Below, piece by piece: positions 1 through 32,000 of a stretch of 32,000 nucleotides of DNA; position 1 is the stretch's first letter, and each line of letters begins with the position of its first letter. The position numbers were made by a program, and so were the translations under genes. Source of the DNA: Vulcanisaeta distributa DSM 14429. Its GTDB lineage: Archaea > Thermoproteota > Thermoprotei > Thermoproteales > Thermocladiaceae. The notes beneath the pieces are model-generated. The model saw only the letters and a list, made by a program, of their open reading frames with translations, searched no databases and was not told the DNA's origin. The stretch lies in NCBI RefSeq assembly GCF_000148385.1, contig NC_014537.1:1080001-1112000 (forward strand), given 5' to 3'.

Positions 1-26
1 TAATTAAATAATTTATTTTCATTGAT

Positions 27-136
27 TGGTGCCCCGGCCGGGACTTGAACTTTCCCCGTACGCTCACTCACGTGAGCGTACGACCGGGACCTACCGGTCT
101 TCAGCCGGTCGCTCTCCCAGGCTGAGCTACCGGGGC
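27..136 (-). tRNA. tRNA-Phe (anticodon GAA) with a 33-nt non-canonical intron in the T-arm and an encoded CCA end
   Basis: The reverse complement reads GCCCCGG-TA-GCTC-AGCCTGGGA-GAGC-G-ACCGG-CTGAAGA-CCGGT-AGGTC-CCGG[33-nt insert]G-TTCAAGT-CCCGG-CCGGGGC-A-CCA. This is a complete cloverleaf with anticodon loop CTGAAGA. The insert (plus-strand 51-83) contains a perfect 11-bp hairpin CGTACGCTCAC/GTGAGCGTACG. An A/T box AAAAAACTTAAATTT (rc of 157-171) lies 21-35 nt upstream of the 5' end. Confidence 0.9.
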
Positions 137-748
137 TGGTTTTAGTTCTTCGTCGGAAATTTAAGTTTTTTGCCTTGTAATGTTGTCCTAACCCGGTATT
201 TGGGTATGGTCTCGGTTATTTTTCCGTTAGTATACTTACTCTCTTATGTTTTTGATTGATTTCATCATGCCTATTAATGTGTCCTTATCATTCCTATGCA
301 TGGGCGATGTACTCTCTGGTCTGTTGTTGGTTGATGCCTGTGTGGCCCTGGTGCTAGCGGTGTGCCTGTTTGAGTATTGTTCTTTGATTGTTTTCTAAGC
401 TTAAGCCCTGGGTCTTTCATACTTAGAATGCATCACTTGCTGGACCCTTATGAGATCCAGCGTGGTGAATTTCTCGGTGGGCTTAGTCTCGTTTTATCTC
501 TTTCACTTTCCTTAGTTTATTGAGTCTATCGGGCTTAGTCGTTAGTCATGTTGTTTTCATGGTCAAACCTTAAATACTTGCCCTGGCGTACTTATTGTGG
601 TGATTTGGATCTCGAGTGCTGAGTTTGTGATGAGGGCTCGCAAAGATGATTAATAGCTTTACTTAGCTACTTATTGCGTAATTTCACGAAATACCTGGAA
701 AGTAGTGCGTATTAAAGATTAAAGAGAAGATATTCGTGCACTGGTCAC

Positions 749-1477
749 TTACCTGCCCGCTGGGGTTGGCTGTGTGGCTAGTCCGTACTGCAGTGCTCTC
801 CTGTTTATCCACACGGCGAGCATGGTCATTGGCACTAGGCTTAGTTTGACCGTTAATTGTGAAGCCATCAGTAGCCAGATGTTTGGTACGATGCCGTAGA
901 AGGCGGTTGGTATGAAGACCAGGGTGTCTATGGTCATTGCCACCGGGTCTGAGTAACCAACCCTCCTAAGTACGCCACCCCTTAACCTACTCACGAGGAA
1001 TACGTCGTAGGTCTCGGAGATTAGGAACGCCGTTATTGAGGCAATGGCAATCCTCGCCGATGTACCCATGATACTCGCGAAGGCGCCCTGTAACCCCTGC
1101 CAGAAGGGTGCGGGTGGGTATGCAATGACCAGCCAGTTTATGATGAACACGAGTGCCTGTAAGTAGGCGGCAATCCTAACAACCCAATAACCAACCCTCC
1201 TACCATACCTAAGCGTTAGGAAGTCGAGCATTGCAACGCTGGCGCTATACGTGAATACACCCATGGGTATTACCATAGGACCCACGAACGCGCCAATCTT
1301 CGATGCCGTGTATTGACTAATCGTGAGGAGGAGCATGTAGTTCATGGCAGCCACAGGGAGCAATAGATCATCCCTACCAAACCTATGCAATAGCCACAAC
1401 ACGCCTGCAACGGCTATGTACGTTATTAAGGCGTAGCTGTAGAGTTCAGGCAGGCTTACCAGGTTATTCAATATCAT
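749..1477 (-). CDS. Multi-pass membrane protein, VUT/DUF165 (YhhQ-like queuosine/archaeosine-precursor transporter) family candidate
   Basis: The protein is hydrophobic throughout. Blocks GPMVIPMGVFTYSASVAMLDFLTLRYGRR and SITAFLISETYDVFLVSRL resemble the YhhQ/VUT family from memory. The ORF extends to 1519. I prefer ATG 1477 (MILNNLV) because an A/T box (rc of about 1500-1510, GCTTTAATACC) sits about 25 nt upstream. Confidence 0.5.
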   Translation of the reverse strand: MILNNLVSLPELYSYALITYIAVAGVLWLLHRFGRDDLLLPVAAMNYMLLLTISQYTASKIGAFVGPMVIPMGVFTYSASVAMLDFLTLRYGRRVGYWVVRIAAYLQALVFIINWLVIAYPPAPFWQGLQGAFASIMGTSARIAIASITAFLISETYDVFLVSRLRGGVLRRVGYSDPVAMTIDTLVFIPTAFYGIVPNIWLLMASQLTVKLSLVPMTMLAVWINRRALQYGLATQPTPAGR

Positions 1478-1652
1478 ACAGGTTATTCCTGACTGGCAGG
1501 TATTAAAGCAATACCACAATGCGCCAGGTTAGGTGCGTTGTTGGGTATGTTTTATTAGGAATTGATCGATTAACCTTATCACGATAATACGACATTAACT
1601 AATGCCGAGATAAACGCCTTTATACCTGTGGGGGTAATTTATTGATTAATTA

Positions 1653-1847
1653 ATGGAGTCCGTGGTTGGCCCGGTCATTGACAAGGCATTGGATGCCGTG
1701 ATGAAGAAGGTGGAGAGTGGCAAGAAGTTAACTACTGAGGACTTAGTCGTATTAATGCTTGGCATGTTTAGGGAGACCAACAGGAGGATTGATGACTTGA
1801 ATAGGAAGGTTGATACATTATTTGAAGCGTTCAATAAAAGGGGTTGA
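1653..1847 (+). CDS. N-terminal part of a coiled-coil protein, apparently split by a 1-nt frameshift
   Basis: ATG start. The product ends ...RRIDDLNRKVDTLFEAFNKRG* at TGA 1845-1847, directly after the homopolymer run AAAAGGGG (1836-1843). The heptad/hendecad pattern continues in the next frame. Confidence 0.45.
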   Translation: MESVVGPVIDKALDAVMKKVESGKKLTTEDLVVLMLGMFRETNRRIDDLNRKVDTLFEAFNKRG

Positions 1848-2214
1848 TGCGCTTGAGAATGAGATTAATGGGAGGTTTAATGCGTATGATGAGAAGATAG
1901 CCCTGCTCGATAAGAAGATTGATGATAAGTTTGCAGAGCTTGACAAGAAAATAGATGAGAAATTCACCATACTAGATAGGAAAATTGATGAGAAGGTTAA
2001 CGAGTTGATGAGGAGGATCGATGAGGTAGATGGTAAGGCTGAGTCACGTAGTAACTCATTAAGTGCTAGGATTGATTCCATAAACGCCAGGATAGATGCA
2101 ATGTACGGTGAGTTAAATGGTCGTATAAATGGGTTGGCTGAGAGGATCGATAAATTTTACGAGTTATTGGGTGGGATGTATGAGACGTTGATTAAGCAGG
2201 TAAGTGGCCCATGA
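1810..2214 (+). CDS. C-terminal part of the same coiled-coil protein (hendecad repeats LDKKIDxKFxx)
   Basis: Only a TTG is available as a start, with no in-frame ATG/GTG near the 5' end. The product is VDALENEINGRFNAYDEKIALLDKKIDDKFAELDKKIDEKFTILDRKIDEKVNELMRRIDEV..., and it reads on from the upstream ORF if one nt is removed at 1836-1843. Confidence 0.5.
   Translation: MIHYLKRSIKGVDALENEINGRFNAYDEKIALLDKKIDDKFAELDKKIDEKFTILDRKIDEKVNELMRRIDEVDGKAESRSNSLSARIDSINARIDAMYGELNGRINGLAERIDKFYELLGGMYETLIKQVSGP
1909..2040 (+). repeat. Four tandem 33-bp units encoding 11-residue coiled-coil repeats
   Basis: Units at 1909-1941, 1942-1974, 1975-2007 and 2008-2040 (gataagaagattgatgataagtttgcagagctt / gacaagaaaatagatgagaaattcaccatacta / gataggaaaattgatgagaaggttaacgagttg / atgaggaggatcgatgaggtagatggtaaggct). 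Confidence 0.8.
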
Positions 2215-2259
2215 GGGCACCGCAATTTCACTCGGGAGGTACGTACCGGCTTTATTTCC

Positions 2260-3003
2260 TCACTGTCCTGCACTATTGAGTCGAGCCTTTAACTCATTGA
2301 GTAGTGGTATTTCACTGAGCATCTCGTTTGTGACGAATTCCCAGTAAATACCGCGTGGCTTTGGGTCAACCCTATTGACCCTAATCACCCTGCTTGGGGT
2401 GACTATCACGTCCACGGGCAAGTCGAAAGGCTCCCTGGGTATTTCATCACTTACTAGCTGTAATTCGTGGACCGTGGTTATTACTGGCGTATCCTCACTA
2501 ACCTTACCCAATGTGCTCGCGATTCCCCACTCAATCTCTGCGTAGCCATGCGATTTACCTAGTCTACGTCCATTGTTTGGGTTAACTGCTACGGAGCCTA
2601 TTATTACGAGGTCTATCCTGGGCATGTCCCAGGGCTTGATCGGAACGCCCCACCTGAACATTCCCCTTATTGTAGATGCCTCACCGTAATACTGCCTCGG
2701 TATCTTACGTGGATCAAGCATTAGGAAGCCCTCCCTGATCCTTGGCGTCGGCGTTATTAGGAGTTTTCCGTTTATCAGCGTTAATTCCCTACACCTACGC
2801 TGAGGGCTGTCCGGGTTTATCTTCACCACACGGGCCTTAATGAACTCAGGAAGGGTGACAACCAACTCGCAGGCCCTATCCGCACCTACGAAGTTGGGTA
2901 TCCTGCCATAGACAGGTCTTGGGAATAGCGCCACGTCTCTCTCCTCAAGCAGCTTCCAAATCCTCTCCCTAATCGCCTGTTTAATGTCCTTAACATCCAT
3001 CAT
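2260..3003 (-). CDS. 5-formyltetrahydrofolate cyclo-ligase family protein (archaeal COG0212-like)
   Basis: MMDVKDIKQAIRERIWKLLEE...FPRPVYGRIPNFVGADRA...INPDSPQRRCR...DLVIIGSVAVNPNNGRRLGKSHGYAEIEW...TTVHELQLV...DLPVDVIVTP matches the remembered family pattern (RIPNF.GA, GSVAV..G.R.GKG.GY.E.E, VH..Q.V). The start is taken at the ATG pair at 2998-3003, although the ORF extends to 3039. Confidence 0.65.
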   Translation of the reverse strand: MMDVKDIKQAIRERIWKLLEERDVALFPRPVYGRIPNFVGADRACELVVTLPEFIKARVVKINPDSPQRRCRELTLINGKLLITPTPRIREGFLMLDPRKIPRQYYGEASTIRGMFRWGVPIKPWDMPRIDLVIIGSVAVNPNNGRRLGKSHGYAEIEWGIASTLGKVSEDTPVITTVHELQLVSDEIPREPFDLPVDVIVTPSRVIRVNRVDPKPRGIYWEFVTNEMLSEIPLLNELKARLNSAGQ

Positions 3004-3204
3004 TAATACCCATGCATATGGAGAGATTAAAATAAGCATTGCCCGTGCTTAATCAATTCATTAAGGGCAACAACCCAATAGAGGGTCCGTATTACTCAAA
3101 ACGTACTATCCCTTAAAATCACGGCGCTGTGTTCACGTGATCATGCAAGAAAAATGCCTAGTGAGTTTCGTGCTTCGTGAGCCGTAACCCCACGTGTTGC
3201 GTGT

Positions 3205-4049
3205 ATGATACAATGCATTTTAACTGTTAATGCGCATTATACCGTGCCTAAACTCTACGTGATTCCACTGGGTTTTCAGGTGGATTATGTGGTGAGGTTC
3301 CTGGTTAGGGTGGGTATTGGTGGTGGTGATGCTGTTTTAGCGTTGATACCCGAGCAGTCGGGTGAGGATGAGAGGGCGAGGTCTGAGAAGGCTTAAGGGA
3401 CCTGGGCGATTTTCTGAGGAGGATTGGGGAGTTGAGAGTGATACCTGAGCACATTAATACCAGCGACCCGACTAACTTAGTGATTAGTGTGTTCGATGCA
3501 ATTATGAAGTACGTCAATGACTACGAGTCAGTGGTGATTGCGATTACCGGCGGTGTTAGGGCTTTCTCCGCGGTCTCTCCCTTGGTAACGGCCATGCTCA
3601 GGATGGCGATTAATAAGGAGGTTAGGTTATTCGTGGTTTCGGAGAACCTGGTCGATTACCTAGACCTGACAGAAACACTACGCGTTTTTAACGTGGTGGA
3701 ATTGAGTGAGGGTTTGATCAACGTGCTTAGGGCGCTTCATGAGGTTGAGGGCTCGGGTGGATGTGTCAGGGTTGATGAGGTGGCTGAGAGGCTCGGTAAG
3801 GACTCATCGACGGTTAGGAGGCAATTATATGAGCTTGAGGATAAGGGGCTTGTGACCGGCTCAGATGGTTTAAGGCGCAGGTGCTTCTCTCTAACGTGCC
3901 CAGCCTGTGAAATCTCTAAAGAGAATCTGAAACAAGCCCCGGCAAGATATTGGCGAGGCTCTATGCTGGCTTGCAGAGCCGTCGGAAGGCGCAGTAACCG
4001 CATTTACGAGCATCACCCACCCCTTTGGGCATCCTTTCGTTGGTTATGA
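3205..4049 (+). pseudogene. csa3: csa3 (CARF + winged-HTH CRISPR regulator) interrupted by a 1-nt frameshift, or by a sequencing error
   Basis: Frame 1 gives KLYVIPLGFQVDYVVRFLVRVGIGGGDAVLALIPEQSGEDERARSEKA*, with the stop at 3394-3396. Frame 0 is open from 3387 and continues LRDLGDFLRRIGELRVIPEHINTSDP...VVIAITGGVRAFS...VDEVAERLGKDSSTVRRQLYELEDKGLV. Together these make one typical Csa3. The likely true start is GTG 3244. The 3' end overlaps the convergent cas4-like gene by 89 nt. Confidence 0.7.
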
Positions 4050-4632
4050 TAAGCCTCAACTCCTTCACGACATCCGCCAACGCCAGTTCCTTCCTAGCCA
4101 GGTAATCGGGATTCTCCGAAACAACCACCTCCACAGGCAGGGACCCAATGACCAGGTCGGGCTTTATTACGTCTGAGAAGCCGATCACCGTACCCTCGAG
4201 ACTCGGCTCCACGGCGATAGGGATTGGGTAGCCGTCGTAGACCAGGTCCATTAGTATCCTCGAGGACGCCTCAAAGACAACCTTGCCGAAATCCACAAGG
4301 TCCTTCGTTAAGTCACTCAGCAACTGTGCCTTTAAATTGCTCAATTCCTCAATAACATCGCCGGCACCAACCCTATTGACTAGCCTAAGGGGTGTCAGGA
4401 ATAACTCATGAAGCGCCCTACCAATACTCAGCGAATCATTAATCCTAGGCTGGAGCCTAAGCACCCTTCTCACATACACATCCCTATGGGTTGGGCAGGG
4501 ACTGAAGGCCTCGGACACCGTGGGCAGGTACTCAAGGCTAACCTCCCTAACCTCCTGAGACCAACCACGAAGCTCCACAGGCAAATCCCCAACACCAAAA
4601 ACCTTAACCCTATCAAGCAACCTACCAAGCAC
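3961..4632 (-). CDS. cas4: Cas4/Csa1-like RecB-family nuclease-fold protein, divergent
   Basis: It has one N-terminal Cys (SPCPTH) plus the C-terminal CGYCAFRRLC (C-x2-C-x5-C), the Cas4 Fe-S ligand pattern. RecB motif II Asp is present (IKPDLVI). Motif III reads PVEVVVS, so the E-x-K lysine is absent. Confidence 0.55.
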   Translation of the reverse strand: MLGRLLDRVKVFGVGDLPVELRGWSQEVREVSLEYLPTVSEAFSPCPTHRDVYVRRVLRLQPRINDSLSIGRALHELFLTPLRLVNRVGAGDVIEELSNLKAQLLSDLTKDLVDFGKVVFEASSRILMDLVYDGYPIPIAVEPSLEGTVIGFSDVIKPDLVIGSLPVEVVVSENPDYLARKELALADVVKELRLIITNERMPKGVGDARKCGYCAFRRLCKPA

Positions 4633-4789
4633 GAGAAAGACAATGAGCTAGGGAGTAAAAAACAGTCACATAATGCATTAATAAAAACATGGCATGCACG
4701 GTAACATGCGTGGTTTGGGGTGCATGCTTCATGGGGTTGTGCGTGATTTAAAATTGCACTGTGTGTATGGTTTCGTGCACACTCACCGT

Positions 4790-4986
4790 TTTACAATGCA
4801 TAAAACACCATTAGAACAGGCTCGGCTTTTAGGAGTAGAAATTCCGTGGGAACAACAATTCAATTCCACTTAAACACCACAAGAACAAACACGAACCACA
4901 GCAATTAAGAGCAGAAAGACGTTCCAACGGCACCAAAAACACCAAGAAGAAAAACTTAAAAAAGACCAAAACAAACCAATGCACCG
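4790..4986 (+). promoter_or_regulatory. CRISPR leader 1 with A/T-box promoter
   Basis: CTTAAAAAAG at 4955-4964 starts 32 nt before repeat 1. The blocks TTAGAACAGG, CGTGGGAACAA and GTTCCAAC are shared with leaders 2 and 3. It carries about 70 nt of extra A/C-rich sequence relative to them. Confidence 0.7.
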
Positions 4987-5506
4987 GAAGATTTCAATAG
5001 AATATTGAAAGATGTTGAGTGCACCTAACTCCCTGAGTAATTTAATCGCCTCGCTTGTATTGGAAGATTTCAATAGAATATTGAAAGTTCATTATCGAAA
5101 TGCCATAATCTTCCGAATCCTGCTATTTGAGAGAAGATTTCAATAGAATATTGAAAGATTATCATTGATATTAGGTTTCCGTCTCTTTCGATGCTCTCGA
5201 TTTCGTAGAAGATTTCAATAGAATATTGAAAGTAATGAGACGTGAACCTGTTTGGGGGGATAATGATGGAGTTGAAGATTTCAATAGAATATTGAAAGCC
5301 GTTGCAAAACCTTCCTCCAGTGTTATGAACCGCGAAACACCAGAAGATTTCAATAGAATATTGAAAGAATAGGTCGTGCGGGCTTAATGACGTGAGTATT
5401 AGTGCGTGCGAAGATTTCAATAGAATATTAAAAGTGTGGACCCATTGATTAATGTCTGCTCAGCTATTTTGTTGCAATACTGAAGATTTTAATAGAATAT
5501 TGGGGA
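4987..5506 (+). CRISPR. CRISPR array 1: 8 repeats, 7 spacers (41-51 nt), repeat GAAGATTTCAATAGAATATTGAAAG
   Basis: Repeats start at 4987, 5063, 5133, 5208, 5274, 5343, 5410 (G21A) and 5482 (5 mismatches). The plus orientation is set by the 3' ATTGAAAG tag, the leader and A/T box on the left, and repeat decay on the right. Confidence 0.97.
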
Positions 5507-5600
5507 TGAGGGTTTTGGTGGTTAGGGCGTTGTTTGGGTGTGGTGGGTCTTCTATGGTTTGGTGTGTGGGTTTTGTTGCGTTAGGGGTATAAATCCTTAG

Positions 5601-6473
5601 ATGCTGTGGTGGTTTGTGTCCCTGATCTTCGTGTTTAATTTTGGTGTTAGGTCTTCATCACCCATTGTGCTCAGTGGGTTTACTGGCTCGGTGACCATGT
5701 CCATACTCCTCAATGTATTAAACACTATCGAGCCTGGCCTCGGTGATGAGGTTCATGCGAGGAGGGGTCCTAAGCCTGTCTCGGTGACGCCGTTCATGCG
5801 TGGTGGTAGGGTTTTGTTTAGGGGTGTTTACGTGGCGCCGCCTGGTGAGGAGTTGAGGTTTAGGGTTACGGTTGTTGGGGAGTCCCTGGGCCTTAAGCTC
5901 CTCAATGGGCTTGAGGGCGTTAGGGGCGTTAGGATTGGCAGTGTTGATGCGTCGCTTGAGGTCCTCGGTGTCGAGGTTTTTAGGGTTGATGATCTTTGGA
6001 GGGTTGGTGGTGATAGGTTTAGGATTGAGTTCCTGAGCCCCGTTAGGTTTGCCAAGAGGAGTACCATGGGTAGGAGGCGTAAAGTTAGGTTTGACTTCTG
6101 CCCGAGCATCGTGAATATACTGTTCACCACGGTGAACCACTACTCAAGCGTTGTTGGGGTTGGTGAGGGCTTGAGGTCCTGGCCATACCTACTCAGGTGG
6201 GCTTATAACTACGTGTACATGAGGGATTTGAGGGGTAGGGTTGTCGCCACGAGGCATGCGGGTAGGCCTGAACTGGGCTTCATCGGGTCTGTGGAGTTCG
6301 AGGTGAGGAGCAAGAGGCAGTCAAGGATTCAGCAGTTGTGGCACTTGCTGAATTATGCGGAGTTGATTAACGTGGGTACGGGAAGGAGCATGGGATTCGG
6401 AGTAATAAGAATAACAACAAACCAAGCACAAAAACAACACGAGGCGCAGGAACCACCGGTTGAGGAGCAGTAA
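5601..6473 (+). CDS. cas6: Cas6 CRISPR repeat endoribonuclease
   Basis: It has the C-terminal glycine-rich loop VGTGRSMGFGVIRI and an RAMP-like layout (RFRIEFLSPVRFAKRS). It sits between two arrays. The start is uncertain: TATAAAT at 5588-5594 lies only about 10 nt before ATG 5601, so in-frame GTG 5616 is an alternative. Confidence 0.85.
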   Translation: MLWWFVSLIFVFNFGVRSSSPIVLSGFTGSVTMSILLNVLNTIEPGLGDEVHARRGPKPVSVTPFMRGGRVLFRGVYVAPPGEELRFRVTVVGESLGLKLLNGLEGVRGVRIGSVDASLEVLGVEVFRVDDLWRVGGDRFRIEFLSPVRFAKRSTMGRRRKVRFDFCPSIVNILFTTVNHYSSVVGVGEGLRSWPYLLRWAYNYVYMRDLRGRVVATRHAGRPELGFIGSVEFEVRSKRQSRIQQLWHLLNYAELINVGTGRSMGFGVIRITTNQAQKQHEAQEPPVEEQ

Positions 6474-6565
6474 GAGGTGTGGCCACCTCAATAACAAGGC
6501 CCATGAGGGTGCGGGAAAGGCAACTCCACATAAACTACATATAAAGTGCCGCCGGAACAACCATG

Positions 6566-6728
6566 TTGTTGAGTAATTGAATAATGCCGTGGAAACAGGT
6601 AATACCTATTTCGTGAGCATCGTGGGAACAAAGGTATGCCGTAAACGTTCATGAGGATTAATATTCCAGAGAAAATCAGGAGGAGGGTATGGGTAAAACT
6701 TATAAAAAACCTAATAAGTAACGTACCA
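6566..6728 (+). promoter_or_regulatory. CRISPR leader 2 with A/T-box promoter
   Basis: CTTATAAAAAAC at 6699-6710 starts 30 nt before repeat 1. About 163 nt align at roughly 70 percent identity with leader 3 (TTGAGTAATTGAA ... AATACCTAT ... GTACC). Confidence 0.75.
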
Positions 6729-7462
6729 GAAGATTTCAATAGAATATTGAAAGTCTTCCTAAGAAGCAGTGCCACGCCGGTTGGCAAGTAGCTGTATGAG
6801 AGAAGATTTCAATAGAATATTGAAAGACTGTATGTTTATCTGCACGCCACCACCCTGCTGAGTACAGAGGAAGATTTCAATAGAATATTGAAAGTCCTCA
6901 ACTCCTTACCGCTGGCGTTGGGGAACATCACCCTAAGCAACGGAAGATTTCAATAGAATATTGAAAGTGGATTTCGCCATAGTCGCCAGGCACCATTGGC
7001 GCTATCACCTCCTCGAAGATTTCAATAGAATATTGAAAGGTGACGCCACTGAGCGGGGTCGTTAAGCCACTCCACACCATGGTCTTTAAGATTTCAATAG
7101 AATATTGAAAGTTGAGTTCAGCGCTGAACGCCTTATCTCGATTTTAATGGACATCGTGGGAAGATTTCAATAGGATATTGAAAGGGGGACCCGATTGGGC
7201 TTGGGCACGCAATGTACTCCTCGAGAAGATTTCAATAGAATATTGAAAGACTTCCCGGGCATGGAGTCGGTCATCGCGAGGGAACTGCCCGAGGAAGATT
7301 TCAATAGAATATTGAAAGATTAGGATCGGTAGTAGGGACACCACGATAGACGGCTCACTAAGTGAAGATTTCAATAGAGTATTGAAAGGTCTTTGTCGTG
7401 AAGTGAAGGTCAGTCTTTTACCATCACCTCACGCTATGAAGATTTCATTGAATATTAATAAG
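6729..7462 (+). CRISPR. CRISPR array 2: 11 repeats, 10 spacers (40-49 nt), same repeat
   Basis: Repeats start at 6729, 6802, 6870, 6943, 7015, 7087 (G1T), 7160 (A15G), 7225, 7294, 7364 (A16G) and 7438 (degenerate). Confidence 0.97.
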
Positions 7463-7671
7463 GAGAATTCGAGAGTGTCATTCCCTGGGTGTACTCATGG
7501 GTGTTTTTAGGGCTTTAATATGGGAATTGAATGGTTAATTTCACATTTGTATGCTATGGTTGGCTTCTCTGAGGTTTAAGTGGAGTATTGGAGAGGGAGT
7601 TGTTTGTTGTTGAGTTCCGTCATGTTGCATTATGATATAAGTATTGATGGGATAGCTGATGATTCTTTGCG

Positions 7672-8994
7672 TTATTTTAGGCATTTTAGTACTTCATCAT
7701 CTATTGCTATGCAGTAGTCATCATCGCATTTCACAATCTTTGTGCAGTTCTTTAGTAACCCAGCATGGGCAATGAAGTTCCTCATATCCTCCTTACCCAC
7801 GCATTTACATTGGCGGGGGAAGCCCTCATGACACATGGGTAGTATGATGTCTGAGTAATAATTGTCATAAACCCTCAAGCCCAGGTTCACAGCCTTAGAA
7901 ATCGCATTGTACATGTCGTTCAATTCATCCTGAATTACGACCCTGGCAACATCACTAAGTTTATCAATCAATCTATGATTCATTAAGTCCCTGAGTTTTA
8001 TCACACCTCCTCTACCCACTGCCTGTCTGAACACGTTATCCCCACACAGCACCTCCTCAATAAGTTTTGAATACACGTTGTATGGCTTTATATCGCCTTT
8101 ATGTTCGTACTTGACCTTCCTCTCCCCATGATTTATCTCGGCGTCTACCTGAAAATTAATGTGATTCTCACGGCATGCACCGTTCCTACTTAGTACCTTT
8201 GGTATTACTGCCAATGCTCCGTAGGACAGTGCCTTAACGACTTCATCAGTTACCTCCTGAGGTAATACCAGTTGCCTCATATTTTCGTAGATTAACTTGA
8301 TCACCTCAAAACTACCTGGCAGCGCATTGTACACCCTTATGAAAACCTCACCCGCGCCCTTTATCAGGGCTAGTGTGGCTATGTACCTGGTCATTTGATA
8401 CGTGAGCGTTGGCATGAAGTTTATGCCGTGGGTAACGTCTAGGAATAAGTATAAACGCTCATCATCCGTAATTAAGTCCTTAATACTATTCCAAAGCCCA
8501 ACGAGCAACTCACTGGCTATTAAATCTGGGCTATTCCCACCCGCGAACTCCCAATCACCTAATCGACCCCTGAGTGATGTCACCACAACCCTTACATTAC
8601 GAGTATCACCCAGTAATTCCCTGACGATACACTCAATGTAGCCCTTCACTAAATCGCGCCACCCACTTAAATCGCCTACCCTGCTTGGCGGAGCCAACTT
8701 ACTGCATTCATTATTAGCGCATAGTGAGTATTTCCTGGCGCACTCGACAGCCTTTGGATTTTGCTGTCCTGCCGATGCGGTTATTACGCTATCGAGCACG
8801 TAGATTACGTAAATATCAGCATTACTCATGCACTTGATTGAGGAATACGTATCCCTACACTCCCTCTCCCTTGAACCACATAAGTCCTCATCAGTGCATT
8901 TGTAGGAAACGGCTCTCCACTCCAGCGGGTTCCCCCACGTCGCTATGTAAACCCTCTTCACGCCGCCCATCACTAAGTCACCCGATAAGCCCAA
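7672..8994 (-). CDS. csx1: Csx1-family CARF + HEPN ribonuclease (DxTHG family)
   Basis: It has an N-terminal CARF beta1 (KRVYIATWGNPLEW), the DxTHG motif (LDVTHGINFMP) and a C-terminal HEPN R-x4-H motif (MRNFIAHAG). An alternative start is ATG 8970 (MGGVKRVY). Confidence 0.8.
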   Translation of the reverse strand: MGLSGDLVMGGVKRVYIATWGNPLEWRAVSYKCTDEDLCGSRERECRDTYSSIKCMSNADIYVIYVLDSVITASAGQQNPKAVECARKYSLCANNECSKLAPPSRVGDLSGWRDLVKGYIECIVRELLGDTRNVRVVVTSLRGRLGDWEFAGGNSPDLIASELLVGLWNSIKDLITDDERLYLFLDVTHGINFMPTLTYQMTRYIATLALIKGAGEVFIRVYNALPGSFEVIKLIYENMRQLVLPQEVTDEVVKALSYGALAVIPKVLSRNGACRENHINFQVDAEINHGERKVKYEHKGDIKPYNVYSKLIEEVLCGDNVFRQAVGRGGVIKLRDLMNHRLIDKLSDVARVVIQDELNDMYNAISKAVNLGLRVYDNYYSDIILPMCHEGFPRQCKCVGKEDMRNFIAHAGLLKNCTKIVKCDDDYCIAIDDEVLKCLK

Positions 8995-9859
8995 CCAACC
9001 TCCTGAACCACTCTCTAACCTCTACCTCACCATTCCTAATGTCTATCACACCACTCTCCCTAAGGTCCTCAGGGTCTAGACCGACTGACCTAAGCTCATC
9101 CAGTGTCGGTCTCCCGCTCAATGCCTTTACATACTTGCTGTCCAGGGTTATTGGTAGTATTGGTAGTTCCACGACCTCCCTAAACGTCTCGTGGGCATAG
9201 ACCACCCTCCAAGCCCCAGCGAGTATGGCAACAACCGTTAGGTACGCTGACTCGGGCTTGAAACCACCCGTTGGGTTCACAACGACCTTATAACCATCCC
9301 TCCTCAACCTCACTATGTTGCTCACGAACCTATCCATCAAGTCCGTAAGCCCCTCCCTAAACCACTCAACGCCCCTACCGAAGCCCTTTAGGACAATTGG
9401 CTCATCAATGATTAGTGCGGAATACGCAGGTATGCCTATCAAGCCCCTGAAGTCTTCCTGAAACCTCCTTAAGTACTCCGTTATGGCCCTTGCGCAGAAC
9501 CTGGAGGTCCCCGTGTCCGTTGGGTAGAACTGAAGTCTCAACTCGCTGATAACGTGTCTTGCGGGTAACGACTTGATAAAGGCAATTATGGAATTAAGCT
9601 CTGCACTGAAGCCAGCCGGGTCCTTGCTCAATGCCTTAACCGCGTCCTCGAGGACCTCACCACCCTTGGCAGACCACTCCTCGAACGACCTCTGCAGCTC
9701 ATCATCAACGGGTAACCTACTGGGTGGTTTAGCCCTATTTCCGAAGACCTCCCTAGACCTCAGGGTTAGTTTGTCGATGTTTCTCTCGAGGTTTCCAAGG
9801 AGGCTTGTGCCCACGGTGGATAATACCGCGATTCTAAGGGGCATACTATGAGTATGCAC
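8978..9859 (-). CDS. CARF-domain protein, APE2256/SSO1393-like family (candidate ring nuclease or regulator) with a small C-terminal helical tail
   Basis: Motifs present are LSTVGTSLLGN, SAELNSI, FYPTDTGTS and VVNPTGGFKPES. It is a paralogue of the gene at 21763-22551. The likely start is ATG 9844 (MPLRIAVL), about 25-30 nt from the A/T box AATACTTAAAACG (rc of 9868-9880). Confidence 0.65.
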   Translation of the reverse strand: MHTHSMPLRIAVLSTVGTSLLGNLERNIDKLTLRSREVFGNRAKPPSRLPVDDELQRSFEEWSAKGGEVLEDAVKALSKDPAGFSAELNSIIAFIKSLPARHVISELRLQFYPTDTGTSRFCARAITEYLRRFQEDFRGLIGIPAYSALIIDEPIVLKGFGRGVEWFREGLTDLMDRFVSNIVRLRRDGYKVVVNPTGGFKPESAYLTVVAILAGAWRVVYAHETFREVVELPILPITLDSKYVKALSGRPTLDELRSVGLDPEDLRESGVIDIRNGEVEVREWFRRLVGLIG

Positions 9860-9903
9860 TGCTCTCTCGTTTTAAGTATTTGGGATGCCGAGCCTTGAGG
9901 AGG

Positions 9904-11214
9904 CTATGCCGGATTTATTTGTTGGTTCAGTATTTTCGTGAATGCGTATAGCTGGATTATTGCGTGATACAGCTCTGGGCTCTTTGGCTCTGGTACTTTG
10001 AGTCTGTCCTTGGTTATTAATTCGGAATTCAGTCCATACCTCTGCCATAGCTCATGCGCCCTCCTATCCATGGTCAATAACTTCTTACCACTTAACGCTA
10101 CCCTATCCGTGGTTGGTAATACTACATCGCACTCGTAAGGTGCCGTTGGCACGTACGCGGCATTCAGCCTCAATTGCTCGAAGGCAAGCTCCACGGCCTT
10201 TGCAAGTACGGGTCCACAGTCACGCTTCTTCTGGGTCGCTGCGTGGAGTACCTCCACCTGGACGCAGTACGGTATCTCCACCTTGACCGGCAGGTTATGT
10301 ATACCATGGTATACCATGTTTGTATCGATTACGTAGTCCCCATCCTCAAGATCCATAACTCTAAAACCAAAGAAGTCAATTAACTGATCTACATCATCAT
10401 AATCCCTATCACTTGCGCAGTTAAATATTGCCTCAATGAGTTTCCTTACCCTATCTACGTCCACAGTTTCGTCGCTGCTCACATCACGACTATAGGTTGG
10501 GTTAGTCCTTAACCTAATGCTTTCAACGAGGGTATCATCAATTAATAGCCTTAATTCACCTTTACTTAGTTCCAGCCTTAAACTATTGGGCTTCACGTTG
10601 CCGTCCGCGTATACGTGAGGTGTTGAAACTAAGGTATTTATTAGGCAGGAGATTCGGGCGACCTCCCTCTTTAGGTTCGAGTTTAATATATTTATGTTAA
10701 GGGCATCACCTCTAAATGTATCGACGAATTTATCGCAATTCTCAATCAACGTTTTTAGCGCCTCATTAGGAGGCTTATTATTTACCTTCACATTACCGAA
10801 CAACTGAACCCACTGTAGCCACCTGGGTACTAATGGGTAGAATAGGTTTGTCCAGGGGCCGAATGGGAACATGATATGCATTATGGGGACTCCCTTCTGT
10901 GTTGCGAGCCTTGTCATGCATATTGCCATCCTAACAGACGCTGAAGATGGTATAACCACCGCATCGCCGTTAATCACCCCATTGAGATCCTCACAGCCCC
11001 TAAATAACAGCCTAACAGACCTAACGCCTCTCTCATTGAGTAGTTTTTCGATGAATTCGGCTGTGCGTTCTGCCCTTCTGAATCCTGAGTGGACGATGGT
11101 GACCTCAACGTCTGGCCCCAATAATTCATACGCCCTAAACACGGCTGATAAGGCCGATTCGGTGGTGTACGAAGGCGCGCCCACACCAATAATTAACCTC
11201 ATAGCAATAGGCAC
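9904..11214 (-). CDS. Csa3-like CARF/Rossmann N-domain fused to a C-terminal PIN nuclease domain
   Basis: The N-terminus, RLIIGVGAPS...DVEVTIVHSGFRRAERTAEFIEKLL...DAVVIPSSASVRMAICMTRLA, parallels the csa3 CARF layout (VVIAITGGVRAFSAV). The C-terminus has PIN acidic motifs YVIDTNMVYHG, VQVEVLHA, YECDVVLPTTD and KKLLTMDRRAHE. An A/T box (rc of about 11226-11240, GTAAAAATTAAG) lies upstream. Confidence 0.55.
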   Translation of the reverse strand: MPIAMRLIIGVGAPSYTTESALSAVFRAYELLGPDVEVTIVHSGFRRAERTAEFIEKLLNERGVRSVRLLFRGCEDLNGVINGDAVVIPSSASVRMAICMTRLATQKGVPIMHIMFPFGPWTNLFYPLVPRWLQWVQLFGNVKVNNKPPNEALKTLIENCDKFVDTFRGDALNINILNSNLKREVARISCLINTLVSTPHVYADGNVKPNSLRLELSKGELRLLIDDTLVESIRLRTNPTYSRDVSSDETVDVDRVRKLIEAIFNCASDRDYDDVDQLIDFFGFRVMDLEDGDYVIDTNMVYHGIHNLPVKVEIPYCVQVEVLHAATQKKRDCGPVLAKAVELAFEQLRLNAAYVPTAPYECDVVLPTTDRVALSGKKLLTMDRRAHELWQRYGLNSELITKDRLKVPEPKSPELYHAIIQLYAFTKILNQQINPA

Positions 11215-11368
11215 ATAAACCCATACTTAATTTTTACCTCCAACGAGCAAAGCAATGATTGCCCCTCCTTACACCTTAATTAGGGCGGCGTGTATTCAGT
11301 TGAAGGGCGTGGTATGAGGGTTTCAATGGTGTATCTTGACGGGATCGGTATTGTCGGGTCTGAGGTAA

Positions 11369-11797
11369 GTGTTAAGTTTATCCTCCGGTCCTTCCCACGT
11401 GTATTACCTCGTCTTGCCAAGTAGGTGCGGTGGTTCCTTGGCCACCGAGCACTTTGCCTTTAGGCCCGTGGAGTTTGGGGATTTCGCCTACGCATTCATT
11501 AGCGCCTTTAATGAGTGCGGCACCTTGCCTATGCTTCATATAGCCGGTGTCGGTAGGTTTATCATTAGTAGGGACCTGGGTGTTAGACTACTGGTTTGGC
11601 TTGGTGGGCAGGGGCATGCTAGGTTTAAGTTGCCTAACCTCTCAACTTTAACCCACCTAATTCCCCTCGCCAGGAGGATTAAGTGTAGTTTAGGCGTCTG
11701 CGACTTCTACGGTGACTTGACTCTCCTCGACCTGGCTAGGTTTAGGCATAGGTTACCCATTGAGTATAGGGTGTTACCAACCGGCCCCACCCTCTGA
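11369..11797 (+). CDS. Hypothetical ORF (GTG start) in a 560-nt gap, possibly not a gene
   Basis: It is the only ORF in the gap between two minus-strand operons. It has no recognisable motifs and an atypical composition (very few K/E/D). It overlaps the cas10 3' end by 24 nt. Confidence 0.2.
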   Translation: MLSLSSGPSHVYYLVLPSRCGGSLATEHFAFRPVEFGDFAYAFISAFNECGTLPMLHIAGVGRFIISRDLGVRLLVWLGGQGHARFKLPNLSTLTHLIPLARRIKCSLGVCDFYGDLTLLDLARFRHRLPIEYRVLPTGPTL

Positions 11798-14044
11798 TCT
11801 AGTCTTGAGCACGTATATGTTTATGCTGGCTATCGCCCTCCCCAATACCCTTAGGTACTGCCCTGCACGGCCCTCATTGCCACACTCGACGCTCTTCAGC
11901 ATATTCGCCAGGTTTTCCGGCGTTAATTCACGCCCCAGCTCATTGATTACCTGCGAGACTGTGTCCCTATTTCTATTAAAGTAGTAGGTGTACTCGATTA
12001 AGGCTCGGAGAAGACTCCTTTTAGCGCTTAGGCAATCAGCATTACTGGGTGCCGTCCCTGAATTCTTCTTTTCCTCTTTCAGCACCGCTACTTTATAGAG
12101 TGCGTCGTAGATTTTGACGAGGTGGCTATTTAATCTGTAAAGCATGGATACACCCCTCTCGCGGGTCTCCTCAAGCTCCGCATAGTCATGCTTCCTCGAT
12201 ACGTAATCGACGATGTTTAATACATCACTCGGTTCCAGCATTACCGGGGCCCCGCCGATGTTGATTACATACATTAGCGACGCGTTCCTATTCTTCCTCT
12301 TAGCCTCCTCTAGCCTATTCTCAGTATCTAGCCACACGAGGTAGATTGGTTGATAGACGTCGTGAATCAGCGCGCCGGCGGCGACGTTTATAGAGAATTC
12401 ATTGGCCCTCATGATTAGCCGCGCCATGTAGTCCAGGGCCATGTGGTCGCCAACCACCACCACATCATCACCCCCACTGTATATGAGGAATACGCTGCCG
12501 CCGTACCTAGACTGGTTACTGTTGAGTAGGTAGGCACCGTACGCGTCGAACATGGTCATTAACAGGTTCGTGAATAGTATATACGTGGCCGCGTCCCTCG
12601 AGGCGCTGGCCTTAATCCTACCCATTGAGTTTGCGTCAGCCTTAACAGTTATGGCCATGCCACCCATTTTAATCTCCTCAAGGTCCATAACCTCACCTGT
12701 CGTAGGCTCGGTGGGCATTAGCGTGTTTAGGAAAATGACCGAGTGCGCCACGTCGCTTTTAGGCTCAATCCCGAATTCATTAAGGTGGTAGTGGACGTAC
12801 TCGCTACTGAAGGCGGGGTTAACCCCATCGGGGCATATGGCGTAGTCCACGCCAAGCAGCCTGGCGACCACGCAGCCGCCCCTACTGTAGCTACTGGTCC
12901 TCAACCTCGCTATGAATCCAAGCCTCCTACTCACGGTACCTATCTTGTGGGCCATGCAGCAGAGGTGGCACATTGTTAACGTGGTGCCGTCGGGCATCTT
13001 CACGCTGGTTAAATTCTCAGACGCCATGCCGCACATGTCGCACAGCCCCACCCCGTTAATGACAACCCTCCTGTACCTACCGTACCTCCGCCTGGTGAGC
13101 TCCCTCTCCAATTCATCAACAGCCCCGCGGAACCCTTCATCAACGCCATGCACCCTCGTGTAGGCTATGGCTAAGCCTAGCCTACCTTCAAACTCGTTAA
13201 CCACATCAGACTCCACGCCACTTACAACCTCACTCAGGACCCCATCCTCAACACCCGGTATCAGCATTATGACCTCGCCACCCGTGTTCACCAGTATGTT
13301 CACTGGGCTGAGTACGTCAGCCTTAAGGGCATTGTTAACGTCGTTAATTATCCTAACGGCCGCGGCCTGTTGAATAAGATTTATGAGGATGGACCTACCC
13401 TTTAACTGCCTCATTGCCTGCTTAGTCCTCTGAATCCTACCAATCACGTCCTGTATACCCACGACATCGATACCCAGGAGCTTATAGTTGCCGCCAGTAG
13501 CCTCAGTGGAGGCGTAGGCCATGGCCGCGTGGGCGGTTGAGTAGGCTGAGTAGCGGCTACCACCCTCACAGTTAGAGTATGGGACATAGAGTAGGGTCAG
13601 CTTCATCGTAGCCAGTAGGGTTTCCATAAACTGCTGGTAGTCCACATGCAGGGCGGCTAGGGCATCAATACCCCTGTCCAGTTCATTAACGACGTCTCGG
13701 TAACTCCCCCTAGCCTTAACACCATCTTTAACCACGTCCAGCATTGAGGCCGGCCCGATGGTTAATGCGCCACCCCCTATGAAGTCTATCACGACCCCCG
13801 CATCGCCTTGACACTCCTGACCCGGCTCTATACTCTTACCCACGGCGTAGCTGATGTAGCGCATCACGGAGCCTTCCCTGATGAGCCGCTCAACGTTACC
13901 TACATTAATGCCCAGGCCGGTTAACGGGTCCTTAAGCTTGTTAAGGTAGTGGATGGCGTTATCGACGTCTGAGCCTCCATGTACCCTACGCCTAACTCTA
14001 CCCATTACGTAGAGGGCCGTGGCTATTACCGCCTCCCTACTCAC
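11774..14044 (-). CDS. cas10: Cas10 (Csm1-like large subunit), cyclase-competent, no recognisable HD motif
   Basis: It has the GIDVVGIQDVIGRIQRTKQAMRQLKGRS block, the Cys cluster CDMCG...MCHLCC, and the GGDD motif (FLIYSGGDDVVVVGD). The first 185 aa or so contain no HD dipeptide. Confidence 0.9.
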   Translation of the reverse strand: MSREAVIATALYVMGRVRRRVHGGSDVDNAIHYLNKLKDPLTGLGINVGNVERLIREGSVMRYISYAVGKSIEPGQECQGDAGVVIDFIGGGALTIGPASMLDVVKDGVKARGSYRDVVNELDRGIDALAALHVDYQQFMETLLATMKLTLLYVPYSNCEGGSRYSAYSTAHAAMAYASTEATGGNYKLLGIDVVGIQDVIGRIQRTKQAMRQLKGRSILINLIQQAAAVRIINDVNNALKADVLSPVNILVNTGGEVIMLIPGVEDGVLSEVVSGVESDVVNEFEGRLGLAIAYTRVHGVDEGFRGAVDELERELTRRRYGRYRRVVINGVGLCDMCGMASENLTSVKMPDGTTLTMCHLCCMAHKIGTVSRRLGFIARLRTSSYSRGGCVVARLLGVDYAICPDGVNPAFSSEYVHYHLNEFGIEPKSDVAHSVIFLNTLMPTEPTTGEVMDLEEIKMGGMAITVKADANSMGRIKASASRDAATYILFTNLLMTMFDAYGAYLLNSNQSRYGGSVFLIYSGGDDVVVVGDHMALDYMARLIMRANEFSINVAAGALIHDVYQPIYLVWLDTENRLEEAKRKNRNASLMYVINIGGAPVMLEPSDVLNIVDYVSRKHDYAELEETRERGVSMLYRLNSHLVKIYDALYKVAVLKEEKKNSGTAPSNADCLSAKRSLLRALIEYTYYFNRNRDTVSQVINELGRELTPENLANMLKSVECGNEGRAGQYLRVLGRAIASINIYVLKTRSEGGAGW

Positions 14045-15074
14045 CCTGCCTCACCTCGATGCAAACCCACCCGATCGGTTCATTACCGGCCAGCCTAACC
14101 GTGGCGTCTCCCCATGGCCTATTGAGCCTGCTACTTACATAGTCCGTGATTCTGGAGACTAGGTCTGGGCTATACTTCTCAAGTAGGTTAATCACGGTCT
14201 TCCACCTCCTGCTCGCGCCAAACCCAACCCTCACTGGTACACCACCCCCACATTCAGGTACCTTAAGGCCCCTCCTCCCCTCGAAGGATGAGACCTCGCG
14301 GCTAAACTCCTTAATAGCATTGACTATATCGTCGTAGTTCAGTAACCTAGCCTTAACATCCTCGGTAACGGGGGGATGCCTTATAGCCACCTCGTACTCA
14401 AGCCTAACGCCGGGCCTTAGGCCAATCGCCATAACCCTATACTTATCCTCCCTATCATGGATGCAGTAGACTCCGTAGTCATCCGGCCTAGGTTTAGTTA
14501 ACTGCCTAACCGCCAGGTCCTTGAATAGGCGGTATGGCGCCTTGAGCCTCTCCTCACCGTGAATCCTCTCCATAACCACCGTCAATACGTCATCCTCAGC
14601 CTCAGGGGAGACCATGTTTAACCTAGGCCTCTCAGCCAGCTTCTCTGAAACGGCCCTGGTGAAGCTTTCCCTAAGCTGGGCATCTCTAGCCAATAGCCAA
14701 TACAGGTAGGCGGTCCTGATCAGGCCCTTAACCTCACTTGGCGGTATCCCCTCAGGGCTATGGTCAAGAACCTCAACACCCCCACAGTTGGTTACTATTG
14801 CGTAGCTCCTCACGGAGTACCTCTCAGGCGCCTTCGACATGGTGTTCATTAGGGCGTTTAACAACTGCCCATAGTCCATCGACTTAACGTTAACCAGCTG
14901 CTCGATGGGTAGTTTAGTTAAGTCAATTACGTAAAGCCTACCGCCGCTGGCCACGGCGTCTAAACCTATGCTTAACCTACCTCCACTCAGCACGAAGGTA
15001 GGCGTCTTAACATTGATAACGAGCCTCATACCACAACCACAGTGGGTCAAGCCTCTTAACGCAGTTGGGTCCAT
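14037..15074 (-). CDS. csm5: Csm5-like RAMP (Cas7-group)
   Basis: Motifs present are VKTPTFVLSGG, IPPSEVKGLIRTAYLYWLL (compare IPGSSIKGALRT) and VRVGFGASRRWKT. The probable start is ATG 15029 (MRLVINV). Confidence 0.65.
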   Translation of the reverse strand: MDPTALRGLTHCGCGMRLVINVKTPTFVLSGGRLSIGLDAVASGGRLYVIDLTKLPIEQLVNVKSMDYGQLLNALMNTMSKAPERYSVRSYAIVTNCGGVEVLDHSPEGIPPSEVKGLIRTAYLYWLLARDAQLRESFTRAVSEKLAERPRLNMVSPEAEDDVLTVVMERIHGEERLKAPYRLFKDLAVRQLTKPRPDDYGVYCIHDREDKYRVMAIGLRPGVRLEYEVAIRHPPVTEDVKARLLNYDDIVNAIKEFSREVSSFEGRRGLKVPECGGGVPVRVGFGASRRWKTVINLLEKYSPDLVSRITDYVSSRLNRPWGDATVRLAGNEPIGWVCIEVRQGE

Positions 15075-15930
15075 TCAACGTTTCAAAATCCAGATACTCG
15101 GCACCAACCACTGAACCGTCGGTGATTACGGAGACTGGGCCCATGACGTAGAATGGGCTGCTGCACACCCAACCCCTAACCATAGTGTTCACGCAGCCGT
15201 AAACCTCCCGGCTACGCGGTAGAGCAGTGCCGAGCAGCAGCGCGTGGCTGCCGGAGTCCCTTAGACTGTCGATAGCATCGACTTTAACCACGGTGAAGTG
15301 CCCAAGCCCAATACTCCTCTCCCCACCGACACCAACCTTACCCAGTAGCTCAAGGGCCCGCCTGGCCTCATCCAGGGATGCCCCATCCCTAGTCGTGAAG
15401 TAGAGTACGTAATTGACGTGGGGTTGGAAGGCGGCCACCCTGTAGGTATCGGCATTGCTCAACACTCTACCAACAACATTCCTCTGAATACTTACACTAC
15501 TCCCATAGCTGCTCCTGTACGTGAATTCACGCCCCCCGCACCTAACCTTAAGGTCGTCATCAAGGAGGGGCTCCACGCTGGGTGCATTTAGGCAATCGAG
15601 TGGTAGATACTTCAGCTTCTTAACCCGCTTCAGGACGGCGTGGGCCCTACCGGGGTCGTCCGCGTACTTACTGGCTATTGACGAGAGTAGCTGAATCTTC
15701 AAATCCATGGGCATGGGCACGGTTAACGCAGCCTCTCCATCCACTTCAAAGGCCATTGGGTACATTGACGATGCCCTATCGATGCCGTGGCTAATGCCTA
15801 GGTGTCTTAGATTCTCCAGGGCCGAGTATACGGTATCCGATGGGACGTAGTCGAGGGTGTCCATCAGGCCAGTCCTACCAACCCTGAACGGCTCCTCAAA
15901 CCTAACCACCGCATAGTTGATCCTCATCAC
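15007..15930 (-). CDS. csm4: Csm4-like RAMP (Cas5-group)
   Basis: It has FEEPFRVGRTG...YVPSDTVYSALENL (the SDTLFSAL-type motif) and the C-terminal G-rich loop VGVGGERSIGLGHF. Confidence 0.7.
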   Translation of the reverse strand: MMRINYAVVRFEEPFRVGRTGLMDTLDYVPSDTVYSALENLRHLGISHGIDRASSMYPMAFEVDGEAALTVPMPMDLKIQLLSSIASKYADDPGRAHAVLKRVKKLKYLPLDCLNAPSVEPLLDDDLKVRCGGREFTYRSSYGSSVSIQRNVVGRVLSNADTYRVAAFQPHVNYVLYFTTRDGASLDEARRALELLGKVGVGGERSIGLGHFTVVKVDAIDSLRDSGSHALLLGTALPRSREVYGCVNTMVRGWVCSSPFYVMGPVSVITDGSVVGAEYLDFETLNGPNCVKRLDPLWLWYEARYQC

Positions 15931-16931
15931 GTCGCACCGCAGATGCTCCTCTTAATGGCGTCAAACACCTCTATCCTACCTATGAAATCCCTGAGCTTAG
16001 TCAATTCATCAAACGTGTCTATTTTACTCGGTGCAGGCTCGTTCATTGCCAGGTTGTGGAAATATAGTTCAATATCCTTAAACTTGATGCTTCCATAACC
16101 CCTGCTGCCTGACCCACCTATGTAAGTCTCCTCAACCAGCATCAGGGCCTCGACCAGTGACTGTAGGTAGAAGCGGGCTGGGTAATCCTTGATAAGGTCT
16201 TTCAACTTACTATGCTCATCACACTCTCTACGCCTACACACGTCGAGGTCAAATACCAGGAATGATATAGACCCCTCAAACTCAACATCAGGCTTAACCC
16301 TAAGTATAGTCCTCGGGTCGGCGGCGCTGGTAACCCTATCGATCCTATTCTCGCTCTTCTCCTCGAGGAAGTCCTCGAAGGTTATATTCCCGCAGCCGCC
16401 CTTCTCCCTGCATAGGTCACTGATGTAATCCTCCGATGGGTACATGTCCCTGAATATAGCCCTGGTCGGTGCCCAGCACTTCTCAACAAGCCATGTGTAT
16501 GGATTCTCACCCTCCTCACTGGGCTGGTAATACATCGGTTGAACGGACATGCTACCGAACACGTTATCAACGGGGCAGTATGGGTCATCGTGAATTATCT
16601 TATTACCCTCACCAACCCTCATGTGGTAATATATCTTACCATCCGTGGTACTTAAGCTAAGGCCCAGGGCAAGCTCAAGCAGTGACCTCGCCCTACCCTT
16701 AAGGGAACTGCCCGGTATGTAGGGGACCTTGATCTGGCAATCTTTATAATTCTTGCAATCTTTATAATAATACTGTTTATATATTGACACTGGCTCAACA
16801 TCAGCCGCGCCCATCACCTCCCTAGCCTTAAGGCTCCTAATCAGGAAGCCTGTCTTGTTAATCAGTTTAAACTTTAACTCGAAGATGCCGACCAGCCTCA
16901 ACTGCGGTGAGAGGTACTGCCTCACAGCCAC
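15927..16931 (-). CDS. csm3: Csm3 (Cas7 backbone RAMP)
   Basis: Motifs present are AADVEPV, VPYIPGSSLKGRARSLLE, NRIDRVTSAADPRTILRV and IGGSGSRGYGSIKF. Confidence 0.85.
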   Translation of the reverse strand: MAVRQYLSPQLRLVGIFELKFKLINKTGFLIRSLKAREVMGAADVEPVSIYKQYYYKDCKNYKDCQIKVPYIPGSSLKGRARSLLELALGLSLSTTDGKIYYHMRVGEGNKIIHDDPYCPVDNVFGSMSVQPMYYQPSEEGENPYTWLVEKCWAPTRAIFRDMYPSEDYISDLCREKGGCGNITFEDFLEEKSENRIDRVTSAADPRTILRVKPDVEFEGSISFLVFDLDVCRRRECDEHSKLKDLIKDYPARFYLQSLVEALMLVEETYIGGSGSRGYGSIKFKDIELYFHNLAMNEPAPSKIDTFDELTKLRDFIGRIEVFDAIKRSICGAT

Positions 16932-17344
16932 TCCTCCTCACCCCTCTTGATACCGTAAATGACGTACGCTAGGAATGCGTCGAGCGAATCCCTGAGGGTT
17001 TCGGCAAGCTTCCTGGCCTGCTGCGGATCCTTAGCATTCCTTATATCGTCAAGCGCCTGCTTAATCCCATTAGCCAAGTCTTCATCAATGACGCTTCGGT
17101 TCTTCTGATACTCAATAACCACGTTCAGTCTAAATAAGGCCCTTGAGTAATTCCTCAAATCGGCATCACTTGAGGATATTATCTTATCCAGGACCGGTAT
17201 AATCATGTTGTAGATCTTCCTAAAGGAGGCTGACGTAGTCCTATAAACCCTATAGCCAGCCAAGGTCCTTAACCCTGCATCATAGTCACCGTTCCTAAAG
17301 CTCTGAACCACATTAGAGTAGAAGCGAGAAGACCCGTACGGCAT
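16922..17344 (-). CDS. csm2: Csm2-like small subunit (Cas11)
   Basis: It is a 140-aa helical protein. TTSASFRKIYNMI resembles the Csm2 TSQLRKFY motif. It is the first gene of the csm operon. Confidence 0.6.
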   Translation of the reverse strand: MPYGSSRFYSNVVQSFRNGDYDAGLRTLAGYRVYRTTSASFRKIYNMIIPVLDKIISSSDADLRNYSRALFRLNVVIEYQKNRSVIDEDLANGIKQALDDIRNAKDPQQARKLAETLRDSLDAFLAYVIYGIKRGEEEWL

Positions 17345-17395
17345 TACTAAAAACTAGTAGAGAGAGGTTTAAAAATATTGCTCAGATCTATGGCT
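17345..17395. promoter_or_regulatory. Compact divergent promoter region with a single A/T element between csm2 and the ATPase gene
   Basis: GGTTTAAAAATATTG has its core at 17367-17376. That core is about 27 nt from csm2 ATG (17344) and about 25 nt from ATG 17396 on the other strand. Confidence 0.45.
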
Positions 17396-18466
17396 ATGCC
17401 TAATTTAGCGATTAAGGGAAGTTTAACATATGGCGGAAGAGAGGTCAACGTTGATATAGGTATTGAGCTTAAACCATTAACCATATTAATTGGGCCAAAC
17501 CTAAGCGGTAAGTCTCTAACGCTCATGTGCTTAGCAAAGCTGGCAAGGACGATCATAGCGAGAGGTTACGTGCATGATCGTATTGAGGAGCTGCCGCAAT
17601 CGCTGGAGTGCGTGGGTGATAGTTTGAATTATGACTACGCAATATATGTCGATGCGTATAGAGTAATGCTGCAACCATTTATGAAAATAAGGCCTATGTT
17701 AGATAAAATAAGGAGGGTTACTGAGGGATTGGTCGATGAGAACTTACGTGGTATAAGAAGTTCCATATTACTTGACGTTGATACTCTTAATAAATCGCTC
17801 TCAGAGGATGAGGTGGCTAAGGATTTACGGATTAAAACAAGCATGATACTTCTAAACGACGCTATGAAGGTTTTTGAGAAGGCCCGTAATGGTTTTCAAT
17901 TAATGATTGAGGAAGCCTCAAAGACCTTCGGTGAGCGTGGTGAGGACTTCAGGAGGGCGCTCAGTCACTTCATGCCGTTGTTCATCGAGCATGTTAATCT
18001 CATGGGTAATAATAGTGCATGGCGTTGGTATGACTTCGAATTAGGTAACACTAGCTTTAATGTTGAGGAGCTTTCCAGTGTCTATGCGCCGTCCCTCGTG
18101 GTCTTCTACGCATTACATACTTATGCGCTACCACAAAACTCCGTGCTCCTCGTTGAGGAGCCTGAGGTGCATGCGCACCCAAGCCTCGCGTTATTCCTGG
18201 GCTACTTCCTAAATAGGCTTGTGCGAGATAGCGAGCAGAGGCTTAGGAGTGGTGAGAAGCCGTGGGTATTCCATGTAGTCGTGTCCACGCATAGCATGGA
18301 CTTCCTAAGGGGAGCGCTAATGGCTGGTGAGGATACGGTGGGGGTTTACGTATTCGATAGGGATGTTACCGAGGGCAAGATAACTGTGAAGCCCTGGTCA
18401 GGAGGCGCCGTTATACCTGGCTTTACCGAGTCAAGGTTATTAACTATGTTTGGTGGTAAAGGATGA
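17378..18466 (+). CDS. ABC-type (AAA_15/AAA_21-like) ATPase, no fused effector domain
   Basis: It has Walker A GPNLSGKS, Walker B/D-loop VLLVEEPEVHAHP and the H-loop VVVSTHSMDFL. The likely start is ATG 17390 or 17396. Confidence 0.8.
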   Translation: MLRSMAMPNLAIKGSLTYGGREVNVDIGIELKPLTILIGPNLSGKSLTLMCLAKLARTIIARGYVHDRIEELPQSLECVGDSLNYDYAIYVDAYRVMLQPFMKIRPMLDKIRRVTEGLVDENLRGIRSSILLDVDTLNKSLSEDEVAKDLRIKTSMILLNDAMKVFEKARNGFQLMIEEASKTFGERGEDFRRALSHFMPLFIEHVNLMGNNSAWRWYDFELGNTSFNVEELSSVYAPSLVVFYALHTYALPQNSVLLVEEPEVHAHPSLALFLGYFLNRLVRDSEQRLRSGEKPWVFHVVVSTHSMDFLRGALMAGEDTVGVYVFDRDVTEGKITVKPWSGGAVIPGFTESRLLTMFGGKG

Positions 18467-18924
18467 ATAAAGGATTAATAGGGATAAACATAGTTGACTT
18501 GTATTACTGCTTTGAACCTAAGTTGATGGATTACATATACTCATTGTATTATGATAATGAATACTGCGTCCTATGTGAAAAAGGATTGTGTAGGGATGGA
18601 AAAATAGTATATGGTAAGTATTTAATATCGGATAACGTTTTGTGGTTTGTGGAGGGCTTTTATGTTAAAATGGCGTGCCCTGAGTGTAATCCTGATGGTA
18701 ACTGCATCATGAATTGCATTGTTGTGAATGAACATGAGTCTCATCATCTTACGTGCTGTGTTGGGCATGGTATTGCTGGCGTGTTAACCGTTAGGGCTGG
18801 TTGCAGTAAGGGGTGTGGTGAGGGTGTTAGCGCTAAAGAGGTTGGTGGTGAGCTCGTGTGTGATGATTTCTTCAGGTGTAGGCCTATTGATGGTTTAGGG
18901 TGTTGGCTTTATTGCTATAGGTAA
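18463..18924 (+). CDS. Cys-rich small protein (16 Cys in 153 aa), unknown family
   Basis: Its start overlaps the ATPase stop in an ATGA junction (18463-18466). CxxC pairs CVLC...CPEC, plus CIMNC, TCC, CSKGC, CDDFFRC and CWLYC. I recognise no family. Confidence 0.5.
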   Translation: MNKGLIGINIVDLYYCFEPKLMDYIYSLYYDNEYCVLCEKGLCRDGKIVYGKYLISDNVLWFVEGFYVKMACPECNPDGNCIMNCIVVNEHESHHLTCCVGHGIAGVLTVRAGCSKGCGEGVSAKEVGGELVCDDFFRCRPIDGLGCWLYCYR

Positions 18925-18988
18925 TGGTGAGGTGTGGTTGGTCGAGGGCCTGCTTTGATTAGGTATAAATAATACCTGAGAAATTAGT

Positions 18989-20053
18989 TTGCTAATTGAG
19001 TTGATGAGGGAGGTCTTTGAGTTGGTAAGGCTTATGGAGGAGGTTGGTGGTAAGGTTGGTGATTACGTTAGTCCTGACGTTGTTGATCTTGGTGAGGGTT
19101 ATGACGTTGTTAGGGTTTCCTGCGATAATGTTGATTTTGTGGTCATTGATAAGGGCGGTGTTGAGCTTGGAGATAGGTTGATTGGTGTTGATTCCCACAC
19201 GTCCGTGCTTAGGTTCGCGGCATTTGACGTGCATGTAGTCACAGGCGCGCTTGTGGGTCGGGACGTCTACCTAGTGCCTGGGGTTCAGGGCGTTAGGTGG
19301 TTGGGGCTTAAGCTTAGGTTTAGGCTTGATAATGCGGATGCGCTGGATAGGTACTCTGGGATCATCTACGTTAAGTCCAGGTACCTGGGTAGGTACTTCG
19401 ACGGCTCCTACAACGATGAGGCAATTAGGGATGAGGTGAGACTCCACGTTGAGTTAAGACTCATCAACATTGCCAGGGAGTTGAGTGGCTTCATCCTGAT
19501 TGACGGGCCCGTATTCCCAACACCAAGGATACTGGGTATGGAGGGTAATGAGTACTCAAGCCTTTACTGGGGCTTGGTTAAGGATAGGGTTGAGGCCCTG
19601 AGGGGTTTGAGGGCCGTGGGTGTCGTTAAGAGGCTGGGCCAGAGTCACTACCTGGCCAGGTGCCTTGGGGAGGTCTATGCCGATGACTACACGCTGGCCG
19701 TTAACAAACTAACGCCATTGCTGGGCAATGGCGGAGTCGCGGCCATTGGGCCTGTGAGGATTGAGGCTGGTGATTACGGTAAGTACTGTTGGTACGTCGC
19801 CTCGAGGCTTGGTCGTAGGATTGACGTTGTTAGGGTTGAGGGGTTGAGTGAGGATGTTGTTGAGGTTGGTAGGGACTACGTTGCCCTAACAATGACCGTG
19901 GGTGGGACTGCAATGTCGATACACATAGCCGATAGGGTGGCTAGGAGGTTGAATGCCAGCGCGGTGAACCTAATATCATCCATATCCCCACTGGGCATAA
20001 CGTATGAGGGCCTTGAAACGATTAGGGAGGCACTGAGTGAGTTGGGTGGTTGA
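18989..20053 (+). CDS. nurA: NurA-domain nuclease
   Basis: Motifs present are IGVDSHTS, RDEVRLHVELRL, FILIDGPVFP, VGVVKRLGQSHYL and SIHIADRVARRL. The A/T box GGTATAAATAATACC lies at 18962-18976. The start is TTG 18989 or ATG 19004. Confidence 0.7.
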   Translation: MLIELMREVFELVRLMEEVGGKVGDYVSPDVVDLGEGYDVVRVSCDNVDFVVIDKGGVELGDRLIGVDSHTSVLRFAAFDVHVVTGALVGRDVYLVPGVQGVRWLGLKLRFRLDNADALDRYSGIIYVKSRYLGRYFDGSYNDEAIRDEVRLHVELRLINIARELSGFILIDGPVFPTPRILGMEGNEYSSLYWGLVKDRVEALRGLRAVGVVKRLGQSHYLARCLGEVYADDYTLAVNKLTPLLGNGGVAAIGPVRIEAGDYGKYCWYVASRLGRRIDVVRVEGLSEDVVEVGRDYVALTMTVGGTAMSIHIADRVARRLNASAVNLISSISPLGITYEGLETIREALSELGG

Positions 20054-21791
20054 TGTGGTGGGTGCCAAACCCATTGATTGTAGGAGTGTCCTGGGCTACA
20101 TAACGAGGCAGATGCCCAGCTCGGTAACGGCCGAGTCCGCCGTCACCTACATGATCAGTGAATGCCAGGTGGAGTTCCCCGTGGGTAAGTACCTGGTTAT
20201 TGAGGGTGATGGTGTTAATTACCTGGCTAGGATATCCGAGTCGAGGATTGAGGATATTTACTCCGTAGCCAAGACCCCCGTGCTCTCCCTGGAGCAGGAG
20301 TTGAGTATGGACATTAGGTACGTGCCCAGGCTAATAGCCCTCGAACTCGTGGCTGAGTGCAGGGGTGAAACCTGCGGCGCACCGGTGACGCCACCACCAA
20401 TACACGCAGTCGTCAGGGAGCCAAACCCCCAGGAGGTCTCGAAGATGTTGTCACTGCCGGTTGAGGGCATCGTGCTTGGGTCACTGGCACTACCATCCGG
20501 CGTTGTGATACCCGGTAATGAGGTCCTAATAACGAGGGATGCCCTCAAACACCACATGCTCGTTGTCGGGACCACGGGTAGCGGCAAGACGACACTACTG
20601 AAGAACCTGGCCCTCGAACTAATCACCAAGTACAAGGGCACCACGGTGATAGCCGTGGACGCGGTTGGGCATTACCACCACCTAGCCCTTAACAACGTGA
20701 GGACCAAGGTCCTAATACCCGTGACCCACGATTACGTGAGGAGGGCCATTAAGAGGGCTGGGAATGGGCGCGACGCAGTTAAGGGACTCGCTAAGGCCCT
20801 GGCGAGGGACTACATAAATGGGGTCTTCAGGTCAATGGGTATTAAGGTTGGGAGGGTTAGGGTTAAGGCGGTGATGGCTAGGTCGGGCAATAAGTATAGG
20901 CTTGTTAGTGTGGTGTTGGGCGTTGGCGGTGGTGTTGAGTTGATACCCTGGTCCCTAAGGACCAGGGACCTACTAATGAGTATTAATGAGTTGACGGGAT
21001 TACTCACGGAGCAGGCTAGGATGTTCTACGGTAAGGTGATTAGGGAGGTTAGAAAGAGGATTTCGGGGTCTGGGTTGACCTTCGAGAGGATTTACGAATA
21101 CCTAACAAGCCCCAGTGAGAATAGGCTGGGTGGCAGGCAGTTGCTTAATTATGAGGTGATTGCCGGTAACCTCGGGATTCACGAGAGCACTATGGAGAAT
21201 ATCGTCAGGGCATTACTGGCCATAATAGAGACTAGGCTCTTCGACATTGAGGTCCGCGCCGGCGTTGATTACGTGGTTAATGAAGAGCCGGATTATGGGA
21301 GCGCATTCAAGCCCGGCTACGTGGTCCTAGACCTAAGGACATCCTCAGCCCTCAGGCAGAGGATCATGGTTTATAGGGTCCTTGACAGGTTGTTTAGGTT
21401 CATGGGTGGGGAGCACCTACGTAATAGGGATAGGATGGCCGTGGTGCTTGTTGATGAGGCTCACCTGTTCTTCCCGCAGACTAGGGCTGATGAGGAGAGG
21501 AGGCTCCTGGAGAGGCACATAACGAGGATAACGAGGCTGGGTAGGAGTAGGGGGATTGCCGTTGTCTTCGCAACCCACATGCCCGACGACCTAAACGACG
21601 CAATAATACAGTTAACGAACACGAAGGTTATCCTCAGGAGTGATGAGAAAGTACTGGAGAGGCTTGGCGTACCAACCAGGGAGAGGAGGTTCCTATCCAT
21701 AGCGCCAACGGGGCTTGCGTACGTCAAGGGCTTTGCCTATAGGTACCCAATATACATAGCCTTCAAGCCCCAGGCGTACCACGTCGGGTAA
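20037..21791 (+). CDS. herA: HerA-type (FtsK/HerA superfamily) hexameric ATPase
   Basis: It has a barrel-like N-terminal domain, Walker A MLVVGTTGSGKTTLLKN, Walker B AVVLVDEAHLFFP, and RLGRSRGIAVVFATHMP. GTG start candidates are at 20037, 20055 and 20058, around the nurA stop (20051-20053). Confidence 0.85.
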   Translation: MSWVVDVVGAKPIDCRSVLGYITRQMPSSVTAESAVTYMISECQVEFPVGKYLVIEGDGVNYLARISESRIEDIYSVAKTPVLSLEQELSMDIRYVPRLIALELVAECRGETCGAPVTPPPIHAVVREPNPQEVSKMLSLPVEGIVLGSLALPSGVVIPGNEVLITRDALKHHMLVVGTTGSGKTTLLKNLALELITKYKGTTVIAVDAVGHYHHLALNNVRTKVLIPVTHDYVRRAIKRAGNGRDAVKGLAKALARDYINGVFRSMGIKVGRVRVKAVMARSGNKYRLVSVVLGVGGGVELIPWSLRTRDLLMSINELTGLLTEQARMFYGKVIREVRKRISGSGLTFERIYEYLTSPSENRLGGRQLLNYEVIAGNLGIHESTMENIVRALLAIIETRLFDIEVRAGVDYVVNEEPDYGSAFKPGYVVLDLRTSSALRQRIMVYRVLDRLFRFMGGEHLRNRDRMAVVLVDEAHLFFPQTRADEERRLLERHITRITRLGRSRGIAVVFATHMPDDLNDAIIQLTNTKVILRSDEKVLERLGVPTRERRFLSIAPTGLAYVKGFAYRYPIYIAFKPQAYHVG

Positions 21792-22551
21792 GGTTTAGGA
21801 ACTCCCTAAACCAGGGCGCCAACTCCACGGAGTCGCCCCTCCTAACCAGGAAGCCCGACCTAACGAGGTCACTCAGTAGGTCCCTCGGCAACCCACCCAG
21901 GGCCCCACTCAACACCTTACTCACCAACTCATCATCAACCCTGAGGGGCATCCTAGGCAGCACTATTAGCCTCCCATCCACGGTTACGTATATGGGCTTT
22001 GCACCCAGGAGCCAGGCAACCATGGAAGCCATGACACTCTCCAACTTAGTACCGCCGGCAATACTCACATAGGCGTCGAAGCCCCTGGAGATGTAGTCAA
22101 TGAGGTCCGAGCCAAGTGCCCTAACAAGGTTCCCCAAACCATCACTGAAATTCTCAGTCCCGAAAAACTGAACCCTCGTGTAACCATCAACCTCCACGCC
22201 TAACTCACGGGACTTAGACGTGAGGCACCTAACGAGGGCTACAGTACAGAGTTGCGAGCTCGCCGTATCCGTGGCGTAGAACTTAACCCTAATAACATCA
22301 CCACCAAGCAACCTCCTAAGCAGGACAACCGAGGAACCCTCGGCACAGCACCTAACCAAGTCACCACACGCGAAGTCCCTCAACCTATTGATAAAGCCCT
22401 CATTATAGAGGTACCTAGAGAGCCTCGAGTCAGCCTCACGATCACCACCCAACACCCTCCTAACCAACTCATCACCAACAACGCTGGACACCAACGCATT
22501 CTCAAGCAAGGACAAACCAACAATAACACCAAGGAAAGCAGGCACAACCAA
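21763..22551 (-). CDS. CARF-domain protein, APE2256/SSO1393-like, paralogue of 8978-9859
   Basis: GVIVGLSLLEN, CAEGSSVVLL, FYATDTASS and VSIAGGTKLES align motif-for-motif with the other copy. The C-terminal tail SGFLVRRGDSVELAPWFREFL matches SGVIDIRNGEVEVREWFRRL. The 3' end overlaps herA by 29 nt (convergent). Confidence 0.6.
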   Translation of the reverse strand: MVVPAFLGVIVGLSLLENALVSSVVGDELVRRVLGGDREADSRLSRYLYNEGFINRLRDFACGDLVRCCAEGSSVVLLRRLLGGDVIRVKFYATDTASSQLCTVALVRCLTSKSRELGVEVDGYTRVQFFGTENFSDGLGNLVRALGSDLIDYISRGFDAYVSIAGGTKLESVMASMVAWLLGAKPIYVTVDGRLIVLPRMPLRVDDELVSKVLSGALGGLPRDLLSDLVRSGFLVRRGDSVELAPWFREFLNLTRRGTPGA

Positions 22552-22594
22552 TAATGATATAGGTAATTAAAAACCAAACCATCAGAACAAGTAC

Positions 22595-22759
22595 GTTATT
22601 GAGTAATTGAACAATATCGTGAAAACAAGCAATACCTATCTCGTTAAAATCATCAGAACAGGGACGGATCGTGAACATTCGTAGGAATTAATGTTCCAAC
22701 GAGAACCGAGAAGGGAGTGTAGGAAAAGCTTAAAAAGGACTAAATAAGCAAACGTACCG
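22595..22759 (+). promoter_or_regulatory. CRISPR leader 3 with A/T-box promoter
   Basis: CTTAAAAAGG at 22729-22738 starts 31 nt before repeat 1. It is homologous to leader 2 over about 165 nt. Confidence 0.75.
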
Positions 22760-23430
22760 GAAGATTTCAATAGAATATTGAAAGGAAAGGATCATGTGGG
22801 TTTTCCCTGTCAATCCCGTGATGTCGGAAGATTTCAATAGAATATTGAAAGTCATTGTGAATTCCCATACCTGTGTAGCTGATGGTAATTCATATGCCGA
22901 AGATTTCAATAGAATATTGAAAGTAGATTTCTACACGGATAAGGGCGTGTTCGACACCACGAGTGAGGAAGATTTCAATAGAATATTGAAAGTAGCCTGC
23001 CAGCCATTTACACCCTCTGCCTCTATTTTCATTTTTACCTGAAGATTTCAATAGAATATTGAAAGAATAATAGCGCGGAAATTGTGGCTGTCCATGCCTT
23101 GCTGGTAAGAAGATTTCAATAGAATATTGAAAGGAATTTCATCTAAGAACAGTGGGGCCTGCATCTGATAAGTAGTAGCTAGGAAGATTTCAATAGAATA
23201 TTGAAAGACGATGCCTCTCGAGGGGGCTCAGGAGAGAATGGGGAGTTGAATGAGGGAAGATTTCAATAGAATATTGAAAGCACGTATGTCGCAACGTCAC
23301 CATCCCTGAAGCCACCCATAGCAGGAAGATTTCAATAGAATATTGAAAGGAGCGATAATGTTCATCTAAATCATCGGTGCGAGTCATCACATAAATTAGT
23401 TGGGGTTTCAATAGAATAAAGTATTGAAGG
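22760..23430 (+). CRISPR. CRISPR array 3: 10 repeats, 9 spacers (42-52 nt), same repeat
   Basis: Perfect repeats start at 22760, 22827, 22899, 22968, 23041, 23109, 23183, 23256 and 23325. The terminal repeat at 23402-23430 is degenerate (GGGGTTTCAATAGAATAAAGTATTGAAGG). Confidence 0.97.
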
Positions 23431-23511
23431 TAAACCTTAGTGGGCTTTGAGCTTATGGGGTTGGTTTGATTTTGTTTTTGTGATTGTTGGTTCTGTTGGG
23501 TATTGTGATGG

Positions 23512-24399
23512 TTATGGTTTTTGTCGTATCATTCTTCCGTAGCCCAATGCTGTCTTAGCGCCCAACCCATTATTTAGTGCCTTCATGACTATGTCGCTGA
23601 TCTCCTTCACCATGCATGCCCCCTGACACTTGCTGTCCATGTACACGTACTCACCCACATCCCTCCCACCGCACTTATACCTTAGCCTGGACCTATTTAT
23701 CATTACAACGACCCTAAACCCAACGCCCTTGGATATTGCTAGGAATGGTATTGGTGTTGGGTTGACCTGGGGCTCGCTTATGGCTCCCTCGCCCTCCCTG
23801 TAGTGTGGGTTTATTATGTCGAGGGTTAGTAGCCCGCCGTTAGCTGGGCAGTAGACTGGGTATGAGTCCAGAACCACTATTGGCGAAACCTCCGCTGGAT
23901 TTCCCTCCTCATCTGTTGGGCTTAGGGCCCTTGAGCATGGTGTTCCCTGGGCCGCGGAGTTTATTGCGCCTTTAAGTGAAGATGATGGTATGTAGGGTAG
24001 GTTCCAGTACGGGTCCCAGGCGATCCCAGTCTCAAGGACCTCCATGTACGGGTTCCTAAGGCCTACCACGAGCCTACTAATCGTGATGTATGTCGAGTCT
24101 ATCAATTCCTCATAACCCAAGGACTTAAGGGACTCCTTAACCTCGGTAATATTATCATTAACGCGCCTCAGTAACTCGCCCAGGTTATTGCATGAGTAAG
24201 CCTTGACCAAGTCCTCCATTAACCCCCTAGCCCTTTCATTGATGTATTCCCTAACATTAGTGGTTGAACTCGAGCCACCGCGACCCCGTCCCGTACCAAC
24301 CCTCGTCTGAGCACCGCCGGCGCCAATCGTCTGAATCCATTTAATGAATTCACGCCTAATGTGGCTGATGACGTTAGTCTCACTGGGTCTCACGGCCAT
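23512..24399 (-). CDS. cmr6: Cmr6 (type III-B RAMP)
   Basis: Motifs present are LPYIPSSSLKGAINSAA and the C-terminal GLGAKTALGYGRM. Confidence 0.8.
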   Translation of the reverse strand: MAVRPSETNVISHIRREFIKWIQTIGAGGAQTRVGTGRGRGGSSSTTNVREYINERARGLMEDLVKAYSCNNLGELLRRVNDNITEVKESLKSLGYEELIDSTYITISRLVVGLRNPYMEVLETGIAWDPYWNLPYIPSSSLKGAINSAAQGTPCSRALSPTDEEGNPAEVSPIVVLDSYPVYCPANGGLLTLDIINPHYREGEGAISEPQVNPTPIPFLAISKGVGFRVVVMINRSRLRYKCGGRDVGEYVYMDSKCQGACMVKEISDIVMKALNNGLGAKTALGYGRMIRQKP

Positions 24400-25625
24400 G
24401 CAGGTTTCACCCTGATTCCCTGTTTGCCCGCGTAGTCGAGGAACTCATTCAAGGCAATACATATTGCATCGACTACCAGGGACTCACTGATCGTTATTCT
24501 CTGACTACCCGCGTCCCTCCACGTAAGCTCTCTAGGCCAGTCAGCGGATAGGAAGACCGATAGGTAACTCTGATTACTATGCACGGCGAGGATCATTGGC
24601 GATGCCCTCCTACTCACGTCACTGGTTATTTCATAGCCGGTACCTCTCTGCTCCCTCGGTAAGCCGAGTATCCACGCAGCCAGCCTATTCCTTAATTTAT
24701 CATTAACGGTCGGGTTGCCCATCAAGACCCTAGCCCTCTCGGGCCTAAGGAAGAAGTTATGGAGTGCCCCCAAAACCCTACTACCACCGCTCAACTCCAG
24801 AACCTGGAATGCATATAACTTACCCAACTTACACCCAATATCTCTATTCACGCATTTCGTGTACTCGGCCTTGGAAATAACGGGCATTGGTGGTAACCCG
24901 CAGTCCCTACCCCCCATAGCCTGCGCACGCCTCGGTAAATACTCACTTTTGCTGATCGTATTCTTAACGTACTTAACCACCTCATTAATCAACTCATTAA
25001 TTGACCTCCTCGAATCGAACAATGAGGAGTACCTACCGTTGACTGACCTTACGTCCAAGCAACCGAGGCCCCTTCTACCGCCCTTACCGAGGCACGACAG
25101 CCTTAAGGCAAGGCTTAACGAGCCCAGGGCAGCCTTAACAGCATTATCGTCTAAGTTGCATGGGATATGCTCATTAATTGTTATGTGTGCCCTGAGCCTA
25201 TCAACATACTCAACCTGCCTCCTACCAAGTGTCAGTAACCTAACCCTCTGTAGGTTAATACCACCGATTAAGCCCCCACTGGCTACTCGGGGCTGCGCCG
25301 CCTCGGTAATATCGACGCTGACTCGGAAGCATGACGCCCTAGAGCCCTCCTCACCCGCATAACCAAGCCCCAGGTCAAGCCCCACTATTTTCGAAATAAG
25401 CTCAGCCTCACGATCACTTGGCCTCCTTAAAATATCCCTATCCGGGACGCCGTGAAGTAGTCCCTGTTCGAATAAGGCACCAGCCACCAGGGCCCTCGCC
25501 CACCAGCGCCAGAGACCCTTAACCTCACTGGGCCTTATTGGGTAATCCCTATCGACCTCATTGGGGTTGGCAGACCCTGCCAGTAATGGTGTGGCTAATT
25601 CCACGTCTAACTCGACATAGGCCAT
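24390..25625 (-). CDS. cmr1: Cmr1 (type III-B RAMP)
   Basis: ELATPLLAGSAN...IRPSEVKGLWRWWARAL is the Cmr1 signature (compare lrG.lRfWwRa). Confidence 0.75.
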   Translation of the reverse strand: MAYVELDVELATPLLAGSANPNEVDRDYPIRPSEVKGLWRWWARALVAGALFEQGLLHGVPDRDILRRPSDREAELISKIVGLDLGLGYAGEEGSRASCFRVSVDITEAAQPRVASGGLIGGINLQRVRLLTLGRRQVEYVDRLRAHITINEHIPCNLDDNAVKAALGSLSLALRLSCLGKGGRRGLGCLDVRSVNGRYSSLFDSRRSINELINEVVKYVKNTISKSEYLPRRAQAMGGRDCGLPPMPVISKAEYTKCVNRDIGCKLGKLYAFQVLELSGGSRVLGALHNFFLRPERARVLMGNPTVNDKLRNRLAAWILGLPREQRGTGYEITSDVSRRASPMILAVHSNQSYLSVFLSADWPRELTWRDAGSQRITISESLVVDAICIALNEFLDYAGKQGIRVKPAWP

Positions 25626-25634
25626 TCAATCACC

Positions 25635-26126
25635 TCAAGGCTTCTTAATAGATGCCTCCGCAAGTCTCTTCAGCCATTCAGCAAATATTAGTAATTTATT
25701 ACCTGCAAGTATCTCTGTGTTCATATCATTTAGCTGCTTTAGAATATCAGGCATGGAGTCCGCCTTAGTAATTACACCAAGCCTTACCAAGGCCTTAATG
25801 AGACAAATACCATACAACTCATACGCCTCATCACTTATACCAGCGCTCTGAACCTCCTTAAACGCATCACTTACAGCCTCTTTACTCAACGCAAAGCTTA
25901 ACTTATCAAAGCCCGTCATCTTCTTATCACTTGACTTGGAAAGTATGAAGCTTAACGTGTAGTTGATACCATTATAATATAGGTAAGTGAGTCCATCATT
26001 ACACCTAGACCTAAATCCTTGCCTAATCCTATCATTGTTACCAAACACGGCATTTAATGCCTCTACGCACTCAATCGCCAAATCCAACGCCTCATCTTTA
26101 GCGCGCTCCGTGTTCATGGGTACCAC
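25635..26126 (-). CDS. cmr5: Cmr5 small subunit (Cas11)
   Basis: It is a 163-aa all-helical protein located between cmr4 and cmr1. The C-terminal FAEWLKRLAEA is typical of Cmr5. Confidence 0.6.
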   Translation of the reverse strand: MVPMNTERAKDEALDLAIECVEALNAVFGNNDRIRQGFRSRCNDGLTYLYYNGINYTLSFILSKSSDKKMTGFDKLSFALSKEAVSDAFKEVQSAGISDEAYELYGICLIKALVRLGVITKADSMPDILKQLNDMNTEILAGNKLLIFAEWLKRLAEASIKKP

Positions 26127-27085
26127 CAGAGCTTGACCAAGCCCTTACCTATCGTCTCCTTACCACCAAGCATTAACGCTTTAACTTTACTGCGTAATTC
26201 ATTACACACGTTTTTCGGATCCTTAAACACCTTTAGTTCATCGTTAAGCTTATTATCCGGTATCCTGGTACCGCCACATATTAACCCCGATACCATGACC
26301 GTGAACTGGGGCAGGTACTCCTCCTCCCACAATGCACCACTCACGACGGTCTTTGTACCGTAATTAACCCTGATCCTCGTCTGGACTATTAGGCTTCTCC
26401 TAATGACCTCCCTAATAACATCATCACTAATGAATGCAAGCCCTGCCTGGGAAACCCTCCTCCTTAAGTCATCACTCGGTATTGCATCTAGGAAGAGCTT
26501 CATGGCCTCAGGATCAACCTTAGCCCTAAACTCCAGTTCATTAAGTACGACTTTGTCACCCATTAATACATGGCCATCACCAACAATGGCCGTGTTACCC
26601 ACAGCACTCGGCCTCACTCTATCGATGAGTTTCATTAATGAATCCCTCAGTTGGTTAAGGTTGCCGTTATATTCGGCCAGGACCTCGAGGTATGTTAGGT
26701 AGTAATTGAGTAGGTGTGGTGATGTTACGTAGGTCCAAACACCCCTCAACGACCTAGCCGGTATTAGGAGGAGCCTGGCGTCTAGGAAGACCACCGAGGA
26801 TGCATAGTCCGAGACCTCCTGTGACCCCGCCTCAGGGCCAAAAATAGCCTTAGCCCTCTCCTTACACGTTGTATCACCGCATCCTAACGTATAATTACTC
26901 CTAATGACTCCCTTCAACCCACTGGCCCATATGACTGGTATGTCGAATTCATCACGCTGAACTTGCAGATCAATTATCTCACCACCCCTACCCGTCCCTG
27001 GGTGCGTCGGCGTTAATGAGTAAATGAATAATAACTCTGCAACCCTCTTATTGGTTGATTGCTGCGTGGGCTGGGTCGCGCTCAT
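26114..27085 (-). CDS. cmr4: Cmr4 (Cas7 backbone RAMP)
   Basis: SLTPTHPGTGRGGEIIDLQVQRDEFDIPVIWASGLKGVIRS matches the Cmr4 N-terminal signature. Confidence 0.85.
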   Translation of the reverse strand: MSATQPTQQSTNKRVAELLFIYSLTPTHPGTGRGGEIIDLQVQRDEFDIPVIWASGLKGVIRSNYTLGCGDTTCKERAKAIFGPEAGSQEVSDYASSVVFLDARLLLIPARSLRGVWTYVTSPHLLNYYLTYLEVLAEYNGNLNQLRDSLMKLIDRVRPSAVGNTAIVGDGHVLMGDKVVLNELEFRAKVDPEAMKLFLDAIPSDDLRRRVSQAGLAFISDDVIREVIRRSLIVQTRIRVNYGTKTVVSGALWEEEYLPQFTVMVSGLICGGTRIPDNKLNDELKVFKDPKNVCNELRSKVKALMLGGKETIGKGLVKLWWYP

Positions 27086-27185
27086 TAGTTATTCCTCGAT
27101 AATCACCTTTAAAGCTTTACCTGACTCCGGTAATACTTAATAATTCACCCCTCGGTAATACGGGTTAGCTAGGTGATTATTAGGG
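27086..27185. promoter_or_regulatory. Divergent cmr4 / cmr2 control region with inverted and direct repeats
   Basis: A perfect 10-bp inverted repeat, ATAATCACCT (27099-27108) / AGGTGATTAT (27171-27180). A direct repeat CGGTAATAC at 27128-27136 and 27153-27161. A/T boxes TTTAAAG (27108-27114) and CTTAATAATT (from 27136). Confidence 0.5.
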
Positions 27186-30100
27186 ATGCAGAACGTTGCC
27201 GAGAATTACTTCAGGATTAAGCTCTGGGTCTTAATGCACGACCCACCCAACAAGGCCTGGCTAATCATTAATAAATTAAATCACGTTGATGAGGCTAAGA
27301 GAATCTATGAGGAAATATTTAGGGGCACGGTCTTCGGCGGTGGCGTGCCGGACCTAAGCCATAGTAAGGTTGTGAAGTCCGATAGGCTTGCCTCATCCTT
27401 CGATAGGTGGGTCTTCCTCAAGCCCGCCACTTCGAACTACGTGTACAGGAGGTTAATGCTCGTAAACATATTCAACCCAAGGCATAAATACGAGGGAATA
27501 ACCCCGGACTATAACGCCATTGAGAATGAGGTTAATGAATATGTGAAAGACCTTAAGGAGGATATTTCAAGGTTGGTGAGGAATTATGGAAATGACCCCA
27601 GGGCCCTCTACAACTTCTTCTACGCAGCCTACGAGTCATACTGGGCAGCGCGCGGTTTACCACCGAGCCCCGCAGACACCAGGGCACCAACCCACGACGT
27701 GTTTGACCACGTCTACGCATCGGCAATGATATCCAACTGGGTCGATGATTATGGAAGGCTCGTTGGTGGCTACTACGTAATCGGTGACATACCCGGCGTT
27801 CAACACTTCATAGCATCCAGCAGGAGGTCTGGGGACCTGTGGGCGAGTAGTTGGGCGTTGTCGATGGCGGTCTGGTTAACGCTCTGGCCACTTATTTGGC
27901 GCTTTGGTCCGGACATACTGATTAGGCCCACGGCTAGGTTGAATCCGCTCTACTACGCATTCCTAGTGACGGCCCTAAGTCTCAGTGATGCAGATAGGTG
28001 TGACTCGTGCGCGGTGTTTAAGAAATTAATCCATGTACTTAATAAGAGTGAGAGGCTCGATGAGGGTTTAGAGGCTATACTCAATAGGTTGATGGGCGCC
28101 ATCAGCGCATTCCTCGTTGGAACGTCTAAGGAAGTTAATAGGTTGGAACTACTTAGTGACGCACTTCAGGTCGCATTCATAGGTGAATCCTTTCAATTAA
28201 TCTTACCAAGACACGCCCCGGAGGGTGTTGAACTAACTAAGGACTACATAATTAATGAGTTGAGGAGTAACTTTACTAAGGCGTTGGATTGCGTAGTTAA
28301 TGAGTCCTTCGAGTTCTTAAAGGCAGATAAGCAGGAGTCTATGGAGGTGAATGAACGGCAGTCTAAGTCTAATTATGAATTTGTAATTAAATTACTTGAG
28401 AGACTAAGGGATGAGAACTTAATCAAGCTTCAGCTACCCCTTAGGATTGGTGTATTGAGCGTTGGGCCGAACTCTAATGATGATGTTAAGGTTGATAACG
28501 TGCCATGCCCATTAAGCGACGATCTCCTGAAGAAACTAGGTATTAATGATGGTGAGTGCCGTGAGATGCTTCTCTTCGACTACCTAATGGTGAGTAACGA
28601 TGTTAAGAGGAAGTTACGTGATGAGGAGGGGCGTAGGCTACCCATGGCGGGTTCCTGGTTTGATAGGGACGGTTCGCCACTAATTAACCTAATCAAATAT
28701 ACGAGGGGTGGTAGCTGGATACCAAGCACATTAAACCCGGACGCACCAGCGGTGGTTAAGTTCGGCAAGGTCATAGACCTAAACGGTAACCTATGCTACG
28801 ATCCAGACACCTCCCGCGACTTAATCCAAATCCTAAACTTAAGTAACGTAGTGAACCAACTACCTAAGGTGAGTAACCAACCCGTAATCTGCGCATTGAG
28901 TGTTGACCAGTGGTTGAAAATTCTCGGGCCAGGCCAGGGCGACTTAGCCATGAAGATAGCCACGTTAGCAAGTACCTTCAAGCCAGGGGAAGCCCTAAGT
29001 CCAACAGACCTGGCCAAGAGGGTCATATACATGGGGTTAAGAAACGTGTTTAAACTTGGTTTTGAAAGCACGGAAGACGTCGCGGCCAGGTACCTCTACT
29101 CCATAAGAGACCTACTCAGTGGGGTCTTCAATACGGGCAATTGCGGGCAAGTACTCTATTACATTAATAAGGAGCCGCCCAGGGACATTGAAGACGTATG
29201 CGTAGGCGAAACCTGCGGAAACCCCGAGGCCATTAGGAAACTAACCGAGGACTGCCTTGATCAAGCTCTAAGTAACGTTAACCTAGTTAGGGATGTTTAC
29301 GGTAAGCTTGTTAATGAGTCCATAGTGGACGACGTATGCGGCGCTATTAATGATGGTGAAGCCAAGGTGGTGTGTATGACTAATATTGTTGGGAGGTTCC
29401 TGATGTTCCACTTCACGTACGCCATAGTGAGGGGTGATGGAGACTCAATCGGTGACATACATAATGGCATACTCCCTAACTACTTCAATGAGTTAAGGAA
29501 CCTCTATACAAACATGCTTAATGATAAAGGGAACGTTGATGGTGACGTTAAAGAGTTTAGCGATGATATTAATAAGCAAATCGACTTACTTAAGGAGATT
29601 GAGCAGTCCCCATACTTCACCGTTATTAAGAATGGTAAGAAGTTACAGAGGATCCCAGTATCACCTGCCTATAAATTTGCGATAACCAGGTCACTTACCG
29701 TGACCTCACTCAAAGCCCTCTACGCAGCCATGAGCATGAACGCCATGCCGATCTACATGGGCGGTGATGACGTGGCCGCGTTAGCGCCCATCGAGGCGGC
29801 GCTTAAGCTCGTTGGGAGTGCCAGGAGGATTTACTGGGGCTTGGATGGGGATGTCGCCTTCTTCCATAGGGCCGGCCAATACGTGGTACCTGCCCTGGCG
29901 GCCTACGGGCAGAGTTACTCGATCAGGTTCACGCACATTCTCGATATATTCTCCACGGAATACGTGGAGGCCGGCGAGGTCCTTGAGAAACACGCTAAGG
30001 AGACTAAGTGGGCGTCCTTCAATAAGGATTCCATGGTTGTAAGTAGTTCGAGGACTAGTGGGGTCTCGGTACTGCCAATTAGGCCGATTGATGGACGTAC

Positions 30101-30395
30101 GATTAGGGGTATTGAGGACTTGAGGAGGGTCATGAGTTACCTGTACTCAGGCCTACTAAGCACCACAACCCCCAATGACTTTGAAAGGTTTAAGGACGCC
30201 TACGATAAGGCTAAGGAGCAGGGTAAGGCTGGTTTAACGGAGGATATCGTTAGGCACGTTATCGGCAATAACACTAGGCTCGACTTAGTGATCGATGACT
30301 TAACGTCGCGCATGGTTGATGGTTTAAGGACGTATGGGTATGATTATGCAAGTAATTTAATAAACGTGATTAACATACTGAGGCGATTGCCATGA
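27186..30395 (+). CDS. cmr2: Cmr2 / Cas10 (type III-B large subunit) with HD-type N-terminus and GGDD cyclase motif
   Basis: Motifs present are VLMHDPPNKAW, ADTRAPTHDVFDHVYASA, AIVRGDGDSIGD and IYMGGDDVAALAP. Confidence 0.9.
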   Translation: MQNVAENYFRIKLWVLMHDPPNKAWLIINKLNHVDEAKRIYEEIFRGTVFGGGVPDLSHSKVVKSDRLASSFDRWVFLKPATSNYVYRRLMLVNIFNPRHKYEGITPDYNAIENEVNEYVKDLKEDISRLVRNYGNDPRALYNFFYAAYESYWAARGLPPSPADTRAPTHDVFDHVYASAMISNWVDDYGRLVGGYYVIGDIPGVQHFIASSRRSGDLWASSWALSMAVWLTLWPLIWRFGPDILIRPTARLNPLYYAFLVTALSLSDADRCDSCAVFKKLIHVLNKSERLDEGLEAILNRLMGAISAFLVGTSKEVNRLELLSDALQVAFIGESFQLILPRHAPEGVELTKDYIINELRSNFTKALDCVVNESFEFLKADKQESMEVNERQSKSNYEFVIKLLERLRDENLIKLQLPLRIGVLSVGPNSNDDVKVDNVPCPLSDDLLKKLGINDGECREMLLFDYLMVSNDVKRKLRDEEGRRLPMAGSWFDRDGSPLINLIKYTRGGSWIPSTLNPDAPAVVKFGKVIDLNGNLCYDPDTSRDLIQILNLSNVVNQLPKVSNQPVICALSVDQWLKILGPGQGDLAMKIATLASTFKPGEALSPTDLAKRVIYMGLRNVFKLGFESTEDVAARYLYSIRDLLSGVFNTGNCGQVLYYINKEPPRDIEDVCVGETCGNPEAIRKLTEDCLDQALSNVNLVRDVYGKLVNESIVDDVCGAINDGEAKVVCMTNIVGRFLMFHFTYAIVRGDGDSIGDIHNGILPNYFNELRNLYTNMLNDKGNVDGDVKEFSDDINKQIDLLKEIEQSPYFTVIKNGKKLQRIPVSPAYKFAITRSLTVTSLKALYAAMSMNAMPIYMGGDDVAALAPIEAALKLVGSARRIYWGLDGDVAFFHRAGQYVVPALAAYGQSYSIRFTHILDIFSTEYVEAGEVLEKHAKETKWASFNKDSMVVSSSRTSGVSVLPIRPIDGRTIRGIEDLRRVMSYLYSGLLSTTTPNDFERFKDAYDKAKEQGKAGLTEDIVRHVIGNNTRLDLVIDDLTSRMVDGLRTYGYDYASNLINVINILRRLP

Positions 30396-31378
30396 CCCTT
30401 AGGCTATTGATAAAGCCAATAGAGGCGCCCCACCTGACCAGGGGCATGGTTGGTGGCATTGACGTGATTAGCACCACTTACGCGCTTCACGCGCCATTGC
30501 TGAGCACGGTGGTCGGCCTATTGGCTAATGTATACTGCGAGGCAACGGGTAATACCTCCATCTGCAATCTGCAGGGGTTGACTAATTGCCTTGACTCTTT
30601 GAAGAAGGCTAGGGAGGAGATGGGGCTAGACATGCTGTGGGGACCCTTAGTGGTTGTCAATAATAAGCGTTACTTCATCGCCGAGGATAAGCTGGTGCCC
30701 ATTGATAAGACTAAGGATTACGCAGACAGGGTGGTTAATATGGATTGTGCGGAGGATTGCCTAGATGAACTCCTAGGCAATGAGCAGTTCAGATTTGGGG
30801 TGATTGAGAAGGCTGGCATAGCTATTGATAGGGAGAGGTTCACGGGCACCGTTAAGCCGGGCTTCATGTATAGGCAGAGGTTCACCTGGCTATATAGGAT
30901 CCACGTCACTAAGGATGAACGTGAGACTAGGCGTGAACGTAGAGATGCGGTGGAGGGTTGGGGCTACGAATACGTTGTCAAGGTAAAGAACGAGGACGTG
31001 CTTAAGGGCACTAGATACATTATGAGGTTTGGCGGTGAGGGTAGGCAGGCAATTGTCGAGGTAACCGCGGGTGGTGACGTGGATCAGGGAGGGGACTACG
31101 GCATTGTCCTAAGCCCCGTGATATTCACGGGGGATGCGCCATTCGTGAACGTCCAAAGTATCGATAACGATATTGAGCTGGTCTACGGACTCCTAACCAA
31201 TGGTGGTGTTAAGCAGAGGGTGTCTACGGCATCCCTAGGCTTTAGCGAAGCAGCCAGGTGCAGGAGGCCCATATACCCAGCCATACCGCTAGGTACGGTG
31301 ATTAGGCTAAGGGCGCCTAGGACTCATGTAGGTCTATTCACTGAGTTCGGTTATGGATCGATACTCACGGTTAAGTGA
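30392..31378 (+). CDS. cmr3: Cmr3 (Cas5-group RAMP)
   Basis: Its start overlaps the cmr2 stop in an ATGA junction. It has RFGGEGRQA (the GGE.r motif) and sits in the expected position after cmr2. Confidence 0.7.
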   Translation: MTLRLLIKPIEAPHLTRGMVGGIDVISTTYALHAPLLSTVVGLLANVYCEATGNTSICNLQGLTNCLDSLKKAREEMGLDMLWGPLVVVNNKRYFIAEDKLVPIDKTKDYADRVVNMDCAEDCLDELLGNEQFRFGVIEKAGIAIDRERFTGTVKPGFMYRQRFTWLYRIHVTKDERETRRERRDAVEGWGYEYVVKVKNEDVLKGTRYIMRFGGEGRQAIVEVTAGGDVDQGGDYGIVLSPVIFTGDAPFVNVQSIDNDIELVYGLLTNGGVKQRVSTASLGFSEAARCRRPIYPAIPLGTVIRLRAPRTHVGLFTEFGYGSILTVK

Positions 31379-31567
31379 TGGCGCATCTTATCTATTACCA
31401 TGTCGGCTAAGGTCAATAACCACGTAAACCCATGTTCTTACTAATCCTTCACGTTAACTAACCTGGCGTAGTTAAGTTAGCACACCTTAATCTCAACTCA
31501 TCATTAAGGCTAAATTAGTATCATTAAAGATTAAATAAGGGAGATTCGAACAATGTTGATGTGAGGC

Positions 31568-31978
31568 TTGAGATTCAGAACTATGGCCCAATTAAGAGTT
31601 TGGTGGTTAATGGGGATCCATACTGGGAGCCTAGCGGGTTTGAACTTCATACTTGGGATGCCTGGTTCTGGGAAGACGATGCTTGCCTGGGCCCTCTACG
31701 TGGAGCCAGCCCTAATGACCATTGAGGCATATAGGGCATCAATGGGCTTACCGCGCAGGTGTGATGACGCTGTCAGTAACTTCAGTAAGGTATTTGATGA
31801 AATACTTGCAGAGCAGGTTACTAATGTCCTGGTGCCAAGCACGTTAAGTATTGGTAGTTTAGTCAATGATATTCTCAATAGGCTCTCGGTGACTGTAATG
31901 GGGATTACAGCCACCATTGGTCAGGTGATTGAGCTTGCTAAGACCCTATGGAATTACAAGGGAGTTACGTGGGATTAA
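31568..31978 (+). CDS. P-loop NTPase fragment (Walker A GMPGSGKT), possibly frameshifted or truncated
   Basis: It has only a TTG start. An ATG-initiated 57-codon ORF in the adjacent frame (31552-31725) begins MLMVRLEIQNYGPIKSLVV, which looks like the missing ATPase N-terminus. Confidence 0.35.
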   Translation: MRFRTMAQLRVWWLMGIHTGSLAGLNFILGMPGSGKTMLAWALYVEPALMTIEAYRASMGLPRRCDDAVSNFSKVFDEILAEQVTNVLVPSTLSIGSLVNDILNRLSVTVMGITATIGQVIELAKTLWNYKGVTWD

Positions 31979-32000
31979 TCACGTCTTAATAATGCATGAT

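What the first reader, a model, noticed from the sequence alone, without database searches (positions are those of the whole stretch)
9904..11214. Csa3-like CARF domain fused to a PIN nuclease instead of an HTH
Seen: the N-terminal 130 aa or so follow the same beta-alpha layout as the csa3 CARF in this window. The equivalent of the TGGxR loop reads SSASVR. A middle domain of about 150 aa follows. The C-terminal domain has the four PIN acidic positions (YVIDTNMV, VQVEVL, YECDVVL, LLTMDRR). It is the first gene of a three-gene CARF operon with its own A/T box. Established: CARF domains sense cyclic oligoadenylates made by Cas10. CARF-PIN architectures have been catalogued computationally, but to my knowledge none has been characterised biochemically. 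Inference: a cOA-gated PIN RNase effector. Alternatively, given the altered ligand loop, it may be a sensor with different or lost ligand specificity.
Basis: partly seen in the sequence, partly recalled or inferred. Interest (0 to 1): 0.65.

Follow-up and report, generated by a model that had tools for sequence, protein, structure and literature searches.

The report
Known archaeal CARF-PIN CRISPR effector gene
This gene encodes a signal-sensing (CARF) domain fused to a PIN nuclease inside a type III CRISPR locus of a Vulcanisaeta-like archaeon; it is an ordinary member of an already catalogued archaeal family (CARF_m3 / Crf10-11) whose RNase activity and activating signal are still only predicted.

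Summary
Window 9904-11214 (-) is one intact ORF; the real start is probably the ATG at 11202 (432 aa). An AlphaFold2 model (pLDDT 92.6, pTM 0.93) has three domains: CARF (1-136), a family-specific middle domain (137-285) and PIN (286-432). Foldseek matches the first to Crn1, Csa3, Cam1 and Can1/2 CARFs and the last to PIN domains (AF0591, SMG6, VapC), all at probability 1.0. The four PIN acidic residues are invariant or nearly so across 82 relatives.

It is not new. All 82 relatives, this protein included, match the PADLOC profiles 'CARF_m3--CARF_PIN'. Makarova et al. [quoted passage not shown] The 'altered' SSASVR loop lies within normal family variation.

Some experimental data exist:
- Shah et al. 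2018 found that the S. tokodaii CARF-PIN ST0035 cross-links cA4 weakly, without induced RNase activity.
- The best full-length structural match is the PDB entry SiRe_0806, solved with cA4 bound.

Most likely function (about 0.55): a cA4-gated, metal-dependent RNase effector, encoded beside a Crn1-like ring nuclease and a Csx1. Caveat: about half of the sampled relatives lie outside cas loci. Interest is low to moderate.

The parts
9904..11202 (-). CARF-PIN gene (CARF_m3 / Crf10-11 family), 432 aa plus stop. The mechanical ORF extends to a GTG at 11214.
   Evidence: ORF list. N-termini of homologues. PADLOC PDLC01182 'CARF+PIN' E 3e-154, and PDLC01983/01984 'CARF_m3--CARF_PIN' E 6e-46 / 6e-34.
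11227..11236 (-). TATA-like A/T box TAAAAATTAA, preceded by a purine-rich GGAGG. It lies -34..-25 from the ATG at 11202, implying a leaderless or near-leaderless transcript.
   Evidence: Sequence. Similar boxes at the same spacing precede Csm2, the Cmr RAMP gene and the APE2256 gene. Promoter function is inferred.
10795..11202 (-). CARF domain, residues 1-136 (six beta strands alternating with helices).
   Evidence: AF2 model, pLDDT 89-97 here. Foldseek probability 1.0 to Crn1 Sso2081, Sis0455, Cdn1, Cam1 and Csa3. Can1, Card1 and Can2 appear only as lower-probability full-length alignments (0.96, 0.66, 0.63). The family HMM weakly aligns to the Can2 CARF, E 0.039.
10930..10947 (-). Loop after CARF strand beta4, SSASVR (residues 86-91): the CARF 'motif II' position.
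   Evidence: Family pattern [PVI]-[ST]-x-[GA]-[SGA]. It aligns to GGTK of Can2.
10822..10869 (-). Family signature loop FPFGPWTNLFYPLVPR (residues 112-127) between CARF strands beta5 and beta6. This is the most conserved stretch of the protein.
   Evidence: W117 and P123 are 82/82; F112 and Y122 are 81/82; P126 is 80/82; R127 is 74/82. Its role is unknown.
10348..10794 (-). Middle domain, residues 137-285 (helices plus a four-stranded sheet), with invariant N189.
   Evidence: AF2 models. The only PDB fold match covering it is SiRe_0806.
9907..10347 (-). PIN domain, residues 286-432. Catalytic codons: D293 (10324-10326), E317 (10252-10254), D359 (10126-10128), D379 (10066-10068). Near-invariant C313 (10264-10266) and C358 (10129-10131) lie beside them.
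   Evidence: Foldseek probability 1.0 to 3i8o, 1o4w (AF0591 PIN), 3ix7, SMG6, EST1A and VapC. Conservation counts.
8978..9859 (-). CARF7 / Cas_APE2256 protein, a Crn1-like predicted ring nuclease. The likely start is the ATG at 9844.
   Evidence: Pfam PF09651 E 2e-34. NCBIfam 'CRISPR system ring nuclease' E 5e-24, below its curated cutoff. PADLOC CARF7 E 1e-80.
7672..8994 (-). Csx1 (CARF9 + HEPN). The likely start is the ATG at 8970, 7 nt after the preceding stop.
   Evidence: Pfam Csx1_CARF and Csx1_HEPN. PADLOC CARF9--CARF_HEPN E 1e-161.
11774..14044 (-). Cas10/Csm1 with a GGDD cyclase motif at residue 524. It is the last gene of a Csm-type module (11774-17344) and a candidate source of the cOA signal.
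   Evidence: Csm5 at 14037-15074, Csm4 at 15007-15930, RAMP, Csm2.
27186..30395 (+). Second Cas10 (Cmr2 type) with GGDD at residue 859, next to Cmr3 and a divergent Cmr RAMP/Cmr5 operon. This is an alternative signal source.
11369..11797 (+). cas_RFas accessory gene on the opposite strand. It fills the apparent gap between cas10 and the CARF-PIN gene.
   Evidence: PADLOC PDLC01065 E 2e-46. The family is described by Shah et al. 2018.
6729..7388 (+). CRISPR array (10 repeats of GAAGATTTCAATAGAATATTGAAAG) directly downstream of the CARF gene trio.
   Evidence: 26 repeats in three arrays; 0 expected by chance.

Best explanation
The gene encodes a member of the archaea-specific CARF_m3 (Crf10/Crf11) family. 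It has an N-terminal CARF sensor, a family-specific middle domain and a C-terminal PIN nuclease.

Shown here: the three-domain fold, the complete and invariant PIN acidic tetrad, family membership, and the position inside a type III CRISPR island with two cyclase-competent Cas10 proteins.

Inferred mechanism:
1. The protein forms a CARF-mediated homodimer.
2. Target-RNA recognition by the Csm or Cmr complex makes Cas10 produce cyclic oligoadenylate. cA4 is the most likely species, because the two neighbours are a Crn1-type (cA4-cleaving) CARF7 protein and a Csx1.
3. The ligand binds the pocket at the CARF dimer interface.
4. The change is relayed through the middle domain and switches on the PIN domains.
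5. The PIN domains cleave single-stranded RNA in a Mg2+/Mn2+-dependent way, slowing host and virus.
6. The adjacent ring nuclease removes cA4 and resets the system.
For: - Fold. The AF2 model has pLDDT 92.6 and pTM 0.93.
- CARF domain. It matches known cOA-binding CARFs at probability 1.0. Generic Rossmann enzymes reach only 0.1-0.6, with about 19 A rmsd.
- PIN domain. In the model of residues 138-432 (middle domain plus PIN), it matches AF0591, SMG6, EST1A and VapC at probability 1.0, TM about 0.6.
- Catalytic residues. D293, E317 and D379 are invariant or near-invariant and D359 is D or E in 81/82 relatives. T294, N295 and T377 are also conserved. The four sit at the canonical PIN positions: after beta1, in the helix after beta2, after beta3 and after beta4.
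- Family. All 82 relatives match the CARF_m3--CARF_PIN profiles. Makarova et al. 2025 list the family as sensor plus effector with a predicted PIN RNase.
- Context. The gene lies among Csm and Cmr modules, three CRISPR arrays, a CARF7 protein and a Csx1, and both Cas10 proteins have GGDD. The trio is conserved in two other Vulcanisaeta assemblies. Relatives in Sulfurisphaera and Acidianus manzaensis also lie in cas islands.
- cA4 link. SiRe_0806, the best full-length structural match, was crystallised with cA4. ST0035 cross-links cA4.
Against: - No activity has been measured for any member. The one published test (ST0035 with cA4) showed weak binding and no induced RNase.
- About half of the sampled relatives have no cas genes or arrays within 10 kb, or have housekeeping genes as immediate neighbours.
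- No Pfam CARF or PIN model and no PDB sequence matches, so both fold assignments rest on a predicted structure and on profile labels.
- The classical basic residue of CARF motif II is shifted by one position.
- The dimer and its pocket could not be modelled.
- I could not see the domain annotation or any paper for SiRe_0806. Its C-terminal domain being PIN is inferred from the Foldseek alignment only.
Confidence: 0.55

Rival explanations
1. The protein is a ligand-gated PIN RNase, but the ligand is not cA4. It could be another ring size, or a non-cOA molecule such as RNA ends (as for the divergent CARF of RtcR). The family would then be a general stress or defence RNase that is only sometimes recruited to CRISPR loci.
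For: - ST0035 was not activated by cA4.
- Loci L014 and L015 lack cas genes and arrays within 10 kb. L001, L004, L005 and L007 have housekeeping genes as immediate neighbours and no CRISPR arrays within 10 kb.
- The most conserved element is the unusual beta5-beta6 loop rather than the classical CARF motifs.
- A different CARF+PIN family (Crf6) is described as typically not CRISPR-associated.
Against: - CARF genes that act in trans from distant loci are known, for example the ring nucleases Sso2081 and Sis0455 (my own knowledge).
- In this window the gene is embedded among cA4-type partners.
- The best structural relative binds cA4.
Confidence: 0.22
2. The protein binds cOA without being switched on by it. 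It would act as a buffer or sponge, or be a constitutive or negatively regulated RNase (for example in RNA processing) whose activity cOA dampens or redirects.
For: ST0035 bound cA4 weakly with no 'additional' RNase activity induced. The wording suggests some basal activity.
Against: All characterised CARF-nuclease fusions (Csx1/Csm6, Can1/2, Card1, Cami1) are activated by ligand (established knowledge; summarised). A constitutive PIN toxin with no antitoxin would be costly to the cell.
Confidence: 0.1
3. The PIN domain acts on something other than bulk RNA: DNA flaps or structures (FEN-like), a specific tRNA or rRNA site (VapC-like), or the cOA itself (a new kind of ring nuclease).
For: The PIN-like superfamily includes DNA flap nucleases and highly specific VapC tRNases. 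One structural hit is the PIN-like N-domain of the archaeal Holliday-junction ATPase (5f4h).
Against: The top matches are VapC/SMG6-type RNase PINs. A dedicated ring nuclease candidate is already encoded next door. The family is annotated as sensor/effector, not ring nuclease.
Confidence: 0.1
4. The gene is a decaying or non-functional remnant.
For: Database relatives from two Vulcanisaeta drafts are truncated (P0001-P0003). The csa3 gene in the same window is frameshifted.
Against: - The ORF here is intact and full length.
- All conserved residues are present.
- The truncations come from error-ridden drafts in which cas10, csx1 and the cmr genes are fragmented as well.
Confidence: 0.03

Closest known systems
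CARF_m3 clade of Makarova et al. 2020, renamed Crf10/Crf11 in Makarova et al. 2025 (Nat Microbiol, Suppl. Table 2)
   Same: Same architecture (CARF+PIN), archaea-only distribution and full-length profile matches. The window protein is a member.
   Different: Nothing detectable. Which of Crf10 or Crf11 it belongs to could not be decided. It scores higher on PDLC01983 than on PDLC01984.
ST0035, the CARF-PIN protein of Sulfurisphaera (Sulfolobus) tokodaii tested by Shah et al. 2018
   Same: Same annotated architecture. A Sulfurisphaera ohwakuensis protein (P0099), possibly its orthologue, is a family member inside a Cmr/Csx1 island.
   Different: Only about 22% identical to the window protein (via P0099). 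It bound cA4 weakly and was not activated. That P0099 is the orthologue of ST0035 is my assumption.
SiRe_0806 of Sulfolobus islandicus, PDB 9JXW (apo) and 9JXX (with cA4), released July 2025
   Same: Best structural match over the whole length (about 470 columns, TM 0.39-0.47, E 3e-6), and again for the middle+PIN part alone (245-268 columns, TMq about 0.40). It binds cA4.
   Different: 10-16% identity. No HMM or phmmer link to the family. Large rmsd (7-11 A) indicates different domain orientation. No paper or domain annotation was available to me.
Csx1 / Csm6 (CARF + HEPN RNases)
   Same: CARF sensor fused to an RNase, encoded with type III systems, and activated by cA4 or cA6. A Csx1 lies two genes downstream.
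   Different: The effector domain is HEPN (metal-independent, R-X4-6-H), not PIN (metal-dependent acidic tetrad). No Pfam HEPN match here.
Cami1 (CARF7 + RelE) and Can1/Can2/Card1 (CARF4 + PD-(D/E)xK)
   Same: The same logic of a CARF domain gating an unrelated nuclease. Can1 (probability 0.96) and Card1/Can2 (about 0.65) appear only as weak full-length Foldseek matches. The one domain-level link is the weak HMM alignment to the Can2 CARF (E 0.039).
   Different: Different CARF clades and different effector folds.
Stand-alone PIN nucleases (VapC toxins, AF0591, SMG6/EST1A PIN)
   Same: Same fold and the same four acidic positions.
   Different: There is no antitoxin partner. Control is presumably by the fused CARF and middle domains. 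Two near-invariant cysteines flank the active site.
Crf6 (CARF_m1, CARF+PIN) and the CRISPR-associated NYN ribonuclease
   Same: PIN-like nucleases linked to CARF domains or to type III loci.
   Different: Crf6 is a separate CARF clade that is typically not CRISPR-associated. NYN has no CARF domain.

Membership tests
CARF superfamily | Rossmann-like fold with a six-stranded sheet, resembling solved CARF domains more than generic Rossmann enzymes | tested here: met
   AF2 model. Foldseek probability 1.0 to Crn1, Sis0455, Cdn1, Cam1 and Csa3, against probability 0.1-0.6 and about 19 A rmsd for epimerases and glycosyltransferases.
CARF superfamily | Conserved small or polar motif after strand beta4 (such as TGGxK, GGTK, DxTHG) | tested here: met
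   P-S-S-A-S-V-R. The family pattern is [PVI]-[ST]-x-[GA]-[SGA], followed by R in 46/82. It aligns to GGTK of Can2. The basic residue is shifted by one position in the query.
CARF superfamily | Homodimer with a ligand pocket on the two-fold axis; binding of a cyclic oligoadenylate | not testable with these tools
   Only monomer prediction was available and no model coordinates are returned. Indirect support: SiRe_0806 was crystallised with cA4 and ST0035 cross-links it weakly.
CARF superfamily | Match to curated sequence models of CARF domains | tested here: inconclusive
   No Pfam or NCBIfam CARF model hits. The PADLOC CARF_m3 profiles hit strongly.
PIN-like nuclease superfamily | Alpha/beta/alpha fold like solved PIN domains | tested here: met
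   Foldseek probability 1.0, TM(target) 0.48-0.61 to 3i8o, 1o4w, 3ix7, 2hwx, 2dok and 5k8j.
PIN-like nuclease superfamily | Four conserved acidic residues at the ends of strands 1-4 or the following helices, plus the T/S-x-D signature | tested here: met
   D293 82/82; E317 82/82; D359 D in 72 and E in 9 of 82; D379 81/82; T377 78/82. Positions relative to the strands come from the model. Inter-residue distances could not be measured because no coordinates are returned.
PIN-like nuclease superfamily | Match to curated PIN sequence models | tested here: not met
   No Pfam PIN family at E <= 1. hhalign against a canonical PIN aligns only the DTN motif, at probability 0.6%.
PIN-like nuclease superfamily | Metal-dependent nuclease activity | not testable with these tools
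   Needs biochemistry.
CARF_m3 / Crf10-Crf11 (CARF+PIN, archaea-specific) | Full-length match to the family profiles | tested here: met
   PDLC01983 E 6e-46 (residues 4-393) and PDLC01984 E 6e-34 (residues 1-391). 82/82 relatives match both.
CARF_m3 / Crf10-Crf11 (CARF+PIN, archaea-specific) | Restricted to archaea | tested here: met
   Every named relative is from Thermoproteota: Vulcanisaeta, Pyrobaculum, Thermofilaceae, Infirmifilum, Acidianus, Sulfurisphaera, Hyperthermus.
CARF_m3 / Crf10-Crf11 (CARF+PIN, archaea-specific) | Association with type III CRISPR-Cas loci | tested here: inconclusive
   Met for the window and for L006, L010, L008 and L013, and suggestive for L003. Not met within 10 kb for L014 and L015. 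L001, L004, L005 and L007 have housekeeping genes as immediate neighbours and no CRISPR arrays.
   No Csa3, CasR or CARF3 profile among the PADLOC hits and no HTH in Pfam. Csa3 structures rank only 32nd and 50th among the fold matches.
Crn1-type ring nuclease (CARF7) | CARF7 profile match and catalytic Ser/Lys | tested here: not met
   The CARF domain resembles Crn1 structurally (TM target about 0.5), but no CARF7 profile hits. Catalytic residues were not mapped.

The most novel reading that the evidence does not exclude
CARF_m3 proteins may not be simple cA4-activated effectors. They could be a lineage of crenarchaeal RNases with their own sensing logic. Three observations leave this open:
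- Their most conserved feature is an aromatic and proline-rich loop (F-x-F-G-P-W-x-G-L-x-Y-P-x-V-P-R) between CARF strands 5 and 6, not the classical ligand motifs.
- Two near-invariant cysteines (C313, C358) sit beside the PIN catalytic E317 and D359. They could form a disulfide or metal switch.
- Roughly half of the genes sampled lie among housekeeping genes.

The ligand could be something other than cA4, and activity could also depend on redox state. That would explain why ST0035 was not activated by cA4.
Probability: 0.15. Interest if true: 0.6.

Novelty: already known. Interest (0 to 1): 0.3.

Why it matters
CARF-PIN proteins are among the few sensor-effector classes of type III CRISPR signalling that are still annotated only as 'predicted RNase'. 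This locus is a clean natural test case. It holds an intact CARF-PIN gene with its own promoter-like box, flanked by a predicted ring nuclease, a Csx1, two cyclase-competent Cas10 complexes and CRISPR arrays. The high-confidence model gives clear mutagenesis targets (D293, E317, D359, D379; W117, Y122, R127; C313, C358). The finding does not reveal a new kind of system, because the family, its architecture and its presumed role are already in the literature and in defence-finder profile sets.

Tried and rejected
Searches that gave nothing useful:
- Pfam and NCBIfam scans gave no meaningful hit. The only one was a spurious sub-threshold FwdD match at 19.6 bits against a cutoff of 175.
- Five sequence or profile searches of the PDB (query, P0099, P0020, alignments A2 and A4) found nothing except a weak match to the Can2 CARF. 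SiRe_0806 therefore cannot be linked by sequence.
- The second homologue search, using an alignment, was limited by its candidate cap and returned only 5 proteins.
- hhalign of the family against a single canonical PIN and against the neighbouring CARF7 protein was uninformative.
- Literature searches for SiRe_0806, 9JXX/9JXW, Crf10/Crf11 and CARF-PIN characterisation found no biochemical paper. Makarova 2020 is not held.
- The BFVD viral fold search gave no full-length relative.
- Scanning 99 neighbour ORFs at once with PADLOC showed only Cas3-type and assorted hits and could not resolve individual loci.

Readings rejected:
- Csa3-like regulator: no HTH and no CARF3 match.
- HEPN effector: no HEPN match.
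- Pseudogene: the ORF is intact, and the truncated database relatives come from frameshift-ridden drafts.
- GTG 11214 as the start: it lies within about 12 nt of where a transcript from the TATA-like box should begin, and homologues start at the MR(L/V)I position.
Full report
**The thing itself.** Homologues begin at the equivalent of its fifth residue: MRLIIGVG here, against MRVIVGVG and MGRAVVGVG. A TATA-like box, TAAAAATTAA (11236-11227), preceded by GGAGG, lies -34..-25 from the ATG at 11202. The first genes of the Csm and Cmr operons have similar boxes at the same spacing. I therefore take 9904-11202 (432 aa) as the gene and number residues from that ATG. Promoter function is inferred from what is established about leaderless crenarchaeal transcripts.

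**Sequence-level identification.** Pfam and NCBIfam give nothing usable, and the PDB has no sequence relative. PADLOC-DB, however, matches 'CARF+PIN' (PDLC01182, E 3e-154) and, over the full length, two 'CARF_m3--CARF_PIN' profiles (E 6e-46 and 6e-34).

An exhaustive HMMER search of 1.84 billion representatives found 93 clusters at E <= 1e-3. Most are 410-540 aa and match at both ends. All 82 near-full-length relatives I aligned match both CARF_m3 profiles. Named members all come from Thermoproteota: Vulcanisaeta, Pyrobaculum, Thermofilaceae, Infirmifilum, Acidianus, Sulfurisphaera and Hyperthermus. All are annotated as hypothetical.

**Fold.** An AlphaFold2 model built on a 46-sequence alignment is very confident (pLDDT 92.6, pTM 0.93). 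It has three domains:
- Residues 1-136 form a six-strand beta-alpha domain.
- Residues 137-285 form a helical domain with a four-stranded sheet.
- Residues 286-432 form an alpha/beta/alpha domain.

Foldseek against the PDB matches the first domain to CARF domains of cOA-binding proteins at probability 1.0: Crn1/Sso2081, Sis0455, Cdn1, Cam1 and Csa3. Can1, Card1 and Can2 appear as lower-probability full-length alignments. Generic Rossmann enzymes appear only at low probability, with rmsd near 19 A.

A second model of residues 138-432 (pLDDT 86.9) puts PIN domains on top, all at probability 1.0: MJ 3i8o, AF0591 1o4w, 3ix7, SMG6, EST1A and VapC. I could not measure active-site distances or model the dimer pocket, because coordinates are not returned.

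**Conservation.** The 82-sequence alignment has 18% mean column identity.
- PIN acidic residues: D293 is 82/82, E317 is 82/82, D359 is D in 72 and E in 9, and D379 is 81/82. T294, N295 and T377 are also conserved. The four sit where canonical PIN residues sit relative to strands 1-4.
- CARF motif after strand 4: the family pattern is [PVI]-[ST]-x-[GA]-[SGA], followed by Arg in 46 of 82. The query reads P-S-S-A-S-V-R, with the Arg one position later. The family HMM aligns this motif to GGTK of Can2 (E 0.039). The 'altered loop' is ordinary for the family.
- Unexpected features: the most conserved stretch is the loop F112-R127, with W117 and P123 invariant. N189 in the middle domain is invariant. 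Two cysteines, C313 and C358, adjacent to E317 and D359, are present in 77 and 76 of 82.

**Surroundings.** The window is a CRISPR-Cas super-locus. In order:
- Csa1 and Cas6.
- Three arrays with one 25-nt repeat (26 copies; none expected by chance).
- Csx1 (7672-8994).
- A CARF7/APE2256 protein that resembles ring nucleases (8978-9859).
- The CARF-PIN gene.
- A plus-strand cas_RFas gene (11369-11797).
- A Csm-type module ending in a Cas10 with GGDD (11774-17344).
- A RecF-like ATPase, a second cas_RFas, NurA and HerA.
- A second CARF7 gene.
- A Cmr module with a second GGDD Cas10.

The gap before the CARF7 gene has its own TATA-like box. Csx1 follows 7 nt after the CARF7 stop and has none. The 'three-gene operon' is therefore more likely one gene plus a two-gene unit. 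The trio is conserved in V. distributa JCM 11216 (L006) and in assembly GCA_001316145.1 (L010). The latter is syntenic with the window. Both drafts are full of frameshifts, which explains the truncated database relatives P0001-P0003.

**Family context elsewhere.**
- Inside cas islands: Sulfurisphaera ohwakuensis (Cmr, Csx1, Cas4/1/2) and Acidianus manzaensis (Cas6 adjacent, Csx1 7 kb away).
- Suggestive: a Thermoproteales contig (L003) with an APE2256 homologue 1.5 kb downstream.
- No link detected: Acidianus sp. HS-5 (L014) and L015 show no cas genes within 10 kb. The Pyrobaculum, Infirmifilum and Thermofilaceae loci have ABC-ATPase, NAD-synthesis, subtilase, epimerase or nitroreductase genes as immediate neighbours.
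- None of the loci without a detected cas link has a CRISPR array within 10 kb.

The link to CRISPR is therefore facultative at the level of gene neighbourhood. Trans-acting CARF genes are known, so this does not refute cOA signalling. It does keep a CRISPR-independent role open.

**What is known.**
- Shah et al. 2018 list a 'CARF+PIN' accessory cluster (Msed_1167). [quoted passage not shown]
- Makarova et al. [quoted passage not shown] They separate these from Crf6 (CARF_m1 + PIN), which is typically not CRISPR-associated.
- The best full-length structural match to my model is SiRe_0806 of S. islandicus (9JXW apo, 9JXX with cA4; released July 2025). It matches at E 3e-6, TM 0.39-0.47, and again over 245-268 columns with the middle+PIN model. 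No sequence method links it to the family, and I found no paper on it.
- No paper in the held library reports RNase activity of a CARF-PIN protein.

**Mechanism.** Shown: the architecture, the intact catalytic tetrad, family membership, and the type III context with cyclase-competent Cas10s. Inferred: a CARF homodimer senses cOA made by Cas10, binding is relayed through the middle domain, and the PIN domains cleave RNA with divalent metal. cA4 is the likely ligand, given the Crn1-type and Csx1 neighbours and the cA4-bound structural relative. The adjacent CARF7 protein would clear the signal. I put this at about 0.55. The rivals are:
- a different ligand or a CRISPR-independent role (0.22);
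- binding without activation (0.10);
- a different substrate (0.10);
- a dead gene (0.03).

**Verdict.** I rate novelty as 'already known' and interest at 0.3. The remaining value is as a well-defined candidate for the first biochemical demonstration of CARF-PIN activity. The unexplained conserved loop and cysteine pair are side leads.

Noticed in passing
window 3246-3396 and 3432-4049 (+): The csa3 gene appears split. A 50-aa N-terminal CARF piece (MPKLYVIPLGF...SEKA) ends at a TAA at 3394-3396. The 205-aa ORF, in another frame, matches Csa3 profiles only from profile position 62 onward. The two frames overlap at 3387-3393, so a single-base frameshift (pseudogene or sequencing error) would explain it.
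   Followed up: partly
window 11369-11797 (+), 17378-18466 (+), 18463-18924 (+): Two cas_RFas accessory genes (PADLOC E 2e-46 and 1e-42) are present. One is adjacent to a RecF/SMC-like AAA ATPase. The other runs convergent with cas10 and overlaps its 3' end by 24 nt. These families (Shah 2018 clusters 17, 83 and 84) have no known function.
   Followed up: partly
window 18989-21791 (+): A NurA-HerA nuclease-helicase pair sits inside the type III island, between the Csm and Cmr modules. Shah 2018 lists NurA as co-evolving with type III.
   Followed up: no
window 10264-10266 and 10129-10131 (-); alignment A4: Two cysteines, C313 and C358, lie next to the PIN catalytic E317 and D359 and are conserved in 77/82 and 76/82 family members. 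They could form a disulfide or a metal or redox switch. The distance could not be measured.
   Followed up: partly
window 10822-10869 (-); alignment A4: The loop FPFGPWTNLFYPLVPR between CARF strands 5 and 6 is the most conserved part of the whole family (W117 and P123 invariant), more so than the classical CARF motifs. Its role is unknown.
   Followed up: partly
loci L001, L004, L005, L007, L014, L015: Roughly half of the sampled CARF_m3 genes have no cas genes or CRISPR arrays within 10 kb, or are flanked by housekeeping genes (ABC ATPase, NadA/QPRT, subtilase, epimerase, nitroreductase).
   Followed up: partly
L002 9189-10007 and L003 527-1342: In two Thermoproteaceae/Thermoproteales MAG contigs, the gene overlapping the start of the CARF-PIN gene encodes a DUF3782 coiled-coil plus PD-(D/E)XK_10 nuclease protein containing 84-nt tandem repeats. 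It may be an operon partner.
   Followed up: no
window 4987-5434, 6729-7388, 22760-23349 (+): Three CRISPR arrays share the same 25-nt repeat, GAAGATTTCAATAGAATATTGAAAG, in the same orientation (7, 10 and 9 copies).
   Followed up: yes
window 21763-22551 (-): A second CARF7/APE2256 gene (PADLOC CARF7 E 2e-60) lies between HerA and the third CRISPR array. The island therefore encodes two predicted ring-nuclease-like proteins.
   Followed up: no
window 30-136 (-): The Rfam tRNA match spans 107 nt for a 71-position model, which suggests an intron-containing archaeal tRNA.
   Followed up: no
window 1887-1995 (+), inside ORF 1810-2214: A 33-nt tandem repeat (3.3 copies, 69% matches) lies within a 134-aa ORF that has only weak coiled-coil-like PADLOC hits.
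   Followed up: no
loci L006 and L010: The draft assemblies of V. distributa JCM 11216 and GCA_001316145.1 have cas10, csx1, cmr and the CARF-PIN gene broken into several ORFs. The short database proteins P0001-P0003 are assembly artefacts, not natural truncations.
   Followed up: yes

What the first reader, a model, noticed from the sequence alone, without database searches (positions are those of the whole stretch)
17378..18924. ABC-type ATPase translationally coupled to a 16-cysteine small protein
Seen: a 362-aa ATPase (GPNLSGKS, VLLVEEPEVHAHP, STHS) with no fused nuclease domain. Its stop overlaps the ATG of a 153-aa ORF in an ATGA junction (18463-18466). That ORF has 16 Cys and 4 His, including CVLC...CPEC (zinc-ribbon-like spacing), TCC, CSKGC and CWLYC. 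Established: ATPases of this class usually come with a partner effector in two-gene defence systems, for example Septu PtuA-PtuB(HNH), PARIS AriA-AriB and Gabija. Inference: the Cys-rich protein may be a metal-binding effector or sensor of a two-gene defence or CRISPR-accessory module. I recognise no family for it, so it may be undescribed.
Basis: partly seen in the sequence, partly recalled or inferred. Interest (0 to 1): 0.7.

Follow-up and report, generated by a model that had tools for sequence, protein, structure and literature searches.

The report
Known CRISPR accessory ATPase and cysteine-rich partner
The ATPase gene and the overlapping cysteine-rich small gene are real, but they are the "Cas_RecF / RFas" pair, catalogued since 2014 as helpers of archaeal type III CRISPR systems and still of untested function.

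Summary
An ABC-type ATPase ORF (17378-18466; the true start is probably ATG 17396) overlaps by ATGA a 153-aa ORF with 16 Cys and 4 His.

The window is Vulcanisaeta distributa DSM 14429. Both genes are annotated there as hypothetical proteins (ADN50542.1 and ADN50543.1).

The small protein matches the PADLOC model "cas_RFas, cluster 17 associated" (E 1e-42). It is the orthologue of VMUT_1493, the representative of cluster 83 in Shah et al. 2019. That cluster had the highest type III association score in the survey and always sits next to the "Cas_RecF" ATPase. The pair is therefore described, but I found no experimental study of it.

In 28 related loci the layout is fixed: cas10-csm5-csm4-csm3-csm2, then divergently the ATPase, then RFas. 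The gap between the last two is -4 to +9 nt. A third small protein (RFas84, window 11369-11797) is conserved as well. NurA-HerA often follow.

Cysteine richness holds across the family (10-16 Cys; invariant Cys core plus His-Glu).

The ATPase models confidently as an SMC-head / OLD-ABC fold. The small protein could not be modelled.

Best reading: an ATP-gated ATPase plus metal-binding partner complex, built like Septu or PARIS, that serves the Csm complex. Identity is firm. Mechanism is inferred.

The parts
17368..17377 (.). A/T-rich TATA-like element (TTTAAAAATA) in the 51-nt spacer between the divergent csm2 and ATPase genes. Probably the promoter of a leaderless ATPase-RFas mRNA, possibly bidirectional.
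   Evidence: Read from the sequence. Comparable TATA-like elements lie 20-45 nt upstream of the ATPase ATG in L014, L001 and L002. Promoter function is inferred.
17378..18466 (+). Cas_RecF-type ABC ATPase of the OLD-ABC / SMC-head class (ADN50542.1). The likely true start is ATG 17396 (356 aa).
   Evidence: Pfam AAA_15 and AAA_21. 100% identical to the V. distributa protein. AF2 pLDDT 86.7. Foldseek hits to retron Eco8 and Eco7 ATPases, Septu PtuA, SMC heads, Rad50, OLD and RecN. Walker A, Walker B and H-loop are conserved in 18 homologues.
18463..18466 (+). ATGA overlap of the ATPase stop codon and the RFas83 start codon.
   Evidence: The junction is -4 to +9 nt in all related loci.
18463..18924 (+). 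RFas83: Cys-rich 153-aa 'RecF-associated' protein (ADN50543.1, UniProt E1QQX3). It has an N-terminal module of about 65 aa and a C-terminal Cys/His-Glu module of about 80 aa.
   Evidence: PADLOC PDLC01064 cas_RFas, E 1.2e-42. Orthologue of VMUT_1493. 22 distinct homologues carry 10-16 Cys each.
11369..11797 (+). RFas84: second small accessory protein (142 aa) of the same module, convergent with cas10 and overlapping its 3' end.
   Evidence: PADLOC PDLC01065 cas_RFas, E 1.9e-46. 39% identical to the ORF just downstream of VMUT_1493. Present in nearly all related loci with enough flank.
11774..17344 (-). Type III-A effector cassette csm2-csm3-csm4-csm5-cas10, divergent from the ATPase gene.
   Evidence: PADLOC and Pfam. 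The same order and orientation occur in all related loci.
18989..21791 (+). CRISPR-type NurA (18989-20053) and HerA (20037-21791).
   Evidence: PADLOC 'Type III coevolved' NurA at E 4e-129 and HerA at E 1e-250. They also follow the module in L022, L025 and L026.
21763..22551 (-). CARF7 (Cas_APE2256 / ring-nuclease-like) protein, convergent with herA.
22758..23353 (.). CRISPR array: 9 repeats of GAAGATTTCAATAGAATATTGAAAG.

Best explanation
The two genes are the V. distributa copy of the Cas_RecF / RFas (cluster 17 / cluster 83) accessory pair of crenarchaeal type III-A CRISPR-Cas systems.

**Proposed working**
- Both proteins are made from one short, probably leaderless, bicistronic mRNA. Its promoter is back-to-back with that of the csm operon.
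- Start-stop overlap couples their translation, so they assemble into one complex.
- The ATPase is an SMC-head / OLD-ABC type ABC ATPase. Its Walker A, Walker B and H-loop are intact. An Arg sits in the conserved DAYRV motif, which I take to be the Q-loop position.
- It also has a helical insertion of about 100 residues and a small C-terminal beta domain with a conserved W...IPGFTEP motif.
- By analogy with Septu PtuA-PtuB, PARIS AriA-AriB and Menshen NsnB-NsnC, ATP-driven head dimers would hold and gate the small partner.
- The partner folds its C-terminal half around 10-12 conserved cysteines. These most likely form two or three Zn sites, and the half carries an invariant His-Glu dyad.
- I propose that the partner is the nucleic-acid-binding or nucleic-acid-cleaving end of the complex. 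It would extend Csm immunity at the nucleic-acid level, alongside the neighbouring NurA-HerA.

**Status of each step**
- Shown: gene identity, family membership, strict synteny, the ATPase fold class, and the conserved Cys/His-Glu pattern.
- Inferred: complex formation, metal binding, ATP gating, and any nuclease or DNA-directed role.
- My confidence is about 0.95 for the identity and about 0.3 for the mechanism.
For: **Identity**
- PADLOC cas_RFas at E 1.2e-42.
- Exact match to V. distributa proteins.
- Orthology to VMUT_1492 and VMUT_1493.
- Literature description of the pair.

**Linkage**
- Every RFas83 gene in the 28 related loci that has upstream DNA shows the same layout: cas10..csm2, then divergently the ATPase, then RFas83, with a -4 to +9 nt junction.
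- There are no hits in viral contigs. Exhaustive profile and word searches recover only hot-spring archaeal sequences.

**ATPase class**
- Pfam AAA_15 and AAA_21.
- Best PADLOC hits are NsnB, AriA, GajA, PtuA and Old.
- Confident AF2 model. Foldseek hits to retron Eco8 and Eco7 ATPases, Septu PtuA, SMC, Rad50, OLD and RecN heads.
- Catalytic motifs are conserved.

**Partner**
- 10-16 Cys in all 22 homologues.
- Invariant C35, C81, H91, E92, C99, C114, E120 and G121. C85 and the C-terminal Cys (C139/C147/C151 region) are conserved in at least 80% of sequences.
- One Cys position is lost and compensated nearby, which keeps 12 Cys in the C-terminal half.

**Paradigm**
- An OLD-ABC ATPase dimer binds one effector asymmetrically in Septu, PARIS, Menshen and Gabija (PMC12065111).

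**NurA-HerA**
- They are adjacent here and in L022, L025 and L026.
Against: - No fold or family could be assigned to the small protein. AF2 gave pLDDT 36. There are no Pfam, NCBIfam, PHROG or PDB sequence hits.
- No recognised nuclease motif is present. HNH, Toprim DxD and the PIN acidic tetrad are all absent.
- Conserved acidic residues of the N-terminal module shift between the two clades.
- Neither protein has a CARF or SAVED domain, so there is no obvious route for a cOA signal.
- Foldseek TM-scores for the ATPase are low (0.35-0.43). Only the broad class is established.
- Cytoplasmic disulfides are common in Thermoproteales (my own knowledge), so the cysteines need not bind metal.
- NurA-HerA are not adjacent in V. 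moutnovskia, Thermocladium or L014.
- No expression or biochemical data exist.
Confidence: 0.5

Rival explanations
1. Non-catalytic adaptor or chaperone model. RFas83 is a purely structural protein, stabilised by Zn or disulfides, that tethers the ATPase to the Csm complex. The ATPase would use ATP to assemble, remodel or recycle Csm-crRNA-target complexes rather than to control an effector.
For: - Strict one-to-one linkage with a single Csm variant and a shared divergent promoter region.
- No nuclease motif in RFas83.
- Shah et al. suggest that ATPases might supply energy for more efficient interference.
Against: - The His-Glu dyad and E120-G121 are invariant, which looks more like a functional site than pure scaffolding.
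- Known OLD-ABC ATPases in defence gate effectors rather than remodel ribonucleoproteins.
Confidence: 0.25
2. Iron-sulfur or redox model. The conserved cysteines ligate one or more Fe-S clusters, as in Cas4 or AddB 'iron-staple' nucleases. Alternatively they form redox-sensitive disulfides, making RFas83 a redox-dependent switch or an Fe-S nuclease.
For: - 10-12 conserved Cys in about 80 residues.
- One conserved N-terminal Cys (C35) lies far from the C-terminal cluster.
- Several CRISPR-linked nucleases carry Fe-S clusters (my own knowledge).
Against: - No canonical CxxCxxCxxxCP or CxxxCxxC motif.
- The spacings (CxC, Cx2C, Cx3C, CC) are more typical of Zn knuckles.
- No similarity to the Cas4 or PD-(D/E)xK families.
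Confidence: 0.1
3. Independent two-gene defence system of the Septu or PARIS kind. It merely sits in a CRISPR/defence island and works without the Csm complex.
For: - The ATPase hits AriA, GajA, PtuA and Old models in PADLOC.
- Defence genes cluster in islands.
- The pair has lower GC3 than its neighbours, 40-49% against about 60%.
Against: - The pair was never found away from a csm2..cas10 cassette in any locus with flanks.
- It had the highest Cas-association score in Shah et al..
- The PADLOC hits cover only the generic ATPase motifs.
- The partners that define those systems (HNH, Toprim/DUF4435, UvrD helicase) are absent.
Confidence: 0.1
4. The 153-aa ORF is spurious and its cysteine richness is a compositional accident.
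For: - Low GC (39.8%) relative to its neighbours.
- No database family outside PADLOC.
Against: - 22 distinct homologues at 25-65% identity keep the Cys/His-Glu pattern.
- The position downstream of the ATPase is fixed.
- dN/dS is about 0.3-0.5 on close pairs, although few sites are informative.
- It is annotated in GenBank and RefSeq.
Confidence: 0.01

Closest known systems
Cas_RecF + RFas accessory pair of crenarchaeal type III CRISPR-Cas (Vestergaard et al. 2014, PMC3973734; clusters 17 and 83 of Shah et al. 2019, PMC6546367)
   Same: - It is this family. The HMM matches and the small protein is orthologous to the cluster representative VMUT_1493.
- The ATPase of about 330-360 aa is followed directly by a small protein of about 150-160 aa with no database matches.
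- The pair lies next to type III-A and is accompanied by the cluster 84 protein and a Csx1.
   Different: - Nothing essential differs.
- In V. distributa the cluster 84 gene and Csx1 lie on the far side of the csm cassette, and NurA-HerA directly follow RFas83.
- The 'RecF' label is loose. No RecF model matched at E 0.1 or better, and no RecF structure appears among the top 50 Foldseek hits.
- The weak 83/84 similarity mentioned by Shah et al. was not reproduced (hhalign probability 0.1%).
Septu (PtuA ATPase + PtuB HNH nuclease), including retron Eco7/Ec78 PtuAB
   Same: - An AAA_15-class ABC ATPase with a helical insertion, encoded just upstream of a smaller partner.
- PtuA structures are among the best Foldseek hits.
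   Different: - The partner has no HNH motif or Pfam HNH hit.
- The PADLOC PtuA hit is weak and partial (E 1.7e-6).
- This pair is tied to a Csm cassette, not free-standing or retron-linked.
PARIS (AriA ATPase + AriB Toprim nuclease)
   Same: - A two-gene arrangement of ATPase and effector.
- AriA is the second-best PADLOC hit (E 1e-10).
   Different: - That hit covers only about 60 residues around Walker B.
- The partner is not a DUF4435/Toprim protein.
Menshen NsnB (OLD-ABC ATPase) + NsnC effector
   Same: - NsnB is the best, near full-length PADLOC hit (E 3e-11, residues 29-316).
- NsnB has its Q motif replaced by Arg. The ATPase here has a conserved Arg in DAYRV that I take to be the equivalent position.
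- The effector is bound through the ATPase C-terminal domain (PMC12065111).
   Different: - There is no NsnA ParB-like sensor and no DUF3696 domain.
- RFas83 shows no BECR or other nuclease domain.
- The PIN-like hint for its N-terminal module is not significant (Fcf1, E 1.8).
Archaeal Mre11-Rad50-HerA-NurA DNA end-resection operon
   Same: - An SMC-type ATPase, a small metal-dependent partner, NurA and HerA are encoded side by side.
- Rad50 heads are among the Foldseek hits.
   Different: - There is no long coiled coil or Zn hook.
- The partner is not an Mre11 phosphoesterase.
- NurA and HerA here are the CRISPR-specific paralogues.
- NurA-HerA adjacency is seen in the window and only 3 of the other loci with adequate flank.

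Membership tests
Cas_RecF / RFas (clusters 17 + 83) type III accessory pair | The small protein matches the cas_RFas profile built from the published cluster. | tested here: met
   PADLOC PDLC01064 'cas_RFas, cluster 17 associated', E 1.2e-42, covering residues 6-153.
Cas_RecF / RFas (clusters 17 + 83) type III accessory pair | Homology to the cluster 83 representative VMUT_1493. | tested here: met
   VMUT_1493 (P0027) was identified by exact look-up. It aligns at 36% identity with all core Cys conserved.
Cas_RecF / RFas (clusters 17 + 83) type III accessory pair | The small gene lies immediately adjacent to an SMC/RecF-like ABC ATPase gene of about 330 aa. | tested here: met
   ATGA overlap here. 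The gap is -4 to +9 nt in all related loci. The ATPase is 47% identical to VMUT_1492.
Cas_RecF / RFas (clusters 17 + 83) type III accessory pair | Located next to a type III-A interference cassette in Crenarchaeota. | tested here: met
   csm2-csm3-csm4-csm5-cas10 is divergent from the ATPase. The host is V. distributa, Thermoproteales.
Cas_RecF / RFas (clusters 17 + 83) type III accessory pair | The ATPase matches a Cas_RecF (cluster 17) profile. | not testable with these tools
   No Cas_RecF model appeared among the 25 PADLOC hits shown, and the model may be absent from the library. Membership is therefore inferred from orthology to VMUT_1492 and the paper's statement of invariable adjacency.
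RecF proper (bacterial RecFOR) | Match to a RecF family model. | tested here: not met
   No RecF model in NCBIfam at E 0.1 or better. No RecF among the PDB sequence hits or the top 50 Foldseek hits; the RecN head ranks 43rd.
Septu PtuAB | The partner is an HNH nuclease (PtuB). | tested here: not met
   No HNH or PtuB hit for the 153-aa protein in Pfam or PADLOC.
PARIS AriAB | The partner is a DUF4435/Toprim nuclease (AriB), and the ATPase matches AriA over its full length. | tested here: not met
   The AriA hit covers only residues 252-309. There is no AriB hit.
OLD / Gabija GajA | A Toprim nuclease domain fused to the ATPase, and a GajB UvrD-like helicase partner. | tested here: not met
   The ATPase ends after a beta domain of about 50 residues. 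GajA and Old hits cover only the Walker B region. No helicase partner is present.
Rad50-Mre11 | A long coiled coil with a CxxC zinc hook, and an Mre11 phosphoesterase partner. | tested here: not met
   The helical insertion is only about 100 residues and has no CxxC; the whole ATPase has 2 Cys. The partner has no metallophosphatase hit.
Zinc-ribbon / treble-clef / HNH / Fe-S fold for the small protein | A recognisable fold in a confident 3D model. | tested here: inconclusive
   The AF2 model had mean pLDDT 36.3 with a 5-sequence alignment, so it is unusable for fold search. Metal content cannot be tested with these tools.

The most novel reading that the evidence does not exclude
RFas83 has a new metal-cluster fold (three Zn or Fe-S sites on 10-12 Cys plus a His-Glu catalytic dyad) and acts as a nuclease or DNA-end binder gated by the SMC-head ATPase. 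Together with the CRISPR-specific NurA-HerA it would form a CRISPR-directed DNA-resection machine. That machine would be a compact analogue of Mre11-Rad50-HerA-NurA. It would supply the DNA-clearing arm to a Csm complex whose Cas10 has lost the HD nuclease motif in Vulcanisaeta and Thermocladium.
Probability: 0.15. Interest if true: 0.7.

Novelty: already known. Interest (0 to 1): 0.35.

Why it matters
**Why the pair is worth attention**
- Cluster 83 was the accessory family most strongly associated with type III CRISPR in the largest published survey.
- Neither it nor its ATPase partner has been studied experimentally in any paper I could find.
- Working out the pair would show how a non-CARF, non-cOA accessory module plugs into type III immunity.
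- It would also test whether the 'ATPase gates effector' logic of Septu, PARIS and Menshen was recruited by CRISPR systems in hyperthermophilic archaea.

**Value as a scan finding**
- It is a rediscovery, not a new system.
- What this analysis adds:
  - the family-wide Cys/His-Glu signature;
  - a second, more divergent clade;
  - the fixed csm-ATPase-RFas layout across 28 loci;
  - the correction of the start codon.

Tried and rejected
**Structure and fold searches**
- AF2 of the 153-aa protein, with the only alignment allowed (5 sequences), gave pLDDT 36. I ran no fold search on it.
- The BFVD fold search returned only generic ABC ATPases.

**Family assignments for the small protein**
- PIN-like lead: one homologue hit Pfam Fcf1 at E 1.8 over a Cys-rich stretch. 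The apparent D in 'CCLDRS' is Gly in most members, so I rejected it as noise.
- HNH, Toprim, PD-(D/E)xK and deaminase motifs: none fits the invariant residues across both clades.
- Acidic residues of the N-terminal module shift (N9/D12 against D/G; E39-K40 against D-G).
- PHROGs, NCBIfam and PDB sequence searches found nothing for the small proteins.

**Relationships between families**
- RFas83-RFas84 homology, which Shah et al. called 'weak similarity': hhalign probability 0.1%. Not supported.
- More distant ATPase homologues lack the helical insertion (P0015, P0021) or sit next to PaRep2b (P0018). They have no RFas83 and no csm genes nearby, and their neighbours are unrelated helical proteins. 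They gave no functional clue.

**Database scans**
- The genome-contig scan returned only Vulcanisaeta sp. JCM 14467.
- The viral-contig scan found none.
- The plasmid blastn search found none.

**Selection**
- dN/dS on divergent pairs was invalid because of indels. Only close pairs are usable, and they carry few substitutions.
Full report
**1. Observation**

- ORF listing and direct reading confirm a 362-aa ORF on the + strand (17378-18466). It carries GPNLSGKS, VLLVEEPEVHAHP and STHS.
- Its TGA overlaps the ATG of a 153-aa ORF (18463-18924) in the sequence ATGA at 18463-18466.
- The small ORF has 16 Cys and 4 His (10.5% Cys). The other 24 long ORFs of the window average 1.5% (binomial P about 2e-9).
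- The ATPase start needs correcting.
  - The public protein is 356 aa and begins at ATG 17396.
  - Homologues align from that Met.
  - A TATA-like TTTAAAAATA occupies 17368-17377 and abuts the TTG.
  - A leaderless mRNA starting near 17390-17396 is therefore more likely. This last step is an inference.

**2. Source and identity**

- The ATPase is 100% identical to a Vulcanisaeta distributa protein (ADN50542.1 / WP_013336267.1).
- The small ORF is ADN50543.1 / WP_013336268.1 / UniProt E1QQX3. Both are annotated as hypothetical proteins.
- Pfam places the ATPase in AAA_15 and AAA_21. It finds nothing for the small protein.
- PADLOC matches the small protein to PDLC01064 'cas_RFas, cluster 17 associated' at E 1.2e-42.
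- That model derives from the catalogue of Shah et al. 2019 (PMC6546367).
  - There, cluster 83 (representative VMUT_1493) is the accessory family with the highest Cas-association score.
[quoted passage not shown] - Vestergaard et al. 2014 (PMC3973734, Table 5) had already named the pair Cas_RecF and RFas, 'always associated'.
- I confirmed by exact look-up that the ORF downstream of the V. moutnovskia ATPase VMUT_1492 (47% identical to ours) is VMUT_1493. It aligns with our protein with all core cysteines in register.
- The pair is therefore already described as a type III accessory module. I found no paper that characterises it experimentally.

**3. Context**

The window is a CRISPR-Cas super-locus.

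- Three arrays share one repeat (4987-5500, 6729-7450, 22758-23353).
- It also holds cas6 and a Csa1/Cas4-like gene.
- A type III-A cassette, csm2-csm3-csm4-csm5-cas10 (17344 down to 11774, - strand), is divergent from the ATPase.
- CRISPR-specific NurA and HerA lie directly downstream of RFas83.
- There are two CARF7 proteins, a Csx1 CARF-HEPN and a CARF-PIN.
- A type III-B cmr cassette is also present.
- A second 'cas_RFas' protein (PDLC01065, E 1.9e-46) is encoded at 11369-11797(+), convergent with cas10.
  - It is 39% identical to the ORF that follows VMUT_1493 on the opposite strand.
  - It corresponds to the cluster 84 type.

**4. Distribution and synteny**

- The family is narrow. An exhaustive profile search of 1.84 billion representatives found 5 clusters.
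- After I recognised a divergent homologue next to a 34%-identical ATPase (L013), a broader profile found a second clade (P0030-P0036).
- A metagenome scan added 12 loci.
- I built HMMs for the ATPase, RFas83 and RFas84 and searched all 28 loci plus the window.
  - Every RFas83 gene with upstream DNA is directly preceded by the ATPase on the same strand. The junction is -4 to +9 nt.
  - Every locus with enough flank has csm2-csm3-csm4-csm5-cas10 divergent from the ATPase.
- RFas84 occupies one of two positions.
  - It can be convergent right after RFas83, where it is also directly downstream of csx1.
  - It can instead be convergent at the cas10 end, as in the window, L009, L014 and L015.
- NurA-HerA-CARF7 follow in the window, L022, L025 and L026. 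They do not follow in V. moutnovskia, Thermocladium or L014.
- No relative was found in viral contigs or plasmids.
- ATPase homologues without the helical insertion, or next to PaRep2b, lack RFas83 and csm genes.

**5. The small protein**

- Twenty-two distinct homologues have 10-16 Cys each.
- Strictly invariant across both clades are C35, Y53, C81, H91, E92, C99, L108, C114, E120 and G121. C85 and the C-terminal Cys (C139/C147/C151 region) are conserved in at least 80% of sequences.
- Clade 1 adds C72, C75 and C98.
- In the C-terminal half, V. distributa and V. moutnovskia both have 12 Cys although one position has moved. The comparison is A112/C118 against Cys/Phe. That pattern suggests paired ligands or paired disulfide partners.
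C38 varies, and C43 lies in an insertion unique to this sequence.
- The N-terminal 65 residues or so (LIGINIVDLYY ... CILxEKG) look like a beta-alpha-beta unit. This is an inference from the residue pattern only.
- Close pairs give dN/dS of 0.3-0.5 on few substitutions.
- AF2 failed (pLDDT 36), and no Pfam, NCBIfam, PHROG or PDB hit exists. The fold remains unknown.
- hhalign does not support homology between RFas83 and RFas84.

**6. The ATPase**

- AF2 gave a confident model (pLDDT 86.7, pTM 0.87). It has three parts:
  - an ABC head;
  - a helical insertion at about residues 92-189;
  - a small C-terminal beta domain carrying the conserved W334 and IPGFTEP.
- Foldseek against the PDB returns the following at E 1e-6 to 1e-4, with TM-scores of only 0.35-0.43:
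  - retron Eco8 and Eco7/Ec78 ATPases;
  - Septu PtuA;
  - cohesin, condensin and Smc heads;
  - Rad50;
  - the OLD nuclease;
  - the RecN head.
- This establishes the broad SMC-head / OLD-ABC class, not a specific family.
- Conserved in 18 homologues are Walker A, the EEPE Walker B, the H-loop, and a conserved Arg in the DAYRV motif. I take that Arg to be at the Q-loop position, as in Menshen NsnB.
- The name 'RecF' is loose. No RecF model or structure matched.

**7. Mechanism**

- Structural work summarised in PMC12065111 shows a common design: OLD-ABC ATPase dimers bind one effector asymmetrically and gate it with ATP. This holds for Septu, PARIS and Gabija, and is predicted for Menshen.
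- The most economical reading is that Cas_RecF-RFas83 uses the same design. The cysteine-rich protein, most likely Zn-bound, would be the gated nucleic-acid-binding or nucleic-acid-cleaving subunit.
- The complex would be dedicated to one Csm variant and would often work beside NurA-HerA.
- Neither protein has a CARF or SAVED domain. The input is therefore more likely physical contact with Csm or a nucleic-acid structure than cOA.
- All of this is inference. I give it about 0.3.
- The rivals are:
  - a non-catalytic adaptor or remodeller (0.25);
  - an Fe-S or redox protein (0.1);
  - an independent defence pair (0.1);
  - a spurious ORF (0.01).

**8. Verdict**

It is a catalogued but uncharacterised CRISPR accessory pair.
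- Interest as a scan finding is modest (0.35).
- The biological question stays open and could be settled with the experiments listed under the next steps.

Noticed in passing
window 11369-11797 (+): A 142-aa ORF matches a second cas_RFas model (PDLC01065, cluster 84 type) and overlaps the cas10 3' end by 24 nt in convergent orientation. In most related loci the orthologue lies directly downstream of csx1 on the same strand with a 0-20 nt gap, so it may partner Csx1 as much as the ATPase. Invariant C50, H57, C106 and C111 suggest a single CHCC metal site.
   Followed up: partly
window 13990-14044 (-), Cas10 N-terminus; compare L014:4680-4726: In Vulcanisaeta and Thermocladium Cas10 the HD dyad position reads V-M (LYVMGRV). 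The second-clade Cas10 in L014 keeps LLHDVGK and has a Pfam HD hit. Cas10 of this window therefore probably lacks ssDNase activity. The GGDD cyclase motif is present.
   Followed up: partly
window 17396-18924: The ATPase-RFas83 pair has lower GC and GC3 than its neighbours: 45.8/49.3% and 39.8/39.6%, against about 52/60% for the csm, nurA and herA genes. This could reflect separate acquisition or codon bias. It is unexplained.
   Followed up: no
window 30-136 (-): Rfam finds a tRNA spanning 107 nt (model positions 1-71), so it probably contains an intron.
   Followed up: no
window 4987-5500, 6729-7450, 22758-23353: Three CRISPR arrays share the 25-nt repeat GAAGATTTCAATAGAATATTGAAAG. cas6 (5601-6473) lies between the first two.
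   Followed up: partly
window 23512-31378: A second type III cassette of the III-B cmr type: RAMPs, Cmr5, and a 1069-aa Cmr2/Cas10 at 27186-30395.
   Followed up: no
window 7672-8994 (-): The Csx1 CARF-HEPN protein has 17 Cys (3.9%), the second-highest Cys content in the window.
   Followed up: no
L009 6837-8505 (Vulcanisaeta sp. JCM 14467): The closest orthologues of the ATPase, RFas83 and several csm genes are split into fragments. This could be frameshift errors in a draft assembly or genuine decay of the module.
   Followed up: no
L008:7053-7508 vs L024:6986-7438: Two near-identical RFas83 genes differ by 7 nonsynonymous and 0 synonymous changes. The numbers are too small to claim positive selection, but the pattern is unusual.
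   Followed up: no
L005-L007, L010-L011: ATPase homologues at 32-34% identity occur away from any csm genes. Some lack the helical insertion (263-285 aa), and one sits next to a PaRep2b protein. The ATPase lineage is therefore wider than the CRISPR-linked pair.
   Followed up: partly
window 1887-1995: A tandem repeat of period 33 with 3.3 copies and 69% matches, inside ORF 1810-2214.
   Followed up: no

What the first reader, a model, noticed from the sequence alone, without database searches (positions are those of the whole stretch)
18989..21791. Stand-alone NurA-HerA pair embedded between two type III CRISPR modules
Seen: a 354-aa ORF with NurA-type motifs (IGVDSHTS, FILIDGPVFP, VGVVKRLGQS, SIHIADRVARRL). 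It is followed directly by a 584-aa HerA-type ATPase (Walker A VVGTTGSGKTT, Walker B VVLVDEAHLF). The nurA stop at 20051-20053 abuts or overlaps the candidate herA GTG starts, and the pair has its own A/T box at 18962-18976. No mre11 or rad50 flanks the pair. It sits between the csm operon and a CARF gene plus array 3. Established: the canonical archaeal repair operon is herA-mre11-rad50-nurA. HerA-family ATPases paired with Sir2 or DUF4297 effectors act as bacterial anti-phage systems. Inference: this is a defence-dedicated translocase-nuclease paralogue. It could act as a type III accessory effector or as an independent HerA-effector immune module. I know of no experimental description of such a CRISPR-linked function.
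Basis: partly seen in the sequence, partly recalled or inferred. Interest (0 to 1): 0.75.

Follow-up and report, generated by a model that had tools for sequence, protein, structure and literature searches.

The report
Known CRISPR-linked NurA–HerA nuclease–motor pair
This is the CRISPR-dedicated copy of the NurA nuclease and HerA DNA-motor gene pair of the archaeon Vulcanisaeta distributa; its tie to CRISPR loci was published in 2012 for this very gene pair, but what it does in immunity has still not been tested.

Summary
Window 18989-20053 encodes a NurA-family nuclease and 20037-21791 a HerA-family ATPase. Their catalytic residues are intact and the genes overlap, between a III-A (csm) and a III-B (cmr) module. 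The window is Vulcanisaeta distributa DSM 14429, and the pair is Vdis_1157/Vdis_1158.

The CRISPR link is already published. Bernick et al. 2012 name these two genes and list further nurA/herA paralogues in the genome. Vestergaard 2014 calls the family 'Cas NurA/Cas HerA'. Shah 2019 calls it 'Type III coevolved', and those models match here at E 4e-129 and 1e-250.

My neighbourhood survey agrees and adds one correction: the pair is not stand-alone. In 10 of 10 loci of this clade a CARF gene lies beside or between nurA and herA. The CARF belongs to the Crn1/CARF7 family (here 21763-22551, minus strand). Only 1 of 18 loci of more distant NurA-HerA clades has one.

Best reading: an ATP-driven machine that degrades DNA from its ends, serving CRISPR immunity and coupled to cyclic tetra-adenylate signalling. 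Whether it boosts interference, feeds spacer acquisition, or both is unresolved. I found no experimental study. Novelty: already known. Interest: low to moderate.

The parts
18989..20053 (+). nurA (Vdis_1157). The maximal ORF is 354 aa. The likely true start is ATG 19004, giving 349 aa.
   Evidence: Pfam NurA matches at 1.8e-13. PADLOC 'NurA, Type III coevolved' matches at 3.8e-129 over its full length. The AF2 model has pLDDT 92.6 and its top 11 PDB fold hits are all NurA. D68, E155, D172, K214 and D315 are invariant in 21 homologues. P0055 is 100% identical and labelled V. distributa.
20037..21791 (+). herA (Vdis_1158). The maximal ORF is 584 aa. NCBI's 581-aa product corresponds to a start at GTG 20046.
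   Evidence: Pfam DUF87 and HerA_C match. PADLOC 'HerA, Type III coevolved' matches at 9.6e-251 over its full length. The AF2 model has pLDDT 90.6, and its top fold hits are D. radiodurans, S. solfataricus and T. kodakarensis HerA at E 1e-22. Walker A K184 and Walker B D473/E474 are invariant.
20037..20053 (+). nurA/herA junction. The nurA stop TGA (20051-20053) overlaps or abuts the GTG start candidates 20037, 20046, 20055 and 20058.
   Evidence: The sequence was read directly. The same overlap is seen in Caldivirga (17 nt) and Thermocladium (4 nt). It implies translational coupling; this is an inference.
18962..18976 (+). TATA-like A/T box GGTATAAATAATACC upstream of nurA, a putative own promoter.
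   Evidence: The sequence is shown. Its position relative to ATG 19004 fits a short-leader or leaderless crenarchaeal transcript; this is an inference. It is not statistically distinctive.
21763..22551 (-). CARF7 (APE2256/Crn1-type) protein of 262 aa, convergent with herA and overlapping its 3' end by 29 nt. This is the conserved third partner of the pair.
   Evidence: Pfam Cas_APE2256 matches at 4e-20 and PADLOC CARF7 at 2e-60. PDB sequence hits are Sso1393 (3qyf, 1.6e-5) and the Sis0811 family (7pq2). The Crn1 key residues S14 and K169 are present. A CARF gene is adjacent in 10 of 10 loci of this clade.
17378..18924 (+). Cas_RecF ABC ATPase (17378-18466) and the Cys-rich RFas (18463-18924). 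These are known type III-A accessory genes lying directly upstream on the same strand. They are context, not a conserved partner of nurA-herA.
   Evidence: Pfam AAA_15 and AAA_21 match the ATPase. PADLOC cas_RFas matches at 1e-42. Shah 2019 describes them as clusters 17 and 83. They are absent next to nurA-herA in the other loci; T. tenax has an AAA_15-type ATPase gene, split between two ORF calls, about 6 kb away.
11774..17344 (-). Type III-A module cas10(csm1)-csm5-csm4-csm3-csm2.
   Evidence: PADLOC and Pfam assignments support each gene. Cas10 carries a GGDD cyclase motif at residue 524.
22760..23349 (+). CRISPR array 3, with 9 repeats of GAAGATTTCAATAGAATATTGAAAG. The leader lies on the CARF side.
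   Evidence: The repeats were found.
23512..31378 (.). Type III-B module: cmr6-cmr1-cmr5-cmr4 on the minus strand, cmr2-cmr3 on the plus strand.
   Evidence: PADLOC and Pfam assignments support each gene. Cmr2 carries GGDD at residue 859 and an HD dipeptide at residue 18.

Best explanation
**What it is.** This is the CRISPR-associated NurA-HerA paralogue ('Cas NurA/Cas HerA') of Vulcanisaeta distributa.

**What the sequence shows.**
- NurA is an RNase-H-fold nuclease with the catalytic Asp-Glu-Asp set intact.
- The two genes are translationally coupled.
- Their clade is always accompanied by a CARF7 (Crn1-type) cyclic-tetra-adenylate-binding protein.
- Both Cas10 proteins in the locus keep the GGDD cyclase motif.

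**What I infer.**
1. As in the canonical complex, a HerA hexamer translocates on double-stranded DNA from a free end or break and feeds the strands to a NurA dimer. The DNA is resected or destroyed wholesale.
2. In this paralogue the activity is recruited to CRISPR immunity. When Csm or Cmr detects invader RNA and Cas10 makes cA4, the neighbouring CARF7 protein couples that signal to the machine. It could do so by controlling nurA-herA expression, by acting on the complex, or by setting the duration of the signal as a ring nuclease.
3. NurA-HerA then degrades invader DNA from its ends.
4. The fragments may also supply prespacers to Cas4/Cas1-Cas2.

I favour invader-DNA degradation as the primary role, with adaptation as a by-product.
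For: **Identity**
- HerA and NurA are 100% identical to V. distributa proteins from a 2,374,137-bp contig.
- Bernick 2012 names Vdis_1157-1158 as the CRISPR-associated, collocated pair and lists other paralogues in the genome.
- Vestergaard 2014 and Shah 2019 list the families as accessory cas genes.
- The PADLOC 'Type III coevolved' models match over their full length at 3.8e-129 and 9.6e-251.

**Enzymology**
- The Pfam matches are above their cut-offs.
- The predicted folds are high-confidence and match solved NurA and HerA structures, including the T. kodakarensis HerA-NurA-DNA complex.
- NurA D68, E155 and D172 have the same E-to-D spacing (17 residues) as S. solfataricus E116 and D133. 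K214 corresponds to K202.
- HerA K184, D473 and E474 are invariant.
- The genes overlap.

**CRISPR and cA4 link**
- A CARF gene is adjacent in 10 of 10 loci of the clade, against 1 of 18 in other clades. Fisher p = 8e-7, or 9e-5 under a conservative count.
- In Thermoproteus the CARF gene lies between nurA and herA and ends on the herA start codon.
- In a Thermocladium MAG the trio stands alone with no cas gene or array within 10 kb. The three genes therefore travel as a unit.
- A more distant clade has a different CARF type (Csx1-type) in the same position, bracketed by two arrays.
- Both Cas10 proteins carry GGDD.
- The CARF keeps the Crn1 residues S14 and K169.
Against: - There are no functional data for this paralogue anywhere in the searched literature.
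- The CARF partners belong to at least two CARF7 subfamilies plus a Csx1-type CARF. This argues against one fixed protein-protein interface. It fits equally well with a ring nuclease or regulator that is simply a common resident of crenarchaeal type III loci.
- In two MAG loci the pair sits inside the adaptation operon, csa1-cas4-cas1-CARF7-cas2-cas6-nurA-herA. In T. tenax the nearest cas genes are type I-A. Vestergaard classed the pair as 'Types I + III-specific'. Linkage to type III interference specifically is therefore not exclusive.
- The Tyr that is conserved in canonical NurA (Y298) is not evident here. An invariant Asp (D315) occupies that region.
- A complex between these particular proteins is inferred, not shown.
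Confidence: 0.55

Rival explanations
1. **Adaptation helper.** The pair mainly serves spacer acquisition. Like RecBCD or AddAB in bacteria, it resects invader DNA or processes the array during integration, giving substrates to Cas4/Cas1-Cas2. The CARF-HTH neighbour acts as a cA4-responsive transcription factor, as Csa3a does in Sulfolobus.
For: - Bernick 2012 proposed exactly this for the nurA-csm6-herA cluster.
- In S. islandicus the CARF-HTH regulator Csa3a binds nurA-herA promoters and activates them together with the adaptation genes. A RecBCD-like role in prespacer production was proposed.
- In loci L006 and L012 the pair is co-directional with, and contiguous to, csa1-cas4-cas1-CARF7-cas2-cas6.
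- L007 has cas4-csa1-cas1 within 7 kb.
Against: - In the window, Caldivirga and L015 the pair adjoins cmr or csm interference genes, and no cas1, cas2 or cas4 is in view.
- The Thermocladium trio has no adaptation genes within 10 kb.
- No spacer-acquisition data exist for any organism carrying this paralogue.
- This rival is not mutually exclusive with the best explanation.
Confidence: 0.27
2. **Independent defence module.** The pair is a self-contained HerA-plus-effector anti-virus system, like bacterial SIR2-HerA or DUF4297-HerA. It merely co-localises with CRISPR in a defence island and does not depend on crRNA or cA4.
For: - HerA-effector defence complexes exist and are structural neighbours of this HerA (8xav, 8zir, 8sub, 8j4u, 8wld; PMC11291478).
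- The Thermocladium locus lacks cas genes nearby.
- A more distant clade (L013) sits among toxin-antitoxin genes and a Fic gene.
Against: - PADLOC's defence-type HerA models match only partially and weakly (E 1e-15 to 1e-5), against 1e-250 for the CRISPR-coevolved model.
- The constant partner is a CARF protein, i.e. a sensor of a type III-made signal.
- Published analyses found co-evolution with cas cassettes.
- In L008 the module is bracketed by two CRISPR arrays.
Confidence: 0.1
3. **Housekeeping repair copy.** This is the cell's ordinary double-strand-break resection pair and lies next to CRISPR genes by chance.
For: NCBI names the NurA 'DNA double-strand break repair nuclease NurA'. Catalytic residues are intact.
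Against: - No mre11 or rad50 lies in the window.
- The proteins are very divergent from canonical ones. NurA has no PDB sequence hit at E<=1, and HerA matches only around Walker B.
- Bernick 2012 lists other V. distributa paralogues, including the recombination-type orthologues Vdis_0977 and Vdis_0630.
- The CARF and cas context is clade-specific.
- The pair is absent from P. islandicum, which also lacks csm6.
Confidence: 0.03

Closest known systems
CRISPR-associated NurA/HerA: 'nurA-csm6-herA cluster' (Bernick et al. 2012), 'Cas NurA/Cas HerA' (Vestergaard et al. 2014), clusters 57/58 'Type III coevolved' (Shah et al. 2019), PADLOC PDLC01056/PDLC01055
   Same: This is the same family, and for Bernick 2012 the same two genes (Vdis_1157/1158). 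The PADLOC models match over their full length. The constant pairing of NurA with HerA, the Thermoproteales distribution and the CARF (csm6/APE2256) neighbour all agree.
   Different: Nothing essential differs. In Vulcanisaeta, Caldivirga and Thermocladium the two genes are fused into an overlapping pair with the CARF gene convergent downstream. In Pyrobaculum and Thermoproteus the CARF gene lies between them.
Canonical archaeal HerA-NurA end-resection complex of the herA-mre11-rad50-nurA operon (S. solfataricus 4d2i/2ygk, P. furiosus 3tal, T. kodakarensis 9x1l-9x1p)
   Same: The folds are the same. The NurA catalytic D-E-D set and the Lys are conserved. So are the Walker motifs and the N-terminal barrel domain that binds NurA in the canonical complex. 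The same mechanism is expected: a hexameric motor feeding a dimeric nuclease.
   Different: No mre11 or rad50 partner is present. Sequence identity in structural alignments is only 11-16%, and NurA is undetectable by sequence against the PDB. The spacing between Walker A and Walker B is about 290 residues, against about 200 positions in the Pfam model. The Tyr298 equivalent is not evident. The genomic context is CRISPR, not repair.
Bacterial HerA-effector anti-phage systems: SIR2-HerA (Nezha) and DUF4297-HerA
   Same: A HerA-family hexameric ATPase is paired with an effector enzyme in a defence context. They are structural neighbours of this HerA (PMC11291478).
   Different: The effector here is NurA, not SIR2 or DUF4297. 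The defence-type HerA models match only weakly. Those systems have no CARF or cA4 component. This family is archaeal.
Crn1 large stand-alone ring nucleases, CARF7 + HTH (Sso1393, Sis0811); this comparison concerns the third gene
   Same: The PADLOC CARF7 model matches at 2e-60. There are sequence hits to 3qyf and 7pq2. Ser14 and Lys169 are conserved. The size (262 aa) fits CARF plus a small C-terminal domain.
   Different: Ring-nuclease activity and the HTH fold were not tested here. The tight, clade-wide linkage to nurA-herA is not a described property of Crn1.
Csa3a (CARF-HTH) control of nurA-herA and adaptation genes in Sulfolobus islandicus
   Same: This is an experimentally shown regulatory link between a CARF-HTH protein, nurA-herA promoters and spacer acquisition.
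   Different: There the targets are the housekeeping nurA-herA operons and the regulator belongs to a different CARF family. Here a dedicated paralogue is physically linked to the CARF gene.

Membership tests
NurA nuclease family (PF09376) | Profile match above the curated threshold | tested here: met
   Pfam NurA matches at E 1.8e-13, 51 bits against a cut-off of 21, covering residues 63-295.
NurA nuclease family (PF09376) | RNase-H-like NurA fold | tested here: met
   The AF2 model has pLDDT 92.6. The top 11 Foldseek PDB hits are all NurA (9x1l_G, 2ygk, 3tal, 1zup), with E from 1e-7 to 3e-4 and TM 0.37-0.49.
NurA nuclease family (PF09376) | Catalytic Asp-Glu-Asp (S. solfataricus D58, E116, D133) plus the conserved Lys (K202) | tested here: met
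   D68, E155, D172 and K214 are invariant in 21 homologues. The E-to-D spacing of 17 residues is the same as in S. solfataricus.
NurA nuclease family (PF09376) | Conserved Tyr (Y298) before the last helix of the RNase-H fold | tested here: inconclusive
   No invariant Tyr is found in the corresponding 'P-I-x-I-A-D-R' segment; D315 is invariant instead. No residue-level structural superposition was available.
HerA ATPase family (PF01935 / PF05872) | Profile matches above threshold; Walker A and Walker B | tested here: met
   DUF87 scores 46.3 bits (cut-off 23.2) and HerA_C 39.4 bits (cut-off 22). G178-T185 (with K184) and D473-E474-A475-H476 are invariant in 30 sequences.
HerA ATPase family (PF01935 / PF05872) | HerA architecture: N-terminal beta-barrel (HAS) domain plus a RecA-like core | tested here: met
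   The AF2 model has pLDDT 90.6. Residues 20-165 are all-beta. Full-length fold matches to HerA 7wrw, 4d2i and 9x1m have E 1e-22 and TM 0.53-0.66.
HerA ATPase family (PF01935 / PF05872) | Hexameric ring that binds a NurA dimer through the HAS domain | not testable with these tools
   No multimer prediction was available. The complex is inferred from gene overlap and constant co-occurrence.
CRISPR-associated NurA/HerA (Shah 2019 clusters 57/58; Vestergaard 'Cas NurA/Cas HerA') | Match to the family-specific models | tested here: met
   PDLC01056 matches at 3.8e-129 (positions 1-310 of 310) and PDLC01055 at 9.6e-251 (positions 3-532 of 532).
CRISPR-associated NurA/HerA (Shah 2019 clusters 57/58; Vestergaard 'Cas NurA/Cas HerA') | nurA and herA always together and next to cas genes or CRISPR arrays | tested here: met
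   In the window the pair lies between csm and cmr, with an array 200 bp beyond the CARF gene. In the clade, 9 of 10 loci have cas genes or an array within 10 kb and 10 of 10 have an adjacent CARF gene.
CRISPR-associated NurA/HerA (Shah 2019 clusters 57/58; Vestergaard 'Cas NurA/Cas HerA') | A separate paralogue: the genome has other nurA/herA copies | not tested
   This rests on the literature only. Bernick 2012 Table A2 lists Vdis_1272/1306, Vdis_0977/0630 and Vdis_0944. My searches did not retrieve V. distributa paralogues, and the single genome scan returned one MAG.
Canonical herA-mre11-rad50-nurA repair operon | mre11 and rad50 adjacent to herA/nurA | tested here: not met
   No Mre11 (metallophosphatase) or Rad50 match was found among all ORFs of at least 100 aa in the 32-kb window. 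The upstream ABC ATPase is Cas_RecF (AAA_15/AAA_21), not Rad50.
Bacterial HerA-effector defence systems (SIR2-HerA, DUF4297-HerA) | A SIR2 or DUF4297 effector partner, and a match to the defence-type HerA models | tested here: not met
   The partner is NurA. The defence-type PADLOC HerA models match only about 70-residue stretches at E 9e-15 to 9e-5.
Crn1 / CARF7 ring nucleases (for the neighbouring gene 21763-22551) | CARF7 profile match and conserved Ser/Lys of the cA4 site | tested here: met
   PADLOC CARF7 matches at 2e-60 and Pfam Cas_APE2256 at 4e-20. The alignment to Sso1393 shows G-x-S (S14) and G-G-x-K (K169).
Crn1 / CARF7 ring nucleases (for the neighbouring gene 21763-22551) | C-terminal HTH domain; cA4 cleavage activity | not testable with these tools
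Enzymatic activity needs biochemistry.

The most novel reading that the evidence does not exclude
CARF7-NurA-HerA is a three-component, cA4-gated DNA-shredding effector. It would be the first ATP-driven translocase-nuclease placed under cyclic-oligoadenylate control. It would physically couple type III (RNA-sensing) interference to clearance of invader DNA and to the supply of prespacers, giving type III systems a priming-like route to new spacers.
Probability: 0.25. Interest if true: 0.7.

Novelty: already known. Interest (0 to 1): 0.3.

Why it matters
Type III CRISPR systems sense RNA and signal with cyclic oligoadenylates. The known downstream effectors are mostly single-protein RNases, DNases, proteases or membrane proteins.

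A dedicated motor-nuclease pair consistently tied to a CARF sensor would be a different kind of effector. It could explain two things:
- how invader DNA is actually cleared in Thermoproteales
- how type III and adaptation modules get their DNA substrates

The genomic association has been known for over a decade. It has been catalogued repeatedly but never tested. The value of this locus is therefore as a clean, compact candidate for experiment, with overlapping nurA-herA plus a convergent CARF7 gene. It is not a discovery.

Tried and rejected
1. **Operator hypothesis.** The A/T box GGTATAAATAATACC is a perfect 5-N5-5 palindrome, so I asked whether it could be an operator for the CARF-HTH protein. 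It occurs once in the window, against 1.5 matches expected by chance when one mismatch is allowed. It is not repeated upstream of the CARF gene. There is no support, so I treat it only as a TATA-like box.

2. **Direct proof of other herA/nurA copies in V. distributa.**
 - The single genome-contig scan returned only one Thermoproteus MAG.
 - A profile search with a 30-sequence HerA alignment returned no V. distributa paralogue.
 - An exhaustive NurA profile search followed by a cluster look-up gave Sulfolobales and Thermoprotei names only.
 - A look-up of the NCBI-length HerA found no record.
 - The claim therefore rests on Bernick 2012 Table A2.

3. **Recovering a canonical HerA sequence from PDB alignments to use as a query.** The alignments covered only the Walker regions.

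4. **Sequence-level PDB search for NurA.** It gave no hit at E<=1. The family assignment needed profiles and fold comparison.

5. **Cas_RecF-RFas-NurA-HerA as a defence analogue of Rad50-Mre11-NurA-HerA.** Rejected as a conserved unit, because the Cas_RecF/RFas pair is not next to nurA-herA in the other loci.

6. **One fixed CARF orthologue as partner.** Rejected. The partners fall into at least two CARF7 subfamilies plus a Csx1-type CARF.

Full report
**1. Observation**

ORF listing confirms a 354-aa ORF at 18989-20053 (+) and a 584-aa ORF at 20037-21791 (+).

- Pfam assigns the first ORF to NurA: E 1.8e-13, 51 bits against a cut-off of 21.
- Pfam assigns the second to the HerA central domain DUF87 (7e-12) and to HerA_C (4e-10).
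- The nurA stop TGA is at 20051-20053. GTG codons at 20037, 20046, 20055 and 20058 are candidate herA starts, so the genes overlap or abut.
- NCBI's products are 349 aa for NurA and 581 aa for HerA, which correspond to starts at ATG 19004 and GTG 20046. The homologue alignments support the shorter N-termini.
- The A/T box GGTATAAATAATACC (18962-18976) is there. It is a plausible TATA element but not statistically distinctive.

**2. Map of the window**

- A truncated csa1 (3961-4632).
- Array 1 (4987-5502), cas6 (5601-6473), array 2 (6729-7450).
- Csx1 CARF-HEPN (7672-8994), a 293-aa CARF7 (8978-9859), CARF-PIN (9904-11214).
- III-A module cas10-csm5-csm4-csm3-csm2 (11774-17344, minus strand).
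- Cas_RecF ATPase (17378-18466) and Cys-rich RFas (18463-18924).
- nurA and herA.
- A 262-aa CARF7 (21763-22551, minus strand, overlapping the herA 3' end).
- Array 3 (22760-23349).
- III-B module cmr6-cmr1-cmr5-cmr4 and cmr2-cmr3 (23512-31378).

No mre11 or rad50 is present. Both Cas10 proteins carry a GGDD cyclase motif, so cyclic-oligoadenylate signalling is expected in this locus.

**3. Identity of the locus and prior knowledge**

HerA and NurA are 100% identical to Vulcanisaeta distributa proteins encoded on a 2,374,137-bp contig. The published record is as follows.

- Bernick et al. [quoted passage not shown] They name Vdis_1157-Vdis_1158 as the CRISPR-associated pair and the only collocated nurA-herA pair in V. 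distributa.
- Their Table A2 lists further V. distributa paralogues: Vdis_1272/1306, Vdis_0977/0630 (the recombination-type orthologue group) and Vdis_0944.
- Vestergaard et al. 2014 (PMC3973734) list 'Cas HerA helicase' and 'Cas NurA nuclease'. They count 14 examples each, always together, 'Types I + III-specific'.
- Shah et al. 2019 (PMC6546367) list clusters 57 (HerA) and 58 (NurA) as 'Type III coevolved'. The PADLOC models built from these match the window proteins end to end at 9.6e-251 and 3.8e-129.
- Altae-Tran et al. 2023 list NurA and HerA among putative CRISPR auxiliary genes.

Four literature searches found no experimental study of this dedicated paralogue. The finding is therefore a correct rediscovery of a catalogued but functionally untested accessory module.

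**4. The proteins**

*Sequence divergence.* These are very divergent from solved relatives. NurA has no PDB hit at E<=1. HerA matches only around Walker B.

*Fold.* With family alignments, AlphaFold2 gives confident models.
- NurA: pLDDT 92.6, and the 11 best PDB fold matches are all NurA.
- HerA: pLDDT 90.6, and the best matches are D. radiodurans, S. solfataricus and T. kodakarensis HerA, including the 2026 HerA-NurA-dsDNA complex. The bacterial SIR2-HerA and DUF4297-HerA defence complexes follow.

*Active sites.*
- In 21 NurA homologues D68, E149, E155, D172-G-P, K214-R215 and D315 are invariant.
- D68, E155 and D172 correspond to the S. solfataricus catalytic D58, E116 and D133, with the same 17-residue E-to-D spacing. 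K214 corresponds to K202.
- The conserved Tyr298 has no obvious equivalent.
- In 30 HerA homologues the Walker A motif (K184) and Walker B motif (D473-E474) are invariant. Residues 20-165 form an all-beta N-terminal domain, as in the HAS barrel that binds NurA in the canonical complex.

Both enzymes therefore look active, and the canonical mechanism is the natural expectation: a hexameric motor feeding a dimeric nuclease from a DNA end.

**5. Family size and boundaries**

An exhaustive profile search of 1.84 billion representative proteins with the NurA alignment found only 189 clusters at E<=1e-3 and 31 at E<=1e-30. The word-indexed searches found 54 HerA and 25 NurA clusters. Apart from unnamed metagenomic and MAG sequences, these come from Vulcanisaeta, Caldivirga, Thermocladium, Thermoproteus, Pyrobaculum and 'Crenarchaeota' MAGs. 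Named members of the next NurA clade out are from Sulfolobales and a Thermoprotei MAG.

**6.

For HerA at least 38% identical to the window protein:

| Locus | Organism | Arrangement |
|---|---|---|
| L011 | Caldivirga maquilingensis | CARF7, csx1, nurA-herA, convergent CARF7, cmr module; the same layout as the window |
| L005 | Thermocladium MAG | nurA-herA, convergent CARF7; no cas gene or array within 10 kb |
| L003 | Thermoproteus MAG | nurA-CARF7-herA; the CARF stop overlaps the herA start |
| L004 | T. tenax | nurA, frameshifted CARF remnants, convergent herA; type I-A genes 8 kb away |
| L006, L012 | two MAGs | csa1-cas4-cas1-CARF7-cas2-cas6-nurA-herA-CARF7 |
| L007 | MAG | nurA-herA, CARF7 1.1 kb downstream, then cas4-csa1-cas1, csx1, cas2 |
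| L014, L015 | two metagenome contigs | nurA-herA, convergent CARF7; L015 also has cmr genes and a 35-repeat array |

In total 10 of 10 loci have an adjacent CARF gene.

For HerA at most 35% identical:
- L008 has [array]-Csx1-type CARF-nurA-herA-[array].
- The other 17 loci show nurA-herA without an adjacent CARF gene or identifiable cas genes. One of them, L016, has CARF genes about 6 kb away.

Fisher's exact test gives p = 8e-7. Counting the T. tenax remnant as absent, dropping the window and merging L006 with L012 gives p = 9e-5. One caveat: several of the distant-clade contigs are short.

**7. The third partner**

The CARF protein next to herA matches PADLOC CARF7 at 2e-60 and Pfam Cas_APE2256 at 4e-20. 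It also matches the solved Crn1-type proteins Sso1393 (3qyf) and the Sis0811 family (7pq2).

CARF7 contains the 'large stand-alone ring nucleases', built as CARF plus HTH, whose key residues are S12 and K169 in Sis0811 (PMC9638899; PMC12409355). The window protein has S14 and K169 in the aligned motifs.

The partners in different lineages fall into at least two CARF7 subfamilies, plus one Csx1-type CARF. What is conserved is 'a cA4-binding CARF protein', not one orthologue.

**8. Mechanism**

*Shown:*
- two intact enzymes of the NurA and HerA folds
- overlapping genes
- clade-specific linkage to a CARF gene and to CRISPR loci
- cyclase-competent Cas10 proteins in the same locus

*Inferred:*
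- HerA6-NurA2 processes DNA from ends or breaks.
- The machine serves CRISPR immunity and is coupled to cA4 through the CARF7 protein.

I favour degradation of invader DNA as the primary role, with fragments also available to Cas4/Cas1-Cas2 (confidence about 0.55 for this composite).

The main rival is a dedicated adaptation role (about 0.27). Bernick 2012 proposed it. It is made plausible by the experimentally shown activation of nurA-herA promoters by the CARF-HTH regulator Csa3a in S. islandicus (PMC5587795). The two MAG loci where the pair is embedded in the adaptation operon also fit it.

An independent HerA-effector defence system is less likely (about 0.1). The constant partner is a sensor of a type III product, and the defence-type HerA models match poorly.

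A housekeeping role is essentially excluded (about 0.03).

**9. Verdict**

- Novelty: already known.
- Interest is low to moderate. A specialist would recognise it at once, but the function remains an open and testable question, and this compact three-gene arrangement is a good experimental entry point.

Noticed in passing
window 17378-18924 (+): A Cas_RecF ABC ATPase (362 aa; AAA_15/AAA_21) and an overlapping Cys-rich 153-aa protein (PADLOC cas_RFas, 1e-42) lie directly upstream of nurA on the same strand. They are only about 33-50 bp from the divergent csm2 start. This is a known type III-A accessory pair of unknown function (Shah 2019 clusters 17/83). It is not conserved next to nurA-herA in other genomes.
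   Followed up: partly
window 7672-11214 (-) and 21763-22551 (-): The 32-kb window holds four CARF proteins: Csx1 CARF-HEPN (440 aa), a 293-aa CARF7, a CARF-PIN (436 aa; PADLOC 3e-154) and the 262-aa CARF7 next to herA. This is an unusually rich cOA-sensing repertoire. The two CARF7 paralogues are only about 30% identical and have different closest relatives in other loci.
   Followed up: partly
window 3432-4632: csa1 looks truncated. It is 223 aa and matches Pfam Csa1 positions 9-211 of 292. It overlaps a 205-aa HTH gene on the other strand by about 90 bp. No cas1, cas2 or cas4 lies in the window, so the adaptation module is elsewhere or decayed.
   Followed up: no
window 11774-14044 (-) vs 27186-30395 (+): The III-A Cas10 (756 aa) shows no HD dipeptide in its first 120 residues. 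Cmr2 (1069 aa) has one at residue 18. Both keep GGDD. The Csm complex may therefore lack the HD DNase, which would make an external DNA nuclease such as NurA-HerA more relevant.
   Followed up: no
L004 11568-12135 (-), Thermoproteus tenax: The CARF (csm6) gene between nurA and herA appears split by a frameshift into 150-aa and 89-aa overlapping ORFs. This could be a pseudogene or a sequencing error. An AAA_15-type ATPase gene about 6 kb away (17639-18644) is likewise split between two overlapping ORF calls.
   Followed up: partly
L008 191-5749: In a MAG contig with a HerA only 32% identical, a Csx1-type CARF (311 aa, no HEPN hit), nurA and herA are bracketed by two CRISPR arrays. The arrays carry the same repeat in opposite orientation (14 and 7 repeats). 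A second CARF type has thus been recruited to the same position.
   Followed up: partly
L005 5182-6822 (+), Thermocladium MAG: A second DUF87/HerA-like ATPase gene (546 aa) lies 2 kb upstream of the cas-less nurA-herA-CARF7 trio.
   Followed up: no
L013 5186-7072: In a more distant nurA-herA clade, herA is followed by an overlapping small Fic-domain gene and by PIN/RHH and HEPN toxin-antitoxin genes. This is a defence-island-like context without CARF or cas genes.
   Followed up: no
window 1887-1995 (within ORF 1810-2214, +): A 33-nt tandem repeat (3.3 copies, 69% matches) lies inside a 134-aa ORF. That ORF has only weak coiled-coil-type Pfam hits.
   Followed up: no
window 22794-23042 (+), 23190-23411 (-), 5070-5420 (-): The mechanical ORFs listed here run through CRISPR arrays. 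Their translations repeat 'EDFNRILKV'. They are artefacts, not genes.
   Followed up: yes
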